From Novakomyces olei (taxonomy: Eukaryota): a stretch of 64,000 nucleotides of DNA. Of this stretch, positions 1-64,000 are shown one piece after another. Position numbers and translations under genes: made by a program. The notes under the pieces are model-generated. The model saw only the letters and a list, made by a program, of their open reading frames with translations. It did no database searches and was not told where the DNA came from. Where the stretch lies: assembly GCA_016906335.1 (NCBI GenBank), contig JADEYG010000012.1, positions 1,302,001 to 1,366,000 on the forward strand. Reading direction: 5' to 3'. How positions within the stretch are numbered: the first letter of the stretch is position 1; each line of letters opens with the position of its first letter.

Positions 1-881
1 ACTATAGCGAACTAATTTCTATTCTTTTAGGTGGGTACACCCGGCCATTTTGCTGGAAATAAATTTGTACTTATTCGAAAGAATTAAGAAAGCAAACTAA
101 AATAATAGAGCGCGCCATAGATTTCAAGTAACCAAATTAGGTGACATTAGTATTGCCCCCTGTTTCCTCTTAATGGGATTATTACGTAAACTCTGTTCTA
201 TGATTGGGCTATGACTGAATTCAGTAATACCAAGCGATAAGAATAGATAGTGATAAGGATTAATTTGTTTTTGGCCCCCACTTAGTCTTCTGAAGCATTC
301 ATTAGTGAATAATTCACATTCTGCTTTCAAAACCTAAATGGCGTAAGATAAAGCATACAATACTAAATGCTTGATACATGAATTAGACATGAGTTCTTCA
401 TTATTCGGGAACCATCGCTGGGATTAGCCTTTGTGAGCAAGGCGATTGTCATATGTATAAATTTTAATTATTTATAATTAAATTTTTAATTGATTTGAAG
501 AGTTTGCCGACGTAGCGCTTTATTAAAGCCGATTGGCAAGGTGAAGCTAAATTTCAAAGCCACAAGAAAGTCTAGCAAAGGCGAATAAAAGTTGCGATAC
601 AGTGTCGGCCGAGGTCAAGTGGGGGCCAAAATAAGAGACAGTAATTATATTGCTAATAAAGCATATCAAATCTTGAATTGATCCAATTAATATCCGAATT
701 GAAATAAAACAGGTTTTTTATTATCTTAGTTCACTGATAAGATCTTGCAAAGTAATTCCTATTAGGGTAAAGAAGTTGATCAATGGGTGGGGGGTGTTCG
801 TACTCTAGTGCCCGAACCAGATGGCCATTATATATATATCAGGGCGTAGGTTGTATGGAAACGTATCGCGAACAACTAGTA

Positions 882-2414
882 ATGGCGGACGTCAAACACG
901 AAAAGGTAGAAGAATCGCATTTAGGGTCAGGAGACGTTGAGAGCATCAATCTACCTGGCGAAAATGGCTTGTACGTGCCTCCGGCACCATACAAACTCGG
1001 CTTTCTCAAGATCCCTCATTATCGATCAACATACACGCAAGTATTTTTGGCTGGTCTAACAAACTTGCTCGCAGTTGGTATGTAGCCGTGCTGAAGATGT
1101 CCAGAAAGCTGGAGATACTCTATACGTCAAAAAAATATCAAATTTCCATTAATAAATGAAAACAACTTACTAATCTTATTAGGCATGTTTAATGTTCTTA
1201 CAGGTCTAGGAGGCGCTGGACAGCTGGATCCGACCATTGCTGATGATGCAAATATAATTCTATACGCCATATTTGCCTTTTTCTCTCTGCTTTCCGGGCC
1301 TTGTATAAACTATTTTGGACCTCGTTTAACGCTTTCCGTGGGGGCTATAGGGTATGCCCTTTATGGTGCTGCGTTTTGGTGTTATAATCATACACAAAAT
1401 CGAGGCTTTGTTCTGTTTGCTGGTGCTGCCTGCGGAGTAGGCGCTGGTCTTTTGTGGGTCGCTTGCGGAACAATTATGATGTCTTACCCCACCGAATCGC
1501 AAAAAGGACGATTTGTTTCGGCTTTTTTCTTCCTATCGTTTTTAGGTGCAGTTATCGGTGGGATAATTCCGGTTGTGCAAAACGACAGCAATAATGCGGC
1601 CGGTAGTGTGAATGACGGAACGTACACAGCCTTGACAATTCTCATGATAGTAGCCTCTGTTGTTGCTCTTCTAGTCTGCGATCCAAATCATATTATAAGA
1701 ACTGATGGCACCAAAGTTGTTATTGAAAAGCATAATACTATGCAGCAGGAAATTATGAATGTTGGCCGCAGTTTCCAACGTGAACCTCTTATTGTATGCT
1801 TTCTTCCCTTCTCGTTTGCTGCTTTGTTCTACAGCTCGTACCAGTCAAACGATTTTAATGCGTATTATTTCAATGTTGAAGCCAGGTCCGTTAATGGGCT
1901 TTTGTATGCAATCTCACAAATGCTGGGAGCTCTCATATTTGGCATTTTGCTCGACTTCAATCGAATTGGACGTCGCAGAAGAGCTATTTGCGGTTGGATT
2001 ACAATTATTGTCGTTGTTGTTGCCATCAACACTTGTGGCTATTTTCCCATGAAACGCTCCAACCGCGCTGTAGCGTGGGATCCGCCAATGAGCATACATG
2101 GGTCCACTTCCGCAAAATATATGACTTTGTATTTCTTTTACGGCTGGCAAGATGGCATGTTTCAGACTTTTGCTTTCTGGTTGATGGGATGCTTATCAAA
2201 TGATCCCCTTGTTTTGTCCATGTACTCAGGGTTTTTTAAAGTCTTTGGAGCAGTCGGAGCTTGTGTGGCGTTTGCCATGGACTCCAAACACATTGCATAC
2301 GATGCCATGTTTGGATCATATTATGCGGTTTTGTTGTTTGGTGCATTGCTCCTTGGGCCGCTTATTTTGTTGCGTGTCAAGGACACTTTAAAGACAGAAG
2401 GTCAGCGTTATTAG
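882..2414 (+). CDS. MFS transporter, UNC-93-like fungal family; exons ~882-1077 and 1183-2414
   Basis: Intron 1078-1182 (GTATGT..TACTAAT..TAG) joins LLAVG|MFNVLTGLGGAG, the family N-terminal motif; ~12 hydrophobic segments. Alternative ATG at 855; TATA-like run ~829-838. Confidence 0.85.
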
Positions 2415-2945
2415 TGAGAAAAATTTGCACGAGATATTGTTTTCAAAGCTTCTAGCTCGCTGCTCTAATGCGTTGAGCAATCTGTCTTTTTTCTTTCCAA
2501 AAATAATCAAATGATCAACTGCCTAGTTGGACTCGCTATTTCTGGTAGACCGTAAAAATTTAAAAATGATGAGAGGGTGATGTCACTTATCAATTTGTGT
2601 ATCACAGTTGTTGAGACGCTTTAAATTTACATTGCCATTTCAATTGAATTTTCAAACCTTAGCGTCCACTAAGCCAAGTTTCAGCTGCTACTTTAATCTC
2701 TTTAGTTCGCAATGGTATGCATCAATCATAAAAATCGGCTCTCAATGAGGCTCATTATCTGGCTGAAATGAATCTGGTAGCTCCTGCCTTCAAGACCCTT
2801 GTTCATAAAAGAAATTAAGTCATTAACCCTAACACGACATCCCACCTAAAAAGTTACGTATACAATTTTACAATCTTTGAGTCTAATTTGCGCAAAATAC
2901 TAGAATTCCACCGCGAAATAAATCACTGGCATTTTTTTAATTATT

Positions 2946-4688
2946 TTAAATTGCGTATCTAAACTCCTTGTTCTGGCGGTCTGTAAGATCAAGAAATTCG
3001 TGATTCTTTTCCACAACATAAGCATCTCCAAGAGCATCTCTCTCGCGGTCACGTTTTTTGTTTTCTCGGATAGCCAACCACCTAATAATGCACAGATCAA
3101 TGGTAATAAGTACATAAATAATGCAAATTGCAATTTTGGCCGGAAGATAACGAGGCGAATCTCTGGCTTGAAACGTTTGGGGCGAAATAATATTGCCCAC
3201 AGTGTAAGCAATAGTGTTTATACAAGTCATTGTAATCTTTTTTGTAGAACCGCCAACGTTACTACTCAACAGCCCCAGAATTACAGTCCAGCCAATGGGA
3301 ATACCGCCAGACAGGAAATAGCCTACGAGTGCGGGAGCATTGTTTGTGGTTGCCATGAGAATAGCACCGACAATAGATGGAATATGCCCCAAGATGCACC
3401 ATAGCAACCTTTGCTGCGTCTTGATACCGACCCAAGTCAGGGTAATAAGCACAATGGCTTCGTAAGCACCCAATGGTGTCACGAGCAAAAGACTTCGAGT
3501 AAAAGAAAATCCCATACCTGTAACAAGAATGTTTCCAAAACTCGTAGCAATAGAATTAGGAATATTTGCGGTAAAAGTCCAAAAGGCATAGAGCCAGGTA
3601 TTGGGGTCACGAAGTGCTTCGTAAAATTGATCCCATTTGAAAATGTTTGAACCAATTCCTTGCTCATTCGTGCGAATTCTTTCGGCGTGCAATGCTTTTT
3701 CTTCAGCAGATAAAAAGCGTGCATGCAAGGGTGAATCAGGTAGGAAAAAAAAGAAAGTAATTCCCACAACTATGGTCAAAAGACCTAAAAACAAGTAAAT
3801 AACCTGCCAGCCTTTCAGTTGTGCAGTTGGATCACGTCCGACATGAGTGGCAATTCCATACGCTACGTATCCACCGAACATCTAGGGAATTAGATTGGAA
3901 AGTAAAAAGAACGTTAAATATCTTAAAAGCTATTATTTTGTTATACGTATAACGTACTTGAGCAAATCCGCACATACTGAACCATATACCCGTTCTTGAG
4001 GATATTTCTTTGTCCTTGCGATACCATTGAGATGTGAAAAGCACCCATGCCGGTACTATGGCAGCTTCTGCGCAGCCAAGGAGCTAACGTTAGTTATACG
4101 TAATGATAAAAATTTCTAAAAAAGGTTAAAAAAAGAGGGAAAAAGCAAATTTTTAAATGAATAGCTTTTAAAACGTACAGCTCTGCAGACCATAAGTCCT
4201 GCAAAGTTATGACAGGCAGCCATGCATGTCAAAATGGCTCCCCAAATGACGATGTTGGTCGCAACATATTTGGCCAAAGGGAAAAGCTGAAGCAATCGCA
4301 TTGTTGGGAATGTGAAAGCAAGTTGACCAAAGAAAAATATACTCGCGACCCAGCTGAACTGGTTGCCCTTTAGATGAGTGGCTTGTCTCATCCCCATTAC
4401 GCTTCCGTAAGAAATAGCAATTTTGTCTAAGTATTGCAAGAAATACACAATGCAAATAAGCGGCATAATGTTAAAATCTATTTTCTGCACAAGTCTTTTA
4501 TTCTCAGCAGAGTCTAGGTTGACAGGTTTATCTGAAGCCTCCAAGAGTGCTAACGCACGATCACCTCTAGGGTCGTGTGCTGCATCGTGCACGCGCACTT
4601 TAGTCTTTTCTGCCGAGACATCGTCAGTGTCTGAACATGTCGGGCCTCTAGATACTTTGTATTGCAAAGATTCTTCGTCTTTTGCCAT
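2946..4688 (-). CDS. MFS anion:cation symporter, allantoate permease (Dal5)-like; exons 4688-4179, 4083-3958, 3881-2946
   Basis: Motifs KIDFNIMPLICIVYFLQYLDK, SQWYRK, NVGGSTKK, C-terminal FLDLTDRQNKEFRY; both introns GTACGT..CTAA(C/T)..TAG keep frame. Confidence 0.9.
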
Positions 4689-5440
4689 TGTGGCTAAAAT
4701 GTTCAGACAGATCGATTACCGGATCGCTTTGTTCATCATGTTTTTCATACTTGCCTTATATAATTATATTTTTTGAGCTTCAATCCCACGCAACAAAAAT
4801 GTTTACCCAAAAATAATTGATATAATGTAAGGCGATTTATTATTGCGATATATGACGCAAATTACTTGCATTATTAGCTAAAAGGGATTTTATTGCCGGA
4901 AGAAAATAAAGCAAGACTATGAAAATTGCTCGTTTAAGGCAAAGACCAATATTCGAGTAGGGTCTAGTAAGTCGGCTTTTCTTGCTCCTTGCTGGATATA
5001 ATTATTATACTGCAGAAATAGCCAATCATACTGTTTTAAGTATGGAATAATCCCGCTTTCATGAGTCAAGTTCGCGTCATTTTGCAATTTTGTCCCGCAA
5101 CATTTGTTTTGGTGTATTTTCAGGGAGATCTGTCATTGGCTTGAAGCTAGTGATCTTTTTTGGGGATTGAATAATAGCGATCTGTACCTTTTAGAATTGA
5201 GACACCAGGATCCGAGAATTTTGCTCGTTTATGCTATATATATGATCGAATCGTGTTGCAATGATGAACAGCATTTGGCTATCTTAAGTTTTGACCCATT
5301 CTATTATATTGCTTAGGCGCTCTATACAAAGACGGGACCGTTCCTTTACGTGGGACGTCTTTTCGTTCTATCAAAAGTCCATATGTCATCATGAGTATGA
5401 ATGATGAAACAATACGAAAACGAACATCAACAACCCAATC

Positions 5441-7158
<1,718 letters not shown>

Positions 7159-7262
7159 TGTCGCTGTTACTAATTCCAAATGCCCTTTTTCCTCTTGCTC
7201 TGCAAGTCTCGTGTATTCATAGTAGGCGCAACCCTCAGCTCAAATACCGCGGTCGGTCACCT

Positions 7263-7310
7263 TCGGCTATTTCCCCCGCATCGGCTATTCGGCTATCTCC
7301 AAATAACCGA
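7263..7310. promoter_or_regulatory. Cluster of TCGGCTAT (CGG-containing, Zn2Cys6-type) sites in the ALDH/regulator divergent promoter
   Basis: Exact TCGGCTAT at 7263, 7281, 7289; variant ATAACCGA at 7303; same motif recurs at 11755, 11897, 14097, 14113. Confidence 0.55.
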
Positions 7311-7882
7311 TTTCAAGCGGAGATTTAGTTCATTCAAGGGCGCACGCAAAACTGACATTAGTTGAAAAAGAAATTATAAAATTGCGGGGATGCAAAACGT
7401 CTTGGCGGCAGGTCATTGTCTCAATCCGACTTTGTGTAACGCTAGTCGTAAAACACAGTTCATAGGTAGAATTGACCAATCAAGCGTTCTGCAAAGCTTG
7501 ACTCTGTTTCATTTGTAACCCAAAAAAATTTAACGCCCCATCTTATTAGTATTGAAATCTATCACCATCAAAAGATGTGACATTCGGATCCAATGCCGAT
7601 CGACTTATCGCAAAGTCATTTAAAGATGAGATTGCAACTCGAGAAATGTTGCTCTAAATATACTTGAGAACATCAACGCAGCAAGTGGGATTACATAAAT
7701 ATACCATTCAAGTAATATGTTTAGGAAAACAATGAGCGAATAATGTATACGATTAAAAGTGAAATACTGAAAGAAACCACAGTAATACGTGGAGGCATAG
7801 AGGAAAGTAAATTGATCCCCACTTTTGTTTTAATTGTTTTAAAAGATCGTCTTAATTAAAGGACAGAGTTTACCCCACAAGC

Positions 7883-10015
7883 ATGAAGAGCCGTGCGTCG
7901 GCCGCGTGCCGCCAATGCCGTTCATCAAAAGTCAAGTGTGACGTTGCGCGTATAGGCATACCATGTTCAAGGTGTCAGAGTCGGGGAGACCACCACTGCC
8001 AGCTGATACCTTCGAAGAGAGGAACGCGGTACCGTTACAGAACAGGATCTACAGCGAGCGAAAGTAGCAGGCCCAATCCTGATACAAGAGGCAGCGCGGA
8101 AGGATTGACGCCGTCTGTGGCTACTGGAGGATCTCGATCGTCTCCTCACACGAGCAGTATGGAAAGTTTGAGCCCATCGACCTCTCCACAAACAACGTTA
8201 CGGGAGGAAAATGGTGGTAGTACGAGCTCGTCAAATTTTAGCAAACGAGGAGCGGAACCGAGTACCGCTCAGAACGATATAGGAGCGCATAATATAGTAA
8301 CAAAACAGAACCGAGTACCCGATCACAACGAGTCGCCCGAGAATGAGCAGCGAGAACGAATCTATCGCAGAAATGGTGGCGATTCTGAGGACTTGTCTTG
8401 GGGTCCTGTGTTTGAAAGTTTTCTAAAATCTCGTGGGCAAGAAGGTTCTTTTGAAAATGCTTCGATAATTTTCCTAGGGGAGCCTTTCCCTCTCTTGCAG
8501 TCCTTTGGAGAGACTCAAAATTTCGATCGCATCAGGATGCATCAAATAGTTCCACAGAATCCTACAATTTCAGAAACATCATCAGAGAACCAACCTTCAC
8601 ATCTCTCACAGGACGAAATGCGGTTCATTGCTTCGCAAGGTTGTCTTTCACGTCCATCTGCGATGTGCTTAGATGCGCTTGTATCTCGATTCATCGATAG
8701 GGTATATCCTCTATATCCGATCGTTATCCTGCGCGACTTCATTGGAGAGCACAAGTCCGGATCATTGCCGCTAATTCTAATGTACGCTATTTGTTGCGCA
8801 ACGAGCAGTTTTTGCACTGCCGAGCAAATAAATAGCCTCGGATTTGCCTCCAAAGTAGAAGCCCGAGAGATGTTTTACAAGCGGGCGAAAACCCTGTTTG
8901 ACGTCGGCTATGAGACGAACAAAGTCACGCTATTGCAGACGATAATAATGTTAACCTTCCGACCGAGTGGGCCCAGGGACACATGGACTTTTTACAACTG
9001 GATCAGTTTTGGTGTTACCTTATCCGAATCTCTGGGTATACACCGGTCGACTGCTCAAGTCAATATGCCAAACAAAACGCGCAGTTTACTAAAACGGCTT
9101 TGGTGGGTTCTCGCTCTTAGGGACGCCTTTGGAGCTGCCTTGTTTGGCAGACCGCTTCGAATTGATCAAATGCAATGTGATGCAGACGCAGTAACGCTTG
9201 AAGACTTTGTCTATGACTATGAATCTATAACCGACACTGCTCATTCACATGCTCGAATATGTGCTCATTACTTTGTTTGTGCTACGAGTCTGACAACAAT
9301 TATTCGGCCCATCTACAGTATCCACTCGTGTCCCTTCACACAATGTGGCTCAGACACAGATCCTTTTGCCCCACAAAGGGAAAACCTAAAGACCTGGCGG
9401 TGTTCAGTGCCTCCAGAATTGGACTGGGACAATAATCCAAACACTGTGTACTCTAGGATATTGTCAATCTTATTTTGTAATGCATTAATATTGGCCTATT
9501 TGCCCAGTCCAATGGCTCGGGCGCGGAAGGATACGGGAATGGCAAAAGACGGTAACTTGAATGTTCCCTATGAAATTATTCGAGATGGAGCTGAGAGTAT
9601 TTTATCGGTCACAAGCGCTATCGTTACCAGAGACGAATTGACTTTTGTGCCTCACGAGCTATTTACTGGTGTATTTTTAGCACGGGTCATTGTTCATTCA
9701 TATCCGGTTATGGCTAATGCAGATGGATCTAAATTGGTTCAATCTCAAAAGGCAATGTTTGATTTAATATTCCATCAGGTCAAGCAGTTTTGGGAACCAG
9801 CAGCTTGGATTTCCTACTTGTTCACAATGTACCCATCCTCGAATGGTGATAAAGACGGGGCTACCGAATCACGAGCTCAAGGATTTGCGCAGCAATCAAA
9901 TAACCCTGGAGCGTTTGGCGACCTACAATCTTATGTTGGGGACCTGAGTATATTCGGCCAAGACTGGCCCAGTCAGTTAGTGCTGACAAGTCTCTTTGAA
10001 GATTTTGAACAATGA
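7883..10015 (+). CDS. Zn(II)2Cys6 transcription factor with fungal-specific TF middle-homology domain
   Basis: CRQCRSSKVKC...CSRCQSRGDHHC at N-terminus; SLGIHR...RLWWVLALRD...GRPLRI motif; 710 aa ORF. Confidence 0.93.
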   Translation: MKSRASAACRQCRSSKVKCDVARIGIPCSRCQSRGDHHCQLIPSKRGTRYRYRTGSTASESSRPNPDTRGSAEGLTPSVATGGSRSSPHTSSMESLSPSTSPQTTLREENGGSTSSSNFSKRGAEPSTAQNDIGAHNIVTKQNRVPDHNESPENEQRERIYRRNGGDSEDLSWGPVFESFLKSRGQEGSFENASIIFLGEPFPLLQSFGETQNFDRIRMHQIVPQNPTISETSSENQPSHLSQDEMRFIASQGCLSRPSAMCLDALVSRFIDRVYPLYPIVILRDFIGEHKSGSLPLILMYAICCATSSFCTAEQINSLGFASKVEAREMFYKRAKTLFDVGYETNKVTLLQTIIMLTFRPSGPRDTWTFYNWISFGVTLSESLGIHRSTAQVNMPNKTRSLLKRLWWVLALRDAFGAALFGRPLRIDQMQCDADAVTLEDFVYDYESITDTAHSHARICAHYFVCATSLTTIIRPIYSIHSCPFTQCGSDTDPFAPQRENLKTWRCSVPPELDWDNNPNTVYSRILSILFCNALILAYLPSPMARARKDTGMAKDGNLNVPYEIIRDGAESILSVTSAIVTRDELTFVPHELFTGVFLARVIVHSYPVMANADGSKLVQSQKAMFDLIFHQVKQFWEPAAWISYLFTMYPSSNGDKDGATESRAQGFAQQSNNPGAFGDLQSYVGDLSIFGQDWPSQLVLTSLFEDFEQ

Positions 10016-10470
10016 TGGCTTGTGTCTGTCTCCCAATTGTACTTTTAGTATGTATTCATTCTACATCATTTACCTGTATTTATATTGTGTGACTTTTAAC
10101 AAGTCTCTTTTAATTTTTATTTTTTAGAACTGGTGTACAGGTCTGTTTTCAAAATCCGTATAATAATTGAGCTTGATTAAAATTGAACTTGTTCGATGCA
10201 TACTATAAAATCCTTCTCATAAAAGTAGCCAAAACAGCATCTCATCAACAAAAGAATCTCTCTGTAACAGCAAATAAAATACGAAAAATCCATACAACTG
10301 GATTTAGTTTTCGTAGATCTAATTTAATCTATTATAATATATTATTAATTTCCTATATTTCCTATCATCAAACTATAATTAATAGCTCAAAACCCAGAAG
10401 AATACAAAAAGAATGAAAGGGTGTAATTTCATGGCTTTTACGGAATGTCTGATGGCCGAGCTTTCTCAGT

Positions 10471-11540
10471 TTATGGCAGACCTTGTCGCTTGTCTGTTTT
10501 TTCATTAAGTCCCCAGGCTGCTGAGCTGCCATCGTGTACAGTTACACGTCGCATATCTCGACGATACTTTTTAACAAAGTCTCCACCAACAGCTCTGTGC
10601 ATAGTGCATGTATTATCCCATAAGACCAAGTCTCCGACGTCATTCCACTCAATCTCAACCAAGTACTTGGGCTGAGTAGCATGGCGGTACAAAGTATCAA
10701 TCAGTTCCTGTGATTCTGCTTCATCTATACCCTCAAGGTGATGTACGTGGGCGGCAATGTAAAGGTTCATTCGTTTTGAAGCCTCGTGTTCTTGCACCAA
10801 TCGGTGACGTCCAAACGCATAATTTTTCGGGTCAATATGGGCAAAGAAGTCAGGAGCAGCGAGCTTGCGAGAGTGCCACATTGAATGGTTGGCAATATAG
10901 TCTTTCTCCAAAAGTTTCTGCTTCAGTTCCTCGGGAAGTTCAGCATATGCTGTCCTGGTATCGGCAAAAGCTGTGTGGCCGCCGTGGCCTTTGGGAGGGA
11001 GCTCGTGAACCAAAAGTAGGGAAAAGCCAGCGCGTCTTGGGTTGAAACTCGAGTCAACATGGAAAAGGTTGTTTCCCTATAAAAGTAAGCATTAACTTAA
11101 TCAAATCAAGGGTTATTTAGGCATACCCTATTGGCCTGACCACGGGGTGAGTCAGGATCCAAGAGACTACCGTCAAGCTCAACATTACTGACGTCGAAAA
11201 GCTCGTCGTATTTCAAACGGTTCTTTCGACCAGCCCCCAGGTACGGTTTGATATCGTCCAGCTCACCGAGGGCTTTACCAAACTCGATATGCTTTTCATC
11301 ATCAAGTCCAGTTTGTCGGAAGACGATGACTCCGTACTAGAGAATGTTAGATGAATGCAACACGCAAGATCAAAATTAGAACTTGTGATATACCTTAGCA
11401 ATAGCATGCCGAATTTCATCCAAGACCTCAGGAGTGAGAGACTTGCTAAAGTCAACACCACCGACTTCTGCACCAAAAGTTGGGTGAAGTTCTTTGACTT
11501 CAAGAGTCTTGTAATTAGGGACGGCTACGCTAGGCGACAT
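10471..11540 (-). CDS. Fe(II)/2-oxoglutarate dioxygenase, TauD/TfdA family (2,4-D dioxygenase-like); exons 11540-11394, 11336-11127, 11076-10471
   Basis: LHPTFGAEVGGVDF, HxD in NLFHVDSSF, TAFADTRTAY, distal WDNTCTMHRA and RDMRR; exon lengths 147/210/606 all in frame. Confidence 0.92.
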
Positions 11541-12033
11541 GTTGTGTTCAAAGCAGTGTTGGGAAAGGTGTCAATAAAAGTATTTTTAAAATTTTGTTTT
11601 CAAAGATCGTTTCTTCTTGCAACTGAACTGTCAACTTGCTTATCCCCATCGGAACAATGCGCCGTATTTATGCCCTTTGAGTGTTTCCTAAAACGTAATA
11701 GTAGGTTGGGTTGTGTGGGGGAAGCGTGGGATGAATGGTTCAAATAATGTATGTATAGCCGAGATTACCGAATACCTCAGAGATTAGGTAATAACCGAAT
11801 CAATTGAACTGGTTTGCCGAATTTTAAGTAATCTTGCTCAATTGTGGGGTATGCATAGGAGCATTAAACTTTGAGTGGCCGACCGCTATCTAGAAGATAG
11901 CCGATGGCCGGTTAGCGTTCAGATTTGAGCCGCAAATTGTAAATATAAGAATGGTGTACCGTGCTCGCCGAGAAATACAACTCTCAGCTCTCGCTTGTCC
12001 ATTTTTGTATCACCACTTCCAAACACTTCAATC

Positions 12034-13342
12034 ATGACCAACGCAACAACCAACGGTAACTCACACACTCACAATGCTGTCGTCTACGACAAGCCAGGAC
12101 ACATTAGCACCAGTATCAGAACGATTCCAACCCCTCTACCTGGACCGGATGAAGTCCTTATCAAGATCACACATTCTGGCATTTGTCACTCGGACTTGGC
12201 CGTTATGACTAACGCATGGGGCAACATTGCCGATGACCAAATTGGCGGTCACGAAGGTGTAGGATCCATAGTGGCTGTCGGACCAAGCAGCAGTCCTGCC
12301 AAAGTTAAAAGCAGCGACCGTGTTGGTGGTGAGTAGAGACATGTGGAATTTTCAACTGTTATCATTCCCGTCTCGTTTCGATTGTTTGATCATTATATTT
12401 TCTATTCATTTATTAAAATACCAATATTCTTACAAATAGTAAAATGGCTTTCTAGCATCTGCACAGTATGTCCTTCTTGTTTGGAAGGTCGTGATGGCTG
12501 CTGCGTGGAGGCCAAGGTCTCTGGCTTTGGCACTCCTGGAACGTTCCAGGAGTACGTTATTGCTCCCGCAAATTATGTAACACCAATCCCGGACACTGTT
12601 CCAAGCGAAATTGCCGCTCCACTTTTGTGCGGTGGTGTAACTGTTCACGCAGCTTTGCGAAAGGCAAATACTCGCCGGGGTGACACAATTGTGATCATGG
12701 GCGCTGGAGGCGGACTTGGACATTTGGCAATTCAAGTAGCAGCAAAGGGGATGGGCTTGCGCGTTATTGTAAGTTCAATATGCGTTACGAACTCTAATTG
12801 ATTTTGGATCTTGTTTTTATTGCATGCATATTTAAACTCGCAACTAATCGTAATTTTAGGCAATCGATACTGCAGAAAAGGAAGAATTCTGCAAGTCTTG
12901 CGGCGCCAAGGCCTTTCTTAGCGTTGAGACTTATGCTGCAAATCCACTGCAGTTGGCCACTGATATCAAAAAACTGACGGCAAGTGGAGTCGGTGCTACA
13001 GCAGTAATTGTGTGTGCCTCAAACAATGCTGCCTATTCTCAAGCGCTTGCTTTGTTAAAACCTGGTGGCACTCTGGTTTGCGTGGGCGTACCTAAGACTG
13101 GCGGACAGCCTATCGGTGGATCCGATCCTGCGTCTATGGTATCAAAAGAGCTGAGAATTGTCGGAAACACGGTCGGAAACAGACAAGATGCTGATTCGGT
13201 TTTGGATATGGCTTCCAAAGGCTTAGTAACGCCAAAGATAACTTTGGTCACAACTGATAAGATTGACAGCACTTTTCAATCTCTTGCAAGCGGATTGCTT
13301 CATGGTCGTGCTGTCTTGGACTTGCGTAGTCTCGCCGTATAG
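12034..13342 (+). CDS. Zinc-dependent alcohol dehydrogenase (MDR family), 3 exons
   Basis: GICHSD, GGHEGVG, structural Zn C-x2-C-x2-C-x7-C, APLLCGGVT, GAGGGLGHLA; introns ~12329-12439 and ~12769-12859. Confidence 0.93.
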
Positions 13343-14324
13343 TAATTACAGCCTATTTTGAGCATTTTTAAATTGCCTTGCGTAACATAATATAGTCGAA
13401 ACAAGTTTTTGCCAGAGATATCTGATTAAGCGGCCTTTAGTGTATGCTTTGAGTAGCCTATATCTATAAAATTCATCAAAAATTACTAGGCATTTTGTCT
13501 GTTTCACGAACAGAGGCATACAGATCTCCAAATTAACGCTTCATTTGCTACAGCGTCTATTTTACGAGTAAAACCTAGTCGTACCAACAGTGTGCACCTG
13601 TCCGTTCTTTGCTCTGCTTTGTGCGTTTAAATATTATACTGTCAAATATAAGCATCCTGAATACTTTAGTTTTACATAAAAATTTAATAATTAAGATAAA
13701 GCAATATTGATACTACATTATTTCCAGCGCATTACCAAATTGTATTGACGCATAAGCTGGGCATTGAGCGTTGGTTTGAGCCGAGAAGCTTTGCCAAGCC
13801 TAAACTGAGGTCGATAAACTTAATCCTTCAATTCAATACCAATCGAAAATGTTGACAGAGCCCTTAAACGTCAAGATTTGACATAACCGAATGGTTTCAC
13901 ACACAATGACAAGGCTGTTCAATTTGAAATACTTCAGTTACTTTTGAGACAGTTTCCAGATTCGAATCCAGGAAAGGGATTGATGTTATTGGCTCCTTCA
14001 GAAAATATGAGGGACTCATTCCGCCTCCACATTTCATTCAGGCTAGTCTTTTCAGGGGTTCTAATGCTAAACCCTAGATTTGTGGGGAAATTAGGATCGG
14101 CTATTGAAAGTCTCGGCTATCTCATACTATCCCGCAAAATAATTCTATGCCAAAGCATAAGATTGATATTTTCGAAATAGAGGAGGCTAGGTATAAAGCA
14201 CGACGGATCCCTTCGCAATGCAGTACTACTCGTCTCAGTCTTTCTCAGCCCTTAACTGTCTTTAGTTCTTCTTCTTTTTCTAAAGGAGGAGGTATCTTTG
14301 CGTCAAGGTCGATCTCAACTAAAA

Positions 14325-15911
14325 ATGCTGACGGGAAAGAAATTGACCCTAGCAATTTCGCTGGGTTGCGGCTCAGGATTTACTCTATTTGGTTATGATC
14401 AAGGTGTATTTGGTGGTGTTCTCACCAATACGGCTTTCAAGGAAACTTTCAATGATCCAAGTGCCATTGTCCAGTCTCAAATGGTCTCAACTTATTATTT
14501 GGGAGCTGTTTTTGGAGGGTTGGCGTCTAATTATGTTGGAGACAAATTGGGAAGAAGAGCTTCCATCTTGTTTTCTTCAGTTTGGTTAACAATTGGAGGC
14601 ATTCTTCAGGGTACGGCTTTTGGCCTCCCACAAATGATCATTGGTCGGCTTACGTCTGGCGTGGGTCTCGGTATCATGACGACGCAAATCCCGGTTTATA
14701 CCACTGAAACAATGGAAAAGAACAAACGTGGACTCTTTATTGCCTTTGAACTTGTCCTAGTTGTCTTTGCCCAAGTTATTGCAGCCTTTATAAACTTTGG
14801 GTTTTCTTACATGGACAGTGCGCCCGTTTCTTGGCGGTTCCCTTTAGCCATGCAGTCTGTTTTTGCCATCGTTACTTTTGCCACGGTCTTCCCCTTACCG
14901 GAAAGTCCTCGTTACATGTTGATGAAGGATAAGAGAGACGAAGCCTTTGTCGTCTTTCAGCGTTTACGGCGCGACTTGTACAATGAAGAAGAGATTCGCC
15001 ATGAATTCAAGGAACTTTGTGAGACTTTAGAGATGGAGAGGCAAAGCCAAAAAGTCAGTTTGCGAGAGATTGTGAGCAACGGTCCATCGCAAACTCTACG
15101 TCGAATCCTTCTTGGCTGTGGAACTGCAGTTATGCAACAGGCCTCAGGGGTCAATGTTGTCACTAATTATCTGCCTATTATTCTCACTGCCTCTGTTGGA
15201 TTGGGAGAAAAGCTCTCTTTGGCTTTGACTGCAGTCAATTCTATAAACTTGACAGTATTTGGTATTGTGGCAATGTTTCTCGTGGACCGTGTTGGCCGTA
15301 CTAAGCTCATGATGTGGTGCGGTGGCTGCCAGTGTATTTGCTATATTATTATTACCATTGGTGTCCGCATCGGAAGTCGCCGGCTTTCCCCTATGACGAT
15401 CCTTGCGATATATTGCTTTGGCAGCTTTTATTCAAACGGATTTCTTTCTATCCCTTGGACTTATCCGGCAGAGATTAATTCGCAGCGTATGAGGAATCGT
15501 GGTGCTTCTATCTCCACTACTGTCAATTGGCTTTGTGTCTACATTGTTGTGCTCGTAACACCTATTGGATTGGAGAATCTTGGATGGGGATTTTTCTTGA
15601 TTTTTGCCGTCTTTAATGGTCTTTTTGTTCCTCTCGTATTCTTTTGCTACGTGGAAACCGCTAAACTGTCGCTAGAGCAAATTGATTACATCTTTGAGCT
15701 CAAGCACAAGGGTGGCCGGAAAATGTCTCTAAAGCAAGCAAGGCGTATTGCCATGCAGGAGCCTATTCCAGAGTACCATGAAGCTCATGATCTACCAAAG
15801 GCAGAGGTCGTTCAAGTTGAAAATGTCGGCAGTGAAAACAAGACCGTTATTGATCAAACTTATGCTGCTTCCCACAGCAGCCAGGGCTTGGAGAATAATC
15901 GTGCCGAGTAG
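14325..15911 (+). CDS. MFS sugar porter (Stl1-like sugar/polyol:H+ symporter)
   Basis: LFGYDQG, DKLGRR, PESPRY, QQASGVN, DRVGR, YPAEINS, VETAKLSLEQID. Confidence 0.92.
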   Translation: MLTGKKLTLAISLGCGSGFTLFGYDQGVFGGVLTNTAFKETFNDPSAIVQSQMVSTYYLGAVFGGLASNYVGDKLGRRASILFSSVWLTIGGILQGTAFGLPQMIIGRLTSGVGLGIMTTQIPVYTTETMEKNKRGLFIAFELVLVVFAQVIAAFINFGFSYMDSAPVSWRFPLAMQSVFAIVTFATVFPLPESPRYMLMKDKRDEAFVVFQRLRRDLYNEEEIRHEFKELCETLEMERQSQKVSLREIVSNGPSQTLRRILLGCGTAVMQQASGVNVVTNYLPIILTASVGLGEKLSLALTAVNSINLTVFGIVAMFLVDRVGRTKLMMWCGGCQCICYIIITIGVRIGSRRLSPMTILAIYCFGSFYSNGFLSIPWTYPAEINSQRMRNRGASISTTVNWLCVYIVVLVTPIGLENLGWGFFLIFAVFNGLFVPLVFFCYVETAKLSLEQIDYIFELKHKGGRKMSLKQARRIAMQEPIPEYHEAHDLPKAEVVQVENVGSENKTVIDQTYAASHSSQGLENNRAE

Positions 15912-16354
15912 TTTTCTGCTATTGAGATCTTATAAAAATTATATTATTTTCCTGAGCTGTTGCAGATTACAAAATTTGAGGTACGGGAGATTCAGTATGT
16001 GGTATTTATCGTTCTGGCGAAGTGTTCGACTTCACTCGTTATCATTTTAAATTTTTTATTCTTTTTTTCTGATTGCTGTTTTTAAGGTAGTAACAAACTC
16101 GGAAGGATAGTTTCAAGCCAAATTAAGCGTGATGTTTGCATAGTTTAAATAAATTGATTCAGCGGCTCGATAATCTGACCTGTACAAATTAAAATTAAAA
16201 TTTCACACTCAAACAAGAAGTGCGCTAACATCTCAGTCTGACTTTTACAATTAGATAGTATCTATGGACTAGTAAGTTTTCAGTCTGCGCAATAGAAGTA
16301 GATAATCTATTTGTTTAGGCCCTTTCAAGAGTCACACAAAGCTTTTCCTGATGG

Positions 16355-16510
16355 TTTTTAGACTTAGTTATTAATTAGTGCTGAATCAATATATTCGCCC
16401 TAAGGTTAGCCCTTTTCTATAAATATAAACCCTTTTTAGACTTAGTTATTAATTAGTGCTGAATCAATATATTCGCCCTAAGGTTAGCCCTTTTCTATAA
16501 ATATAAACCC
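16355..16510. repeat. Perfect 78-bp tandem duplication (2 copies)
   Basis: tttttagacttag...ataaaccc at 16355-16432 and 16433-16510. Confidence 0.95.
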
Positions 16511-16812
16511 GATAATGATGCCTAGACGGCGTATTTCTCAGCATTTTAATAATGTTATGCAAACCCGCTATATATCTTTTTTCGGCTTCCAAGTAAAAAT
16601 ACTATACTTGATTTATTGTTCCCGACCAGCCAGACACAAAGTTACGGCTATATCGGCAATGTCCCCAGATTTTCTGTGTTTCAAGCTTAAAACCAAATAA
16701 TAAAGGTTTCGAGAGATGACGTAATTGTTTTGCTTTCTCAGATTATATTTGGCAAGATTTTCGTTGCGGGTGTAAGAGTAAAGAGCAAGCATTGAGTTAT
16801 TGGTTATTGAAG

Positions 16813-17580
16813 ATGGCGCCCTCTGGTGTCGCTATAATTATTGGTGCTGGCCCTACTTCTGGAGCCGGAATTGCACGAGTCCTTGCTGATCCAGCTCAGG
16901 GCAATTTAGCAGTCGCTCTTCTAGCACGGAATGCTGATAGACTGAGTGCATTAGCAACGGATCTAACAAAATCTTCTAACGGTGGCGTTCTTCATCCGTT
17001 TCCTACTGACACAGAACCGTCGAATCTCCGCTCAACGTTTGCTAATATTGCGGCTCATCCCGAATTTAAGGGCCTCAAACTTTCATTGGCTATTTACCAT
17101 ATAAAATACAGTAGCAAAAAGCCGTTTTTGGAAGAGACTGCTGAAGCATTCGGAGACAGTTTGCAGGTTTATACTACGGGAGCGTTTACTTTTACACAAG
17201 AGGCTTTGAAGCTTATATACGGTCAAAATGGAGGACAAACTTTACTTTCCGAAACGGGTGGAGCGAAAAAGGGAACAATCATTCTAACAGGAACGATGGG
17301 AGCCTTGCGAACGAATGTGGGATACGCAGCATATGGAGCTACTCGAGCAGCCGCACGATCAATTGCTCAGGCAGTAGCAAAAGAACACAGCAAGTATGGA
17401 GTCCAGTGTGTTCATGCTATTGCAAATGGTGCTATCAAAGACGAGGACAGTGAGGAAACAAGAACCGGGAGAAAAATGAGTGCAGAAGAGGTCGGAAGGA
17501 CATATTTGTGGTTGTCCAGGCAGCCTAGTACTTTGTGGATTCATGAGCTTGATCTTAGACCTGCCCAAGAGCCGTTTTAG
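16813..17580 (+). CDS. Short-chain dehydrogenase/reductase (atypical, YxxxR)
   Basis: IIIGAGPTSGAGIAR Rossmann start, GTIILTG, YGATR, C-terminal WIHELDLRPAQEPF. Confidence 0.85.
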   Translation: MAPSGVAIIIGAGPTSGAGIARVLADPAQGNLAVALLARNADRLSALATDLTKSSNGGVLHPFPTDTEPSNLRSTFANIAAHPEFKGLKLSLAIYHIKYSSKKPFLEETAEAFGDSLQVYTTGAFTFTQEALKLIYGQNGGQTLLSETGGAKKGTIILTGTMGALRTNVGYAAYGATRAAARSIAQAVAKEHSKYGVQCVHAIANGAIKDEDSEETRTGRKMSAEEVGRTYLWLSRQPSTLWIHELDLRPAQEPF

Positions 17581-18323
17581 GAAAGTTTGGAAGAAGAAAC
17601 TGGGTTCGAGAGTGCTACGAAGATAGACTTTATTAAAAGCGCAACCAATAGCTTTTGGGAAAATTAATGGTAGCCTCATGGTGTGTTACCTCTAGGCATT
17701 GCCAAAATATATTCTCATCTTTGTAAAAATTTCATTGCTGAACTATGCAAGCACATTTCCTTAGGCCCAATATGGGTATGTGATGGATAGACAGCAACAA
17801 TCGTATTTAATAAAACTGTTTCAATTATTGATAGGTGGCACGAAGCATAAAACTAACTGAATTGAATCAATAATATTACTTAGGAGGTACAGATTATTAT
17901 CAAAAGTGTAAGGCCCTTAAAATTGTTGGGTTTTTGTCTTTCTTTAAAAATAATCGGTTTCAACTTGACTTGGTAAACATAAGAATTATGGTGTATCAAG
18001 AAAGCCAGACTCTTTTTGTTCTCATTGATAACAAATTGCTTAAATTTTGCAATCTAGTTTTTATTATGAAGCTATACTTTTCTGGGGAGCGCAAAGGTTG
18101 GAGCATTTTAGCACAACCCCATTGCGCCCGTAGTAGCTAGTTTGAAAATATTGAGTATGTTTTGAAGGTATTTTCAGAATAGGGTTAGGGCCATGTCAAT
18201 CAAAAAATTGCACCGTAAATTACTTGAGGAATGAAAGGTATAAGCGAGGGGTAAGCGAGTGTGAGCGAACTAAGGCTTTGCAAATTGCATGAACCAACAA
18301 CGTGTGGGGACCAAATATCAATA

Positions 18324-18947
18324 ATGTCTCCAGCATCTGTAGAAACTTATAAAATAGCCGTTAGCGTTGCTCTTAGGTCACTACAGCTCTTGGTGGCTGC
18401 TTGCAACGTCTTTATTTCTATCATTTACTTTATTTCCGTTGGCTTTCTTGGGTGGGGCCGTCTCGGATATTACATGGGGGTTTCTTGCATTTATTTTCTC
18501 TACTTAATAGCACTTTTTATTCCGCAGTGTGATCGTCTTTTCCCACCGCTGCTGATCTTGACTACTGATATAATTTGGACGGGTCTGTGGTTGGCTGCAG
18601 CAATTGCTGTTACCATTCTTATCGCTCCTTATGATTGCAATTATTGGGGCGCAGGAACTTTGGACTCGGGCCTTGAATGGTGCGAAATGGGGCGTGGAGG
18701 TGCCGCTATTGGATACGTCGCTGCACTATTCAGCCTAATCTCTACTTGCCTAGTGTTCTTTTGGTCGGTGAAGCCGTTTAATCTGTCGGAGGTGCAAAAT
18801 TGCAATGTTTTTGCCCTTTGTGCTATTGCGCCTGAACAAAGAAAACAACTGACAAAGCTAAAGTTAATTGAAATAATAGGAAATTCTCACGCAACTCGGC
18901 AATCTAGCAAAGCCAATGGCTCAAAAGTTTTGCTCACTACAGTCTGA
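18324..18947 (+). CDS. Four-TM membrane protein, MARVEL/membrane-associating-domain-like
   Basis: ALRSLQLL start, DIIWTGLWLAAAIA, Cys pair in the loop before the last TM; 207 aa. Confidence 0.6.
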   Translation: MSPASVETYKIAVSVALRSLQLLVAACNVFISIIYFISVGFLGWGRLGYYMGVSCIYFLYLIALFIPQCDRLFPPLLILTTDIIWTGLWLAAAIAVTILIAPYDCNYWGAGTLDSGLEWCEMGRGGAAIGYVAALFSLISTCLVFFWSVKPFNLSEVQNCNVFALCAIAPEQRKQLTKLKLIEIIGNSHATRQSSKANGSKVLLTTV

Positions 18948-19727
18948 AATATACATAGCATTTCCGGCAACAAAGCCTTCAAGCGTCGAAAACAATGAAT
19001 ATTTTGTAAATATGTGTATTTTGCCATTCATATAGATTTGATGAACGTGACAAATGGAAAGACGTATTTTAGTGATGAAAATTTTGTTTCTAAATTCTTT
19101 CTGGATTCAAATCAATGTGGCATCAAACGAAATACCCGTATCTCGATTGCTTATGTGTTGCAGTCCAAATTATGGTCACTACCTAAACAATTGTCCACTC
19201 AAGGATTGGGCGTGCAAAATAATCCTGATATAGACTTTATAAGAATGTGAGAATATCTAGACTGATAAGTAAAAAACCCCCGATTTAATGTCCACTTCAT
19301 CCCCAGTGCGCTACCAATAATTCAAGCTAATGCGTCATCCGATTTGTCTACGCTGTTGTCGAATTTTTTCTGAGCAAATTTTATGCGTCCTGGCAAAATA
19401 GCCCACGTATGGTCCAACTCAGAAACAAGTACAAGTTAACGCATATTAGATGTGTTATTCTGTCGCCACTTTGCGTTTGGGTAATGATCCGGGTAACTTA
19501 GACAAAGTTTCCACTCTGTCAATTACATTAAAATAAAACTTGCTTAATAAAGAGATTATTTTACTTCGCGGCTCAATTTTTTACTCGATCTACCATCGAT
19601 CGAAAGACCAAAATTGCTCAGAATGATATTAATCTTCTACAGCGCTATCTAAGATGCTTGACTCATGAGCATTGAATGCGGAAAAAGGAAAGCGAAAATA
19701 GGATTGATAAGCTCAGACACTGAATTA

Positions 19728-21216
19728 TTAATACACTTCATCTTCATCATCCCCTCCTTCCCAAAATATTTTTTTTCTCTCTCCTGCCTCTTTAATAATT
19801 TCATCCCAGTCACTGCCATACGGCAAAAGCTCTGCCCCTCGACCATTACTTGGGCCTGCTAGATGATACAAAAAGCCAAAATATGACTCAAATTCGGGAG
19901 CAACATGATGAAATTTATAAATATCTGGTTTTTGTTCAAGTCTACTTCTTTCCCAATCAATCTGATCTTGCCTTGAAGGCAAAATCGATCGCTCTGCAAA
20001 AACCCTGGCAATAGCAACAGCTTGATACTCAAAAACCCTGAACGAAATAGCAGATTTGGCTATACCAATAAATGTTAATGAAGGGTCATTTATTGTGAAA
20101 ACGTGCTGGTAAAGCCCAGGTATCATATGCCCTGGCAATGTGTGCTTCAAAAAGGGGAAGCAAATCACATAGCCAGTAGCAAAAATAATTTTATCAAATC
20201 CGCTCAGCTCAGTTCCGTTTGTAAAATGGAACGTTCCCCCGTTTTCAGTGGTAATATGTTTTATTTCCGGTATTTTCGCAATTTTGCTTCCATGAATATG
20301 TTTTGTTTGTCCAGAATCTGATTTTCTGAGTGAAATATAAAGCGGAGAATTCACAACTCCTTTGATATCATGCATAATATCTGCTCCCGATATATTTGCA
20401 CCAACTTGTAGCACTTTTCTGCCCTCGAACTCTGCCGGTCCCCGATATGATTTAGAATGAATAAGTTTTTCCGGATACAGCTTTTGAAAATCTGCTAGGC
20501 CTCTAATTTCTGGAATGTATGGTATATCATAGCTACCTGCAGCTACAATTAGCCCATCAAATTTTTCCGTGTACATTTTGATTTTATCGGTATTTTGACC
20601 TAGTTTTTCATGCAATTCGAGGATCCATTTTCCATTAATCTTTTCGGCACGGTGAACTAAAACATTGAGTCGGAGGTAGTTAAGGTAAGGCTCCCATAAT
20701 TCATTCAAGTATTTCAATACTGATTTGTGCGGCCTGAAAGAATGATTTTCACCATAATGCTTGATTGACTGCTCACTCCGTATTTCCGGTAAAGGCTTCC
20801 AACTGAATGACATTAACTCGGCCGGGACGTTTGTATAGAGATCGGAATAAATTGGTGATTTATTGTAAAACCGTTCCTTTTGTGGTGTTGAAAGACTGGG
20901 AAAGCTATCCCTTTCTTCGTCATAAATCCTTATCACAGCATGGTCAGTAATGTTAAAATCATTTTGCTGTTTTGATGTGATTCGATAGAGAACATCCAAC
21001 CACGAAAAGCGCTTTAGTTGCAAAACAGCTGAATTCGCGAAAGGAAAACTGCATTTTCATTATGCGAACTTACCATGTTCCTCCCGGCTGATCTCGACGC
21101 TCAAATACCACTATTCTTTCAAATACGTTCTCCTCAACTAAAGCCCTGACAGCACTCAGTCCAGAAGCACCACCGCCTACAATGGCCACTGTCTTTGTCA
21201 AAGGGCCTGCGGTCAT
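19728..21216 (-). CDS. Flavin-containing monooxygenase (FMO-like); exons 21216-21074 and 20928-19728
   Basis: VAIVGGGASG (FAD), FERRDQPGGTW|IYD, LYTNVP, LIHSKSYR, VGANISG (NADPH), IIFATGY; intron GTAAGT..TACTGAC..AAG. Confidence 0.92.
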
Positions 21217-22075
21217 TCTTTCATAATCTAAATTCGAACGTATAGAATAAATATAAATGAACAGATGGTGGTCGAGCCTGAAACTTTTGGACTAAATTGC
21301 ATAGTAAGCCATAAAAACCTTTGGCTTTTGTTATATAACGAACTTATTGTTCAAACTCTGCTTTCCAACACTCTTCTGGAGACTCAAGCAAGCGAATATA
21401 TGAAAAGGCGGAATTCGGACGTTCTCCCGAAGTGACAAAAGATCACATGATTCAAAGTTCTTTGTTATCTACCCTTAATCAAATTCATTATAATCGTAAA
21501 CAATTCTTCATAAATTGATAAATCAAATCTATTATTGCTGTTATCATCGCTAGATGTCATGTCATACTTGGTAAATATGGCTTACAATTTATGGGAGTCA
21601 CCTGCACGAGGGATTCACTTCTTATACAGCCGCCATGGAGAGCTAGTAGCATTGCTTGTGTGGCTGGGTAAATTCTGCAATTGAAACATAAAAAATCTAA
21701 TATGACAGCAGGCTAAAGCCTCGCTTTGAACACGCTGCGGTTTAAACGAGCACGTGACCAGTTATCGCTTAAGTGTGCACAAACAGATGCATGATTATGT
21801 AATGAAATATACTAAATATATACGAAGCGAGCAAATCAAGCGTCGGCTCGAGAAAGCTTAAGAAATGCATGTCTCAAACGATAAACGTTGAAATTCTAGC
21901 ACTGCAAATGTCAATATGTCTAGCATTAGACTTCATTATTCTTGCAGGTCGTCGTATGGCCTTGTAGGTTTAATTCCCAACCATATAAATGGACACCCAC
22001 AGCAATAAAGCGTACTAATCAAAATATAAATATTGGATAAGCTTAATCTTAGCCGCCGTTGTTGGCAGACCCTCA

Positions 22076-23830
22076 ATGCCTCTTGATTTGAACTATACTT
22101 CGGACGAGGTACCGTTGGTCGTGCGGCGGCTCAAGCGGGCGCAAGAAGGCAAAGCATACCGGGCGTGCAATGAATGCAGAAACAGAAAAATAAAATGTGA
22201 CGAGTTGCGTCCTACCTGCTTGACCTGCGCAAAACATCAACGGTGCTGTGTTTATAATGATCGAGCTTCTAGAGAAACCGATCGCATACTGTCTTTTATA
22301 CTCTCAAAACTGAACCATTTGGAAGAAAAGATCCAGGAAAGAAATTCGCCTTTAAACTCAGTCGTCAGTCCCGCATCAACAGGATCAATTAAAGGCACAA
22401 CACAAGGCGAGCAAAATGCATTAAGCTTACAATGTCCCGATTCTAAATATTCAGCAAATGCATATCGCAATCTTGATCCGTATCATATTAGCTACGTAAA
22501 GTTATTCGCAGATTTCCACGATCCGTGTTCACATTCAGTCTTGAACTGGCCGGGACTTTTTAATACAAAATTGAGAGATTTTCATATCGACACGTCCAGT
22601 TCCAACCTGAAATCTACTTCTGCTACTGCAAACAATACTTTGCATGCCCCCGAAATTTATAAATCAGTTTCATTGTTTTTATCAGAAGTTTTCCCCCTTT
22701 ATCCTTTATTGTGTGATACAGTGTTGCAAGAGTATACGAACAATTTGCCACAACATTCACATGATTTTCCGGAATCAATTGCAACAACCATTGTTCTTCT
22801 TTGTGCAGCTCTGGGCTGTATTTCTACCACTCAAAATATTGAAGATTTACTGGGTGACGATCCTCCGGGCTTAAACTATTTTTGTAAAGCCCTGCTCATG
22901 TACAATTTTTTGGCGGAGCCTCGAGATTTGGAGCACGTTCAAATTCAGGTGCTAATTTGTCTGTATTATCGATACGCCGGTAAAATTAACCCAATGGTGA
23001 ATTGGCTATTCATGGCTGCTCAGAGTTTAAAAGCTATTGTTCAAAGCAACACCGGTTTTTGTTCGAATGTATTTCGCGCAAATACTTTTAGCCGCCTTTA
23101 CTGGGTCGCAAACTACCTTGAGCGCGACTGTTTTCGCGAATTAGGGTTAAACAGCGAACTGAAAAATTTGGAGAGTATGGTCGAATTACCCTTAGGATGC
23201 GATAGTGACTCTTCCGAGTATCTTTTAAACATATGGTTTCATTTTCTTGCTGACACTTCGCTCAACCAAATATCGCGCCGAGTCTCTGCAGTTAGTCATC
23301 AATTTGAAACTAATTTTCACACGGCAGATACGGTTGATATTTGCAGACTGCTTTTTACAACTGAGGAATTTTTGGTTCAGCTTAAGCAATGGGAAAGTCA
23401 TTTACCGGTCGTTGTGAAATGGGACACGAAAATGTTAAGCTTTCCAAACGCTGGATTACAAAAAATTACTATAGATTATTGGTACTGCCGGTATTTGCTC
23501 TATCGACCTTATCTGGCTGTGTCACTTACCCGTCAAGTCTCCGGGATTTCGACTACGGGACCAAGCAGTTTCACCTCTGATTTTCACACAAATGTGCAAC
23601 TATGTCTTATTGCGGCTTTAAATTTTGCTCAAGCTGTGCTGAATATTCAAACTTATACAGGAGACACGATAACTTGTTTGCATCGTCTTTTTTCTGTGGT
23701 TCTTGTCCTTAAGTCATTCCAGAGATCGATGTCTCCGCATGATATTTCCATTATCAGCCGATCGGAGACGTTATTGAGAGGAAACAAGCATCCTTGGATT
23801 TGTTCGGCGCTAGACCAATGCATTTACTAA
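22076..23830 (+). CDS. Zn(II)2Cys6 transcription factor
   Basis: ACNECRNRKIKCDELRPTCLTCAKHQRCC; middle region RLYWVANYLERD, LLYRPYL. Confidence 0.92.
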   Translation: MPLDLNYTSDEVPLVVRRLKRAQEGKAYRACNECRNRKIKCDELRPTCLTCAKHQRCCVYNDRASRETDRILSFILSKLNHLEEKIQERNSPLNSVVSPASTGSIKGTTQGEQNALSLQCPDSKYSANAYRNLDPYHISYVKLFADFHDPCSHSVLNWPGLFNTKLRDFHIDTSSSNLKSTSATANNTLHAPEIYKSVSLFLSEVFPLYPLLCDTVLQEYTNNLPQHSHDFPESIATTIVLLCAALGCISTTQNIEDLLGDDPPGLNYFCKALLMYNFLAEPRDLEHVQIQVLICLYYRYAGKINPMVNWLFMAAQSLKAIVQSNTGFCSNVFRANTFSRLYWVANYLERDCFRELGLNSELKNLESMVELPLGCDSDSSEYLLNIWFHFLADTSLNQISRRVSAVSHQFETNFHTADTVDICRLLFTTEEFLVQLKQWESHLPVVVKWDTKMLSFPNAGLQKITIDYWYCRYLLYRPYLAVSLTRQVSGISTTGPSSFTSDFHTNVQLCLIAALNFAQAVLNIQTYTGDTITCLHRLFSVVLVLKSFQRSMSPHDISIISRSETLLRGNKHPWICSALDQCIY

Positions 23831-25148
23831 ATTTATCTACTAAATTATATAGGCTGGCTATAGTTTAATTTTCACCTTCATCGGCGTTTAGACTCAAAAG
23901 ATCCAAGTAAAAAATAATAAATTTACATTAAATTATTCTGAATTGGAATGAATTAGCTTATACGAGTCTAGATTGAACATGAAACAACTCGATGGGTTCA
24001 TTAGTTTTAGATTGACAATGTTTTGTCAAAGTCAGAGGCATGATAAATAATAACAAACTCCACGTGGCGTCTGGTTTGACCTTGAAGCAGTGCGGGCTCG
24101 TAATTCGTAAAAACACCAAAGATCAAGAACCCTTTTATTAGAAGCACAAAGCCTTGGATAAGGTAGCGCTGTCACTTGCTCAAAGGTTTGAGACAAAAAG
24201 ATGGTCAAATTTGTTTCGACATCCAATATGCACAGAATAATTGCAGATCCCCGTTTCAAAACGTTGTTACTTTCTTATTTTGGAATGTATAAGATTTGGA
24301 CCATAACCTTATGGCATAACTTACACGGGTGTTGTAAAATATTAAGTGACCTGAATGTCTCAATCGCCTCGTGTTTACGGTCAAACTACCAGGATATAAC
24401 ATAAATATTTACGCGAAAATGTGAAGTTAGCTTGAAATCATCTTTTCTCTTGCAACATCGTGATTTGACACTTGCTTGCACTCATTCGTCTTTTAGTTGA
24501 TTATTATTCCCCCTATTTCCAATCCTATTTTGGATCCTCGTGTTACTGCGAATGTTTTTTAATTCTTCCTACTTTCTCTTCGACCTGTGGGGTTGATCAG
24601 ACAATCTTGCAGAGCATAACCGTATTAATCATCTTTGATAATGAACTCTAATTTAGAGTCATTCTTTAAATATACGGTATTTGGGCCAACATCCGAGATC
24701 TTTTCGGCATCGTGACCACGGCTCGTCAACGAGCTAAGAAACCTTGTTTATGAGAAAATGATGCCTTTCGTCTTGACACGGGAATGAGATTAATATTTAA
24801 GCAAGGTGCTGATCCGATAATGAAGTCGGGTAATCTTGGCTTTTATCCTCGAAGCCTAACTTAAGGTCGTTAAATCGAGGAGACTTTACATTATACCTAA
24901 CGGACAAGGTCGGACAGTCAGTCTTGACGACTTTATTTGATATGCTCATACATCCTAGTATTTAATTCCGATTGTCTGAGAGCAAAATTCTTAGATTTGA
25001 TTATTGGTCAGCAGTGGGGCGGAAGGCTTTTTTAATTTGAAAGTGGTCTCACAAGTGATCTAGTATTGAATTCAAAGTTAAACGGACACCAGGTTGCACA
25101 ATAAATACATATATATATTGGCCCTCTGAATATTGATTTTGCGTAGCA

Positions 25149-26702
25149 ATGTCTGTTACGGAGGCCCTAAGGGTCTATCCACACAAGAAATGGTACTATA
25201 ACCGGAATTTGCGCCGGCTATATGTTCTCGTCGTATTTTCGGTTATTTTCGTTCACACCAGCGTCGGCTTCGATTCCTCCATTGCAGGAAGCGTTCAAAT
25301 GGTCGATTCGTGGCAAGAAGATTTTTGTCATCCCAAGGGAGGCATTTTGGGTCTTTTTACAGCGTCATACTCTATTGGATCCATCGTTTGTTTGCCACTG
25401 GCTGCCTACGTATCTAATCGATTTGGTAGACGCTGGGGGATTTTTATCGGTGCTGGAATTACTCTTGTCGGTGTGATTTTGCAAACCGCTGCTTCTACCG
25501 TTACGCAATACGTCATCGGTAGAATTGTTATTGGCTTTGGCGACGGATTTTCAATGGCTTCAGCCCCCGCTTTTGTAGCTGAACTAGCTCATCCTGCCGA
25601 TAGACCGCAACTCAATACATTTTTTAGCAGTTTTTGGAACTTTGGCTCCGTTGTAGCTGCTTGGACGACCTTTGGAAGTTACAGAATTACGGGTGGGTGG
25701 GCCTGGCGTCTTCCATGTCTACTTCAAGGCTTTTGGACAGTTTGTGCGTTCGGACTAGTTTGGTTTCTACCGGAGAGCCCACGCTGGCTAATTGGTCATG
25801 GCAAATTTGAACAGGCCCGCCAGATTCTTATAAAGTATCATGGTGATGGAGATGCTTCCGATCCTATTGTTGACGTGGAGTATAAAGAGATTCGAGCTTA
25901 TATACAGAGGGAAAAGGATGCGGCAGACACACGCAAATGGTACGAATTGTTAAGTACGAAGGGCAATCAAAGACGGTTTTTGATTCTGTTTTTCCTCGGA
26001 ATATTTCAGCAATGGTCGGGTGTTACGCTGGTACACGCTTACCTGAATTCTTCTCTAACCACTATTGGCGTGACGTCCCCTAATTCGAAGAACTTGATCG
26101 GTGGAATCCTCTCTATTTGGGCTTGGGTCTGCTCACTATTTGCTTCGCTTAATATTGAGAGAATCCAAAGAAAAAAACTTTTTCTAATAGGCACTTTTGG
26201 ACTTTGGGCAGTGTTCGTTTCGTGGACGGCTACCTCTGCTATTTATGTTGAACGTAGCATTGGGTCGGCTGCAAATGGTGTAATTGCTATGATCGTCTTA
26301 TACGTCACTGTGTTCAACTTATCTTGGAATCCACTGCCATTTTTGCACGCGGACGAAATTTTGACTTACCAGCTTAGATCAAGGGGATCTTCATTTTACC
26401 TTGGCGTTCAGCAATCTGCGTTGATTTTTAATCTTTTCGTGAATGCAATTGCTATTGAACATATCAGTTGGCGGTATTATATTGTCTATGATGTTTGGTT
26501 GCTGGTCGTTGCTCTTATTATCTATGTTTTATTCGTGGAAACGAGAGGCCTTTCACTCGAGCAAATTGGTGATTTATTTGATAGTCCGGAAAACGAAAAG
26601 ATTTTCGGTAAAGCGAAGCTTCCCGATCGTCATGGGAATGGTAATGATGTTGTGGACGGAACAAAGGTTGATGGCACTACGGTTGTCAAGGAAGTTTATT
26701 AG
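25149..26702 (+). CDS. MFS sugar porter, lactose/cellodextrin permease (Lac12-like) subfamily
   Basis: GFDSS, NRFGRR, ELAHPADR, AWRLPCLLQ, PESPRWL, QQWSG, VETRGLSLEQI. Confidence 0.9.
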   Translation: MSVTEALRVYPHKKWYYNRNLRRLYVLVVFSVIFVHTSVGFDSSIAGSVQMVDSWQEDFCHPKGGILGLFTASYSIGSIVCLPLAAYVSNRFGRRWGIFIGAGITLVGVILQTAASTVTQYVIGRIVIGFGDGFSMASAPAFVAELAHPADRPQLNTFFSSFWNFGSVVAAWTTFGSYRITGGWAWRLPCLLQGFWTVCAFGLVWFLPESPRWLIGHGKFEQARQILIKYHGDGDASDPIVDVEYKEIRAYIQREKDAADTRKWYELLSTKGNQRRFLILFFLGIFQQWSGVTLVHAYLNSSLTTIGVTSPNSKNLIGGILSIWAWVCSLFASLNIERIQRKKLFLIGTFGLWAVFVSWTATSAIYVERSIGSAANGVIAMIVLYVTVFNLSWNPLPFLHADEILTYQLRSRGSSFYLGVQQSALIFNLFVNAIAIEHISWRYYIVYDVWLLVVALIIYVLFVETRGLSLEQIGDLFDSPENEKIFGKAKLPDRHGNGNDVVDGTKVDGTTVVKEVY

Positions 26703-27231
26703 CGTATTTGTTGACATGAAAATCGAGTTATAGTTGCTTGTTAAAGTATATAGTTTAACGTTAAAGTACTTCTAGGGATCCCATTTCTTCAATTGTTAGC
26801 TATATTATATGAAATTGAGGGTTTAAAAGCAATAGTGCTTTATACCGTAATCTGAGTAGTGTTTGAGTGTAATCTTAAGTGAAAGAGAAAGAATTAGTTA
26901 CTTTATCTGGGTAGCGTTTTAACAGGAGGAAACCTATAATAGCATGTCAAAGGAACTAGCAGGCAAATCCTTTAATGATTGGTTCGAATGTCATATTCTT
27001 TTTCACAACAGAACATAGTGCAACTGGCATTGCTATTCAGAAAACACGCAAAAATAAAAATTTGATAATACTATTAGATGAGATTTCGTCTGAATACCAT
27101 AGCCAGCCATAAAGGGCTACTATCATAGCTTTGAGCGTGGACAAAGTCCATATGCGTCATAAAGTAAAAGAGATGACAATAGGAAGGCTTCCGAACCTTT
27201 GCAGTCAGTCTACCCGATATTATTAATATAA

Positions 27232-27295
27232 TTACTAATAGCGATTTACTAATGGCACGTTACTAATATTGCTTCACTAATACCGCTTACTTAAT
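27232..27295. promoter_or_regulatory. 14-bp-spaced TTACTAA array (Yap1/AP-1-like consensus) upstream of the SDR
   Basis: TTACTAA at 27232, 27246, 27260; TCACTAA at 27274. Confidence 0.4.
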
Positions 27296-27617
27296 ACCGC
27301 TTTGTTTGGTATTAGGAATGATATTAATAATATGCCCAAAAATTAATATGGCAAATTCGAAAAGAAAGCGTAATTTCAATATCACCATTGGCCCATTTCG
27401 ACAATCCCGGAAAGATTTGCACAATTACAGTAGTGTAGATACCCTGATATCGTCATCTTCTTACCAGACGGAGGATTTTGATCTACTTTAGCCGAAAAGC
27501 ATTACAAATATGAATTCCCCGTTTCCATAGCTTGCGAGATCGTATAAAGGGAAGGCAAAGAACGAGGACGAGCCTTTCAATATCGACTAACGATCCCAAT
27601 TCAACTTCAATTTGAAT

Positions 27618-28358
27618 ATGACTCAAGGCACTGTTTATCTCGTTACTGGCGGCAACCGCGGAATCGGCCTGGGACTTGTCCAGGAATTGGCCAAAAGACC
27701 GAATGCCACTGTTTACGTGGGCATACGAGACTTGTCGAAACCTTCGGCTGCGTTGCACAAGTTGGCGACGGCTGCAGACAACGTAATCCTCCTCAAGATT
27801 GAGTCTACCGATTATGAAGATCCTGCCAAAGCTGCAAAGATTATCGAAGAAAAATCCGGGAAACTGGATGTTGTCATTGCCAATGCCGGGATCGCCAAGA
27901 CAGGGCTGTCGCCATTTGAAAGTATTACTCCTGAATCAATTGTCGAGCATAACGCGGTCAATGTCATCGGCCCTGTGAAACTTATTCAGGCCGTCGTTCC
28001 CTTGCTCGAGAAAAGTAGACAGCCAAAGTTTATCGGTATCAGCACTTTGGCCGCGTCAATTAAAGATCTAAATTTCCCTACAACGGCTTATGGTGCCTCT
28101 AAAGCGGAGCTCAATTTCTTTCTGAAGCACGCTCACTTTAGTTATCATGAAAAGTTTGGTCTTGTTGTTTACCCGATTCATCCTGGATACGTTGAGACGG
28201 ACATGTCTGCTCCGTTTAAAGAGCTGGGTGCATCTGTTGGATTGACGCCGATAACGGTTGCCGAAAGTGTGAGTGATATGCTCAAATTGGTCGATAACCC
28301 AGATCCTTCCTTGAGCGGCCGCTTCTGGAGTTACACGGGAGAAGAACTTGCTTACTAG
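27618..28358 (+). CDS. Classical short-chain dehydrogenase/reductase (carbonyl reductase-like)
   Basis: TGGNRGIG, NAGI, YGASK, IHPGYVETDM. Confidence 0.93.
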   Translation: MTQGTVYLVTGGNRGIGLGLVQELAKRPNATVYVGIRDLSKPSAALHKLATAADNVILLKIESTDYEDPAKAAKIIEEKSGKLDVVIANAGIAKTGLSPFESITPESIVEHNAVNVIGPVKLIQAVVPLLEKSRQPKFIGISTLAASIKDLNFPTTAYGASKAELNFFLKHAHFSYHEKFGLVVYPIHPGYVETDMSAPFKELGASVGLTPITVAESVSDMLKLVDNPDPSLSGRFWSYTGEELAY

Positions 28359-28673
28359 TCTAAAGGAGGCTATTGAGGACTGTTTTGCAGGACTAGAATG
28401 CTTATAGCATCTTTTAAGTTTATTTTTAATTAACTGTTTATGACATGTACTGAACAGTATTATTTGAATGCAGTTTAGAGCAAGTTCAGTATTTTTATAA
28501 TATGTTGATCCAAAATCCTGGATATTATGAACACTCAACGGCGTGCTAGTGGATAAACCAACTTTACAACAATTCATTATTATGTTCTCTTATCGTGTGT
28601 TCTAATTATTTTCATAGATTTTTTGATGATGATTCGAATAATTGTGCTTCCTAATGCTTAAACTTGCAACCCT

Positions 28674-28995
28674 TGTCACTTCCTGTAGTATAACATAATC
28701 CCCTCCTTGTCCGGTTTAGTGAATTAGAGCCACGAACGCAGCTCGAATACTACGCCAAGCATCAATTTGTGTTATACGCCTTGCCTTGGAAGTTCTAGCT
28801 ATGACTATAAATGTTAGTTGATCTGTTTATTTGACTTTAAATAACAGTTTTCAATTCCTTGGCCCTATTGCTTTTACCTAGAGAACTCGGACCAAGATAA
28901 CTCGGAATAATTCAATAGGACTAATAACAATCAAATAAACCACGATAATCCATGAGTATCTGTTAAATAAAATGCGTTGTCATAGGCTACTGACA
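28674..28995. mobile_element. Possible degenerate solo LTR (~320 bp)
   Basis: TGTCA...TGACA inverted ends, internal TATAAA and AATAAA; no target-site duplication seen. Confidence 0.25.
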
Positions 28996-29427
28996 AGACA
29001 AAAGATGCGCCTCGAATCTAGCTTTATAAGTGCAGATGCGCAAAGGCATCAAAAGTGACATCTAAAAGGGAGGGTAGATGATACCTAAAAGTGTAAATAT
29101 TAATCGTAGTTTACGCGGTCTAGCAGAGTCAGTAACCCCCGAATAACAGGTTATGATAATCTCCTTCGGATTATGCAATAGGGTGGTGCCATAACGTATA
29201 AGTATCATTTGCTACTCGATAAACAATTTAAAATTGTTAGAAGTCGCCCTAACACTAAAAGAGCACATTAATTGAAGCGAAAAGTAGATGTTTTGCCTGC
29301 GCTAGTCTGAGCTTTGTTTCCGCTACGGCAGCAAAAGCAAGTACACCTGGTGCTCGACTACGGCAGAAGATTCAAGCCTTTATGTTGCTTACCATAAGAC
29401 TTGGCCGGTTTATGTCCAAGATCGAAT

Positions 29428-30252
29428 ATGCCCTGCGACATATTCTATGAGACAACATACAAGACTGCGGTGGAAAGCTGGCTCGAACCTGCGATCGTGA
29501 CAGTTGTCGACTCGCAAAAAAACAGATTGATCACATTTCCTTTTAAATTTTGCCATACTGCCGGTACGCCCAGCGTCAAGAAAGTCGGATACCTGCTCCA
29601 AGTTATCTCGGCGTCTATCACTAACGATCTTGCGACGATTGTGCTGCAATGCGATGAAAGAGCGTGCGACAAGGACGAATTTATAGCTCCGACTACTTAC
29701 ATAATAACATGCCCGCCTGCTGACGAAATATGCTTTCGACCAGGCCCGCAGTGTAAATCTCGAATGCGTCTTTTTTCGGCGTCAATGTCCTCGTCTACTG
29801 TGAGCAATTCTTCAAGGAGCTCTATACGACAAACGAGATTTTGGCTCGAGTGTTTTGCGCGTGATAACGGCCGTTGTATAATATCTGGTAGCCGTGCCTT
29901 GGATTCGAATGAAGCATGCCATATTATTCCATACAGTCTTGGCCAAAACATTTTGTTTGAGCTTACAGGCGGTCTAATTGGCCAATACAGTGTTCAGAAT
30001 GGGTTGACGCTCGAGGTTGGCCTGCACAAGGCTTACGATCAATATAGAATTGGCGTATGGTTTGAAGATGGCCGGTATTATGTTCATGCTTTCTTTCATG
30101 AATTATCGTGTTATCACGGAAACGAAGTTAAATTTGTAGAAATAATACCTGACTCTGAGAAGCCATTTCCTGCTCTGCTTCTCTGGCATTATAGGCAGTG
30201 TGTCATGACGCGTTTCAGAGGCTTTGCTGTCCCCGTTTCAAACATTGGCTGA
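29428..30252 (+). CDS. HNH endonuclease (HNH_2-like) family, copy A, intronless
   Basis: RDNGRCIISG, EACHIIPYS, NGLTLEVGLHKAYD, YHG, LLWHYRQCVMTRFRG; homologous to copies at 37670, 41985, 46603, 48441. Confidence 0.85.
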   Translation: MPCDIFYETTYKTAVESWLEPAIVTVVDSQKNRLITFPFKFCHTAGTPSVKKVGYLLQVISASITNDLATIVLQCDERACDKDEFIAPTTYIITCPPADEICFRPGPQCKSRMRLFSASMSSSTVSNSSRSSIRQTRFWLECFARDNGRCIISGSRALDSNEACHIIPYSLGQNILFELTGGLIGQYSVQNGLTLEVGLHKAYDQYRIGVWFEDGRYYVHAFFHELSCYHGNEVKFVEIIPDSEKPFPALLLWHYRQCVMTRFRGFAVPVSNIG

Positions 30253-30505
30253 CGCTCGATTCGGTCTGCACAAGGCTTATGTTCCGTTTAGAACTGGCAT
30301 ATGGTCTGAAAATGAACGGTAATAGGTTTACGCTTGTTTTCATGAGTTATCGTGCTATCGCGGAAATGAGACCAAAGTTTTACAAATAAATGCCTGAAAT
30401 AAATGCCTGAAATAAATGCCTGAATTGGAGAAGTTTTTTTTCCCGCCTCTACTTCCATATCAGCATTGTGCCACTACGTGTTTCAGAGACGTTCCAATAC
30501 CTGGC
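30246..30505 (+). pseudogene. Decayed tandem duplicate of the 3' end of HNH copy A
   Basis: tgacgctcga..ctgcacaaggctta..tttcatgagttatcgtg..tttcagag aligns to ~30000-30240; stops, indels and a 13-bp x3 expansion at 30384-30422. Confidence 0.8.
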
Positions 30506-30559
30506 TCAAATCGATGTCAATTGAATGGGTTTTTTAATTTGATTTAATCGGTCTAGAAA

Positions 30560-31900
30560 TACTTCAATTATCGTTGACAATGCAAATGCCGCCAAGTGTA
30601 CTGACCTTTCTTGAACGTGTTCCGTGTATTATTATTTCAGTGTTGGTTATTGTTTCTCAATGTAATGTATGCCGCTTTGCAAGATATTCCTGCCTACGTC
30701 GCGTGTCTTTTCCGCGAAGGGCAGCACGAGTCTCAGTGTTTTTTTAATGACTAATATCGCCGATGCAAGTACGCTACGCAGTTGGAGACTGGCCCTTCAT
30801 CTGTACATCTACAGTCACAGTTTATACTGGCTCCGATATTGGCCGTTCCCTGCTTGATCCACCTGGCGCTTGATACATGGGTATTGGGCGATATTACTGT
30901 CGTTGCCCGCATCAACTTTAAATGCTGCAATTTTATGGGTCTTGAGCGTAGAGGATAGAGCTCTATTTCTATCGAATAAAAAAAGAAAACCAACATTAAA
31001 GAAGTTTCTCGAGGGAATGATGGAGAAATAGTGTTAAAATTCAGAATAATCTGATTTAACGATGTTGAAAAAGGCGTTTACTCCCGCAATTTCGCTTGTC
31101 AATGCAGAGATAGTTGGCCATCTGCAATTAAAAGACGGAAATTTAAAAAAAGATCGAAACACGCGGCTTTCGCAGAAACAGAAGCAAAGGCTTTCTAAAT
31201 CTTTTAGATCCATATTAAGCTGATCCGATCCGCGTTCTTTTATTGATGTACTTTGATTTGGATTCCATCGATATTCTATTGGTTTCCGTCAGATTCAAAC
31301 CGATTATCGTCATCTCTATCTCCTTGGACAGTCGGCCAATAGCACATTGATCTCTTTTTGTTTTTGATGTGGGGCAGTTGCCTTGTTTGCTGAATGGGAA
31401 AGATTTTCTGCTCATTTCCCGCTGTTTTACTCTTCTTAAGTCCCTACTGGTGGTCCACGCAATGGGATTTGTTGAGTTTATTTCTTATGCTGCTTTAATG
31501 GCAATATCCTTCTCTTTTATTCAAGTGGCCCATAATCAGTTTCCAGCATCGGCAACGCGTATTGATAACTCGCTACGCCTTCCTACGCTATTCCTTTGCC
31601 GTTGACTGGGACATTCATGGGGTAAGATTGGGAAGCAAAGCCTGACGCAGTATTCAGAGTCCCATTTACTATCATCGGATTTGGACAGTAAGTATTGCAT
31701 CGTAATTGGAGACAGTGGCCAACTAAAACATTGCTCCTTGTTACGAAAGTGCTTGGCAATACAGGCCGAGGGATCGGGAGACGCGTCCGCCAAAGCGGCT
31801 CGTACCGTGGACGCAATAAGCACCGACGCGGTAAAGGATAATTCGGCCACAGCGACTTCAGTAAAACCAACCAATGTGAGACGTATGTGTTGTTTACAAG
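30560..31900 (-). pseudogene. Possible heavily decayed gene of unknown family
   Basis: Patches of coding-like translation (e.g. ORF 31536-31874) broken by stops and frameshifts; intron-like GTAGGG..GCTAAC with no intact AG. No motif recognised. Confidence 0.2.
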
Positions 31901-32905
31901 TTAGCCAGTTCTTTTCACGTTTAAAAATTCCCTACTTGCACGTGAGCCTCAATCGGTTTAAGAAACAATATAGTGGGTATTCAGCATATTCTTGGTCATT
32001 TTCTGGTCCATTAGAGTCTGGACACATCTCTGAGTCTCCTTAATGAGCATTTGTTTCAATCTTAAGCAGTATTATTACCGAAAATGCGGGGTAATAATAG
32101 GGTGACGGATTTTAAGGGCGTAAAAAGTACAGTAATATTAACCACGATGATTCATTTAATTATACATAGATATTTTGTTTACTAAACAGCAATTAAACTT
32201 AAAAGTTTGCTAACATCAAGGTGTATTACAAGGGTAAGAACCAAATAAGCAAGACCCCTTAATGTAATGACAATTTGGAATCTGAACGATGGTAGGCTTT
32301 ACTCTTAAACATCGAGCGCCTAAATGCAATAAAGCTGTAATGATAACATATCACTTACAACTGACATTAATGTCATAAATTTATACTCCTGTCAGCTTTA
32401 TATTGGCTGCCATGTGATTAATTCGTAAGACGACGATATTTTTTCAGTTCCACGGCATATTGCTAACGATTTTTCTGCAAATAAGTCGGAAATTTTTAGT
32501 CGGGCGAAACGTTGATTGATTGTTTAGAATCTGCATATCAAATAGCTCTGAGAATCTCCCTGTCAAGGGATAGTTGCTGCAAGTAATTGCCATCATTAAC
32601 CCTAATGCTCCATCTAAAACCCACCTAAAAATAGGGTTTTCTGTAGATAAGCTATCCTTGAGTCAGAGCCCACGTAAGATAAGCGATAAATATTGGCAAA
32701 AGCTTGCGAAAAAACCCTGTATCTCTTCCAAAGGGAGGACACAGCCGATTGCAACTAATTGACATTTGAACGAAGTGCTTATTTGAAAAGTCAACAGAGC
32801 CCTTTTATTTCTTCTATTAGATCTGGAGGGTTTCAGCATAACGGCAGTACAGTAAGAACCAGTAACAAGAGTCAGCCAACAAGAACAATATCTGTTCAGT
32901 GCAAA

Positions 32906-34262
32906 ATGAACGGCCATGATTACCTATCAGAGAGTATTTTGATTATTGGAGCCGGCGCTTTTGGTAGTTCAACAGCGCTGCATCTTGCCAGACGCGGATT
33001 TAAAAACATTAAAGTTGTCGATCGATTTCCTGTACCTTCGTTTGAAGCCGCTTCGAACGATTACAACAAGGTTATTCGTGCAGATTACGCGTGTCCGTTA
33101 TATACAAATTTAGGCCGTGAAACACTAGACGCATGGACGGATCCCGACAATATTTTGTACGGGCTTTTTCATCGCTCTAAATACGTCCTTTCGGCAGAAA
33201 ACGAATGCAAGCCGTTTTTGCAGCAGTCGATTCAAAACAGTCAAAATGTTGGTATATCCAACATTTCTATTGTTAAAAGCAGTGAAATTGCAGAGCTATT
33301 TCCTGGAGTCTCGAAAAATATTCCTTCTTCGTGGTTTAATTTAGTCAATCCTAACGCAGGATGGGCATTTGCGTCCGAGGCTTTGAAACGGATGGTTGAA
33401 GCTGGTAAAGCGTTAGGTGTCGACTTTGTTACAGGTGATGATGGATATATAAAGCAATTACTTTACGATGAAAACAAGGCTTGTATTGGTGCAATTTCAA
33501 ACAGTGGAATTGCTCACGTTGCTGATAAGACAATCGTTGCAGCAGGCTGTGGTATTTCTAAACTATTGAACGCGGAAAAGCAACTTGTGTCTAAAGCTCA
33601 TTGTTCGGCACATATTCAACTAGACGACGAGGAAGCCAAACATTATGAAAATTTGCCCATATTTTGCAATCTTGAGCAAGGTAACAATTTATGTTTGTTT
33701 TAAATAGGCTGCGTGCTTGTTGTCTAGTTTAATTTGTTATTTATCTTAATTTCTACCCTGTTTTGTTCACTAATTAACCAAAGGTCTTGTATTTCCCCCA
33801 AATGGCGATAATTTGGTAAAAGTGTCTACCTCGCGGCTTATTACAAACTTCAATGGCAACTCTGAATCACACGCAATTTCCAGGTGGGATCATCCAGAGC
33901 TTGGGATTCCGGATATCGTAGAGCATGAGATGCGGGATTTCGTAAGATGCATTCTACCTGAATTGGCTGATCGAGAATGGGCCAGCATAAGAATTTGCTG
34001 GGACGCAGACACTGCCGATGAGCATTTTCTTATCGGACCTCATCCCAATCACAGCAATTTGCACTTGGCTGGCGGAGGCAGTGCGCACGGGTTTAAATTC
34101 CTTCCAATATTGGGTAAATATATTGCTGATTCTTTTGAAGGGATTCTTGACCCGAAAATAGCTAATGTTTGGAAATGGCGCCCGGGAGTAGAAGCAGATG
34201 ATTCGTATCATATTAGCTTGTCCGCTATTCGCCGAGACTTTTCTGATTTTCCTTTGAACTAA
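32906..34262 (+). CDS. FAD-dependent oxidase, fructosyl-amino-acid/sarcosine/pipecolate oxidase family; exons 32906-33680 and 33784-34262
   Basis: IIGAGAFGSSTALHL, ASNDYNKVIR, RICWDADT, GGSAHGFKFLPILG, WKWRP; intron GTAACA..CACTAAT..AAG. Confidence 0.92.
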
Positions 34263-34780
34263 ACAATCAAGTAGAATGTTTGTCTACTGCCATTTGAATA
34301 GTCGGTGGTTATACATGTTTGGTATATAGAACTGTTGGATTTTAATTTCGAATTTTAAATGTATGGTGATTTCCTGAAAAGTTTCATAATTTGACATACC
34401 GCTCTTTAGAAAGATTTTAAAGTCAATCCGAAACAAGTGCCAGCGCTTAGTCTATTTGGCACTAGTCCATATTATTGGAATTTATGTCGGAAACTAAGAC
34501 TTATATGTAAATTAAATTGTTTAATAATAGATATATCCAAAGGCAAACAGTCTGATAGCCCACGTATATGAGAACCGTTTAATCGTCCAAATCCCCCATC
34601 GTTGCTATTATACGCATAAACCCCTTCATAGACACTTTCTCTACCACTGATTCAATCATGTACAAATTGTAAACTTCAAAATGCCAAAACTTCTAAATTA
34701 TACGCAAGAAATCAAAAAAGGGACCAAAATATCCGGGCACAGTTCTAAATATCTACAGCAGGCAATTGCTTGTTCTGAGT

Positions 34781-36357
34781 CTAGACAAGAGACAAGTTCC
34801 AGTGCTGAATACACTTGTCCCAAATGAAGGCGCTAGACCCAGGACCCCGTGGAAGCATATCGCATAAAGATAAATCGCTCCGTTTCCAAACAGTCTCTAT
34901 CGCCTTTCCAGCAGTTTGAACATTTGATGAGGGAAACCATAAAGCTGCCACTGCCTCTATATGCTCCAATACAAAGGCTCTGTCGACTTCAGCGCAAAGG
35001 CAGCCTACAACGAAAATAGCCCATAACGGATAAGGTCGGGCTTTTCCTTCAACCTTAATTTTGCGAAATTCGAGTAAGCAATCACGCACATATCCACTCA
35101 ACCTCGCCGAGTTGAGCTCTTCGCCAAAGAGACCATGAAGGCATAATACTATAGAGGCCTTAAGACTGATTTTTCCGCAAAGCTCTATATATGGATCCCC
35201 GTATGGCTCTATCTGCTGCATTGAACAAAGCCTTTTGTACAAGACTAGGGGAGAAAAAGACGAGCGATCTTTCTGCACAATCCCCCGACATTCAAGAAGT
35301 ATTTCGTGTAGAGTATCAATTAAACTGAACGAGCAAAGCCAACGTACATCAATTATAGAATTTTGAGTAAATTGCTCTTGAGGGAAAGGCCTCCAAGCAG
35401 CGACTGCTTCATCACAAAAGTCAGGTCTCTGCAGCGTCATCCCAACCACCTTACAGAAAAACATGAATCGTTCTATCAACGGTACCGATAGTCGAGCGTG
35501 CTGCATTACGGCCAATGCTCCACGGAAATGAGCAACCCAATCCAAAAGACCATGATCTGCAATTTCGAGCGACATTAATGACGAAATTGCAACGAGCGTC
35601 ATATTACCGGCGCTACCACTTATTATAGAGTGTTCAACTGCCCGAATTGCCTCCTGTTTATACAAATAAAACTCTGGTACATATACTCGCCGTCTTTTTC
35701 CAAACTCGTGTGCTGCTAAAGCAAGCGAGGCATAAAGCACAGTCCGGTCCCCAGAACGTACCATCTCACGATGCTCACGCAGCGCAGAATAATCATTTTC
35801 GTACTTTCTCGGTAAATACTCTTCGCAATAGTATTGTAGTAAGATCTCTTCATTTTGTAACGTGGTGCAGTTAGGATTTGATTCTGTTGATAAAAGGCTT
35901 GGAATTGTGGATGTCCTTCTTGATGAAGAATCGTTGCCATCATTCAGACATGTAGGATTATATACTGGACCATCCAATGGAAAGTCCTTTTTTGAGAGAG
36001 GAATTGGTGCATTATCAGCAAAATCACTTGGATTGATGTTGATGAAAGCCCAGCAAACGGTGGTCGATTTCGAAGAGACAACTGGACAACTTCCTATGGT
36101 TTTTTGTTTCCATACCACAGATTGCTCATATTGGCAAACCGTTGATCGTTTGGAACAAACATCGCACGGATAGCAGCCTGAATTGTAAGAAATAACAAGA
36201 ACAAAATGAGAAATAGGACCAATAAGCTTCAAAATAGAGCTGGACCTAATTAACGACACAATTTACCATTACAACGAATCTTGCGCGAACGACAAGATTT
36301 GCATCGGATTCGCAGTCGAGGTCCTTTACTGCTGGATGATTTCAGTAGTAGAGCCAT
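34781..36357 (-). CDS. Zn(II)2Cys6 transcription factor with fungal_trans_2-type C-terminal region; 2 exons
   Basis: Exon 1 gives CKSCRSRKIRCN; intron (donor 36266) splices to GCYPCDVCSKRSTVC; WVAHFRGA and LWAIFVVG motifs. Confidence 0.85.
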
Positions 36358-37669
36358 ATGCTAAAAATATGACAGTTGTAGTCTATTCACGTCGAAGAGC
36401 ATTTGCCTGTCTAAACATACTGGCTTTGGTGAGTCATCAAGGTATTCGAACGTCTGGCTTTCACTTATTTGGATCTGTCACGCAAAGATTGTAAGTAACG
36501 CTAAATGCGTTGTTTATAGATAAGGCGCCCAAACCCTGACTAACCCTGGTCCTGAACAAAAATAATATTAACCCTAACTGACCTTTTTCAAAAAATATTT
36601 TTATTCCATTTTACAGGCATGCTTTATGACTTGCGTGTGAGCTTTGGAAAGCCTTATGGCATTCTGAATTCTATTTGTAAATAATTGCTACTGCACCCGC
36701 TGAGAAAGCAAAAGAAAATAAAGCAAAAGACACGACTTCCTTGTGACTGTTGAAAGGTTGGCTATCATAGTCAGTCAGTCCTGAAGCAATATTTGTGATG
36801 CCGCGACTAGATTCTTTGAAATCTGATCTTGGTCATTTTAAAATGTCGAGTCTGGAATACTAAAGTTGAGAACTAAATTGAAATTGCTTGCCGAAATTCC
36901 GTTAACTTTCTGTTTTATACAAATAATTGTAACCAATTAAGTCCAATGATTGTACGAGGAAGACTAGAATCAGATAACCCTCTTTAAGCCTGACCGAATT
37001 CTTTGTGAAACCGTAATATCAATCTGGACTTTACGATATGGTTCCAGTTCGTGTGGAAATAATTGAAATTTCCCGTACTTCCAATTTTTTGATATTGAAC
37101 AAGAATTTGGCATCTAAGCTTTGATAAATTCGGTGATAAGCACATCATCGCAATAAGCAGGCTAACTAAGCCAGCCATTTCAGTGAGCCAAAGAAACTGT
37201 GTGGTAAAGGAATGCCCTGAGTTGAATAGAGTAAACTATTGTATAGACCGACATAAATCGCCATAAGCAGAACTGATTAAATCAGCTAATTAAAGCTTTT
37301 AATGTTAAATCAGATACGTTTGTAGAGCTCCACCACGAGAACGACTTGTCTCGCAACGCATCGATAGACAATACGACTTCAGCTGCACCTTCAAGCGTAG
37401 GAACTTTGTGACTTACCAAGTGCAGTAAGCGATACCGCTCATAACCCCAGTCACACAATATAGCGCTTGCTCTTTGCAGGCCAGTAACTCAAAACAAGAG
37501 CGAAACAAGTTGACAAAAAAGACGCATGAGAGGAAAATCAGAACATTAGACGCCTTTGACTATTAAGAGCAGTCAGCGGTAACCCGGGGTTTTTTAAAGC
37601 AAACTGCTTTTATGCCTACAAATATCCGTAGCGTAAAACTTATGACAAGTCTAATTCGAACATAAAAGT

Positions 37670-38491
37670 TTACGAAAGCTCATGCAAGGGTACAGCAAAA
37701 CCCCGTAGCCTCGACATGACACACTGGCTATAATGCCATCGCAGCAGTATTGGGCTAGGCTTCTCATCGTCAGGAATGACAGGTGCAAACTGTATTTCAT
37801 GGCCATGAAACCGGGCATAGCTGCGTAGAAAGCTGTGAATAAAATATCGTCCGTCTTCAACCCATATACCCATCTCGAACCTATCAAATCCCTTATGGGA
37901 GCTGCTATCAAGAGTTAAGCCATTGATTAGATCGTAGAGTGAGATACGGAGTCCCGTGCGCTCAAAGTCGGTTAGTTCGTCAAGAAAAGACTGGCCTAGG
38001 CTAAATGGCACTATATGGCAAGCCTCCACATCAGTCCGCGAGAGTGTCAGCATGCTTCGGCCAGTGTCTCGCGAAAAACACTCAAGGCGGAATAAAGACT
38101 GCAATTCCGAACTCCTTGAAGACCTGCTGGTCGTAGATGCACTATCGCTTATTGGTAAGGTTTTGAATCGAGATTTTCCCTGAGGCCCAGGCCGAAATTT
38201 GATGTCCTCCGCCTTGGGAAATAATAAACTGTACGTAGCGGCAACCAGCTTGTCATCAGAATTGCATGGTGAATCGCCGAGACGCAAATCAAATTCGTCC
38301 TGGTGATTCTCAATGCTTGCGGTCAAAGCGCTTTTCAAGTACGCGACGGTAGAAACTCTTGGTGATCCCGCCTCTGTGCAAAATGCCAAAGGAATAGCAA
38401 GAATAAGTTCTGAGCTAGTATTCACGACGCGCACAATAGGTGGGCGTTTCCAATCGACAATTGTTGTTTTGTAAATCACATTTCCAGGCAT
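37670..38491 (-). CDS. HNH endonuclease family, copy B, intronless
   Basis: EACHIVPFSLG, NGLTLDSSSHKGFD, FHG, LLRWHYSQCVMSRLRG; 273 aa. Confidence 0.85.
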   Translation of the reverse strand: MPGNVIYKTTIVDWKRPPIVRVVNTSSELILAIPLAFCTEAGSPRVSTVAYLKSALTASIENHQDEFDLRLGDSPCNSDDKLVAATYSLLFPKAEDIKFRPGPQGKSRFKTLPISDSASTTSRSSRSSELQSLFRLECFSRDTGRSMLTLSRTDVEACHIVPFSLGQSFLDELTDFERTGLRISLYDLINGLTLDSSSHKGFDRFEMGIWVEDGRYFIHSFLRSYARFHGHEIQFAPVIPDDEKPSPILLRWHYSQCVMSRLRGFAVPLHELS

Positions 38492-39261
38492 ATCGCTGTG
38501 CTACTGCTAGGTAAATGGATCTCTGTCTAATCCGTACAGACAAACCTCCTTCTGGAGGATGCTTACTGCACGTAAAGGTGCAAAGTATGAGATCTACTCA
38601 TTGTTGGAATATCGCTGCAATTTCAAGCATTTGCATTTTGGAGTACTATAGTATAAAATCGTGAAATACACTTAATACTATGAACAATTTTTTTGGCATT
38701 GTATTGTGGAGAGCAAAACATGTGCCGTATTTGTGTTTACGTGTTTACAATAGTATTATGGCTCTGTACCGAGCGTGAAATGTGCCGCTAAAGTCATGCG
38801 GCACTTGAAACATTTATGACGAATTTTCAAATACAATTTGAAACTTACCTATTTTTTTCTGTTTGCACTGGTTGCCACCTCACCCAATCTCTCGCTACCT
38901 ACATTTTACTTGACAACAACTAGGACAGCAGCGTTTTCTGCCGTCTGTGATCAGATGCTTCAACCAGAAATACTTGGTGGACGTCTATTATTTGAAACTT
39001 TATTGAAATTTCAAATTTGATATTGAACGTATTTTCGGCCACATTCAAATTAGTGCGGTATCGTACCAGCGTAGAAGCCGTAACCTTTTGGTGAATTATC
39101 CGATAACAAGAATATATGGCCGGCTGACTATCGAAATGCTTCTTCCCTATTTTTACTGCTGTACCGCAGTCTTTTTGTTATTATTAGTAGGAAAAATATA
39201 TGTGATATAATCGATATATATGAACTGGGGAGGTCACTTTGAGAATCGCGAATAATAACAA

Positions 39262-40435
39262 ATGAGACGGAAAAGCTTGAAGCGGGCCAGAAAAGCCGAA
39301 CATCGAGAGACACTGGATACAGAAGAAACCAAAGCAAAACAAAGCAATGACTTATACTCTACAGGGCAGAACTCGGTTGCTGCTGCATGTTCGTTTAAGC
39401 CTGAATCATTTGCTACTGCGGTAATTGCATGGCTTCGCTCAACAACATCAGAGTCTGTCTCTGTTGTATCTAATTCAGGTGTGACTATTTGCGCAATCCC
39501 AGCAGCCTTTATACAGGACATTGATCATGCTGATTGCCAATATCTAATATTTGTTGTTTCTTCGATTGTGAAGAACAAAGGGACATTAGAATTGAACGGC
39601 GTGAAATGTGGACTTCAGGAAAAATTACAAATCGCGTCTTACACTTATAACATTAAGGGTATCTTCGTTTTACCTTTCATCCCCTTTAATGCTTTAGATG
39701 ACTGCGGTATTCAGCTACACGAAGGCCCAGAGTCCAAAAACCCTGCATTGCCTTTCAAACGGCCCAATATCGACGAATATTCGTCCACATATAGCAAATC
39801 TTCTCGAGATTCTTCTACTCAAGTAAGGTTTCATTTACCTTGATAATGGCAGTGTTCTCCTAATACGTATTTTGCTTAGAACCGATTCCGAAATTTGCTT
39901 GGATATAGAGATGGTGGTTGCCTCATATCGGGCCTTTCCATGATCAAAGACGGATGTGAAGCCTGCCATATTATCCCAAAAAGCAGAGGCAATGAAGTAG
40001 GTTTGGTCTTTCGTAAATCTTCTTTACCATTTATGCTTTAATTCATTTTCTTTAATAAATTGGGGCTTTATGTTTCAGCTTACCGAGTTTCTGTAGCTTC
40101 TTAGGCGACTGTTCCAAGACGCTATCGCATTAATGGTGGATATTGACGACATCCGGAATGGACTCATATTGGAATCTGGACTGCATAAGCAGTTCGACAA
40201 ATACAAAATTGGGATATATTATAGGGTACTCCTAGCAAAATGTTTCTAAATGCTAAATTCTTTGAAGGATGGCGATTACGAGATACATTGTTTTGAGTAT
40301 TTTCCTCAGTATCATGGGCAAAAGTTAAGACTTAATACAAATTACCGTGAATACTGGCCTTGGAAGGAATGCTTAGATTGGCATTACAGGCAATGCGTAA
40401 TGGCGCGACTTCGTGTTCATTCTTCTTTTATTTAG
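39262..40435 (+). CDS. HNH endonuclease family, copy C, divergent and intron-containing; introns 39659-39697 (probable), 39823-39879, 39997-40096, 40226-40267
   Basis: Spliced product reads ...STQ|NRFRNLLGYRDGGCLISG...EACHIIPKSRGNE|LLRR...NGLILESGLHKQFDKYKIGIYYR|DGDYEIHCF...LDWHYRQCVMARLR; exon lengths 117/129/168 keep frame. Start codon uncertain. Confidence 0.8.
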
Positions 40436-40840
40436 CGGGGATACTTGGTATCGCATATGAGGGGTCTACATGAACTTTTGGCATGTCATATTGTGCCATA
40501 CAGCTTGGGAGGGTCTTTCCTCGATAAGGTTACCGGTTATGGCGATGGAGGACGTCAGATCAGCTTATCTAGTGTTAATAATGGCTTAACGCCGAGTAGA
40601 AACTTGCTTTCAGTGTTTGACCGGTACCAATTAAGTATTTGGGTGGAAGATGGGGAGTCTTATGTTCACCCATTTTTCGCTCGCCAGGCCGAGTTTCACG
40701 GGGAGCGGCTTAAATGATTCGAGGATGGGTCTGCCAGCGAAAAGCCTGATCCGCAACTGTTACAATGGCATTACTAGCAATGTGTCATGGCGCGGATTCG
40801 AGGTTTCAAAGTTTCTATGCCGGCTGACGATCCCTCCTAA
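40436..40840 (+). pseudogene. 5'-truncated HNH pseudogene (copy D), closest to copy E
   Basis: LVSHMR..ACHIVPYSLG..NGLT..FD..WHY*QCVMARIRGFKVSM; in-frame stops at 40715 (W to *) and 40775 (Q to *); conserved second His replaced by Leu. Confidence 0.88.
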
Positions 40841-41984
40841 ACCGCGAGTGTTCTACTGAAAGGATCCTATCAGAATGCTTTTTGCAGTCCTACCTCGGTT
40901 TAATTATTTTTTTATACAATGTATTATAATGAGGCGAGAAAATATCACAGGACTTTAATGTTCATATTGATTTTACTTTTTGATGCCCTTCTAAAAGGTT
41001 TCTTATATTTCTTCTTATAGTTCATTTAATCTATTTTGAATATTGCCATATTGTTTTGATTCATAAGGATATTTTCTATCTCTGCAGACTGAATAGTATG
41101 AATTCTGGTTCAAAGCCATAATGAAAATTGTATCTTGGACCATTTGGCTTGGTACCAAGATCTACCTCTACATAGCGTTTAAAAGGGAGAGTAAGTCTGG
41201 GCTGGTAAGACAATTTTTTTTTGAATATTCAAATCATCTCCCGTGAGGCAATACAGTTTCGAACACTAATCTTTGCTTTTTGGTATGGACGTTTTTGTAG
41301 TAAGCTGCTATGCAGAAAGTGAACACTTTTGATATAAAGACTTAAATTTTAGAATAATCTCAATACCTTTTTTGTCACTTTTGTTTCAGGTATTTTAACT
41401 TTATCAAATCCGGATAGTAACCAGGTCCAAAAACAGACATGCTGAAGCGAGAGCATTACAAGCGTGCTCGAAACAACGAAAACTTTCTATAAACTCCAGG
41501 ACAAACTTTTCACATCTCTATACATTATTTCCCTCTATAGACGTATGCATTTGCCTATACATAAATTTACGCGAAACCACAATGGAATCGAACTGGAGCA
41601 TGCAAAATGGCCATTTCGGCTTGAACATCCAGCGGCGAGAACTGGTGGTGGGTTAGTAACCATGGATGAAATGGAGCACACAAAAAAATTTTCAGTGCCA
41701 CTAAACGAGAGCGAAACAAAACCGTTGGAGAAAAACAATATATAATAGGGCATCAAAAAAAATAGTAAAAGAATGAAGAAAATTCAATGCTGCTAAAGCA
41801 CTAGAATCAGAAGCCTATGCCCAGTCCGCTCGCCAGCGCACTTTTTTCATTGTCCGCAAGTGAATGCTCCAAAAACACTTTTTGCAAGTAAAAAAAAATG
41901 TCATGCGTGTATAGAGCTTTCCGCCCAACACCCAGCGGTCGCTTATCAAGCCCATATCGCCCAAATACTCCAGGCAAGCACCTC

Positions 41985-42821
41985 CTAGAATGGAGCACGA
42001 TTAATCATGGAAACCTTAAACCCCCTAAACCGCGCCATTATGCACTGCTGGTAATGCCATCTCAGTAGAACTGGGTCGGGCTTTTCCGTGGCCTGGACAT
42101 CAACAAACCATCTGAGCCGCTTCCCGTGATAACGGATTTGACCACTGAGAAAGGAATGCACATAATATTCGTCTCCTTCGACCCATATGCCAAACTCATA
42201 ACGATCAAAAACAGAGTGTAATCCTTTGCTTAAACACAAGCCATCTTTGACACTGTAGAGGCCTATTCTGGGCCCATTGTTCTCATAGTCGGTCACACGA
42301 TCCAGGAAAGACTGTCCCAGGCTGTAGGGCACGATATGGCAAGCCTCGAGTTCCGAAATATTTCTAATGTGCGAAACCAAGCATCCCCCAGAATCACGGC
42401 CAAAAGTGGCCAAGCGGAACGTCGATTGCCGAGCCGAGCTTCGTGAAGATCTACTCACTGTCGACTGAGAGGGTACGGTCGAAAGGTTCTTTGAGAGCGA
42501 TTTTCCTTGCGGCCCGCTTCGAAATTGCATTTCGCGCGCCACTGGGCGATCTAAAACATACGTCGCAGCTTCAAGCTCATCACTGGGACTGCAGAGTTTG
42601 TTCCTTATGGAGATTTGCAGCTGTTCGCGATCGCCGTCGGTCACGATCACGCTGTCCACAATAAAGTAAAGAAATTGCACAGTTCCGACAGAACTGCAAC
42701 GGGCCTTTTCAATAAATAGAAAAGGCACAGAGGCAAACTCCACTCCATCAGAATCCACCAGCTTGATAGAATTTCCTCCCCATGCCTCTACGCTAGTTTC
42801 ATAGTCAAGCGAATGTGCCAT
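41985..42821 (-). CDS. HNH endonuclease family, copy E, intronless
   Basis: RDSGGCLVS, EACHIVPYSLG, DGLCLSKGLHSVFD, WHYQQCIMARFRG; ATG at 42821. Confidence 0.85.
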   Translation of the reverse strand: MAHSLDYETSVEAWGGNSIKLVDSDGVEFASVPFLFIEKARCSSVGTVQFLYFIVDSVIVTDGDREQLQISIRNKLCSPSDELEAATYVLDRPVAREMQFRSGPQGKSLSKNLSTVPSQSTVSRSSRSSARQSTFRLATFGRDSGGCLVSHIRNISELEACHIVPYSLGQSFLDRVTDYENNGPRIGLYSVKDGLCLSKGLHSVFDRYEFGIWVEGDEYYVHSFLSGQIRYHGKRLRWFVDVQATEKPDPVLLRWHYQQCIMARFRGFKVSMINRAPF

Positions 42822-43858
42822 AGCACATTGGGGAGAGAGGGCACCTGCCGACTCAAAGATACGCACCCATGTATTACTTGTAATATATAAATTATGTACA
42901 CTAAGATTTGGCCCTGATTAGGTTAGGCAGAAATTACAGCTAAATATAAAACTTAATTTGGGAATATGGAGAGACGTAAGAATATATTCCATTCAAGACG
43001 GACGGAATCATGGCAAACCTCCATTTAGGCGCAACATGATGATTTTCTCACAGGTCAAAATGATCTGCAGGTCAAAATGATCTGAATTTAAAAGCAGTTA
43101 CGCGAACTTGGACAGCTATTTGACAGCGTCCGCAAAGAGTGAGGACTGGGGGAAAGACGTACGCGTTTGGTACTAATACATCGGTGCTGGTTGCGACAGT
43201 GTGCTTGCTTTTGTGAACGTGCAGCAAGGTTTTTGGGTGACGTTTTGTTATCAATGGTCTGATTGCGTCTAATCTTGTGGCGATTCGCCAGATAGGTTAT
43301 AAGCTCATATAACGAGAAGTGGAACGATGCACAGGGCCGCCCTATAATTTCAGTACGCACTAAGAATGCGCGCGTTAATCACAGACGCGTAATGTCCAAC
43401 AGCAGCTCTTGCACAATCAGCCGTATGAATGTTCATCTCGGCGGTAATACGGATTGAGATTGCTGGAGGGCCACAGTATTTTGCAGATCAGTTTTCAGTA
43501 TAGTCCACCCGTTCTTTGGCGGATTATAGTGTCAAGTCTGCTAGGTCAAGCTCACGATTTGAAGCGTTAGCTATACATCCACTAGCCGAAATAATTAAGG
43601 ATTAGGTAATCCAGCTTAAATTGAGTTTTGATTATTTTCGTCTCGGATTCTTTTAACAAAGTACTCAATCCTGAGACTCACGGCTCTTGTAAGACTTGGT
43701 GCAGAAGCAAACTTTTGATGCTATTTGCTCCTGGCTGATTGTTTTGAATTTTCAAAGTAGTTTATTATTGCGCTAAAAAACTATGGAAATCTACATAAAA
43801 AAGACCTCAATACTCACCGGCACATCTCATATGACACTGATGAATTAGATTCACCGCG

Positions 43859-44817
43859 TGTCAGTATAAGAGGTGTCGGTCAGAGGGATCTCTAAGGCAC
43901 TGACGTGTCATATGCGCCGGTGGACGTTGTGACTCTATTATTGAACGAATACACACAAGAACGGTGCAAATAGCAATCAGAACAATAAGAGTGGGTCACC
44001 AGCGGTAAGGTCCTGCTGTGAGCACTAGGCCAGCGGTGTCCCTCCAAGATCAACTTTCAAATCCATAGTGCTCCAGCTCAATACAAACAAGATCAAGCCT
44101 GAGAGCACCCCCAGCTGGCTATACAGCACAGAAACTGATGAAGCTCGATCTTGCTGTACAAGCGGAATGGAAATCAGGCCAATTCATGGAAAACCGTGTT
44201 CCAACGCATACAACTGCCAAATACCAAATCAACTAGCCCAAAGCCACCCCTCTATGCCTAGCGGAAATCTGCCCAGTCCTAAAGCCACAGTCGGCGATAG
44301 CGGTAGTCCTTGTCCGGGCCTGAGACATAGAGGGGCCCCGAACGTGCCGTCTCCAAAGTCAATGCAGGGCCAAAAAATCACCGAAAAACCTGGAAAGACT
44401 CCAAAAAAGGGAGAAAAGGCCACGCCGGTATCGAACACCCATTACCGAGCGGAAAACAAGCCCTGAAACCACAGGTTTGAGCGGACAGAGTCCGTACCCC
44501 GGCTAAAGGTGATTTACCAGGTAACAAACAAGTGCGGGAAATAGCGTCCGGACCTCGGGATCCCGAAGGATGGAGAACTGGGGGAGCGAAACCACCTGGC
44601 TTTATACCCTGGGCAAAAGGCCTCTGGCAAATTAGCAATCACAGAAACGTTCTAATGTCCTCAATTATGGTTGCGAAAACGTGTAAAATACTCAAAAAAT
44701 TCGACGACAATCACAGAAACGTTCTAATTCCCTCAATATTTATTCCGAAAAAGTGTAAATTTGCATGAAAGAGTCGCGCAGATCCTGTTTCTGTGTTCAT
44801 ATTTATCTATCCCGACA
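43859..44817 (-). mobile_element. Candidate solo LTR (~960 bp)
   Basis: TGTC...GACA termini; flanks cgcg / cgtg (4-bp TSD with one mismatch); internal direct repeat caatcacagaaacgttctaat x2; minus-strand TATAAA ~44605; GC-richer than flanks; minus-strand start TGTCGGGATA is shared with 59090. Confidence 0.45.
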
Positions 44818-45699
44818 CGTGAAATTGAGGCAGATTATGTTTTCATGACGATTAGCCTGTTTCGGGTTATAAATCAATTTTTGGGCCGTATATGATTGGT
44901 CAGTCTATTGTATTTAGCACGCTTTCGTTCTCTGTGTTCCAAATAAGTAATAGCCCTAATCGCGTTTCCGTGATTTTAATTTCGGCTCGCTTTAATTCAT
45001 ATTAGCAAGTAATACGTTCTAATTAAAATGTTGGTAAATAGCTCATACTTGATTTATTATTGGCATCGAGACATATAAGTAATCCAAAAACATACACAAT
45101 AAACGCGCCTTAAATACTAGAATATTTATGTAACTGAGGGGTAAAGATACTTGAAATTAATAGACATGCTCGATAACGTTTAATAGTTTACGAATCTCCA
45201 CAGCTGTAAATTCGAGCACGCGCAAGCACGCGATTGCAGATTTTATGCGAACTAGAAAAGCTTTAGACTGATTGATTGATGGACTGATTGACTAACTGCG
45301 TTTTGCCTTTGGCCAAATCAAAAATTAAGTTATACTTTAAATTATAACGTGCTTATTTGATTTTTTACCAAGCCCACGTACAACGCTATAACATGTCAGA
45401 AAAATCTCCCGCGGGCTTATCTGACTTCTTATGGGACGCGAACGTAATGGAAATTGACAATAGTAGGCTATTGGAGGATTCTAGGAGATTTTTTTAAAAA
45501 ATATTTTGCATGTAAGCCTCAGGATTTATTGTGTATCGCTCTTAAATTCATATGTCAATGGCTTACTTCGGCTAAGGTTATCCTGGACGATACGCACGAA
45601 TTATCCGTATTTAAAATAATCAAGTGGATCATTTGGAGATTTGATTGATACAGTGAAAAAGAATTTATGAAGTAGTAAATAAAATAGGCTTCATGTGCC

Positions 45700-46560
45700 A
45701 GCCTCGATTTCAAGTTCTTTTGCAGCAATTGCGTCAATTAGAAGATCAGCGAAACATCGGTCAAACACAATTCCGTAAACTATTCTAGCGCCTTCTCAGC
45801 ATTGCCAGACATTGGCCCGTTTTGATATTCGATGTAGGTATTCTGTCGTCACCTCCGTTTATACAAATATCACCGGCGACATTGAGGCACTTCATACTTC
45901 CTCCGTGACCTGGTCTGAGTTCACGGCTCCCGGCGACTGTTCAGATTCCAGACGCAGAGTCCACCTTGCTAGGAGCTCGGAATAGCCATTATTTAATCCT
46001 TCATATTGACTAAAAAGATTTGGGATGTATGTGCATACATCACATGGCGGCTATTTCCCGTATCAAGGTTCCAGGCACCAATGTTTTGCTTGGCGCTATG
46101 CGCATAGGAATCGGGTATCAGATAAGAGTTGCCTTCCTGGTCCCAGCCTCATGAATCAGCCAGTACACCTGAACAGTGGCAGGTCAAAACGACGGGCGCA
46201 AGCCGGCACTCGAACGCAGCCCACTCATACTTATTTCTTTCGTCTAAAGCCACATTCCAGCTAACACGCCATTCCAACAAATAACGCTGTATCAGTCGCG
46301 ACTACCCCTCACTTTGGATATATTTCTTGAGAGCACTTGTCGCGATATCACCGCCACTGCCATTGCCATCTCCATATAACCCCAGCGCTCGTACAGCCCC
46401 TTCATCACCGGCACTGCCAGGTGACAGAGTTGGAATCGCCAGCAGTAGCTGCAATCGTGGAGGCCGCGACTCCGCCAAAAACACATTTCAAAAAGACACA
46501 AAGTCCTAGTCGTGTTGTGCTGAAATACGCAAGTGACAGGATTAAAATTAAAACCCATAC
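45700..46560 (-). pseudogene. Decayed F-box/WD40-repeat gene (Cdc4/Met30-like architecture)
   Basis: Minus-strand pieces: QRYLLEWRVSWN, IGAWNLDTGNSRHVMYAHTSQI, GGLCVWNLNS, GHGGSMKCLNVAGDICINGGDD..NIKTGQCLAML; several stops and frameshifts. Confidence 0.65.
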
Positions 46561-46602
46561 GGAGATCAGTAGGCTAGCTATCAAAAAACTTGAGTAAGTA
46601 AC

Positions 46603-47421
46603 TCATATGTTGAATCCCCGAAATCGTGCCATAAGACATTGATCATAATGCCAGTTGATAAGACGAGAATCGGGCTGGCGCGACTTATCCTCAAAATTTC
46701 TCAAATATGCAAACCTGCCATGAAATTGCTTGGCCTCTCTGCCAAAAGAATGAATAATCAAGCGCTCCCCATACACATAAAAGCCCAGTTTGTATCTATC
46801 ATATAAGCTGTGGATGCGCTTTTCAAGTACAATTCCATCTCGCTCACTGTACAGTGTAACCGATACTCGCTCTCCGGTGATTCTGTCCAAATATTGCTGT
46901 CCCAAGCTATACGGCACAATATGAGCAGCTGTTAATTCATCAGCATCGTATGCACCAGTCACAATGCACATTCCATCCCGAAGGAAAAGTTTCTCACGGA
47001 ATGCAGACTGGCGGCTAGAAGATCTTGAAGACCGGCTGACTGTTGACATGCCATCAGTATCGTGATATTTCTTCGATATTGATTTTCCCTGTGGCCCTGG
47101 GCGAAATTGAAGCAACTCATGTGGTGGTTCTTTCAAAACGTAAGTGGCAGCAATTAAAGACTCTTCCGGCCCTACAGGCCGACCACTTTTCGTGAATAGT
47201 TCAATGTGCGGTGGCAAGTTAGAAACAATCCCCCTGAGAACACGATGCAAATAGGCCACTGTATCGACCGGGTTTGATCCCGTAGTCACGAATGCAAGCG
47301 GTACCGACGCGAACGAAGAACCCCGTGATGTCTCCACATATGCGAAACCTTTATCGGGCCAGAATTCAGAGCTGATGTCGTAATCAATATCTTTGATCCA
47401 TCCTTCTTCCTCTCCTGTCAT
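46603..47421 (-). CDS. HNH endonuclease family, copy F, intronless
   Basis: RDGMCIVTG, AAHIVPYSLG, DGIVLEKRIHSLYD, FHG, INWHYDQCLMARFRG; 272 aa. Confidence 0.87.
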   Translation of the reverse strand: MTGEEEGWIKDIDYDISSEFWPDKGFAYVETSRGSSFASVPLAFVTTGSNPVDTVAYLHRVLRGIVSNLPPHIELFTKSGRPVGPEESLIAATYVLKEPPHELLQFRPGPQGKSISKKYHDTDGMSTVSRSSRSSSRQSAFREKLFLRDGMCIVTGAYDADELTAAHIVPYSLGQQYLDRITGERVSVTLYSERDGIVLEKRIHSLYDRYKLGFYVYGERLIIHSFGREAKQFHGRFAYLRNFEDKSRQPDSRLINWHYDQCLMARFRGFNI

Positions 47422-48440
47422 GTTTGCGAAAAAGACGTCCAGATCGTGGTATCTATTATATAAATCAAATAGTGTATTTATTTATATGCATGTCCGTACG
47501 CAAGGCTAGATATATTAAGACGAAATTATGGCGAAATTCTACATATGTGTAATGTGATTCTTATTATGTGGAAGTTTAGTCAGGGTTTTTGTGTTTCCTT
47601 TACCATAATTTTATATTGGAAAATCATTAATATATGAGAGCGGGGCCAGGGTTAGGGTTATTAAGTCTGAAATAAAGGTAGGGTCAAGCAAAAACGCGTT
47701 TCAGGCGGCGGGAATAACTCTAGCGTTCGCTATTGCTTCAGCTAACGCGACATGGTAAATTATTATTCTTATATTTTCAACACTTTCTTGATATGATACT
47801 TAATAAAAAAATATACGAAGATGCTCGTCAGCCAACCAAAACACAAAGGCATATTGCATAAACATACAAATGTACAAATGTACAATGCCTTTGATTTTTA
47901 CTTGAACTCTTATGCGGAACTGGCAGATTCCAATCGTTGAAATCATTTTGATCGAAATCTATACAATGCACTAATTGAAACAAATACACTTAAACAGTAA
48001 AACAAAGTGTCACGTGACCATGTATTAATTTCGTTTACTTCACAAAGTCAAAACGCGAATTAATAATAAAATGTATGCTAGATGCAATATCATTAATTCG
48101 CTGATAACGCGAATGCGCTTGTTTCTACAACGAACAGCACAACTAAAGGGCACAGAACTATGGGTTTGTATATTGTATAGGATAAAGACTAACAAAAGAT
48201 TGTCGTTGACTTTTGTATGGCTATTTCTTTCCCTGGTTCGAAATTGCCATAGAGTAATAATTGAGTAAATTTAGTGAATTTGTTTCCAATCATTTGCGTT
48301 CGATTATATCATATTATATCATATTATATTACAAAAAAATAGATCTCACAAAGAAGCGACTAGCCAAGGCTAAGAGCACACCAAGTTTTACTCAAAATAC
48401 AAATATATTTTCGCCCAAGCGCCAGGTCAAAATTTTCATT

Positions 48441-49281
48441 ATGGAGGAGCACGAGCTAGACTATCGGACAAGTACAATGGGATGGGGCCCACCAATAGCG
48501 AGAGTACTTGACTCGGAAGGCGTTCAGTTTGTGACTATTCCTCTTGATTTGGTCGGCAAGGCTGGTAGTGAGGGAGTTACGGTGGTGCGTTACGGTGGTG
48601 CGTTACCTCTAGTTTGTGGTAGAAAGCACTATTGAAAACGGTAAGCAAGATATTGAGTTAGTCCGTGCAGGTACAATTTGCAAAAGTACCGATCAATTGC
48701 TTTCGGGGGATACCCTGACACGTCCAAGCGCAGACAATCTCAAGTTTCGGTGTGGCCCACAAGGTAAATCATTATCGCGAAATTTCACGCCTTCAGGGTC
48801 AGATTCAACTGTGAGCCGATCATCTCGAAGCTCCACTCGACAATCGCAGTTTCGCATCGAGACAATCAGTCGCGATTCGGGTTCTTGCTTAATCACAAAA
48901 GAGCGAATGCGTTCGAGGCTTGTTACATGCCACATTGTACCATATAGCCTTGGGCAGTCCTTTCTTAATTCAGTAACTAATTTTGTCAATACTGGCCTAC
49001 AAATTGGCCTGTACGATGTCCATAATGGGCTCACTTTACGCAGGGACCTGCATTTCAATTTTGATCATTATGAAATAGGTATTTGGACGGAGAATGGGGA
49101 GTATTTCGTACACTCTTTTCTCGGAGACGCAGATTACCATGGCAAAAAGCTGATATGGTTCTCTGAGATACCGGAAAGTGAGAAGCCTTTGCCTTTACTG
49201 CTTCAATGGCATTATCAACAGTGTATAATGACGCGCTACCGAGGGTTTAAGGTGTCTATGAGTTTTCATGATGCTCATTAG
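48441..49281 (+). pseudogene. HNH endonuclease family, copy G, full length but inactivated
   Basis: ATG 48441 (MEEHELDYRTS); 13-bp duplication 48576-48601 shifts the frame, plus in-frame TAG at 48610; downstream TCHIVPYSLG..NGLTLRRDLHFNFD..WHYQQC intact. Confidence 0.87.
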
Positions 49282-50726
49282 TACTTATGGCATTAGCATT
49301 TACGGCGTTTATCAAACTGGGGTTCGCAATGGATTGAGTTCGTGTGGTAGCTGCTTAAAGTATAAATTATGAATACGCTTTGGACTGCAAATATTGTTTA
49401 GTAATTCGAATTTACGGTCTATTGGCTAAGAGTATGGTGGGAAAACAATGTTACATAGTATGATTATGGCCCAACAGAATTTATGAGTTCAAATTTTAAT
49501 GGCTAAATGTTTTCCCTTTGTTAGGATTTTCTTCGGCCTTATTCTGCTGGCATTACGACGCGTTTATGAGCTATATTTCAGTACTCTTCATGCTTTTCCC
49601 ACGATAATTTGGAATTTGCATCAACGATTACTTATTCATAACAAAATGATGCTACTGACAGATATGGCGGCTACTGACTGGCTTGGGCGTTTTTGAATCT
49701 ATGATATGGCATGTAAAAACTTCACAAAATTTCAGCAACTCGAAGCAAGCACAAACTTTTGTGCGTCCTGGCATTAATTTTATAATACGAGAAGGCTTGG
49801 CGCACATATTGCGGCATTTTGAGGTTCATGCACAGACTGAATACCAAAATGCATTCCAGAACTAAGTGAATAACTGGCTTGACTTATGTATCTTTTATTC
49901 CTTCTGATAGATAACGGTCGGTTGATCTCGAAGTTGTGACCATATAGTTGACGTGAGAACTCGGATCAAAATCTATAGGTACCATTGATCAAGCTTGTTC
50001 TGCGAGCATGTCAATGTTATATAGCTAATTGCTATTTAGATAATGAAAATAGAGATTTAGAAGCTCGGAAAGTCACAGCGTTCATATCTTGTTATAGCTT
50101 GAAAATATTATCCACTTATTAAAATAATTTGTTACAATTACTGCAGCAAGTGCTGTTCAGAAGGTTTTATTATCTAACTGATGGTAATAGAGAAAGATTA
50201 GTGCGATTTCCCTGAGGGCAGAGGGATTTTATCAAGCATATTTAAACTATACCCTTTAAACCGGAATAGTGACAAAATGATAATGAAAGTTTTGTCATAA
50301 TTATATTTTAATTTCAGCTGTACGGAACAGAACTAAGAGCCATGAATTACATAGAATCAACTTTCAATGTCTAGGTGGTACACTATATCACAAAGAGAAC
50401 AAAGCCATGAGCATTATCTGAAGAGAACGCGTTTAGTTCAAGTCAGAGTCTAAATAGACCAATACATGCGCTATTTGAAGAAACATAAACCAAAATTGGA
50501 GATGGAACTGTATATAGATTGAACAAAAAAAGAAAATTTTAACAAAAATGGCCAGCTAGGGACAAACGGCTTTAGAAGCTTACAGGTTGAAATATGTTGA
50601 GCAGACATTTACGTCATCGCCTAGGAGCTCTCAATTTGGTAATACTTGACGCGCCATGCTATTTTTATAATTAATCAAGCCCCTATCAAGTATACCATAT
50701 TCGCAACGTTCTATATAATAAATAAT

Positions 50727-53070
50727 CTACTTAATAGGCACATGACTCGCCTGGTCTTCCTTTGGAGGCACTGGACTCATTTCTACAATACTAGTTTCAC
50801 TAGCATCAATTGCTTCGAGGGTTTTGCTGTTCCCGGTGATGTCAGCATAAATTCGCTTGGCCATTCCGAAAATTTGCTTATGGCCATCATATATCGGTAG
50901 CAAAATGATGATTGAAGCAGCAAAAAACGCCCATATAAATGCCACTACTATCCAACCACGGAAGAAAGCTTTGCTAAAAATGCTGTTTGGTTAGCTTGTT
51001 TGTTTGCCTGATTGAGCACAAATAGACGACTCAATGAAAACCGAAAACAGAAATAGTAACATTATCAAATACAAAAACGACAAGAGCACATACTATTTTG
51101 AACCGTATAGAGGAAGCGGGAAGAGCACGAGATAAAACAAGACAAAAAGCACAGAAAGGCCAATGCCAATATTTCGGGCCCTTATCATCCTTTTGTTGTA
51201 CTCAAGCTCATGAGCAGCATCAATTTCATGTGTTACCGCCATGTGTGCGTGCTTTGCTATCATGTCCGTGTCTTGCACCAATTCGATCTCCTTGAACTTG
51301 CTGAAATCGAAATTGCTAGGCTTAATGAAAATGATAATGGGTACATAAATCAGCGGCACGCCTATTGCTACTGTGTTTCCCGCAGCTAGAGCCTCATACG
51401 TAGAGAGTGACGTCAGAGTAACCGTGCCCGATTGACTATAGGCATAACCAATCCACACAGCTATAGAAGTCAAGCTGCTGATAATGGTGCCGAATATAAA
51501 TGCGTACTTGCTCATGCGTCGGCTTGTGAGAGACAAAAACATGCTGACGATAGCAGAGTCTACGACAATACCGCTAACTGTCGTGATAAAGGAAACATCA
51601 AATCCCGCATTTGCGAGTCCGATGGCTAGTCCAATAATTACACATCCAACACACACGACAGCGACATGGCTAGTGACCCGCAATTGCCTCCCAGTCGCGT
51701 TAGGTCTGAGATACGCTTTAAATACGTCGTAGGTGAATAACGCAGACATTGCAACAATTTCTGAGCTGTAGGCAGCAGTCACTGCCATAAAAAGCATAAG
51801 TAGAACCATTACTGCACCAGACCTGCCTGCAACAGCGTAAGCACCAAAGGGCATTACAAGTCCTGCGTTGATCTGCTCCGTGGTCATTGGATTTGGATAA
51901 GTGGGAAAGCTCGGTAGAACTTCGGAAGCAGCGCATGCAAGTCCGAGTGTAGTCGCAAGGCAAAAAGGTATGGTAAACCAGCAGAGCCCACCTATGCAGT
52001 AAGAAAATATACTCTAAAAGCAAACAAATATGGAAATGCCAAAGAAAACAATGAAGCTTATACCTAGCACGTAGCCAGCGAGAGTAGACGCAGGGTCAGC
52101 ACTCAATGCTTTTTGAAATAATTGACTATCGACCGACGCAGCCCATCCCTGTCGCATAAGCATTAGAAAAATGTGAGCTACTTACGGCTCCAAACAGTAC
52201 AAGACCGAAAAGGCCTCCACTCCGTGAAGTCATTGTTAAAAATGATCCCAGGTAGTTTCCCTCAATCGGGCGACGAGTAGCAGCTTCTTGAAGCAAATCA
52301 TACATCCGGTCTGGACTGCCAATGACATTTCCAGTTGCATAAGTGATGAAAAGAGAGGTGAGCATGATTGTGTAAATGACAATTGTATGCATTCCATCAG
52401 AGATGAATGCTGCTTTGATGCCACCAGCTAGGGTATAAACAGTTACACCAATGGGAAATAATACAATGGCTGCTTCGCGATTCATTCCTGTCATTGCAGC
52501 AAACACAGAGCTACCGTTGATTAACAAGTTAGCAGAGTATGTAATCTGCTGAATCAAAGAGTAGATGCACATGACAATATGTGCACCGTTTCCATAACGC
52601 AAACGAATCACTTCTTGAAACCTGACAAAGTTAAAAATCACAATAGTCATAAACAAAAGCATAATCGCATACGTATGGGCGTTGGGAGCTTTCCGCTTAA
52701 GCTCAATTGCAACTGTCGCAAAGATAATGATTTGCACACAAGCACCTGCGCCATACCACCACGGCCCTGCTACGCCGAGATTGTATGCTGAAGTGGCACT
52801 TTAAATTTTTGTTAGCTCAGTCAAACGGAATCAAGAGTTATCTTACCTCAAAAGCAGTGTGCTTCCAATGGTCCAGGATGACACAACGGCGGAGCATATT
52901 AGTCCAGTGTGAATTGAACGATTGGCTGTCATGCTCATTTCAGAAGTTTGATACTCGTTCATGTAACGACTAAGTAAGAACGATAAGACGACCATTACTG
53001 CAGCGAAGCCAAAGCCAAGCCCAACAACGAGGCCGTAGCCCATAGATTGCGAAAAAAAAGTGCCATCCAT
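50727..53070 (-). CDS. DUR3: Urea/polyamine active transporter, sodium:solute symporter family (Dur3-like), 6 exons
   Basis: GYGLVVGLG, SAVVSSWT, ELKRKAPNAHT, YTLAGGIKAAFISD, NAGLVMP, FMAVT, YIFSKAFFRGW; five introns reconstructed. Confidence 0.88.
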
Positions 53071-53456
53071 TCTTTGCGACTGCTATGAATCAGACTTGGA
53101 TAAGTTTGAGGAGCTGCGAGCTTTATGCAGACAAGGCGCTATGAATTTATTACGCTTTTTGGATTGCTCTTGAATGCATATCGATTTATGGAGTCGTGTT
53201 TGTTATCTTGCAGTAAGTTGGGGTAGGGTCCCAAAAAGGAAGGTCTAGTGACGCTATCGATAGAACATCGGCAATTCTTGTATAGGAACAGTGGAGTATT
53301 TGGGGTAATTATGATCTTTCCTTCTATAGATGGAAATAAGTTGATAGATAGGCGGCAAAGCGATGTCTGATGCTGCTATACGTGGGATGCCGTGAAATTA
53401 AAAGAGCAATGAGAATTCCACCTCAAGAATCGTAAATTCAACATTGTCTACAAACC

Positions 53457-54354
53457 ATGGGTCTTCGCAAGATTGAGATTAACTGCGATATGGGCGAGGG
53501 CTACGGCAAGTGGAAGATGGGTCCGGACGAAGAGCTCATGCCTCTCATCGATTCTGCAAACGTAGCTTGTGGGTTTCATGCGTATGTTTTTCAGTGGCAA
53601 AACAGTGAGAAAATAAAAGAGAAGCTAAAACATCACATAACCGAAAACATTGAAGTATAATTCTCATTTTTAATCTAGTGGCGACTACAATATAATGCCG
53701 CGTATGGTGAAACTTGCAAAGCAGCACAACGTCCGTGTTGGATCGCATCCTGGTCTACCCGACATGATAGGATTTGGCCGAAGAGCCATTGCAATATCTC
53801 CGGAAGAAATTTATAATATCGTGATGTATCAAACCGGAGCGCTTAAAGCATTTTTAGACGCTCAAAATTGGCCTTGTAAGTTGGACAGCTTCAAAAAGGC
53901 GGCTAACATGAATACAGTGTGTTACATTAAACCTCATGGACAGCTGTATTTCTATGTGGCCGAGAACGATGATATAATGCGTGCTGTGCTGCGCGCAGCT
54001 AAAGATTTCAAGGTCCCTGTGATGGGCGCCAAAAATGATCATTACAAAACAATGGCAACAGAAATGGGGGTGGAGCTAATTGAAGAGTTTTATGTCGATA
54101 TAGACTGGAACAAGGACCGAAAACTAGTTCCTGTCAAGCCCGGTTCGTACAAAGCACCAGAGACAATTTATACAAATATTCTGTCGTGCGGTCTAGAGGA
54201 CACTACAGTTGACAATGAGGGGAACAGACTGAAAATGGGATTTGATAGGGTACCCTTCACCGTGTGTTTACACAGCGATATGCCATCGGCGTTGGAGAAC
54301 GTCAAAGCCGCTCGAGAAGCGGTAAACCGCATTAATGAGCAACGATTTAGTTAG
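53457..54354 (+). CDS. lamB: LamB/YcsF family protein (PxpA-like lactam utilisation protein); introns 53582-53678 and 53876-53917
   Basis: [52 protein letters not shown]. Confidence 0.9.
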
Positions 54355-54970
54355 CAAGTAAATTAGTTTATTTCTCTACTCCTCCTAATTTGGAGTTCTA
54401 CTTTTCTAAGTATCTTCATTAGAAATATAATATAGATCTCAGTAGATTCGAAGCTTCGTAGAAACGTAAACACGTAACAATAAAATAATCGTGCCGCAAA
54501 GCCAACAAAAAACAGGCATCAATCGAAGTGAGTGTGCGTAATGATTTTGGCTGAATGGGTTGAAATATTATTTGGAGACTAAATAATTCAATGACCCCCT
54601 TCATCAACAGTTATAGTTGGGGTAAGTCCCAGATAAAGCCGCGGTCATTCTTCTCCATTCATCAGAAATGGCGCGTATCTTGAACGAATTCTGAAAGAAA
54701 TGACGCTTAATCTCAGCGGATATTAGATACAATAGTGTCTTATCTATATGGATGGGTGAGGAGTGTCTTGGAGATGCAACATTGTGAAGGCGCTTCTAGG
54801 TTTGTTATATACCCCAAGCCACAAGCAATGGGGATAAACAACTTTATTGTTAGTCTCATATTTTTGCATTCGAACCGAGTTTGCGCTTGCTATAGCCGTC
54901 ATCCCACGTAACGAATTTGACAAATTTGAGCCTTGAGCTGCGGCTACTGACCTTTACACAAAACAAAAAG

Positions 54971-57900
54971 ATGCACTCGATCAGAAAAGTGTTGGTAGCG
55001 AACCGAGGTGAAATTGCAGTTCGACTTTTGCGAGCTTGCCGAGAATGTGGAATTGCGACTGTGGCGATTTACAGCGAAGCGGACATGGCATCAGCACATG
55101 TCGCGCTTGCGGATGAGCGAGAGCAACTGCCGGGAGACAACAGTTCCGCGTATTTGAATGGAGATGCAATTGTGGATATCTGTATTCGGCACAAAGTGGA
55201 CGCGATCCTACCGGGTTACGGTTTTCTGAGTGAAAACACAGAATTTTGTGAAGCCGCTACCGCCGCGGGAGTAACGTTTGTTGGACCCCAGCCCTCTGTA
55301 ATTACAAAGTTTGGTCTTAAACATCTCGCACGGCAGCTGGCGATTGATGCTGGCGTTCCTGTTTGTGAGGGCACAGAACTCCTTGAGGAGGAAGAGGAGG
55401 CAGTAGCTGCAGCAAGCCGTATTGGCTATCCTGTAAGTCAAATTATCAATAAAACAATATGCTTAAGGAGTCTAAACATTTAGGTTATTTTGAAAGCAAC
55501 TTCGGGTGGTGGAGGCATGGGCTTACAAGCATGCTTTACGGAAGATGAAACACGCAAATACTTTGCCGTCGTCAAAAGTCGGGGTGCGGCTCTATTTAAA
55601 AACAGTGGCGTGTTTATCGAAAAGTTCTTCCAGTCGGCACGACACATTGAAGTTCAAGTCTTTGGCAACGGAAAAGGCTGTGCAATCCATTTTGGAGAGC
55701 GCGAGTGTAGTTTGCAGCGCAGACACCAAAAAATAATTGAGGAGTGCCCGTCGCCGTTTGTCACACCAGAGCTGCGTCGCCAATTGACCCAGGCTGCAAC
55801 AGCGCTAGCGGCTTCTGTAAACTACGCGTCAGCTGGAACTGTTGAATTTTTGGTGAATGATAAAGATGGCAGCTTTTTCTTTCTCGAAATGAACACGAGG
55901 CTTCAAGTCGAACATGGCATAACTGAGCAATGCTACGGAGTCAACCTTGTAAAGCTCATGCTTATGCAGGCTGATGCAGAACGCAGCAATCATGCGCTTG
56001 AGGCAGAGTACTTATTGTCCCTACAAAAGTCGGAGCCCCTTGGTGCAAGCATAGAATGCCGTTTGTATGCTGAAAATCCGTCAAACAATTTCAGTCCCTC
56101 GCCTGGAGTACTGCAGCATGTTGAGTGGGCAGACGGTGATGGAGTTCGGGTTGATACGTGGGTAAAGCGTGGGACTCACGTAACTCCGTATTATGGTAAT
56201 TCAGACTGTGATTAAAACCTTTTTGCTAAATTGTATAATTAGACCCTTTGTTGGCGAAAATAATGGTTCATGCAGACGATCGGGAAGCTGCAAGGAAGCA
56301 GATGCTGCATGTTCTCGACCGGTCACGTGTATGCGGGCCGCCCAACAACAAGCATTTTATGTCCTGCATTTTGAAGAACGCAGACTTTGTCGCTGGGAGG
56401 ACGCTGACAAGCTTTTTGGAGAAATCGTTTGATTATGAGCCGCTAGTAATGAGCATTGTTGAGCCTGGTGCCTACACCACAGTACAAGATCTTCCAGGAC
56501 GATTCAACATAGGGCACGGCGTACCCAAGAGCGGACCCATGGATGAACTGGCATTTAAGAGTAACGGTCTTTGTCCTTTAGTTCCTTTTTTCTTTGACTT
56601 TCTTATTTTATATTTTATATTTTTTAATTTTTAATTTTGAACCTAACCTCAAAAGTCGCAAATATTGTCGTAGGCAATGATGTCAACACGGAAGCGCTCG
56701 AGGTCACAATCCGTGGGCCGGTGATTAAATTCCATGCACAAGCTATAGTTGCTGTGTGTGGTGCACCAATGCAGGTTACGATAGACTGTATCCCGAGGCC
56801 AATGTGGCAGCGATTGCGTGTCGACCGAGGCCAGACGTTAAGTATTGGAACCGCTGAAGCGGGAGGTTGTCGATGCTATTTAGCGGTGCTTGGGGGTTTT
56901 CCAGAAATTCCAAAGTATCTCGGCTCAAAGTCGACATCTCCATCTGTCAAGTGGGGCGGTTTCCAGGGCCGCCAGCTTTTGGCGGGCGATTCTATCGCCA
57001 TTTCCGACCAGTCGAAAACGGTGTGGGAGCCGTTCGCTATCCCTCAATCATTGCAGCCCGCTTATCCGTCGCACTCCGAGGTATGGTGCATGTCTGGGCC
57101 TCACGACTCGGACGACTTTTTAACAGCAAAGGATCGCGAGACGCTCTACTCGGCTTCGTGGAAGATTAGCCACAATGCGAATCGTGTCGGTATCCGACTC
57201 ATTGGCCCACGTCTTGAGTGGGCGCGTAAAAGTGGGGGTGAAGGAGGCAGCCATCCAAGTAATGTGTGCGATTATGGCTACCCGAGCCCGGGTGCGCTTA
57301 ATTGGGGCGGCGATTCGTGTGTCGTGTTTGCTGTTGACAGCCCGGATCTCGGTGGACTCTTGTCTTCGACAACAATTGTCTCGGGCGATTTGTGGCGCGT
57401 GGGCCAGTTAAAGCCGGGTGACACGGTTCGATTCAAGCGTACTACTTTTGAAAATGCTATAACACTAAGGAAAAACCTTGATTCGTTTATTTCCGCACTA
57501 CAATCTCACGAGCTTGAGTGTGGCCCGCTGGACTTGACTCTTCCTGACGATGCAACAGGGGCGATTTTGTACAGCACAGGTAGTGGTGAAGGCTGCAGCG
57601 ACAGCCGACCAGGGTTCACTATACGGCAAGGCGGAGACTCGTTTCTCTTTGCTGAGTTTGGTCCGATGAAGTTTGATCTGCTGCTCCGCTGCCGCGTTCA
57701 AGTTCTTCTAAGCAGGATGGAAGAGCTGCGGCTCCCTGGTATTCTTAAAATGCTGCCCCATGTGCGATGTCTGACGATTGTGTTCAATGGCTCAGAGCTG
57801 GAGCAAAGCCGGCTAATCGATCTATTGGTTCGTATTGAGCGAGAAATGCCCAACAAAATCACGATGGAGCTCGACTGCCGACGGATCCGAATGCCGATTG

Positions 57901-58838
57901 TCATGGACGACGAAGCCCTTACCGAATCGATAAACCGATATACGGAGACCCAACGGCCTACTGCGTCTTATCTTCCGGATAATCTCGAGTTTCTGGCCAA
58001 AAGCAACGGACTCTCAAGCCGACGCGAGGCATTTGAGTACGCACTCAAGTGTCCAATGCTCGTTGTCGGCTGCGGGTTTCTCGGTGGGACTCCGACGGCT
58101 TTGCCGCTCGATCCCCGGTATGCATTGCTGGCACAAAAGTATAATCCCACACGAACATCGACGCCAGCAGGGGCAGTGGGTGTGGGAGGAAAGCTTGTGT
58201 CTATCTATCCCGCAGAGCAGCCAGGTGGTTATATTCTCTGGGGTCGGACGTTACCAGCATGGGACACATATGGATCACGGCGGTCCTTTTCACCAGAGAC
58301 ACCTTGGCTCTTTGTGGATTTTGATATTATCGAGTTTTACGAGGTTACGCAGTCCGAATTTCGCGAGGCCCTGATTGCCTTCGAAGCAGGGCAATACTTG
58401 TTCTCGGTAAAGCCAAGCGCGCTTGATATAGCAAGAGTAGTGGACCAAACAGAGGCAGTGAAGCAGGAAATTGAAGCGTTTGAAAAGCAGCAAGTGCGTG
58501 CATCAGAAGAAATGGCTACCGTAGAACGCGATATGCTTTCGTCTTGGGAACAGAGTCTAGTAGCAGAGGCAAAAGCAGATAAGCTCAGAGCCAGCGAGCT
58601 TTTACAAAGCCAGGACGCTATCAGAGCCGTTTCTGGCATGAATGCAAATGTCTGGAAATTGGTTGTCCAACCAGGAGAAACCGTAAAATCGGGGCAGTTG
58701 GTGGCTATCTTGGAAGCAATGAAGATGGAGATTAACGTCTATGCACCAACAGACGCTAACAACAAACATGTTGCACAGATCGTGGTAAAGCCGGGCTCAA
58801 TTGTCAATCCTGGAGACACAATCATCATTTTCAAATAA
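54971..58838 (+). CDS. Urea-carboxylase-type biotin enzyme (biotin carboxylase + AHS2 + AHS1 + biotin carrier), LamA-like; introns 55433-55483, 56196-56242, 56561-56655
   Basis: VANRGEIA, PGYGFLSEN, GERECSLQRRHQK, EMNTRLQVEH, TTVQDLPGR, GGEGGSHPSN, KYNPTRT, EAMKME; no N-terminal amidase (allophanate hydrolase) domain. Confidence 0.9.
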
Positions 58839-59089
58839 CGAATCACCTTGCGGGAATTGTTTCGAGGAAGATTTCAATACCATTCTTGTTTGAAATTTGA
58901 GACAGGCACCGGGAAAAGGTTTAATAATAATTAATATTATTATAATGGTTTCAATAAAGCCTTTTTATGCAACAGTTTATAGAAACATAGCAGCAGGCTT
59001 TCTCATGTTAGAGGAGCATGAAAGCTGAATGCGGATTAATTATTCCAATTGTATTATTCTTTATAACTTTCAACTCAACTATTTGAAAT

Positions 59090-59254
59090 TGTCGGGATAT
59101 AGTTCGTCTGGTCGTAGCAATAGTAAGCCAGAATAAGTTAGGGTTAGGGTTAGTTATATAACCCTAACACTAACTGTTATAAATGCTGGCAGAAATAATT
59201 TTTAATATATCTTTTCACAAAACAAGAAGCATTCTACTCAATAGGTTATGAGCC
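59090..59254 (+). mobile_element. Degenerate Copia-type 5' LTR (~154 bp) + primer-binding site
   Basis: Starts TGTCGGG, ends TCAATA (CA to TA), followed directly by GGTTATGAGCC (59244-59254), the PBS type seen in fungal Copia/Ty5-like elements. Confidence 0.5.
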
Positions 59255-59306
59255 TGGCTGACTAGAAAGCAAAGAGTTGAATTGAAAACCTATACATATT
59301 CCAGCG

Positions 59307-59583
59307 CGCATTACGCCGCAAAATCAATAATTTGTTATGTGATTATTATAGCATTGAAAATTGGACAGGGTTTTCGGTTTGATTTTGCGGCGTAATGCGG
59401 TCCAAAAAATAAATTAATGTATGAGGGGGGGGTCATGCTAATTACCTTAACATACGCGCGAATTACGGCGTAATGTAAATAAGAAATGCAGTAGAACTTT
59501 GTAGGGAGGGTTTTCAGAGACGGATTTTACTGCATAATGCGCCGTCAATGTATGGGAAAAAGCGCGGGTATGTTAAGGTAATT
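59307..59583. repeat. Two pairs of ~21-bp inverted repeats
   Basis: 59307-59327 / 59379-59399 perfect; 59440-59460 / 59563-59583 match 20/21. Confidence 0.85.
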
Positions 59584-60016
59584 CACAGTGGAGGCTATAA
59601 AAAGAGCGTCAGATTGAAACAGGATTACAGCATAATGTCAGGGCAGAGAATGGCGGCAAGGGTAGGGTTGTTGTATTTATATAATATATTTATTATACAA
59701 GATGTGCTACACATATTATAGTTATCTGATAATATAATATAAATATTATAGAGAGGGCAACATAGTAATAGAAGTAAATAAGAAAAACGTCAGAAAAATA
59801 AGAAAAATTAAGAGTGTGTAGTCCATGTGTAGAGGTGACAAAACGTCGAATGAACAAGTGTTTTTACAAAAAGTGTATGGTTGGATAGAGGGAAGCAATA
59901 GGAGTGTAAATATATGTTTGTTTATAAGATTGGATTATTAGTTATAAAGATATATGGGTTTAAAGATTTATAAAAAGCTCATGTATGGGCCAGGATGCAT
60001 TTTATGTGGCAATATT

Positions 60017-60226
60017 ATAATAATGTATAATAATGTATGGTATAATAATATATTGTATTATAATGTATGGAGAAATAATGTATGGTATAGTAATATATGG
60101 TATTATAATGTATTGTAAAGTAGTGTATGGATAATAATGTATGGTATAATAATATATTGTATTATAATGTATTGTAAAGTAGTATGTATAATAATGTATG
60201 GTATAATAATATATTGTATTATAATG
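60017..60226. repeat. AT-rich degenerate minisatellite (ataatgtatgg / tattgtatt units)
   Basis: Repeated ataatgtatggtataataatatattgtatt blocks ending exactly at the LTR boundary. Confidence 0.85.
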
Positions 60227-60441
60227 TGTTGAATATAGAAGGTTGGAATTTGCTCTTATGGTAGATTAAATGAATTAGATACTCTAGATTGCTTCAGCTG
60301 AATCCCCCCCGAGGGTGTGAGGGTTCGCTTGAGCTATATATATGTAACTATGTATTTTTGAGTGAGTATTCTGTAAAGCTAAAAGTCAAACAACTGACAC
60401 TCATGGTTGAGTTGTCTTAGCCGGTCAGTGAGTCGGCGAGT

Positions 60442-60533
<92 letters not shown>

Positions 60534-60560
60534 AGGGGATAATAGATTCATATTTCAACA
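60227..60560 (-). mobile_element. 3' LTR (334 bp) of Ty1/Copia element
   Basis: TGTTGAA...TTCAACA inverted termini; polypurine tract AAGGGGAG immediately adjacent (60561-60568, minus strand), ~50 bp after the pol stop. Confidence 0.85.
60443..60532. repeat. (TAT)~30 microsatellite inside the LTR
   Basis: Uninterrupted trinucleotide run of ~90 bp. Confidence 0.97.
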
Positions 60561-60613
60561 CTCCCCTTGAATCTTTTATTTCCTTTTTGTATTCTTGTAT
60601 TTATTTTTTTTTG

Positions 60614-63600
60614 TTATTCTTCATTGTATAGCATTTTTGTAAATTTAGTGAATTTGTTTCCAAGTAGGTTCTTGGTCAATCCATCTGCCTTCATGTTTCG
60701 TGAGGGGCATCTCTGTATGCTTATCAGTCCATTTCTCACAATATCCATCACATAGTAGCGGGTGTTACTTAGATGTTTTGAACCCTGGTAGTTTCCACCA
60801 TTAGTTGCAAGTAATATGCAGGCGTTGTTATCGCGGTAGACGATTGGGATGTTATCGGGCCCTTTATTAATTTCGTCCATTAGATATTTGTAGTACAAGG
60901 CTTGATTGACTGTTAGTTTCATAGCTTCGAACTCCGCCATCATTGTACTTGGTGTTACAATTTTTTGCTTTTGCGAGTTCCAGGCTATTGGGCCGTTATT
61001 TTTTCCTAGTGAGACAACGTATCCTGATCGGGATTTTCTGTCGCAAGTGTCTCCGGCGAAATCAGAGTCGCCCCACGAGTGTATCTGTAGATCATTTTCT
61101 CTAGTGTAGGTGATACATGTGTCCAGTGTAGCGTTTAGATATCTCATAGTGTGTTTTAAGGCCTGTATTTGTTCTTCATTTTGTCTTTTTGTATGTTTGC
61201 TTAACATACTTATTGCAAATCTGAGGTCTGGTCTTGTCCATTCGGTCAAATATATTAATTTTCCTATAATAGTTGGATAGATTTCCAGACAATCATAATT
61301 TTCATCCGCGGGATGATAGAGTGAATTGATGTTTGTGATGGGCTGACTTATGTATTTTAGGTTAGTGTCTCCGTAAGTGCGTATAATTGACTTAGCAAAT
61401 TGTGACTGTGACAATTTGAGTATTCCTTTGTCGCGATCATATGTAATGTCCATACCAAGATATCTCTTTATTTTTCCAAGTGACTTGATGGAGTAAAATG
61501 TTTTCAAAAAGGATTCAAATTCAAGTCTCTTTCCTTTCTGTTTTTCGACGATCATGAGGTCATCTACGTAGACAGCAATAATTAAAGAGTCATTGTAATA
61601 TATGGCAGAATCTTTGTTTGATTTTGTTAGACCGTATTTTGTCAATGTAGAATCCAGTTCACTGTTCCACGATCTTGGTGCCTGTTTGAGACCATAGAGA
61701 CTTTTGTTTAATTTTAGGACAAGGCCGGGTTTAATTTTCACTCCATCGGGTTTTTTCATGTACACTGACTCCTTTAGTGTACCATATAGGAAGGCTGTAT
61801 CCACGTCGATTTGATAGATTTCATAATTTTTAATTACGCTGTAAGCTAATAACCACCGTATGCTGTCAGGACGAGCGACTGGGGCGTATGTATCTTCATA
61901 GTCTTTTCCAAAAATCTGTGAGTACCCTTGTGCTACTAGTCTTGCTTTTCTAATTATTTCATTCGACTGTTCTCCTTGTTTCAGTTTAAACACCCATCTG
62001 CATCCAACTGTACGTATATTTTGTGATTGGGGAACGACTTTCCATACTTCATTTCTTTCCATTGCTTTTAGTTCTTTATTTATTGCTTCTTTCCACTGAT
62101 TCCCAAATGGCCCAGTGATTGCTTCATTGTAATTTTGAGGCTCAATGTCAGGAGCTTCAATGTGATTAACGCCTCCTTTGGGTCTGTTTAATATTTTCCT
62201 TTGACCATTTTTAAGGAAAAGGGGGGAAAGGATTTTCTTCAATTTTTCTTTGGAGATCCCTTCAAGATTTAATTTTCTTTCACCAGAAAGGATTTCCTGC
62301 AGCGGGTCTATTTTTCTGAATTTTTCGTCTCCTAGTTGCTCTGATGACGTTTTTCTTTTTCGCGCAGGTTGATTTCCTGGGCTGATAAGCTCTAGGCTTG
62401 GTTCCTCTTCTATTTCAATTATAGAATTATTTTTTGATTCAATGTTCTTTAAATTATTGTCAATTTCCATGTTTGATTGAGGGTCGTCACTTTCCTCATC
62501 GTCTGTATTTGATTTATTTCCACTTGGCTCTGTTGAGTCTTCGATCGAGTCCTTTAGGTTGTCAGATGACTGATTTTCCTCAGAATTGGCTTGCGTGGGA
62601 TTTTCAGAATTTTTGTTAATATTTAACGTATCATCAGGCGGAGTTTGGGGCGTTTCGAGAGTATTTGATAGACTATTTGGCGATTTGATTTGTTCAGGTA
62701 CCTTGTTTGACAGTTCACTACTTAGCTTTGGTAGATTGTCAATTATAGTTGTGTTGATCCCTTGCGTGGGATGAGTTGTGTCGTGGTCCCTTTTATTCTC
62801 CGTATCGGCTTCAGTATTATTTTTGTATGTAAGTTCGCTGTATATTTGATTTTCATTATAATCAGTAGCAGTGGAATTATTAATCTGTTCGTTTTCAAGG
62901 AATTTGACATTTCGAGATACGACTCTTTTCCCATTTTTGAGATTGGACAGTATGTAGCCTTTCTGTGTTTCAGAGTAGCCGATAAAAATGTATTCATCTC
63001 CTCTTTGTTCCAGCTTGGTTTTGTTATTGGCGTGCTTGTCCAGTGCTATTGCCAAGCAACCAAACACTTTCAGATTGTCCAGATTCGGAGGTCTTTTGTA
63101 GATTGTTTCGTACGGAGTCTTTGGTGCTATTCTAGTTGGTAGTCGATTTTTCAGGTAGCAACTAGTGACCACAGCATCACTCCAGAATTTTATCGGGACT
63201 TTGCGTGCTAGTAGTAGGCTTCGTGCCTTCGATAATATTGTTCGATTTGCGCGTTCCGCTACTCCATTTTGCTGTGGAGTGTAAGCGGTGCTAGTTTGGT
63301 GTATAATGCCATGTTTTTTGCACAGTTCATGCATTTCGGCATTGATGTATTCCAGACCGTTGTCTGTTCTTAATGTTTTTATCATTTTTCCAAATTGTGT
63401 TTTAACAAATGGAATTAACTCTGCGAAGATTTGGGTGACTTCATTTTTATTCTTCATCAATTTTATGAACGTGAAGCCCGACAGGTCTTCTATAAATGTA
63501 ACGAAGTATTTGTAATTAAATTCAGAATTTAGATTGATAGGCCCGCACACGTCGCTGTGCACCAGGTCAAATAGACCTGTTGGTCTGCTTCTCCCCGTAT

Positions 63601-64000
63601 TTGGGAAGGGTTCCCGAGTTATATTTGCTGTTGTACATGTATGACATGGTTCAATATCGTTGATTTTAATTAATTGTATTTTCCCTGTGGCTTTTCCGTT
63701 TATCAGCTCTAGCAGGTACTGTTTATTTGTGTGGCCTAGCCTTTCGTGCCACAGTTTTGCCTTTTCGGCACTATCTTCAGTAACAGAATTTGAAATGTAT
63801 TCGTTATGATAGATTGGTTTTGCAGTGAAATAAAATATATTATTATTTTTCTTGAGTCGCATAATTGGTTTTGCGTTGCTCATTAACGTTAACTTAGATT
63901 CGGCAATTGTCATGGAATTTTTTCCACTGAATGCCTGTAGAATGAGCGGATTGAATAAATTTGTGCCGTACTTAGGGGCATATAAGACGTTTGATAGGAT
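60614..64000 (-). mobile_element. Ty1/Copia retrotransposon pol ORF (protease end, integrase, RT, RNase H); 5' part lies beyond the window
   Basis: Open to the window edge (ILSNVLYAPKYGTNL); LWHERLGH..CHTC, HSDVCGP, LRTDNGLEY, NGVAERANR, KARLVAQG, LYGLKQ, YVDD, DSDFAG, ADGLTK; IN-RT-RH order. Confidence 0.97.

Follow-up and report, generated by a model that had tools for sequence, protein, structure and literature searches.

In the 64,000-nt stretch of Novakomyces olei DNA analysed here (the window), positions 29428-49281 hold eight HNH_2 (PF13391) paralogues, designated c1 to c8. A tblastn search of the window with four intact copies found members of the family at these eight places and nowhere else, which bears out the array of eight described in a first-pass annotation of the same DNA. 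Four of the genes are intact and intronless: c1 (29428-30252, plus strand, 274 aa), an open reading frame with an HNH_2 E-value of 3.1e-9 and a score of 296 bits against the family HMM; c3 (37670-38491, minus strand, 273 aa), which carries Ser in place of the near-invariant Cys147 equivalent; c6 (41985-42821, minus strand, 278 aa), the copy used for the structure model; and c7 (46603-47421, minus strand, 272 aa).

A fifth copy, c4 (39262-40435, plus strand), is the most divergent. The ORF at 39262-39843, listed earlier as an intact gene, covers only its first exon and is the one ORF of seven without an HNH_2 match. A stop-free frame of 324 aa emerges only once three GT..AG stretches (39823-39879, 39997-40096 and 40226-40267) are removed, and these candidate introns contain CTAAT/GCTAAAT motifs resembling those in the introns of neighbouring genes. 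The spliced frame, which has an N-terminal extension rich in Lys/Arg, matches positions 6-261 of the family HMM with 212 bits, and c4 is probably intact, its coding frame interrupted by three short predicted introns. The original count of five intact and three broken copies can stand if c4 is read as spliced, with c2, c5 and c8 dead.

The dead copies are c2 (30244-30511, plus strand, with 30263 as an alternative start), c5 (40439-40834, plus strand) and c8 (48441-49281, plus strand). The first is a C-terminal fragment that represents a partial tandem duplicate of the c1 3' end; in the window self-comparison its DNA at 30244-30397 is 77% identical to c1 at 29999-30152. It had been thought to align at the DNA level alone, but tblastn also aligns it with c1 as protein (47% aa identity over 85 aa, E 7e-15). 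Several stops interrupt c2, some key residues are lost, and a 13-nt tandem repeat (3.2 units) occupies 30384-30424. Adjoining c4, c5 is a C-terminal half-copy with two in-frame stops that shares 60.6% identity with c6 residues 146-277 (tblastn) and has Leu at the H202 equivalent. In c8 a 13-nt stretch is perfectly duplicated in tandem (48576-48601), which throws the gene out of frame, and an additional in-frame TAG lies at 48609-48611. Downstream of these lesions the frame is clean, reaches 238 bits with the family HMM and keeps every key residue; the inactivation of c8 is recent.

The spacer between c6 and c7 (43360-46700) is repeat-rich, with dispersed repeats that may be transposon relics, and holds no long ORF matching the family. 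Contig depths in the source run (X1) add up over this spacer to between 2 and 10 times that of single-copy DNA, with many variant contigs; depth is raised at 43.4-46.7 kb and at 47.4-48.0 kb, as for dispersed repeats, and the HNH genes themselves lie at single-copy depth. Another element of the surroundings, the segment at 32906-34262 previously labelled a pseudogene, is in our reading an intact gene for a FAD-oxidoreductase, interrupted by a single 103-nt intron.

Predicted domains and catalytic residues

The proposed HNH_2 membership was confirmed by Pfam HMM searches, in which 6 of the 7 ORFs exceeded the cut-off of 21 bits (25.4-37.5 bits; E 1.3e-5 to 2.1e-9), as well as by matches in all 40 aligned family members. 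An AlphaFold (AF2) model of c6 (pLDDT 90.5, pTM 0.89) predicts a protein of two domains, an N-terminal ubiquitin-like beta-grasp and a C-terminal HNH_2 domain. Residues 128-268 superimpose in VIA-align on TagI (PDB 6ghs) with a Z of 10.4 (116 aligned residues, 23% identity), and the HNH domain on VcaM4I (PDB 6yex) with a Z of 9.3; the beta-beta-alpha-metal fold suggested earlier is thus upheld as a prediction. Residues 15-97 match ubiquitin/SUMO with Z-values of 7 to 7.6 (rmsd 2.2-2.4 over 66-67 residues), middling scores that, according to the tool, are common for small domains. Foldseek on the same model returned the same two groups, HNH enzymes and ubiquitin-like proteins, at weak E-values, and VcaM4I was the only match when the family profile was compared with solved chains (E 0.0073).

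The two domains are joined by a conserved linker, GP.GK ... STxSxSSRSS..Q..FR, and among the five intact copies identity amounts to 25% in the ubiquitin-like domain, 49% in the linker and 43% in the HNH domain. At E<=1, none of the 40 family members matched any Pfam N-terminal family, including the DUF7881, ubiquitin and Crinkler header models, and no PUA, SRA or EVE match was found among them. Inspection by eye of the first 60 residues revealed no hydrophobic signal peptide.

In the profile alignment, H162, N/D193, H202 and D206 of the family correspond to H224, N241, D250 and D254 of VcaM4I, in which H224A, D250A and D254A are reported to impair cleavage (PMC7897488). Equivalents of all four residues are kept in c1, c3, c4, c6, c7 and c8, with Asp at the 'N' position (193) in c6 and c7, and part of the set is lost in c5 and c2. 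Across the 40 sequences, little or no variation is seen at the general-base His or at either metal-ligand position, and G103, P104, H162, P165, H222, H232 and G233 are invariant across the family. We infer that the family proteins are metal-dependent DNA nucleases.

Both best matches of the C-terminal domain, in structure and in sequence, are bacterial modification-dependent type IV HNH enzymes. TagI and VcaM4I share with the family a helix Q..FR..L, a C.(V/I)(T/S)G strand, the catalytic His and an NGL...H/D..FD metal site, and also a two-domain layout, which in the enzymes consists of an N-terminal sensor followed by HNH. The N-domain of VcaM4I, together with its linker, is described as keeping the nuclease inactive (PMC7897488). 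The resemblance does not extend to the sensor: the N-domain of TagI and VcaM4I is an SRA/EVE/PUA base reader, whereas that of the family is a predicted ubiquitin-like beta-grasp that matches ubiquitin-like folds and not the PUA-superfamily reader of type IV enzymes. The family also differs in its eukaryotic host and in the absence of a defence-island context.

Relatives and age of the copies

Sequence comparison indicates that the family is fungus-wide, occurring in Cryptococcus, Rhodotorula, Tilletia and chytrids. Members include Cryptococcus neoformans CNAG_02013, Rhodotorula toruloides RHTO0S45e00100g1_1 and proteins of Jaminaea rosea and Tilletia, all uncharacterised, which can be aligned with the window copies over their whole length (24-31% identity); our literature search found no study of the ubiquitin-like HNH_2 family. 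The Tilletia members differ from the window copies in their long N-terminal extensions, and in some of them the N-terminus resembles a histone-H3 tail, pointing to chromatin.

More remote relatives (9 of 53) carry DUF7881 (PF25324). Proteins combining DUF7881 with HNH_2 occur in the Ascomycota (Lipomyces doorenjongii, Penicillium, Pseudogymnoascus and Rasamsonia), where all are annotated as hypothetical. They equal the window family in length and similarly place a domain of ~75 aa (residues 5-85) before HNH_2. Profile-profile comparison aligned them with the family at a probability of 99.8% (E 6e-28) over 227 columns, colinear from residue 18 to 262; the N-domain alone compared with DUF7881 by hhalign gave a probability of 6% (P 0.006), which is not significant by itself. 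The DUF7881 region of one protein, P0100, was modelled as a beta-grasp (mean pLDDT 45.5 for the model, 61-87 over the domain), and the 50 structural matches listed for it are all beta-grasp and mostly ubiquitin-like (Z 5.3-6.8). The window family is thus joined to these Ascomycota proteins at the profile level, and both N-domains model as ubiquitin-like. Two differences set the groups apart: the DUF7881 HMM misses all 40 window-family members, and the linker motif GP.GK..SSRSS occurs only in the branch to which the window copies belong.

The intact copies share 35-45% aa identity pairwise (tblastn), with scarcely any identity at the DNA level. Each intact pair shows saturation of synonymous sites (pS 0.77-0.85), and pN is 0.37-0.51. 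Several copies are closer to proteins of other organisms than to their neighbours in the tree. Thus c3 and P0008, which are 71% identical and both lack the near-invariant Cys147, are sisters (support 100/99), as are c7 and P0010 at 59% identity (100/100), and c4 groups with P0018 with support. Since c3, c7 and c4 each pair with other organisms' proteins, the window copies need at least four changes of label in the tree. Saturated synonymous sites and these groupings lead us to read the array as an old tandem cluster rather than a recent burst, and the local amplification envisaged in the first-pass annotation does not hold as a recent event. The clade (c6,c5),c8 consists of window copies alone (100/98; c5 with c6 at 96/84). 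In two large, word-limited searches the best partners of c6 and c1 reached 42% and 33% identity, respectively, none of them close. Birth-and-death of copies is supported by these sequences because two of the three members of the window-only clade c6/c5/c8 are dead, and the gene turnover noted at the outset is likewise evident in the mixture of intact and dead copies, three of them dead and one recently so.

Proposed genetic conflict and alternative readings

On balance, the evidence leans modestly towards an old cluster of ubiquitin-like plus HNH_2 nucleases whose paralogues differ in recognition and are kept by recurrent genetic conflict. Each product, of ~270 aa, would comprise the ubiquitin-like domain, the conserved linker and an HNH_2 His-Me-finger nuclease. 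The fast-diverging ubiquitin-like domain may serve as a targeting or gating module in the place where the bacterial enzymes hold their modified-base reader, so that the paralogues would differ in the target recognised rather than in activity. Conflict, in which the nucleases might ward off invading or selfish DNA or else attack competitors, would then maintain the family, and not housekeeping. The conflict first proposed is a reasonable way to read the locus and not a result. A non-conflict cellular function would, through purifying selection, also give saturated pS, lower pN and orthologue-like partners, and the observed pN, far below saturated pS, together with the partners of c3 and c7, fits plain purifying selection. 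The loss of three copies out of eight could also stem from a relaxed need for them instead of an arms race, and PADLOC defence models matched none of the four copies searched.

A possible but rather doubtful alternative, raised in the first-pass annotation, is that these are Crinkler/CR-type effectors, in which a ubiquitin-like header would mediate unconventional export and entry and the HNH domain would damage target DNA, the array forming an arsenal against competitors or hosts. The layout is alike: CR effectors combine a ubiquitin-like header, the fold predicted for the N-domain of the window family, with an enzymatic C-terminus, possibly an HNH nuclease (PMC5289972). 'CR-HNH' effectors appear under PF13391 in Table 1 of a His-Me finger survey (PMC5714182), Plasmopara CRNs carry HNH_2 (PMC8044898), and AeCRN13 and BdCRN13 are reported to be DNA-binding and to set off a DNA-damage response (PMC5289972), all of which count in favour. 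CR effectors with CR-HNH also form multigene families and lack a classical signal peptide (Zhang et al. 2016, via PMC5289972 and PMC5714182). The pattern of variation, however, is reversed: Crinklers are described as joining a conserved header to diverse C-terminal toxin domains, whereas in the window family the HNH domain is constant (43%) and the header most variable (25%). Against the Crinkler lead we also count the lack of any hit to the header model among the 40 members and of a visible hydrophobic signal peptide.

It is unlikely that the copies play an ordinary cellular part, as nucleases or chromatin factors in repair, recombination or nucleic-acid turnover, being ancient duplicates that sub-functionalised in the absence of conflict. 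The age of the duplicates, with pN far below saturated pS, would suit such a role, as would the partners of c3 and c7 in other organisms, the span of the family over chytrids, Basidiomycota and Ascomycota, and the histone-like N-terminus of some Tilletia members. However, three copies out of eight have died, one recently, and neither c1 nor the c6 lineage has a close partner (33% and 42% in the two word-limited searches). The setting also contains repeats and possible transposon remains, and both the number of copies and their sequence vary far more than is normal for core repair genes.

Self-mobilisation, by which free-standing homing endonucleases or transposon-borne nucleases would have copied themselves into the region, is highly improbable. 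Homing endonucleases can carry HNH domains (PMC5714182, Table 1), and the copies are found on both strands amid repeats; nevertheless, the window self-comparison found neither repeats flanking the HNH genes nor DNA common to the copies beyond their coding parts, the genes are at single-copy depth, and they are free-standing, with no intron or intein host gene. Recent movement is further contradicted by 35-45% aa identity between copies with saturated synonymous sites. Scarcely credible is the proposal that the HNH domain has lost its cutting activity, leaving the proteins to work solely as adaptors in DNA binding or in the ubiquitin pathway, for which the missing Cys147 of c3 and P0008 and the Asp of c6 and c7 might speak, given that the general-base His and metal-ligand positions are (nearly) invariant in 40 sequences and kept in the five intact copies.

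A polymorphic-toxin locus, also suggested initially, is not supported: an all-versus-all comparison of 928 stop-to-stop ORFs of the window (>=35 aa), which very short or fast-evolving partners of the HNH copies would escape, uncovered no other family repeated in their vicinity and hence no co-amplified candidate for a cognate immunity gene beside each of the HNH copies. The sole non-HNH paralogous pair in the window encodes sugar transporters, one at 14 kb and the other at 25 kb.

The array and the state of its copies

A tblastn search of the whole window, with the four long ORFs of the array as queries, located relatives of the family at eight sites between 29428 and 49281 and nowhere else in the window. 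Four of the sites hold uninterrupted ORFs, namely c1 (29428–30252, + strand), c3 (37670–38491, − strand), c6 (41985–42821, − strand) and c7 (46603–47421, − strand), whose products range from 272 to 278 aa. Pfam placed HNH_2 above threshold in six of the seven ORFs tested, bearing out the domain assignment that the first-pass annotation had made from the sequence alone. The three copies that it had called broken are likewise broken. The first, c2 (30244–30511, + strand), is a partial tandem duplicate of the c1 3′ end (77% identity over 155 nt; 47% over 85 aa) and carries multiple stops, and the second, c5 (40439–40834, + strand), retains only its C-terminal half, where two stops fall in frame. 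The third, c8 (48441–49281, + strand), is full length; its frame is shifted by a perfect 13-nt tandem duplication at 48576–48601, and an in-frame TAG at 48609–48611 constitutes a second lesion. The remaining 239 codons of c8 contain no further lesion and match the family profile at 238 bits, so its death looks recent. Perfect 13-nt tandem repeats, of differing units, lie in both dead c2 (30384–30424, 3.2 copies) and dead c8 (48576–48606, 2.4 copies), and slippage-type duplication seems to be a recurrent lesion at this array.

The earlier count of five intact genes holds with one amendment: c4, counted among them from 39262 on the + strand, opens into a continuous frame only after removal of putative introns. 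The ORF at 39262–39843 has no HNH domain by Pfam, and the rest of the gene lies in other frames, interrupted by three stretches with GT..AG borders. Putative intron 1 occupies 39823–39879 (57 nt; GTAAGG...CTAAT...TTAG), intron 2 39997–40096 (100 nt; GT..AG) and intron 3 40226–40267 (42 nt, with GCTAAAT ahead of the AG); similar introns are found in the neighboring carboxylase (GTAATT...GCTAAAT...TTAG) and oxidoreductase (GTAACA...CTAAT...AAAG) genes. Removal of the three stretches leaves 975 nt with zero internal stops, coding for 324 aa, and raises the match to the family profile from 91 to 212 bits (positions 6–261), which argues that c4 is most likely an intact gene with three predicted introns. 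Its N-terminal extension is rich in Lys and Arg.

A predicted ubiquitin-like domain ahead of HNH_2

Searched against 1.84 billion cluster representatives, c6 retrieved 156 proteins at E ≤ 1e-3 and 13 at E ≤ 1e-30; among the matches listed, about 45 cover most of its length, as read by eye from the table. In 40 full-length aligned sequences, G103, P104, H162, P165, H222, H232 and G233 are invariant, and C147, H202, D206 and C260 are nearly so, as are the motifs SSRSS..Q..FR and WHY.QC. HNH_2 was identified in all 40 members and was their sole Pfam domain, with no N-domain match at E ≤ 1. The ESM Atlas, queried with the N-domain alone, gave no usable match. Several N-domain matches to two long bacterial Thr/Ser-rich repeat proteins, P0068 and P0110, were rejected as compositional upon reading of the sequences.

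An AlphaFold2 model of c6 built on the 40-sequence alignment (pLDDT 90.5, pTM 0.89) predicts two domains. Residues 128–268 match the HNH domain of TagI (Z 10.4 over 116 residues, 23% identity) and that of VcaM4I (Z 9.3), in agreement with the HNH fold that the first-pass annotation had proposed to check by structure prediction. Residues 15–97 match ubiquitin, SUMO, NEDD8 and ISG15 (Z ~7 to 7.6, rmsd 2.2–2.4 over 66–67 residues), in an alignment that spans all of ubiquitin. Foldseek recovered the same TagI/VcaM4I-like HNH and ubiquitin-like groups, with weak E-values. The high pTM suggests that the ubiquitin-like domain packs against the nuclease in the c6 model; prediction of a c6 homodimer (score 0.55, one control at 0.62) is evidence neither way.

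Compared with solved chains, the family profile matched VcaM4I alone (E 0.0073), pairing H162, N/D193, H202 and D206 with VcaM4I H224, N241, D250 and D254. In the VcaM4I report, the HNH residues are given as H224, N241 and D250, D254 is proposed to be a substitute metal ligand, and cleavage was impaired upon H224A, D250A or D254A substitution (PMC7897488). Equivalents of all four family positions are present in the five intact copies and in c8; position 202 is Leu in c5, and most of these residues are gone from c2. PADLOC defence models matched none of four copies tested, and the single NCBIfam match, below threshold, was to a putative restriction endonuclease family.

HNH_2 proteins of ~300 aa are frequent across fungal genomes and carry no annotation beyond 'hypothetical', and the genes of the array add to a family that already exists in fungi but is unstudied. 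Its named members come from Cryptococcus neoformans (CNAG_02013), Rhodotorula toruloides, Jaminaea rosea, several Tilletia species, Auricularia, Mycena and two chytrids, and are without exception annotated as 'hypothetical' or 'HNH nuclease domain-containing'. Among 53 remoter matches, 44 carry HNH_2 and nine, from Lipomyces, Penicillium, Pseudogymnoascus and Rasamsonia, carry DUF7881 (PF25324) at residues 5–85, the place of the ubiquitin-like domain in the window family. Profile–profile comparison of the window family with the DUF7881 group was colinear over 227 columns at a probability of 99.8%; the N-domains alone reached 6% (P 0.006). A model of the DUF7881 protein P0100, built on a shallow alignment, is poor overall (pLDDT 45.5), with residues 11–80 at 61–87, and a structure search with these residues returned beta-grasp folds, mostly ubiquitin-like, in 50 of the 50 matches listed (Z 5.3–6.8). 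Given the colinear profile match and the beta-grasp model of the DUF7881 region, an architecture with a ubiquitin-like module ahead of HNH_2 appears to be general among fungi. We found no publication on CNAG_02013, on DUF7881 or on a ubiquitin-like domain joined to an HNH endonuclease in fungi; the proteins may be listed in Crinkler work or in the supplements of a His-Me finger survey (groups 6 and 38).

A metagenome scan yielded 19 loci, all of them distant (GC 46–54%), with 26–46% identity over partial matches except in L019, where a match of 21 residues reaches 76%; none of the 19 provided synteny. One distant fungal contig, L008, bears two family fragments within ~6 kb, at 8–289 (− strand) and 4252–4760 (+ strand), with matches split as if by introns, which hints that clustering and intron-bearing forms of the family also occur outside the window.

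Age and turnover of the array

The first-pass annotation had envisaged local amplification, diversification and repeated inactivation. Turnover and divergence stand; a recent local burst does not. Pairs of intact copies share 35–45% aa identity, and their synonymous sites are saturated (pS 0.77–0.85, pN 0.37–0.51), with the Nei–Gojobori dN/dS incalculable for every full-copy pair (pS > 0.75); the sole pair with a value is c1 and dead c2 (dS 0.79, dN/dS 0.34). In a maximum-likelihood tree of 46 sequences, c3 groups with P0008, a protein of another organism (100/99; 71% identity), with c1 sister to both (99/96), and c7 and c4 group with the foreign proteins P0010 (100/100; 59%) and P0018 (100/96; 36%), respectively. 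Copies c6, c5 and c8 form a clade made up of window copies alone (100/98), and the window label requires at least four changes. Since c3, c7 and c4 pair with proteins of other organisms, several array lineages predate the split from those organisms, and the array is not the product of one recent burst. Two word-limited searches of 5.8 billion proteins, which missed P0008, gave no close partner for c6 or c1, with best matches of 42% and 33%, respectively.

Gene turnover is real: within the three-member c6 clade only c6 itself survives intact, and the partial duplicate c2 is dead as well. Mean identity among the five intact copies is 25% in the ubiquitin-like domain, as against 49% in the linker and 43% in HNH, placing the diversification in the N-domain.

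Proposed role and the surrounding window

The descriptive part of our explanation, comprising predicted architecture, intact active site, age and turnover, is advanced with high confidence; the statement as a whole, with a conflict or defence role included, is put at somewhat better than even. That role is the best, though unproven, reading. The family protein would cut DNA in a metal-dependent manner, and its N-terminal domain would, by analogy with VcaM4I, set the time or place of its action. In VcaM4I, the reader domain together with the linker is reported to obstruct the DNA-binding face, and without the two the nuclease becomes non-specific and toxic (PMC7897488).

It is enticing to speculate further, although we consider it rather unlikely, that the family is a fungal, and hence eukaryotic, counterpart of bacterial type IV restriction. 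Latent HNH nucleases would have a fast-diversifying ubiquitin-like domain as sensor or gate in place of the modified-base reader, and arrays would supply a germline-encoded sensor repertoire against nucleic acids or chromatin of invading or selfish origin, such as transposons, viruses or foreign nuclei. Four of 178 sequences (P0058, P0077, P0166 and P0168, from Tilletia indica, T. walkeri, T. controversa and T. laevis) carry an ARK[ST]TGG.APR motif at residue 8, and P0077 has three further repeats of a related TAMKSTGGIAPR unit. These N-termini bear a close resemblance to the histone H3 N-terminal tail, raising the possibility of a histone-tail mimicry that brings the nuclease to chromatin, which under type IV-like restriction would represent one route; they may instead be a gene-model artefact.

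Crinkler/CR effectors are reported to have an architecture equal to that of the window family (PMC5289972; PMC5714182, Table 1). No sequence match placing the window family in the Crinkler header family was found, and its pattern of variation is the reverse of theirs. As for self-mobilisation and a polymorphic toxin, both raised earlier, the copies share no flanking DNA within the window, contig depth over the array genes is single-copy, and no second co-amplified family was found; these results argue against mobility and against a toxin–immunity layout.

The locus adds a confident two-domain model, predicted to join a ubiquitin-like domain to a restriction-enzyme-like HNH, its connection to DUF7881, and a compact, naturally occurring set of paralogues, five intact and three dead, within one 20-kb segment of a small yeast-like genome. 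If the ubiquitin-like domain gates the nuclease, the family would offer a simple system for eukaryotic reuse of bacterial defence nucleases and bear on the mechanism of Crinkler-type effectors.

The window is fungal and yeast-like (~41% GC, long ORFs, introns few and short) and codes for Zn2Cys6 regulators, sugar transporters and short-chain dehydrogenases. Two apparent ORFs at 32906–34262 (+ strand), in a region said to hold pseudogenes, are probably one intact gene for a FAD-dependent oxidoreductase of the DAO family, the frame being continuous across a 103-nt GT..AG intron (33681–33783). On the + strand at 53695–58838, a LamB/YcsF gene precedes a biotin carboxylase/carboxyltransferase/biotinyl gene split by short introns, forming a 5-oxoprolinase or urea-carboxylase-like cluster; the best match of the carboxylase has 47% identity, and named matches, from Pezizomycotina and Kwoniella, 40–43%, so that the database searched contains no close named relative. 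In X1, the apparent source run, summed contig depth over 43360–46700 and 47360–48025 reaches 2–10× that of single-copy sequence, and variant contigs are numerous there; the tracts read as dispersed repeats, perhaps relics of transposons. A contig form without 47754–47998 occurs in X1 and in X2, a run of another study, in which eight listed pieces of 633–1,860 nt, at low depth, have zero letters differing from the window. Runs X3 and X4, from the same study as X2, contain next to none of the window sequence, which shows nothing; all four runs are DNA contigs. A Ty1/copia-type element at 60614–64000 (− strand) extends past the right-hand end of the window; its pol frame (gag-pre-integrase, integrase, RVT_2) stays open for more than 1099 aa. 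The element adjoins AT-rich tandem repeats at 60016–60532 (a 15-nt unit × 13.8; TAT × 30). A perfect 78-nt tandem duplication (2.0 copies) lies in intergenic sequence at 16355–16510, upstream of a short-chain dehydrogenase gene.

What the first reader, a model, noticed from the sequence alone, without database searches (positions are those of the whole stretch)
39262..40435. One HNH copy has 3-4 introns while all others are intronless: possible retrocopy origin of the expanded clade
Seen: copy C must be spliced at three introns (plus a likely 39-nt in-frame one) to give a complete nuclease and is the most divergent (IPKSRG vs [IV]P[YF]SLG). Copies A, B, E, F and G are uninterrupted at the same positions, in a genome where many neighbouring genes have introns. 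Inference: a reverse-transcribed mRNA founded the intronless clade, which then spread locally; a Copia RT is encoded in this window. Independent acquisition or horizontal transfer is the alternative.
Basis: partly seen in the sequence, partly recalled or inferred. Interest (0 to 1): 0.7.

Follow-up and report, generated by a model that had tools for sequence, protein, structure and literature searches.

The report
Old introns kept in one nuclease paralog
One gene in a fungal cluster of HNH nuclease genes still carries four short introns that sit at the same places as in distant relatives from other fungi, so its intron-free neighbours most likely lost theirs long ago, an ordinary if tidy example of wholesale intron loss.

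Summary
Copy C (39262-40435, +) needs three GT..AG segments (57, 100 and 42 nt, all phase 0) removed to give an open HNH_2 reading frame. A fourth, 39-nt in-frame segment (phase 1) also behaves as an intron. Copies A, B, E, F and G and fragment D are uninterrupted at those four places.

All four positions and phases recur in homologous genes on metagenome contigs that group with Tremellomycete proteins. The match is exact for three and within one codon for the fourth. Unspliced ORF calls from other collections show V...Q read-through inserts at the same sites. C's introns are therefore real and old, and C is not a decaying copy.

C is not the parent of its neighbours. It belongs to a separate small clade with P0021 and P0031. 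The intron-free lineage is widespread in other organisms: B has a 71% identical relative and F a 60% identical one. Any loss therefore long predates this array.

Outgroup rooting is unresolved, so loss is favoured over gain by parsimony and known fungal trends, not shown. There is no poly(A) tract and no link to the Copia element. C sits inside the array, which fits in-place recombination with a cDNA better than a retrocopy. No RNA data were available.

The parts
39262..39658 (+). Copy C, exon 1 (start codon to the donor of the 39-nt intron). It encodes a basic N-terminal extension of about 45 residues plus most of the family's N-terminal domain.
39659..39697 (+). Copy C intron i0: 39 nt, phase 1, GTATCT..TTTAG, in frame and stop-free. 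It could be spliced or read through.
   Evidence: It equals the 13-residue insert of C against all relatives. L001, L005, L008, L015 and L019 have a phase-1 intron five codons after the same invariant Tyr.
39698..39822 (+). Copy C, exon 2 (GPESKN ... SSRDSSTQ).
39823..39879 (+). Copy C intron i1: 57 nt, phase 0, GTAAGG..CTAAT..TTAG, with an in-frame TGA.
   Evidence: The same site and phase were found in 11 of 12 loci examined and as V...Q read-through in P0112 and P0134.
39880..39996 (+). Copy C, exon 3 (first half of the HNH_2 domain, including CHIIPKSRGNE).
   Evidence: Pfam HNH_2 positions 1-21, 17.8 bits; alignment.
39997..40096 (+). Copy C intron i2: 100 nt, phase 0, GTAGGT..TGTAG. Its length shifts the frame.
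   Evidence: A phase-0 intron follows SRPD in 15 of 19 loci, one codon nearer the conserved Pro than in C. P0078 shows V...Q read-through there.
40097..40225 (+). Copy C, exon 4 (second half of the HNH_2 domain: NGL, LHKQFD).
   Evidence: Pfam HNH_2 positions 40-65, 29.7 bits against a cut-off of 21.
40226..40267 (+). Copy C intron i3: 42 nt, phase 0, GTACTC..TGCTAAAT..GAAG, with an in-frame TAA.
   Evidence: The same site and phase were found in 23 of 29 loci. 6 of 7 insert-bearing ORFs carry V...Q inserts there.
40268..40435 (+). Copy C, exon 5 and stop codon (DGDYEIHCF ... WHYRQCVMARLRVHSSFI).
29428..30252 (+). Copy A, an uninterrupted HNH_2 gene.
30263..30502 (+). A', a degenerate tandem duplicate of A's own 3' part, with several stops.
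   Evidence: direct repeat D1 at 77% identity
37670..38491 (-). Copy B, an uninterrupted HNH_2 gene, divergent from C across about 770 nt.
   Evidence: It is 71% identical to P0001.
40436..40840 (+). D, a pseudogene fragment (E-like C-terminal half with 2 in-frame stops). It begins directly after C's stop codon and is uninterrupted at i2 and i3.
41985..42821 (-). Copy E, an uninterrupted HNH_2 gene.
46603..47421 (-). Copy F, an uninterrupted HNH_2 gene. Its closest relative is P0011 (60% identity).
48462..49281 (+). Copy G, a pseudogene (a short duplication causes a frameshift, plus an in-frame stop). It is uninterrupted at C's four intron sites.

Best explanation
Copy C is an intact member of the fungal HNH_2 nuclease family, or was intact until recently. 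It has kept the family's old five-exon, four-intron architecture.

The other copies in the array (A, B, E, F and the pseudogenes G, D and A') belong to a lineage that lost all four introns precisely. That lineage is widespread in other organisms. The loss therefore happened long before this species existed and before the local duplications, and C did not give rise to its neighbours.

The simplest mechanism for a clean, simultaneous loss of four introns is a spliced mRNA copied into cDNA. The intron-bearing and intron-free lineages sit in one tandem array. For that reason I favour recombination of the cDNA with an existing tandem copy (in-place loss, the cDNA-recombination model) over insertion of a free retrocopy that later spread.

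Shown: the exon-intron structure of C, the conservation of its intron sites, and the age and spread of the intron-free lineage. Inferred: the direction of change, the cDNA step, and that C is spliced in vivo.
For: 1. C's structure. There are three obligatory GT..AG segments plus a 39-nt in-frame one. Removing them gives a gap-free alignment to all relatives. The 311 exon codons are open (P about 2e-9; 0 of 20000 shuffles). Intron GC is 0.31-0.36 against exon GC 0.39-0.45. The splice signals resemble those of 7 introns in 5 neighbouring genes: GTAAGT, GTATGT, GTAATT or GTAACG donors, CTAAC, CTAAT or CTAAA branch motifs, YAG or AAG acceptors.

2. DNA-level conservation. In metagenome loci L001, L005, L008, L015 and L019 the homologous gene has four GT..AG introns:
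- phase 1, five codons after the invariant Tyr (matches i0);
- phase 0 after ...Q, before ..FR (matches i1);
- phase 0 after SRPD (matches i2, one codon off);
- phase 0 between ..Y.K and DG.Y.H (matches i3).
Over all loci where both flanking exons were detected, the automatic search put a phase-0 GT..AG intron at C's site in 11 of 12 (i1), 15 of 19 (i2) and 23 of 29 (i3). The loci comprise about 5 sequence types.

3. Independent hint from unspliced ORF calls (Logan, ENA and JGI sources). Of 7 proteins with an insert at i3, 6 have inserts that start with V and end with Q. Of 4 proteins with an insert at i1, 2 do the same. P0078 does so at i2. Five more ORFs run on with V right after SR[PS][DE].

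4. C's spliced product aligns without gaps across i1, i2 and i3 to its nearest relative P0021 (38% identity..KSRGDD/LVKA.. against ..KSRGNE/LLRR..).

5. Age of the intron-free lineage. B-P0001 is 71% identical and F-P0011 60%, while local copies are 35-53% identical to each other. Uninterrupted full-length ORFs lie on contigs of 4-12 kb from other sources. L031 and L032 carry an uninterrupted, degenerate copy.

6. Loss within C's own clade. P0021 and P0031 are uninterrupted at all four sites, P0021 on a 15-kb contig. If these are unspliced calls, wholesale loss has happened in this family at least once more.

7. Background. cDNA recombination is described as the best-supported mechanism of intron loss, and runs of adjacent losses are taken as its signature, in a Cryptococcus study (PMC2395259; passages read).
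Against: - Polarity is not demonstrated. With distant HNH_2 proteins as outgroup, the backbone is a polytomy (root support 47/30). AU tests reject neither C+II as a clade (p 0.46), nor I+C (p 0.19), nor I alone (p 0.49). A root inside the intron-free group, with four gains on the stem of C-clade plus group II, is therefore not excluded.
- No intron state is known for the outgroup.
- No RNA evidence is available, so splicing of C in vivo is untested.
- i0 (39 nt) and i3 (42 nt) are shorter than all 7 neighbouring introns (47-105 nt). Three of C's four donors are weak (GTATCT, GTAGGT, GTACTC). C may be poorly spliced or starting to decay.
- i2 is offset by one codon between C and group II.
- The many loci are not independent; there are about 5 sequence types, all grouping with Tremellomycete proteins.
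- Whether P0021, P0031 and the Logan ORFs come from DNA and not from cDNA-derived contigs is inferred, not seen.
- The choice between in-place cDNA recombination and retroposition rests only on the genes being adjacent.
Confidence: 0.6

Rival explanations
1. A reverse-transcribed mRNA of an intron-bearing gene inserted as a retrocopy. That retrocopy founded the intron-free clade, which then multiplied locally, perhaps using a Copia reverse transcriptase.
For: All four introns are missing precisely and together in A, B, E, F, G and D. The intron sites are old. A Copia-type pol lies in the window, so reverse transcriptase exists in this genome.
Against: - The intron-free lineage is shared with other organisms and predates the array's present copies.
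- C is not their nearest intron-bearing relative in any resolved sense.
- No A-run of 7 or more lies within 500 nt 3' of any copy, though divergence would have erased one anyway.
- The intron-bearing and intron-free genes are neighbours, whereas retrocopies usually land elsewhere.
- Nothing links the Copia element, more than 11 kb from the nearest copy, to the genes.
Confidence: 0.2
2. Intron gain. The family was originally intron-free, as the A, B, E and F lineage still is. Four introns were acquired once on the stem leading to C's clade plus the basidiomycete group II.
For: The outgroup-rooted trees place the root among intron-free lineages, with weak support. A C+II clade is not rejected (AU p 0.46).
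Against: - It needs four gains in one gene of about 0.9 kb, followed by complete re-loss in P0021 and P0031 inside C's own clade.
- By identity, C is nearer the intron-free group (31-38%) than group II (26-27%).
- C's introns show no similarity to each other or to anything else in the window; the best chance-level hit has E 0.09. There is therefore no sign of introner-like spread.
- Recalled, not from a call: fungal intron evolution is generally reported to be dominated by loss.
Confidence: 0.17
3. C is a dead copy, and its frame breaks only look like introns.
For: - C is the most divergent copy.
- It departs from otherwise invariant motifs: GPESKN for GPQGKS, SRGN for SLGQ, RVH for RGF.
- It has weak donors and two very short 'introns'.
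- Pseudogenes D, G and A' lie nearby.
Against: - The exons are open over 311 codons (P about 2e-9).
- Every break is GT..AG, and each restores collinearity exactly.
- All four breaks coincide in site and phase with introns of distant homologs.
- The 'odd' motifs are shared with P0021 and P0031, so they are clade characters and not decay.
- The catalytic His, Asn and His positions are kept.
Confidence: 0.03

Closest known systems
Reverse-transcriptase-mediated intron loss: a spliced cDNA recombines with the genomic copy. This is the model discussed for Cryptococcus in PMC2395259 (passages read).
   Same: Adjacent introns are removed precisely and simultaneously, leaving a collinear coding sequence. 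Here that applies to all four sites in A, B, E, F, G and D.
   Different: No intermediate is seen here. Every copy has either all four introns or none. The event is too old for junction or poly(A) evidence, and its direction rests on parsimony because the root is unresolved.
Processed retrogenes (retrocopies)
   Same: Intron-free paralogs sit beside an intron-bearing relative, and a retrotransposon reverse transcriptase is present in the genome.
   Different: There is no poly(A) tract. The intron-free copies lie in the same tandem array as the intron-bearing one. No parent-daughter relation appears in the tree. The intron-free lineage is shared across organisms.
Fungal HNH_2 (Pfam PF13391) proteins with a family-specific N-terminal domain, for example the Cryptococcus neoformans H99 protein that its source names CNAG_02013 (P0023 cluster)
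   Same: Same domain order: an N-terminal domain of about 130 residues, a Ser-rich linker, then HNH_2. The spliced loci L001 and L019 group with that protein and carry C's four intron sites.
   Different: C is only 26-27% identical to that group and has a basic N-terminal extension of about 45 residues. No function is known for any member. The His-Me finger survey lists fungal PF13391 proteins only in a group defined by restriction enzymes (PMC5714182, Table 1 passage read).
Introner-like elements (multiplying introns of some fungi; recalled, not from a call)
   Same: Short introns that are present in one paralog and absent in others.
   Different: C's introns are not similar to each other or to other window sequence. 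They sit at anciently shared sites, so they are not recent insertions.

Membership tests
Pfam HNH_2 (PF13391) nuclease domain | Profile match above the gathering score | tested here: met
   A 37.0, B 28.8, E 37.1 and F 37.7 bits against a cut-off of 21. For C, the fourth exon alone scores 29.7 bits (profile positions 40-65) and the third 17.8 bits (positions 1-21), because intron i2 splits the domain. P0021 scores 47.2 and P0031 45.1 bits.
Pfam HNH_2 (PF13391) nuclease domain | Conserved His (..CHI[IV]P..), Asn (..NG[LI]..) and His (..LH..FD..) positions of the His-Me finger. Assigning these as catalytic is recalled, not from a call. | tested here: met
   C has CHIIP, RNGLIL and LHKQFD in register with the invariant columns of the family.
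Spliceosomal introns (C's four segments) | GT..AG boundaries whose removal restores the frame and collinearity | tested here: met
Spliceosomal introns (C's four segments) | Length and signals typical of the host genome | tested here: inconclusive
   i1 (57 nt) and i2 (100 nt) fall within the 47-105 nt range of 7 neighbouring introns. i0 (39 nt) and i3 (42 nt) are shorter than all 7. i1 and i3 have clear branch-like motifs (CTAAT, TGCTAAAT). The donors GTATCT, GTAGGT and GTACTC are weak.
Spliceosomal introns (C's four segments) | Site and phase shared with homologs | tested here: met
   The match is exact for i0, i1 and i3; i2 has the same phase but is one codon off.
Spliceosomal introns (C's four segments) | Spliced reads across the junctions | not testable with these tools
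   No RNA run could be listed for the region, and no genome is held.
Processed retrocopy | Lacks the parent's introns | tested here: met
   A, B, E, F, G and D are uninterrupted at all of C's sites that they cover.
Processed retrocopy | 3' poly(A) remnant | tested here: not met
   No A-run of 7 or more lies within 500 nt downstream of any copy. At most 10 A occur in any 15-nt window. At this divergence, absence is weak evidence.
Processed retrocopy | Target-site duplications, with homology ending at the transcript ends | not testable with these tools
   The copies share only coding-region similarity at 35-53% protein identity. No flank similarity is left.
Processed retrocopy | An identifiable intron-bearing parent as the closest relative | tested here: not met
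   C groups with P0021 and P0031, not with the local copies. B and F have closer relatives in other organisms.
Introner-like elements | Introns similar in sequence to each other or to other introns of the genome | tested here: not met
   blastn-short of the four introns against the 64-kb window gave only chance-level hits (best E 0.09). The rest of the genome could not be searched.

The most novel reading that the evidence does not exclude
The family may be unusually prone to RNA-mediated turnover. Complete, precise loss of the same four introns seems to have happened more than once: in the large intron-free group, and again in P0021 and P0031 inside C's own clade. The genes also sit in fast-diverging tandem arrays full of pseudogenes, here and on a metagenome contig (L010). 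These HNH nucleases could therefore be conflict-type or selfish genes, such as a toxin or an incompatibility-like factor, whose copies are repeatedly re-made from their own transcripts. On this reading C is the last copy that has not been re-made in this way.
Probability: 0.08. Interest if true: 0.6.

Novelty: new member of a known kind. Interest (0 to 1): 0.3.

Why it matters
The case gives a clean, checkable gene model for copy C. Automatic annotation could easily call C a pseudogene or miss its 39- and 42-nt introns.

It also shows that this fungal HNH_2 family had a four-intron structure shared between very distant fungi. Paralogs with all introns or none, side by side in one array, are a convenient natural test bed for wholesale intron loss through cDNA. 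The phenomenon itself is well known, though, and the family's function is still unknown.

Tried and rejected
- RNA evidence: none was listed for window 37500-43000.
- Whole genome: none is held.
- Close relatives of C by word search with exon 1: 29 candidates, none at E <= 0.01.
- Earlier notes of this scan: nothing found by place, by words or by sequence.
- Organism identity: the urea-carboxylase-like ORF gave at best 46% identity to a Leotiomycete protein, with about 40% to both ascomycetes and basidiomycetes. Neighbouring genes are typical fungal ones, including Zn2Cys6 factors. The taxon stays undetermined, and the asco/basidio split could not be used to root the tree.
- First small tree (15 rows): C sat on a branch of 3.5 substitutions per site and was unplaced. 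It was superseded by the larger trees.
- Outgroup rooting and AU tests: unresolved.
- Introner-like origin: rejected within the window.
- Relic introns inside the intron-free group: none seen. P0037 ends at ..SLGQ, and P0009 diverges by what looks like a frameshift. Neither is evidence.
- My automatic junction finder failed or chose another solution in 6 of 29 loci at i3 (L007, L012, L021, L025, L026, L027), 4 of 19 at i2 (L017, L028-L030) and 1 of 12 at i1 (L007). I did not curate these by hand.
- Rows dropped before the trees. For the full-length tree: proteins with fewer than 215 filled profile columns, P0044, P0048 and P0104 (they lack the HNH core), L008 (near-duplicate of L015) and L031 (degenerate). 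For one search: four long-branch rows (P0097, P0056, P0058, P0050). One search used 43 rows that I chose.
- Literature: the search for 'PF13391' plus 'fungi' returned 4 papers, none on this family's gene structure.

Full report
WHAT IS THERE

The window is fungal. It holds Zn2Cys6 and 'fungal-specific' transcription factors, MFS sugar transporters, a LamB-like gene next to a urea-carboxylase-like gene, and a Copia-type pol at 60614-64000. GC is about 0.40.

tblastn with copy B, together with frame inspection, finds a loose array of one family between 29.4 and 49.3 kb:
- A, 29428-30252 (+)
- A', a degenerate partial duplicate of A, 30263-30502 (+)
- B, 37670-38491 (-)
- C, 39262-40435 (+)
- D, a truncated E-like fragment with two stops, 40436-40840 (+), starting right after C's stop codon
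- E, 41985-42821 (-)
- F, 46603-47421 (-)
- G, 48462-49281 (+), with a frameshifting short duplication and an in-frame stop

A, B, E and F each match Pfam HNH_2 above the cut-off.

THE OBSERVATION

C is split into ORF pieces. Three segments must be removed to give one open frame: 39823-39879 (57 nt), 39997-40096 (100 nt) and 40226-40267 (42 nt). All three are GT..AG and phase 0, and each contains a stop or shifts the frame.

After removal, C aligns across those three sites without a single gap to every other copy and to nine outside relatives. A fourth GT..AG segment, 39659-39697 (39 nt, phase 1), is in frame and stop-free. It corresponds exactly to the only large insert (13 residues) that C has against all other rows.

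The 311 spliced codons are open. The probability is about 2e-9 from composition, and 0 of 20000 shuffles were open. The four segments are more AT-rich than the exons, with GC 0.31-0.36 against 0.39-0.45.

Pfam sees the two halves of HNH_2 on either side of the 100-nt segment (profile positions 1-21 and 40-65). The His, Asn and His positions are in place.

A, B, E, F and G, and D where it exists, are uninterrupted at these sites. C is the most divergent copy: 31-35% identity to the others, against 35-53% among them.

ARE THEY INTRONS OF THIS GENOME'S KIND?

I found seven introns in five neighbouring genes by following conserved protein sequence across ORF breaks:
- 47-105 nt long;
- donors GTATGT, GTAAGT (twice), GTAATT, GTAACG, GTAACA, GTATAA;
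- branch-like CTAAC, CTAAT or CTAAA;
- acceptors TAG or AAG.

C's 57-nt intron (GTAAGG..CTAAT..TTAG) and its 100-nt intron fit this picture. The 42-nt intron has the same TGCTAAAT branch-like motif as a neighbouring 47-nt intron, but a poor donor (GTACTC). The 39- and 42-nt segments are shorter than all seven neighbours.

No RNA run could be listed, so splicing in vivo is untested.

THE DECISIVE COMPARISON

A profile of the intron-free proteins was searched against 1.84 billion representatives. It returned 1788 relatives at E <= 0.001, of which the best 150 were listed.

Mapped on that profile, C's introns lie at positions 92/93, 131|132, 169|170 and 210|211. Inserts and ORF ends in the hits pile up at the same places.

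- Site 210 (i3): 7 proteins carry an insert, and in 6 of them it begins with V and ends with Q (P0092, P0106, P0126, P0133, P0135, P0138; not P0079). That is what a phase-0 GT...CAG intron gives when an ORF caller reads through it.
- Site 131 (i1): 2 of 4 inserts are V...Q (P0112, P0134).
- Site 169 (i2): P0078 has a V...Q insert. Five further ORFs continue with V directly after SR[PS][DE] and then lose similarity.

These proteins come from Logan, ENA and JGI contigs and are unspliced calls.

I then fetched DNA. An alignment of such fragments retrieved 33 metagenome loci. Profile hits on their reading frames show the same five-exon pattern in most of them.

In L001, L005, L008, L015 and L019 I could place all four introns, all GT..AG and 41-60 nt long:
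- a phase-1 intron five codons after the family's invariant Tyr, exactly as in C's 39-nt segment;
- a phase-0 intron after ...Q and before ..FR, as in C's 57-nt intron;
- a phase-0 intron after ..PQSRPD, the same phase as C's 100-nt intron after ..PKSRGNE but one codon nearer the Pro;
- a phase-0 intron between ..FY.K and DG.Y.H, exactly as in C's 42-nt intron.

The spliced L001 product is a complete 269-residue family member from Met to stop.

Over all loci with both flanking exons detected, the automatic search put a phase-0 GT..AG intron at C's site in 11 of 12 (i1), 15 of 19 (i2) and 23 of 29 (i3). The misses were not curated. The loci fall into about five sequence types and so are not 33 independent witnesses.

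These genes are only 26-27% identical to C. They group with proteins that their sources name as Cryptococcus, Naematelia and Tremellales.

Four coincidences of site and phase, out of roughly 800 possible positions, cannot be chance. C's introns, the 39-nt one included, are therefore old, and C is not a broken copy.

WHERE C BELONGS

C's exon 1 has no close relative by word search. In the larger trees C groups with P0021 (38% identity; SH-aLRT 98) and with P0021 plus P0031 (97/94). These two share C's 'odd' motifs, PK[ST]RG[ND][ED]L and an ending ..R[LF]R[VPI]...

The family then has three parts:
- a large intron-free group, which I call group I. It holds A, B, E, F, G and many Logan ORFs, with the PFSLGQ motif.
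- the small C clade;
- group II, with the SRPD motif, which includes basidiomycete proteins and the four-intron loci.

B is 71% identical to P0001 and F 60% to P0011. That is closer than any two window copies are to each other. The local paralogs therefore separated before these organisms did.

Uninterrupted full-length ORFs of group I lie on contigs of 4-12 kb. L031 and L032 carry an uninterrupted, degenerate copy.

P0021 (on a 15-kb contig) and P0031 are uninterrupted at all four sites. P0031 has a 21-residue V...Q insert elsewhere, just before LSWHY, which suggests it too is an unspliced call.

DIRECTION OF CHANGE

The three parts meet at one node, so the tree alone cannot say whether introns were lost or gained unless it is rooted.

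I used distant HNH_2 proteins as outgroup, on the 146 shared columns only. The backbone is a polytomy and the root has 47/30 support (a quick version is). AU tests do not reject C+II (p 0.46), I+C (p 0.19) or I alone (p 0.49) as clades.

Polarity therefore rests on other arguments:
- One clean event removing four introns is simpler than four gains followed by complete re-loss in P0021 and P0031.
- C is nearer to group I than to group II by identity.
- C's introns show no introner-like similarity to anything in the window.
- Recalled, not from a call: fungal intron evolution is generally dominated by loss.

I put about 0.8 on 'introns ancestral'.

MECHANISM

Precise loss of all introns of a gene together is the signature usually assigned to a spliced cDNA. 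A Cryptococcus study treats cDNA recombination as the best-supported mechanism and treats losses of adjacent introns as its mark (PMC2395259, passages read).

Retroposition and in-place recombination cannot be told apart directly:
- no A-run of 7 or more lies within 500 nt 3' of any copy;
- the flanks share nothing;
- both signals would have decayed at this divergence anyway.

The one usable clue is position. The intron-bearing C sits inside the array, 770 nt from B and abutting D. That is what in-place conversion of one tandem copy predicts, and it is not what a dispersed retrocopy predicts. Nothing connects the Copia element to the genes.

VERDICT

The gene model for C has five exons.

It is wrong in its particulars: the event was not local or recent, C was not the parent, and there are no retrocopy hallmarks.

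This is a well-documented kind of event in a family of unknown function. The His-Me finger survey lists fungal PF13391 proteins only within a group defined by restriction enzymes (PMC5714182, table passage read). A full-text search for PF13391 with 'fungi' found 4 papers, none on this family's gene structure.

Interest is modest. The main practical value is the corrected annotation and a neat all-or-none intron contrast within a single array.

Noticed in passing
window 40436-40840 and 30263-30502: Two array members are followed directly by a truncated, stop-ridden C-terminal fragment in the same orientation. D follows C and is E-like. A' follows A and is a 77% identical duplicate of A's own 3' part. 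This suggests repeated unequal or partial tandem duplication in the array.
   Followed up: partly
window 48462-49281: Copy G is a pseudogene. A short duplicated stretch (..VTVVRY.. appears twice) shifts the frame, and an in-frame stop follows.
   Followed up: partly
proteins P0044, P0048, P0084, P0096, P0104, P0115: Several group II proteins lack the catalytic stretch of the HNH domain (roughly C's third exon). They include annotated models that their sources name as Cryptococcus decagattii and Tilletiaria anomala. These may be annotation errors, exon-skipped isoforms or nuclease-dead paralogs.
   Followed up: no
protein P0031: P0031, a member of C's own small clade, is uninterrupted at C's four intron sites. 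It has a 21-residue V...Q insert just before LSWHY, which may be a different intron site not present in C or group II.
   Followed up: no
L010:5169-5447: A second family member begins about 1.8 kb downstream of the first on the same metagenome contig. Tandem arrays of this family are therefore not peculiar to the window's organism.
   Followed up: no
L031:2446-3153 and L032:2070-2777: An uninterrupted group-I-like copy (PYSLGQ motif) with an in-frame stop and CPIIP in place of CHIIP. It looks like a dead intron-free copy in another organism.
   Followed up: partly
window 53436-58838: A LamB/YcsF-like gene with one intron lies in tandem with a urea-carboxylase-like gene that has at least three introns (biotin carboxylase, carboxyltransferase and biotinyl domains). 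The best outside match (46%) is a protein in which the LamB domain is fused to the carboxylase.
   Followed up: partly
window 60614-64000 (-): A Copia-type polyprotein ORF (gag-pre-integrase, integrase, RVT_2), open over 1128 codons and cut by the window end. The surrounding region drops to GC 0.34-0.38 with a strong AT skew.
   Followed up: no
window 42900-46600: About 3.7 kb between E and F has no ORF of 150 codons. It holds only short Pro/Gly/Ser-rich frames on both strands and a 52-nt direct repeat (44636 and 44708). Its nature is unknown.
   Followed up: no
window 39262-39400: C alone has a basic N-terminal extension of about 45 residues (MRRKSLKRARK...), absent from all relatives in the alignment. 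It could be a nuclear-targeting signal or a mis-set start.
   Followed up: no
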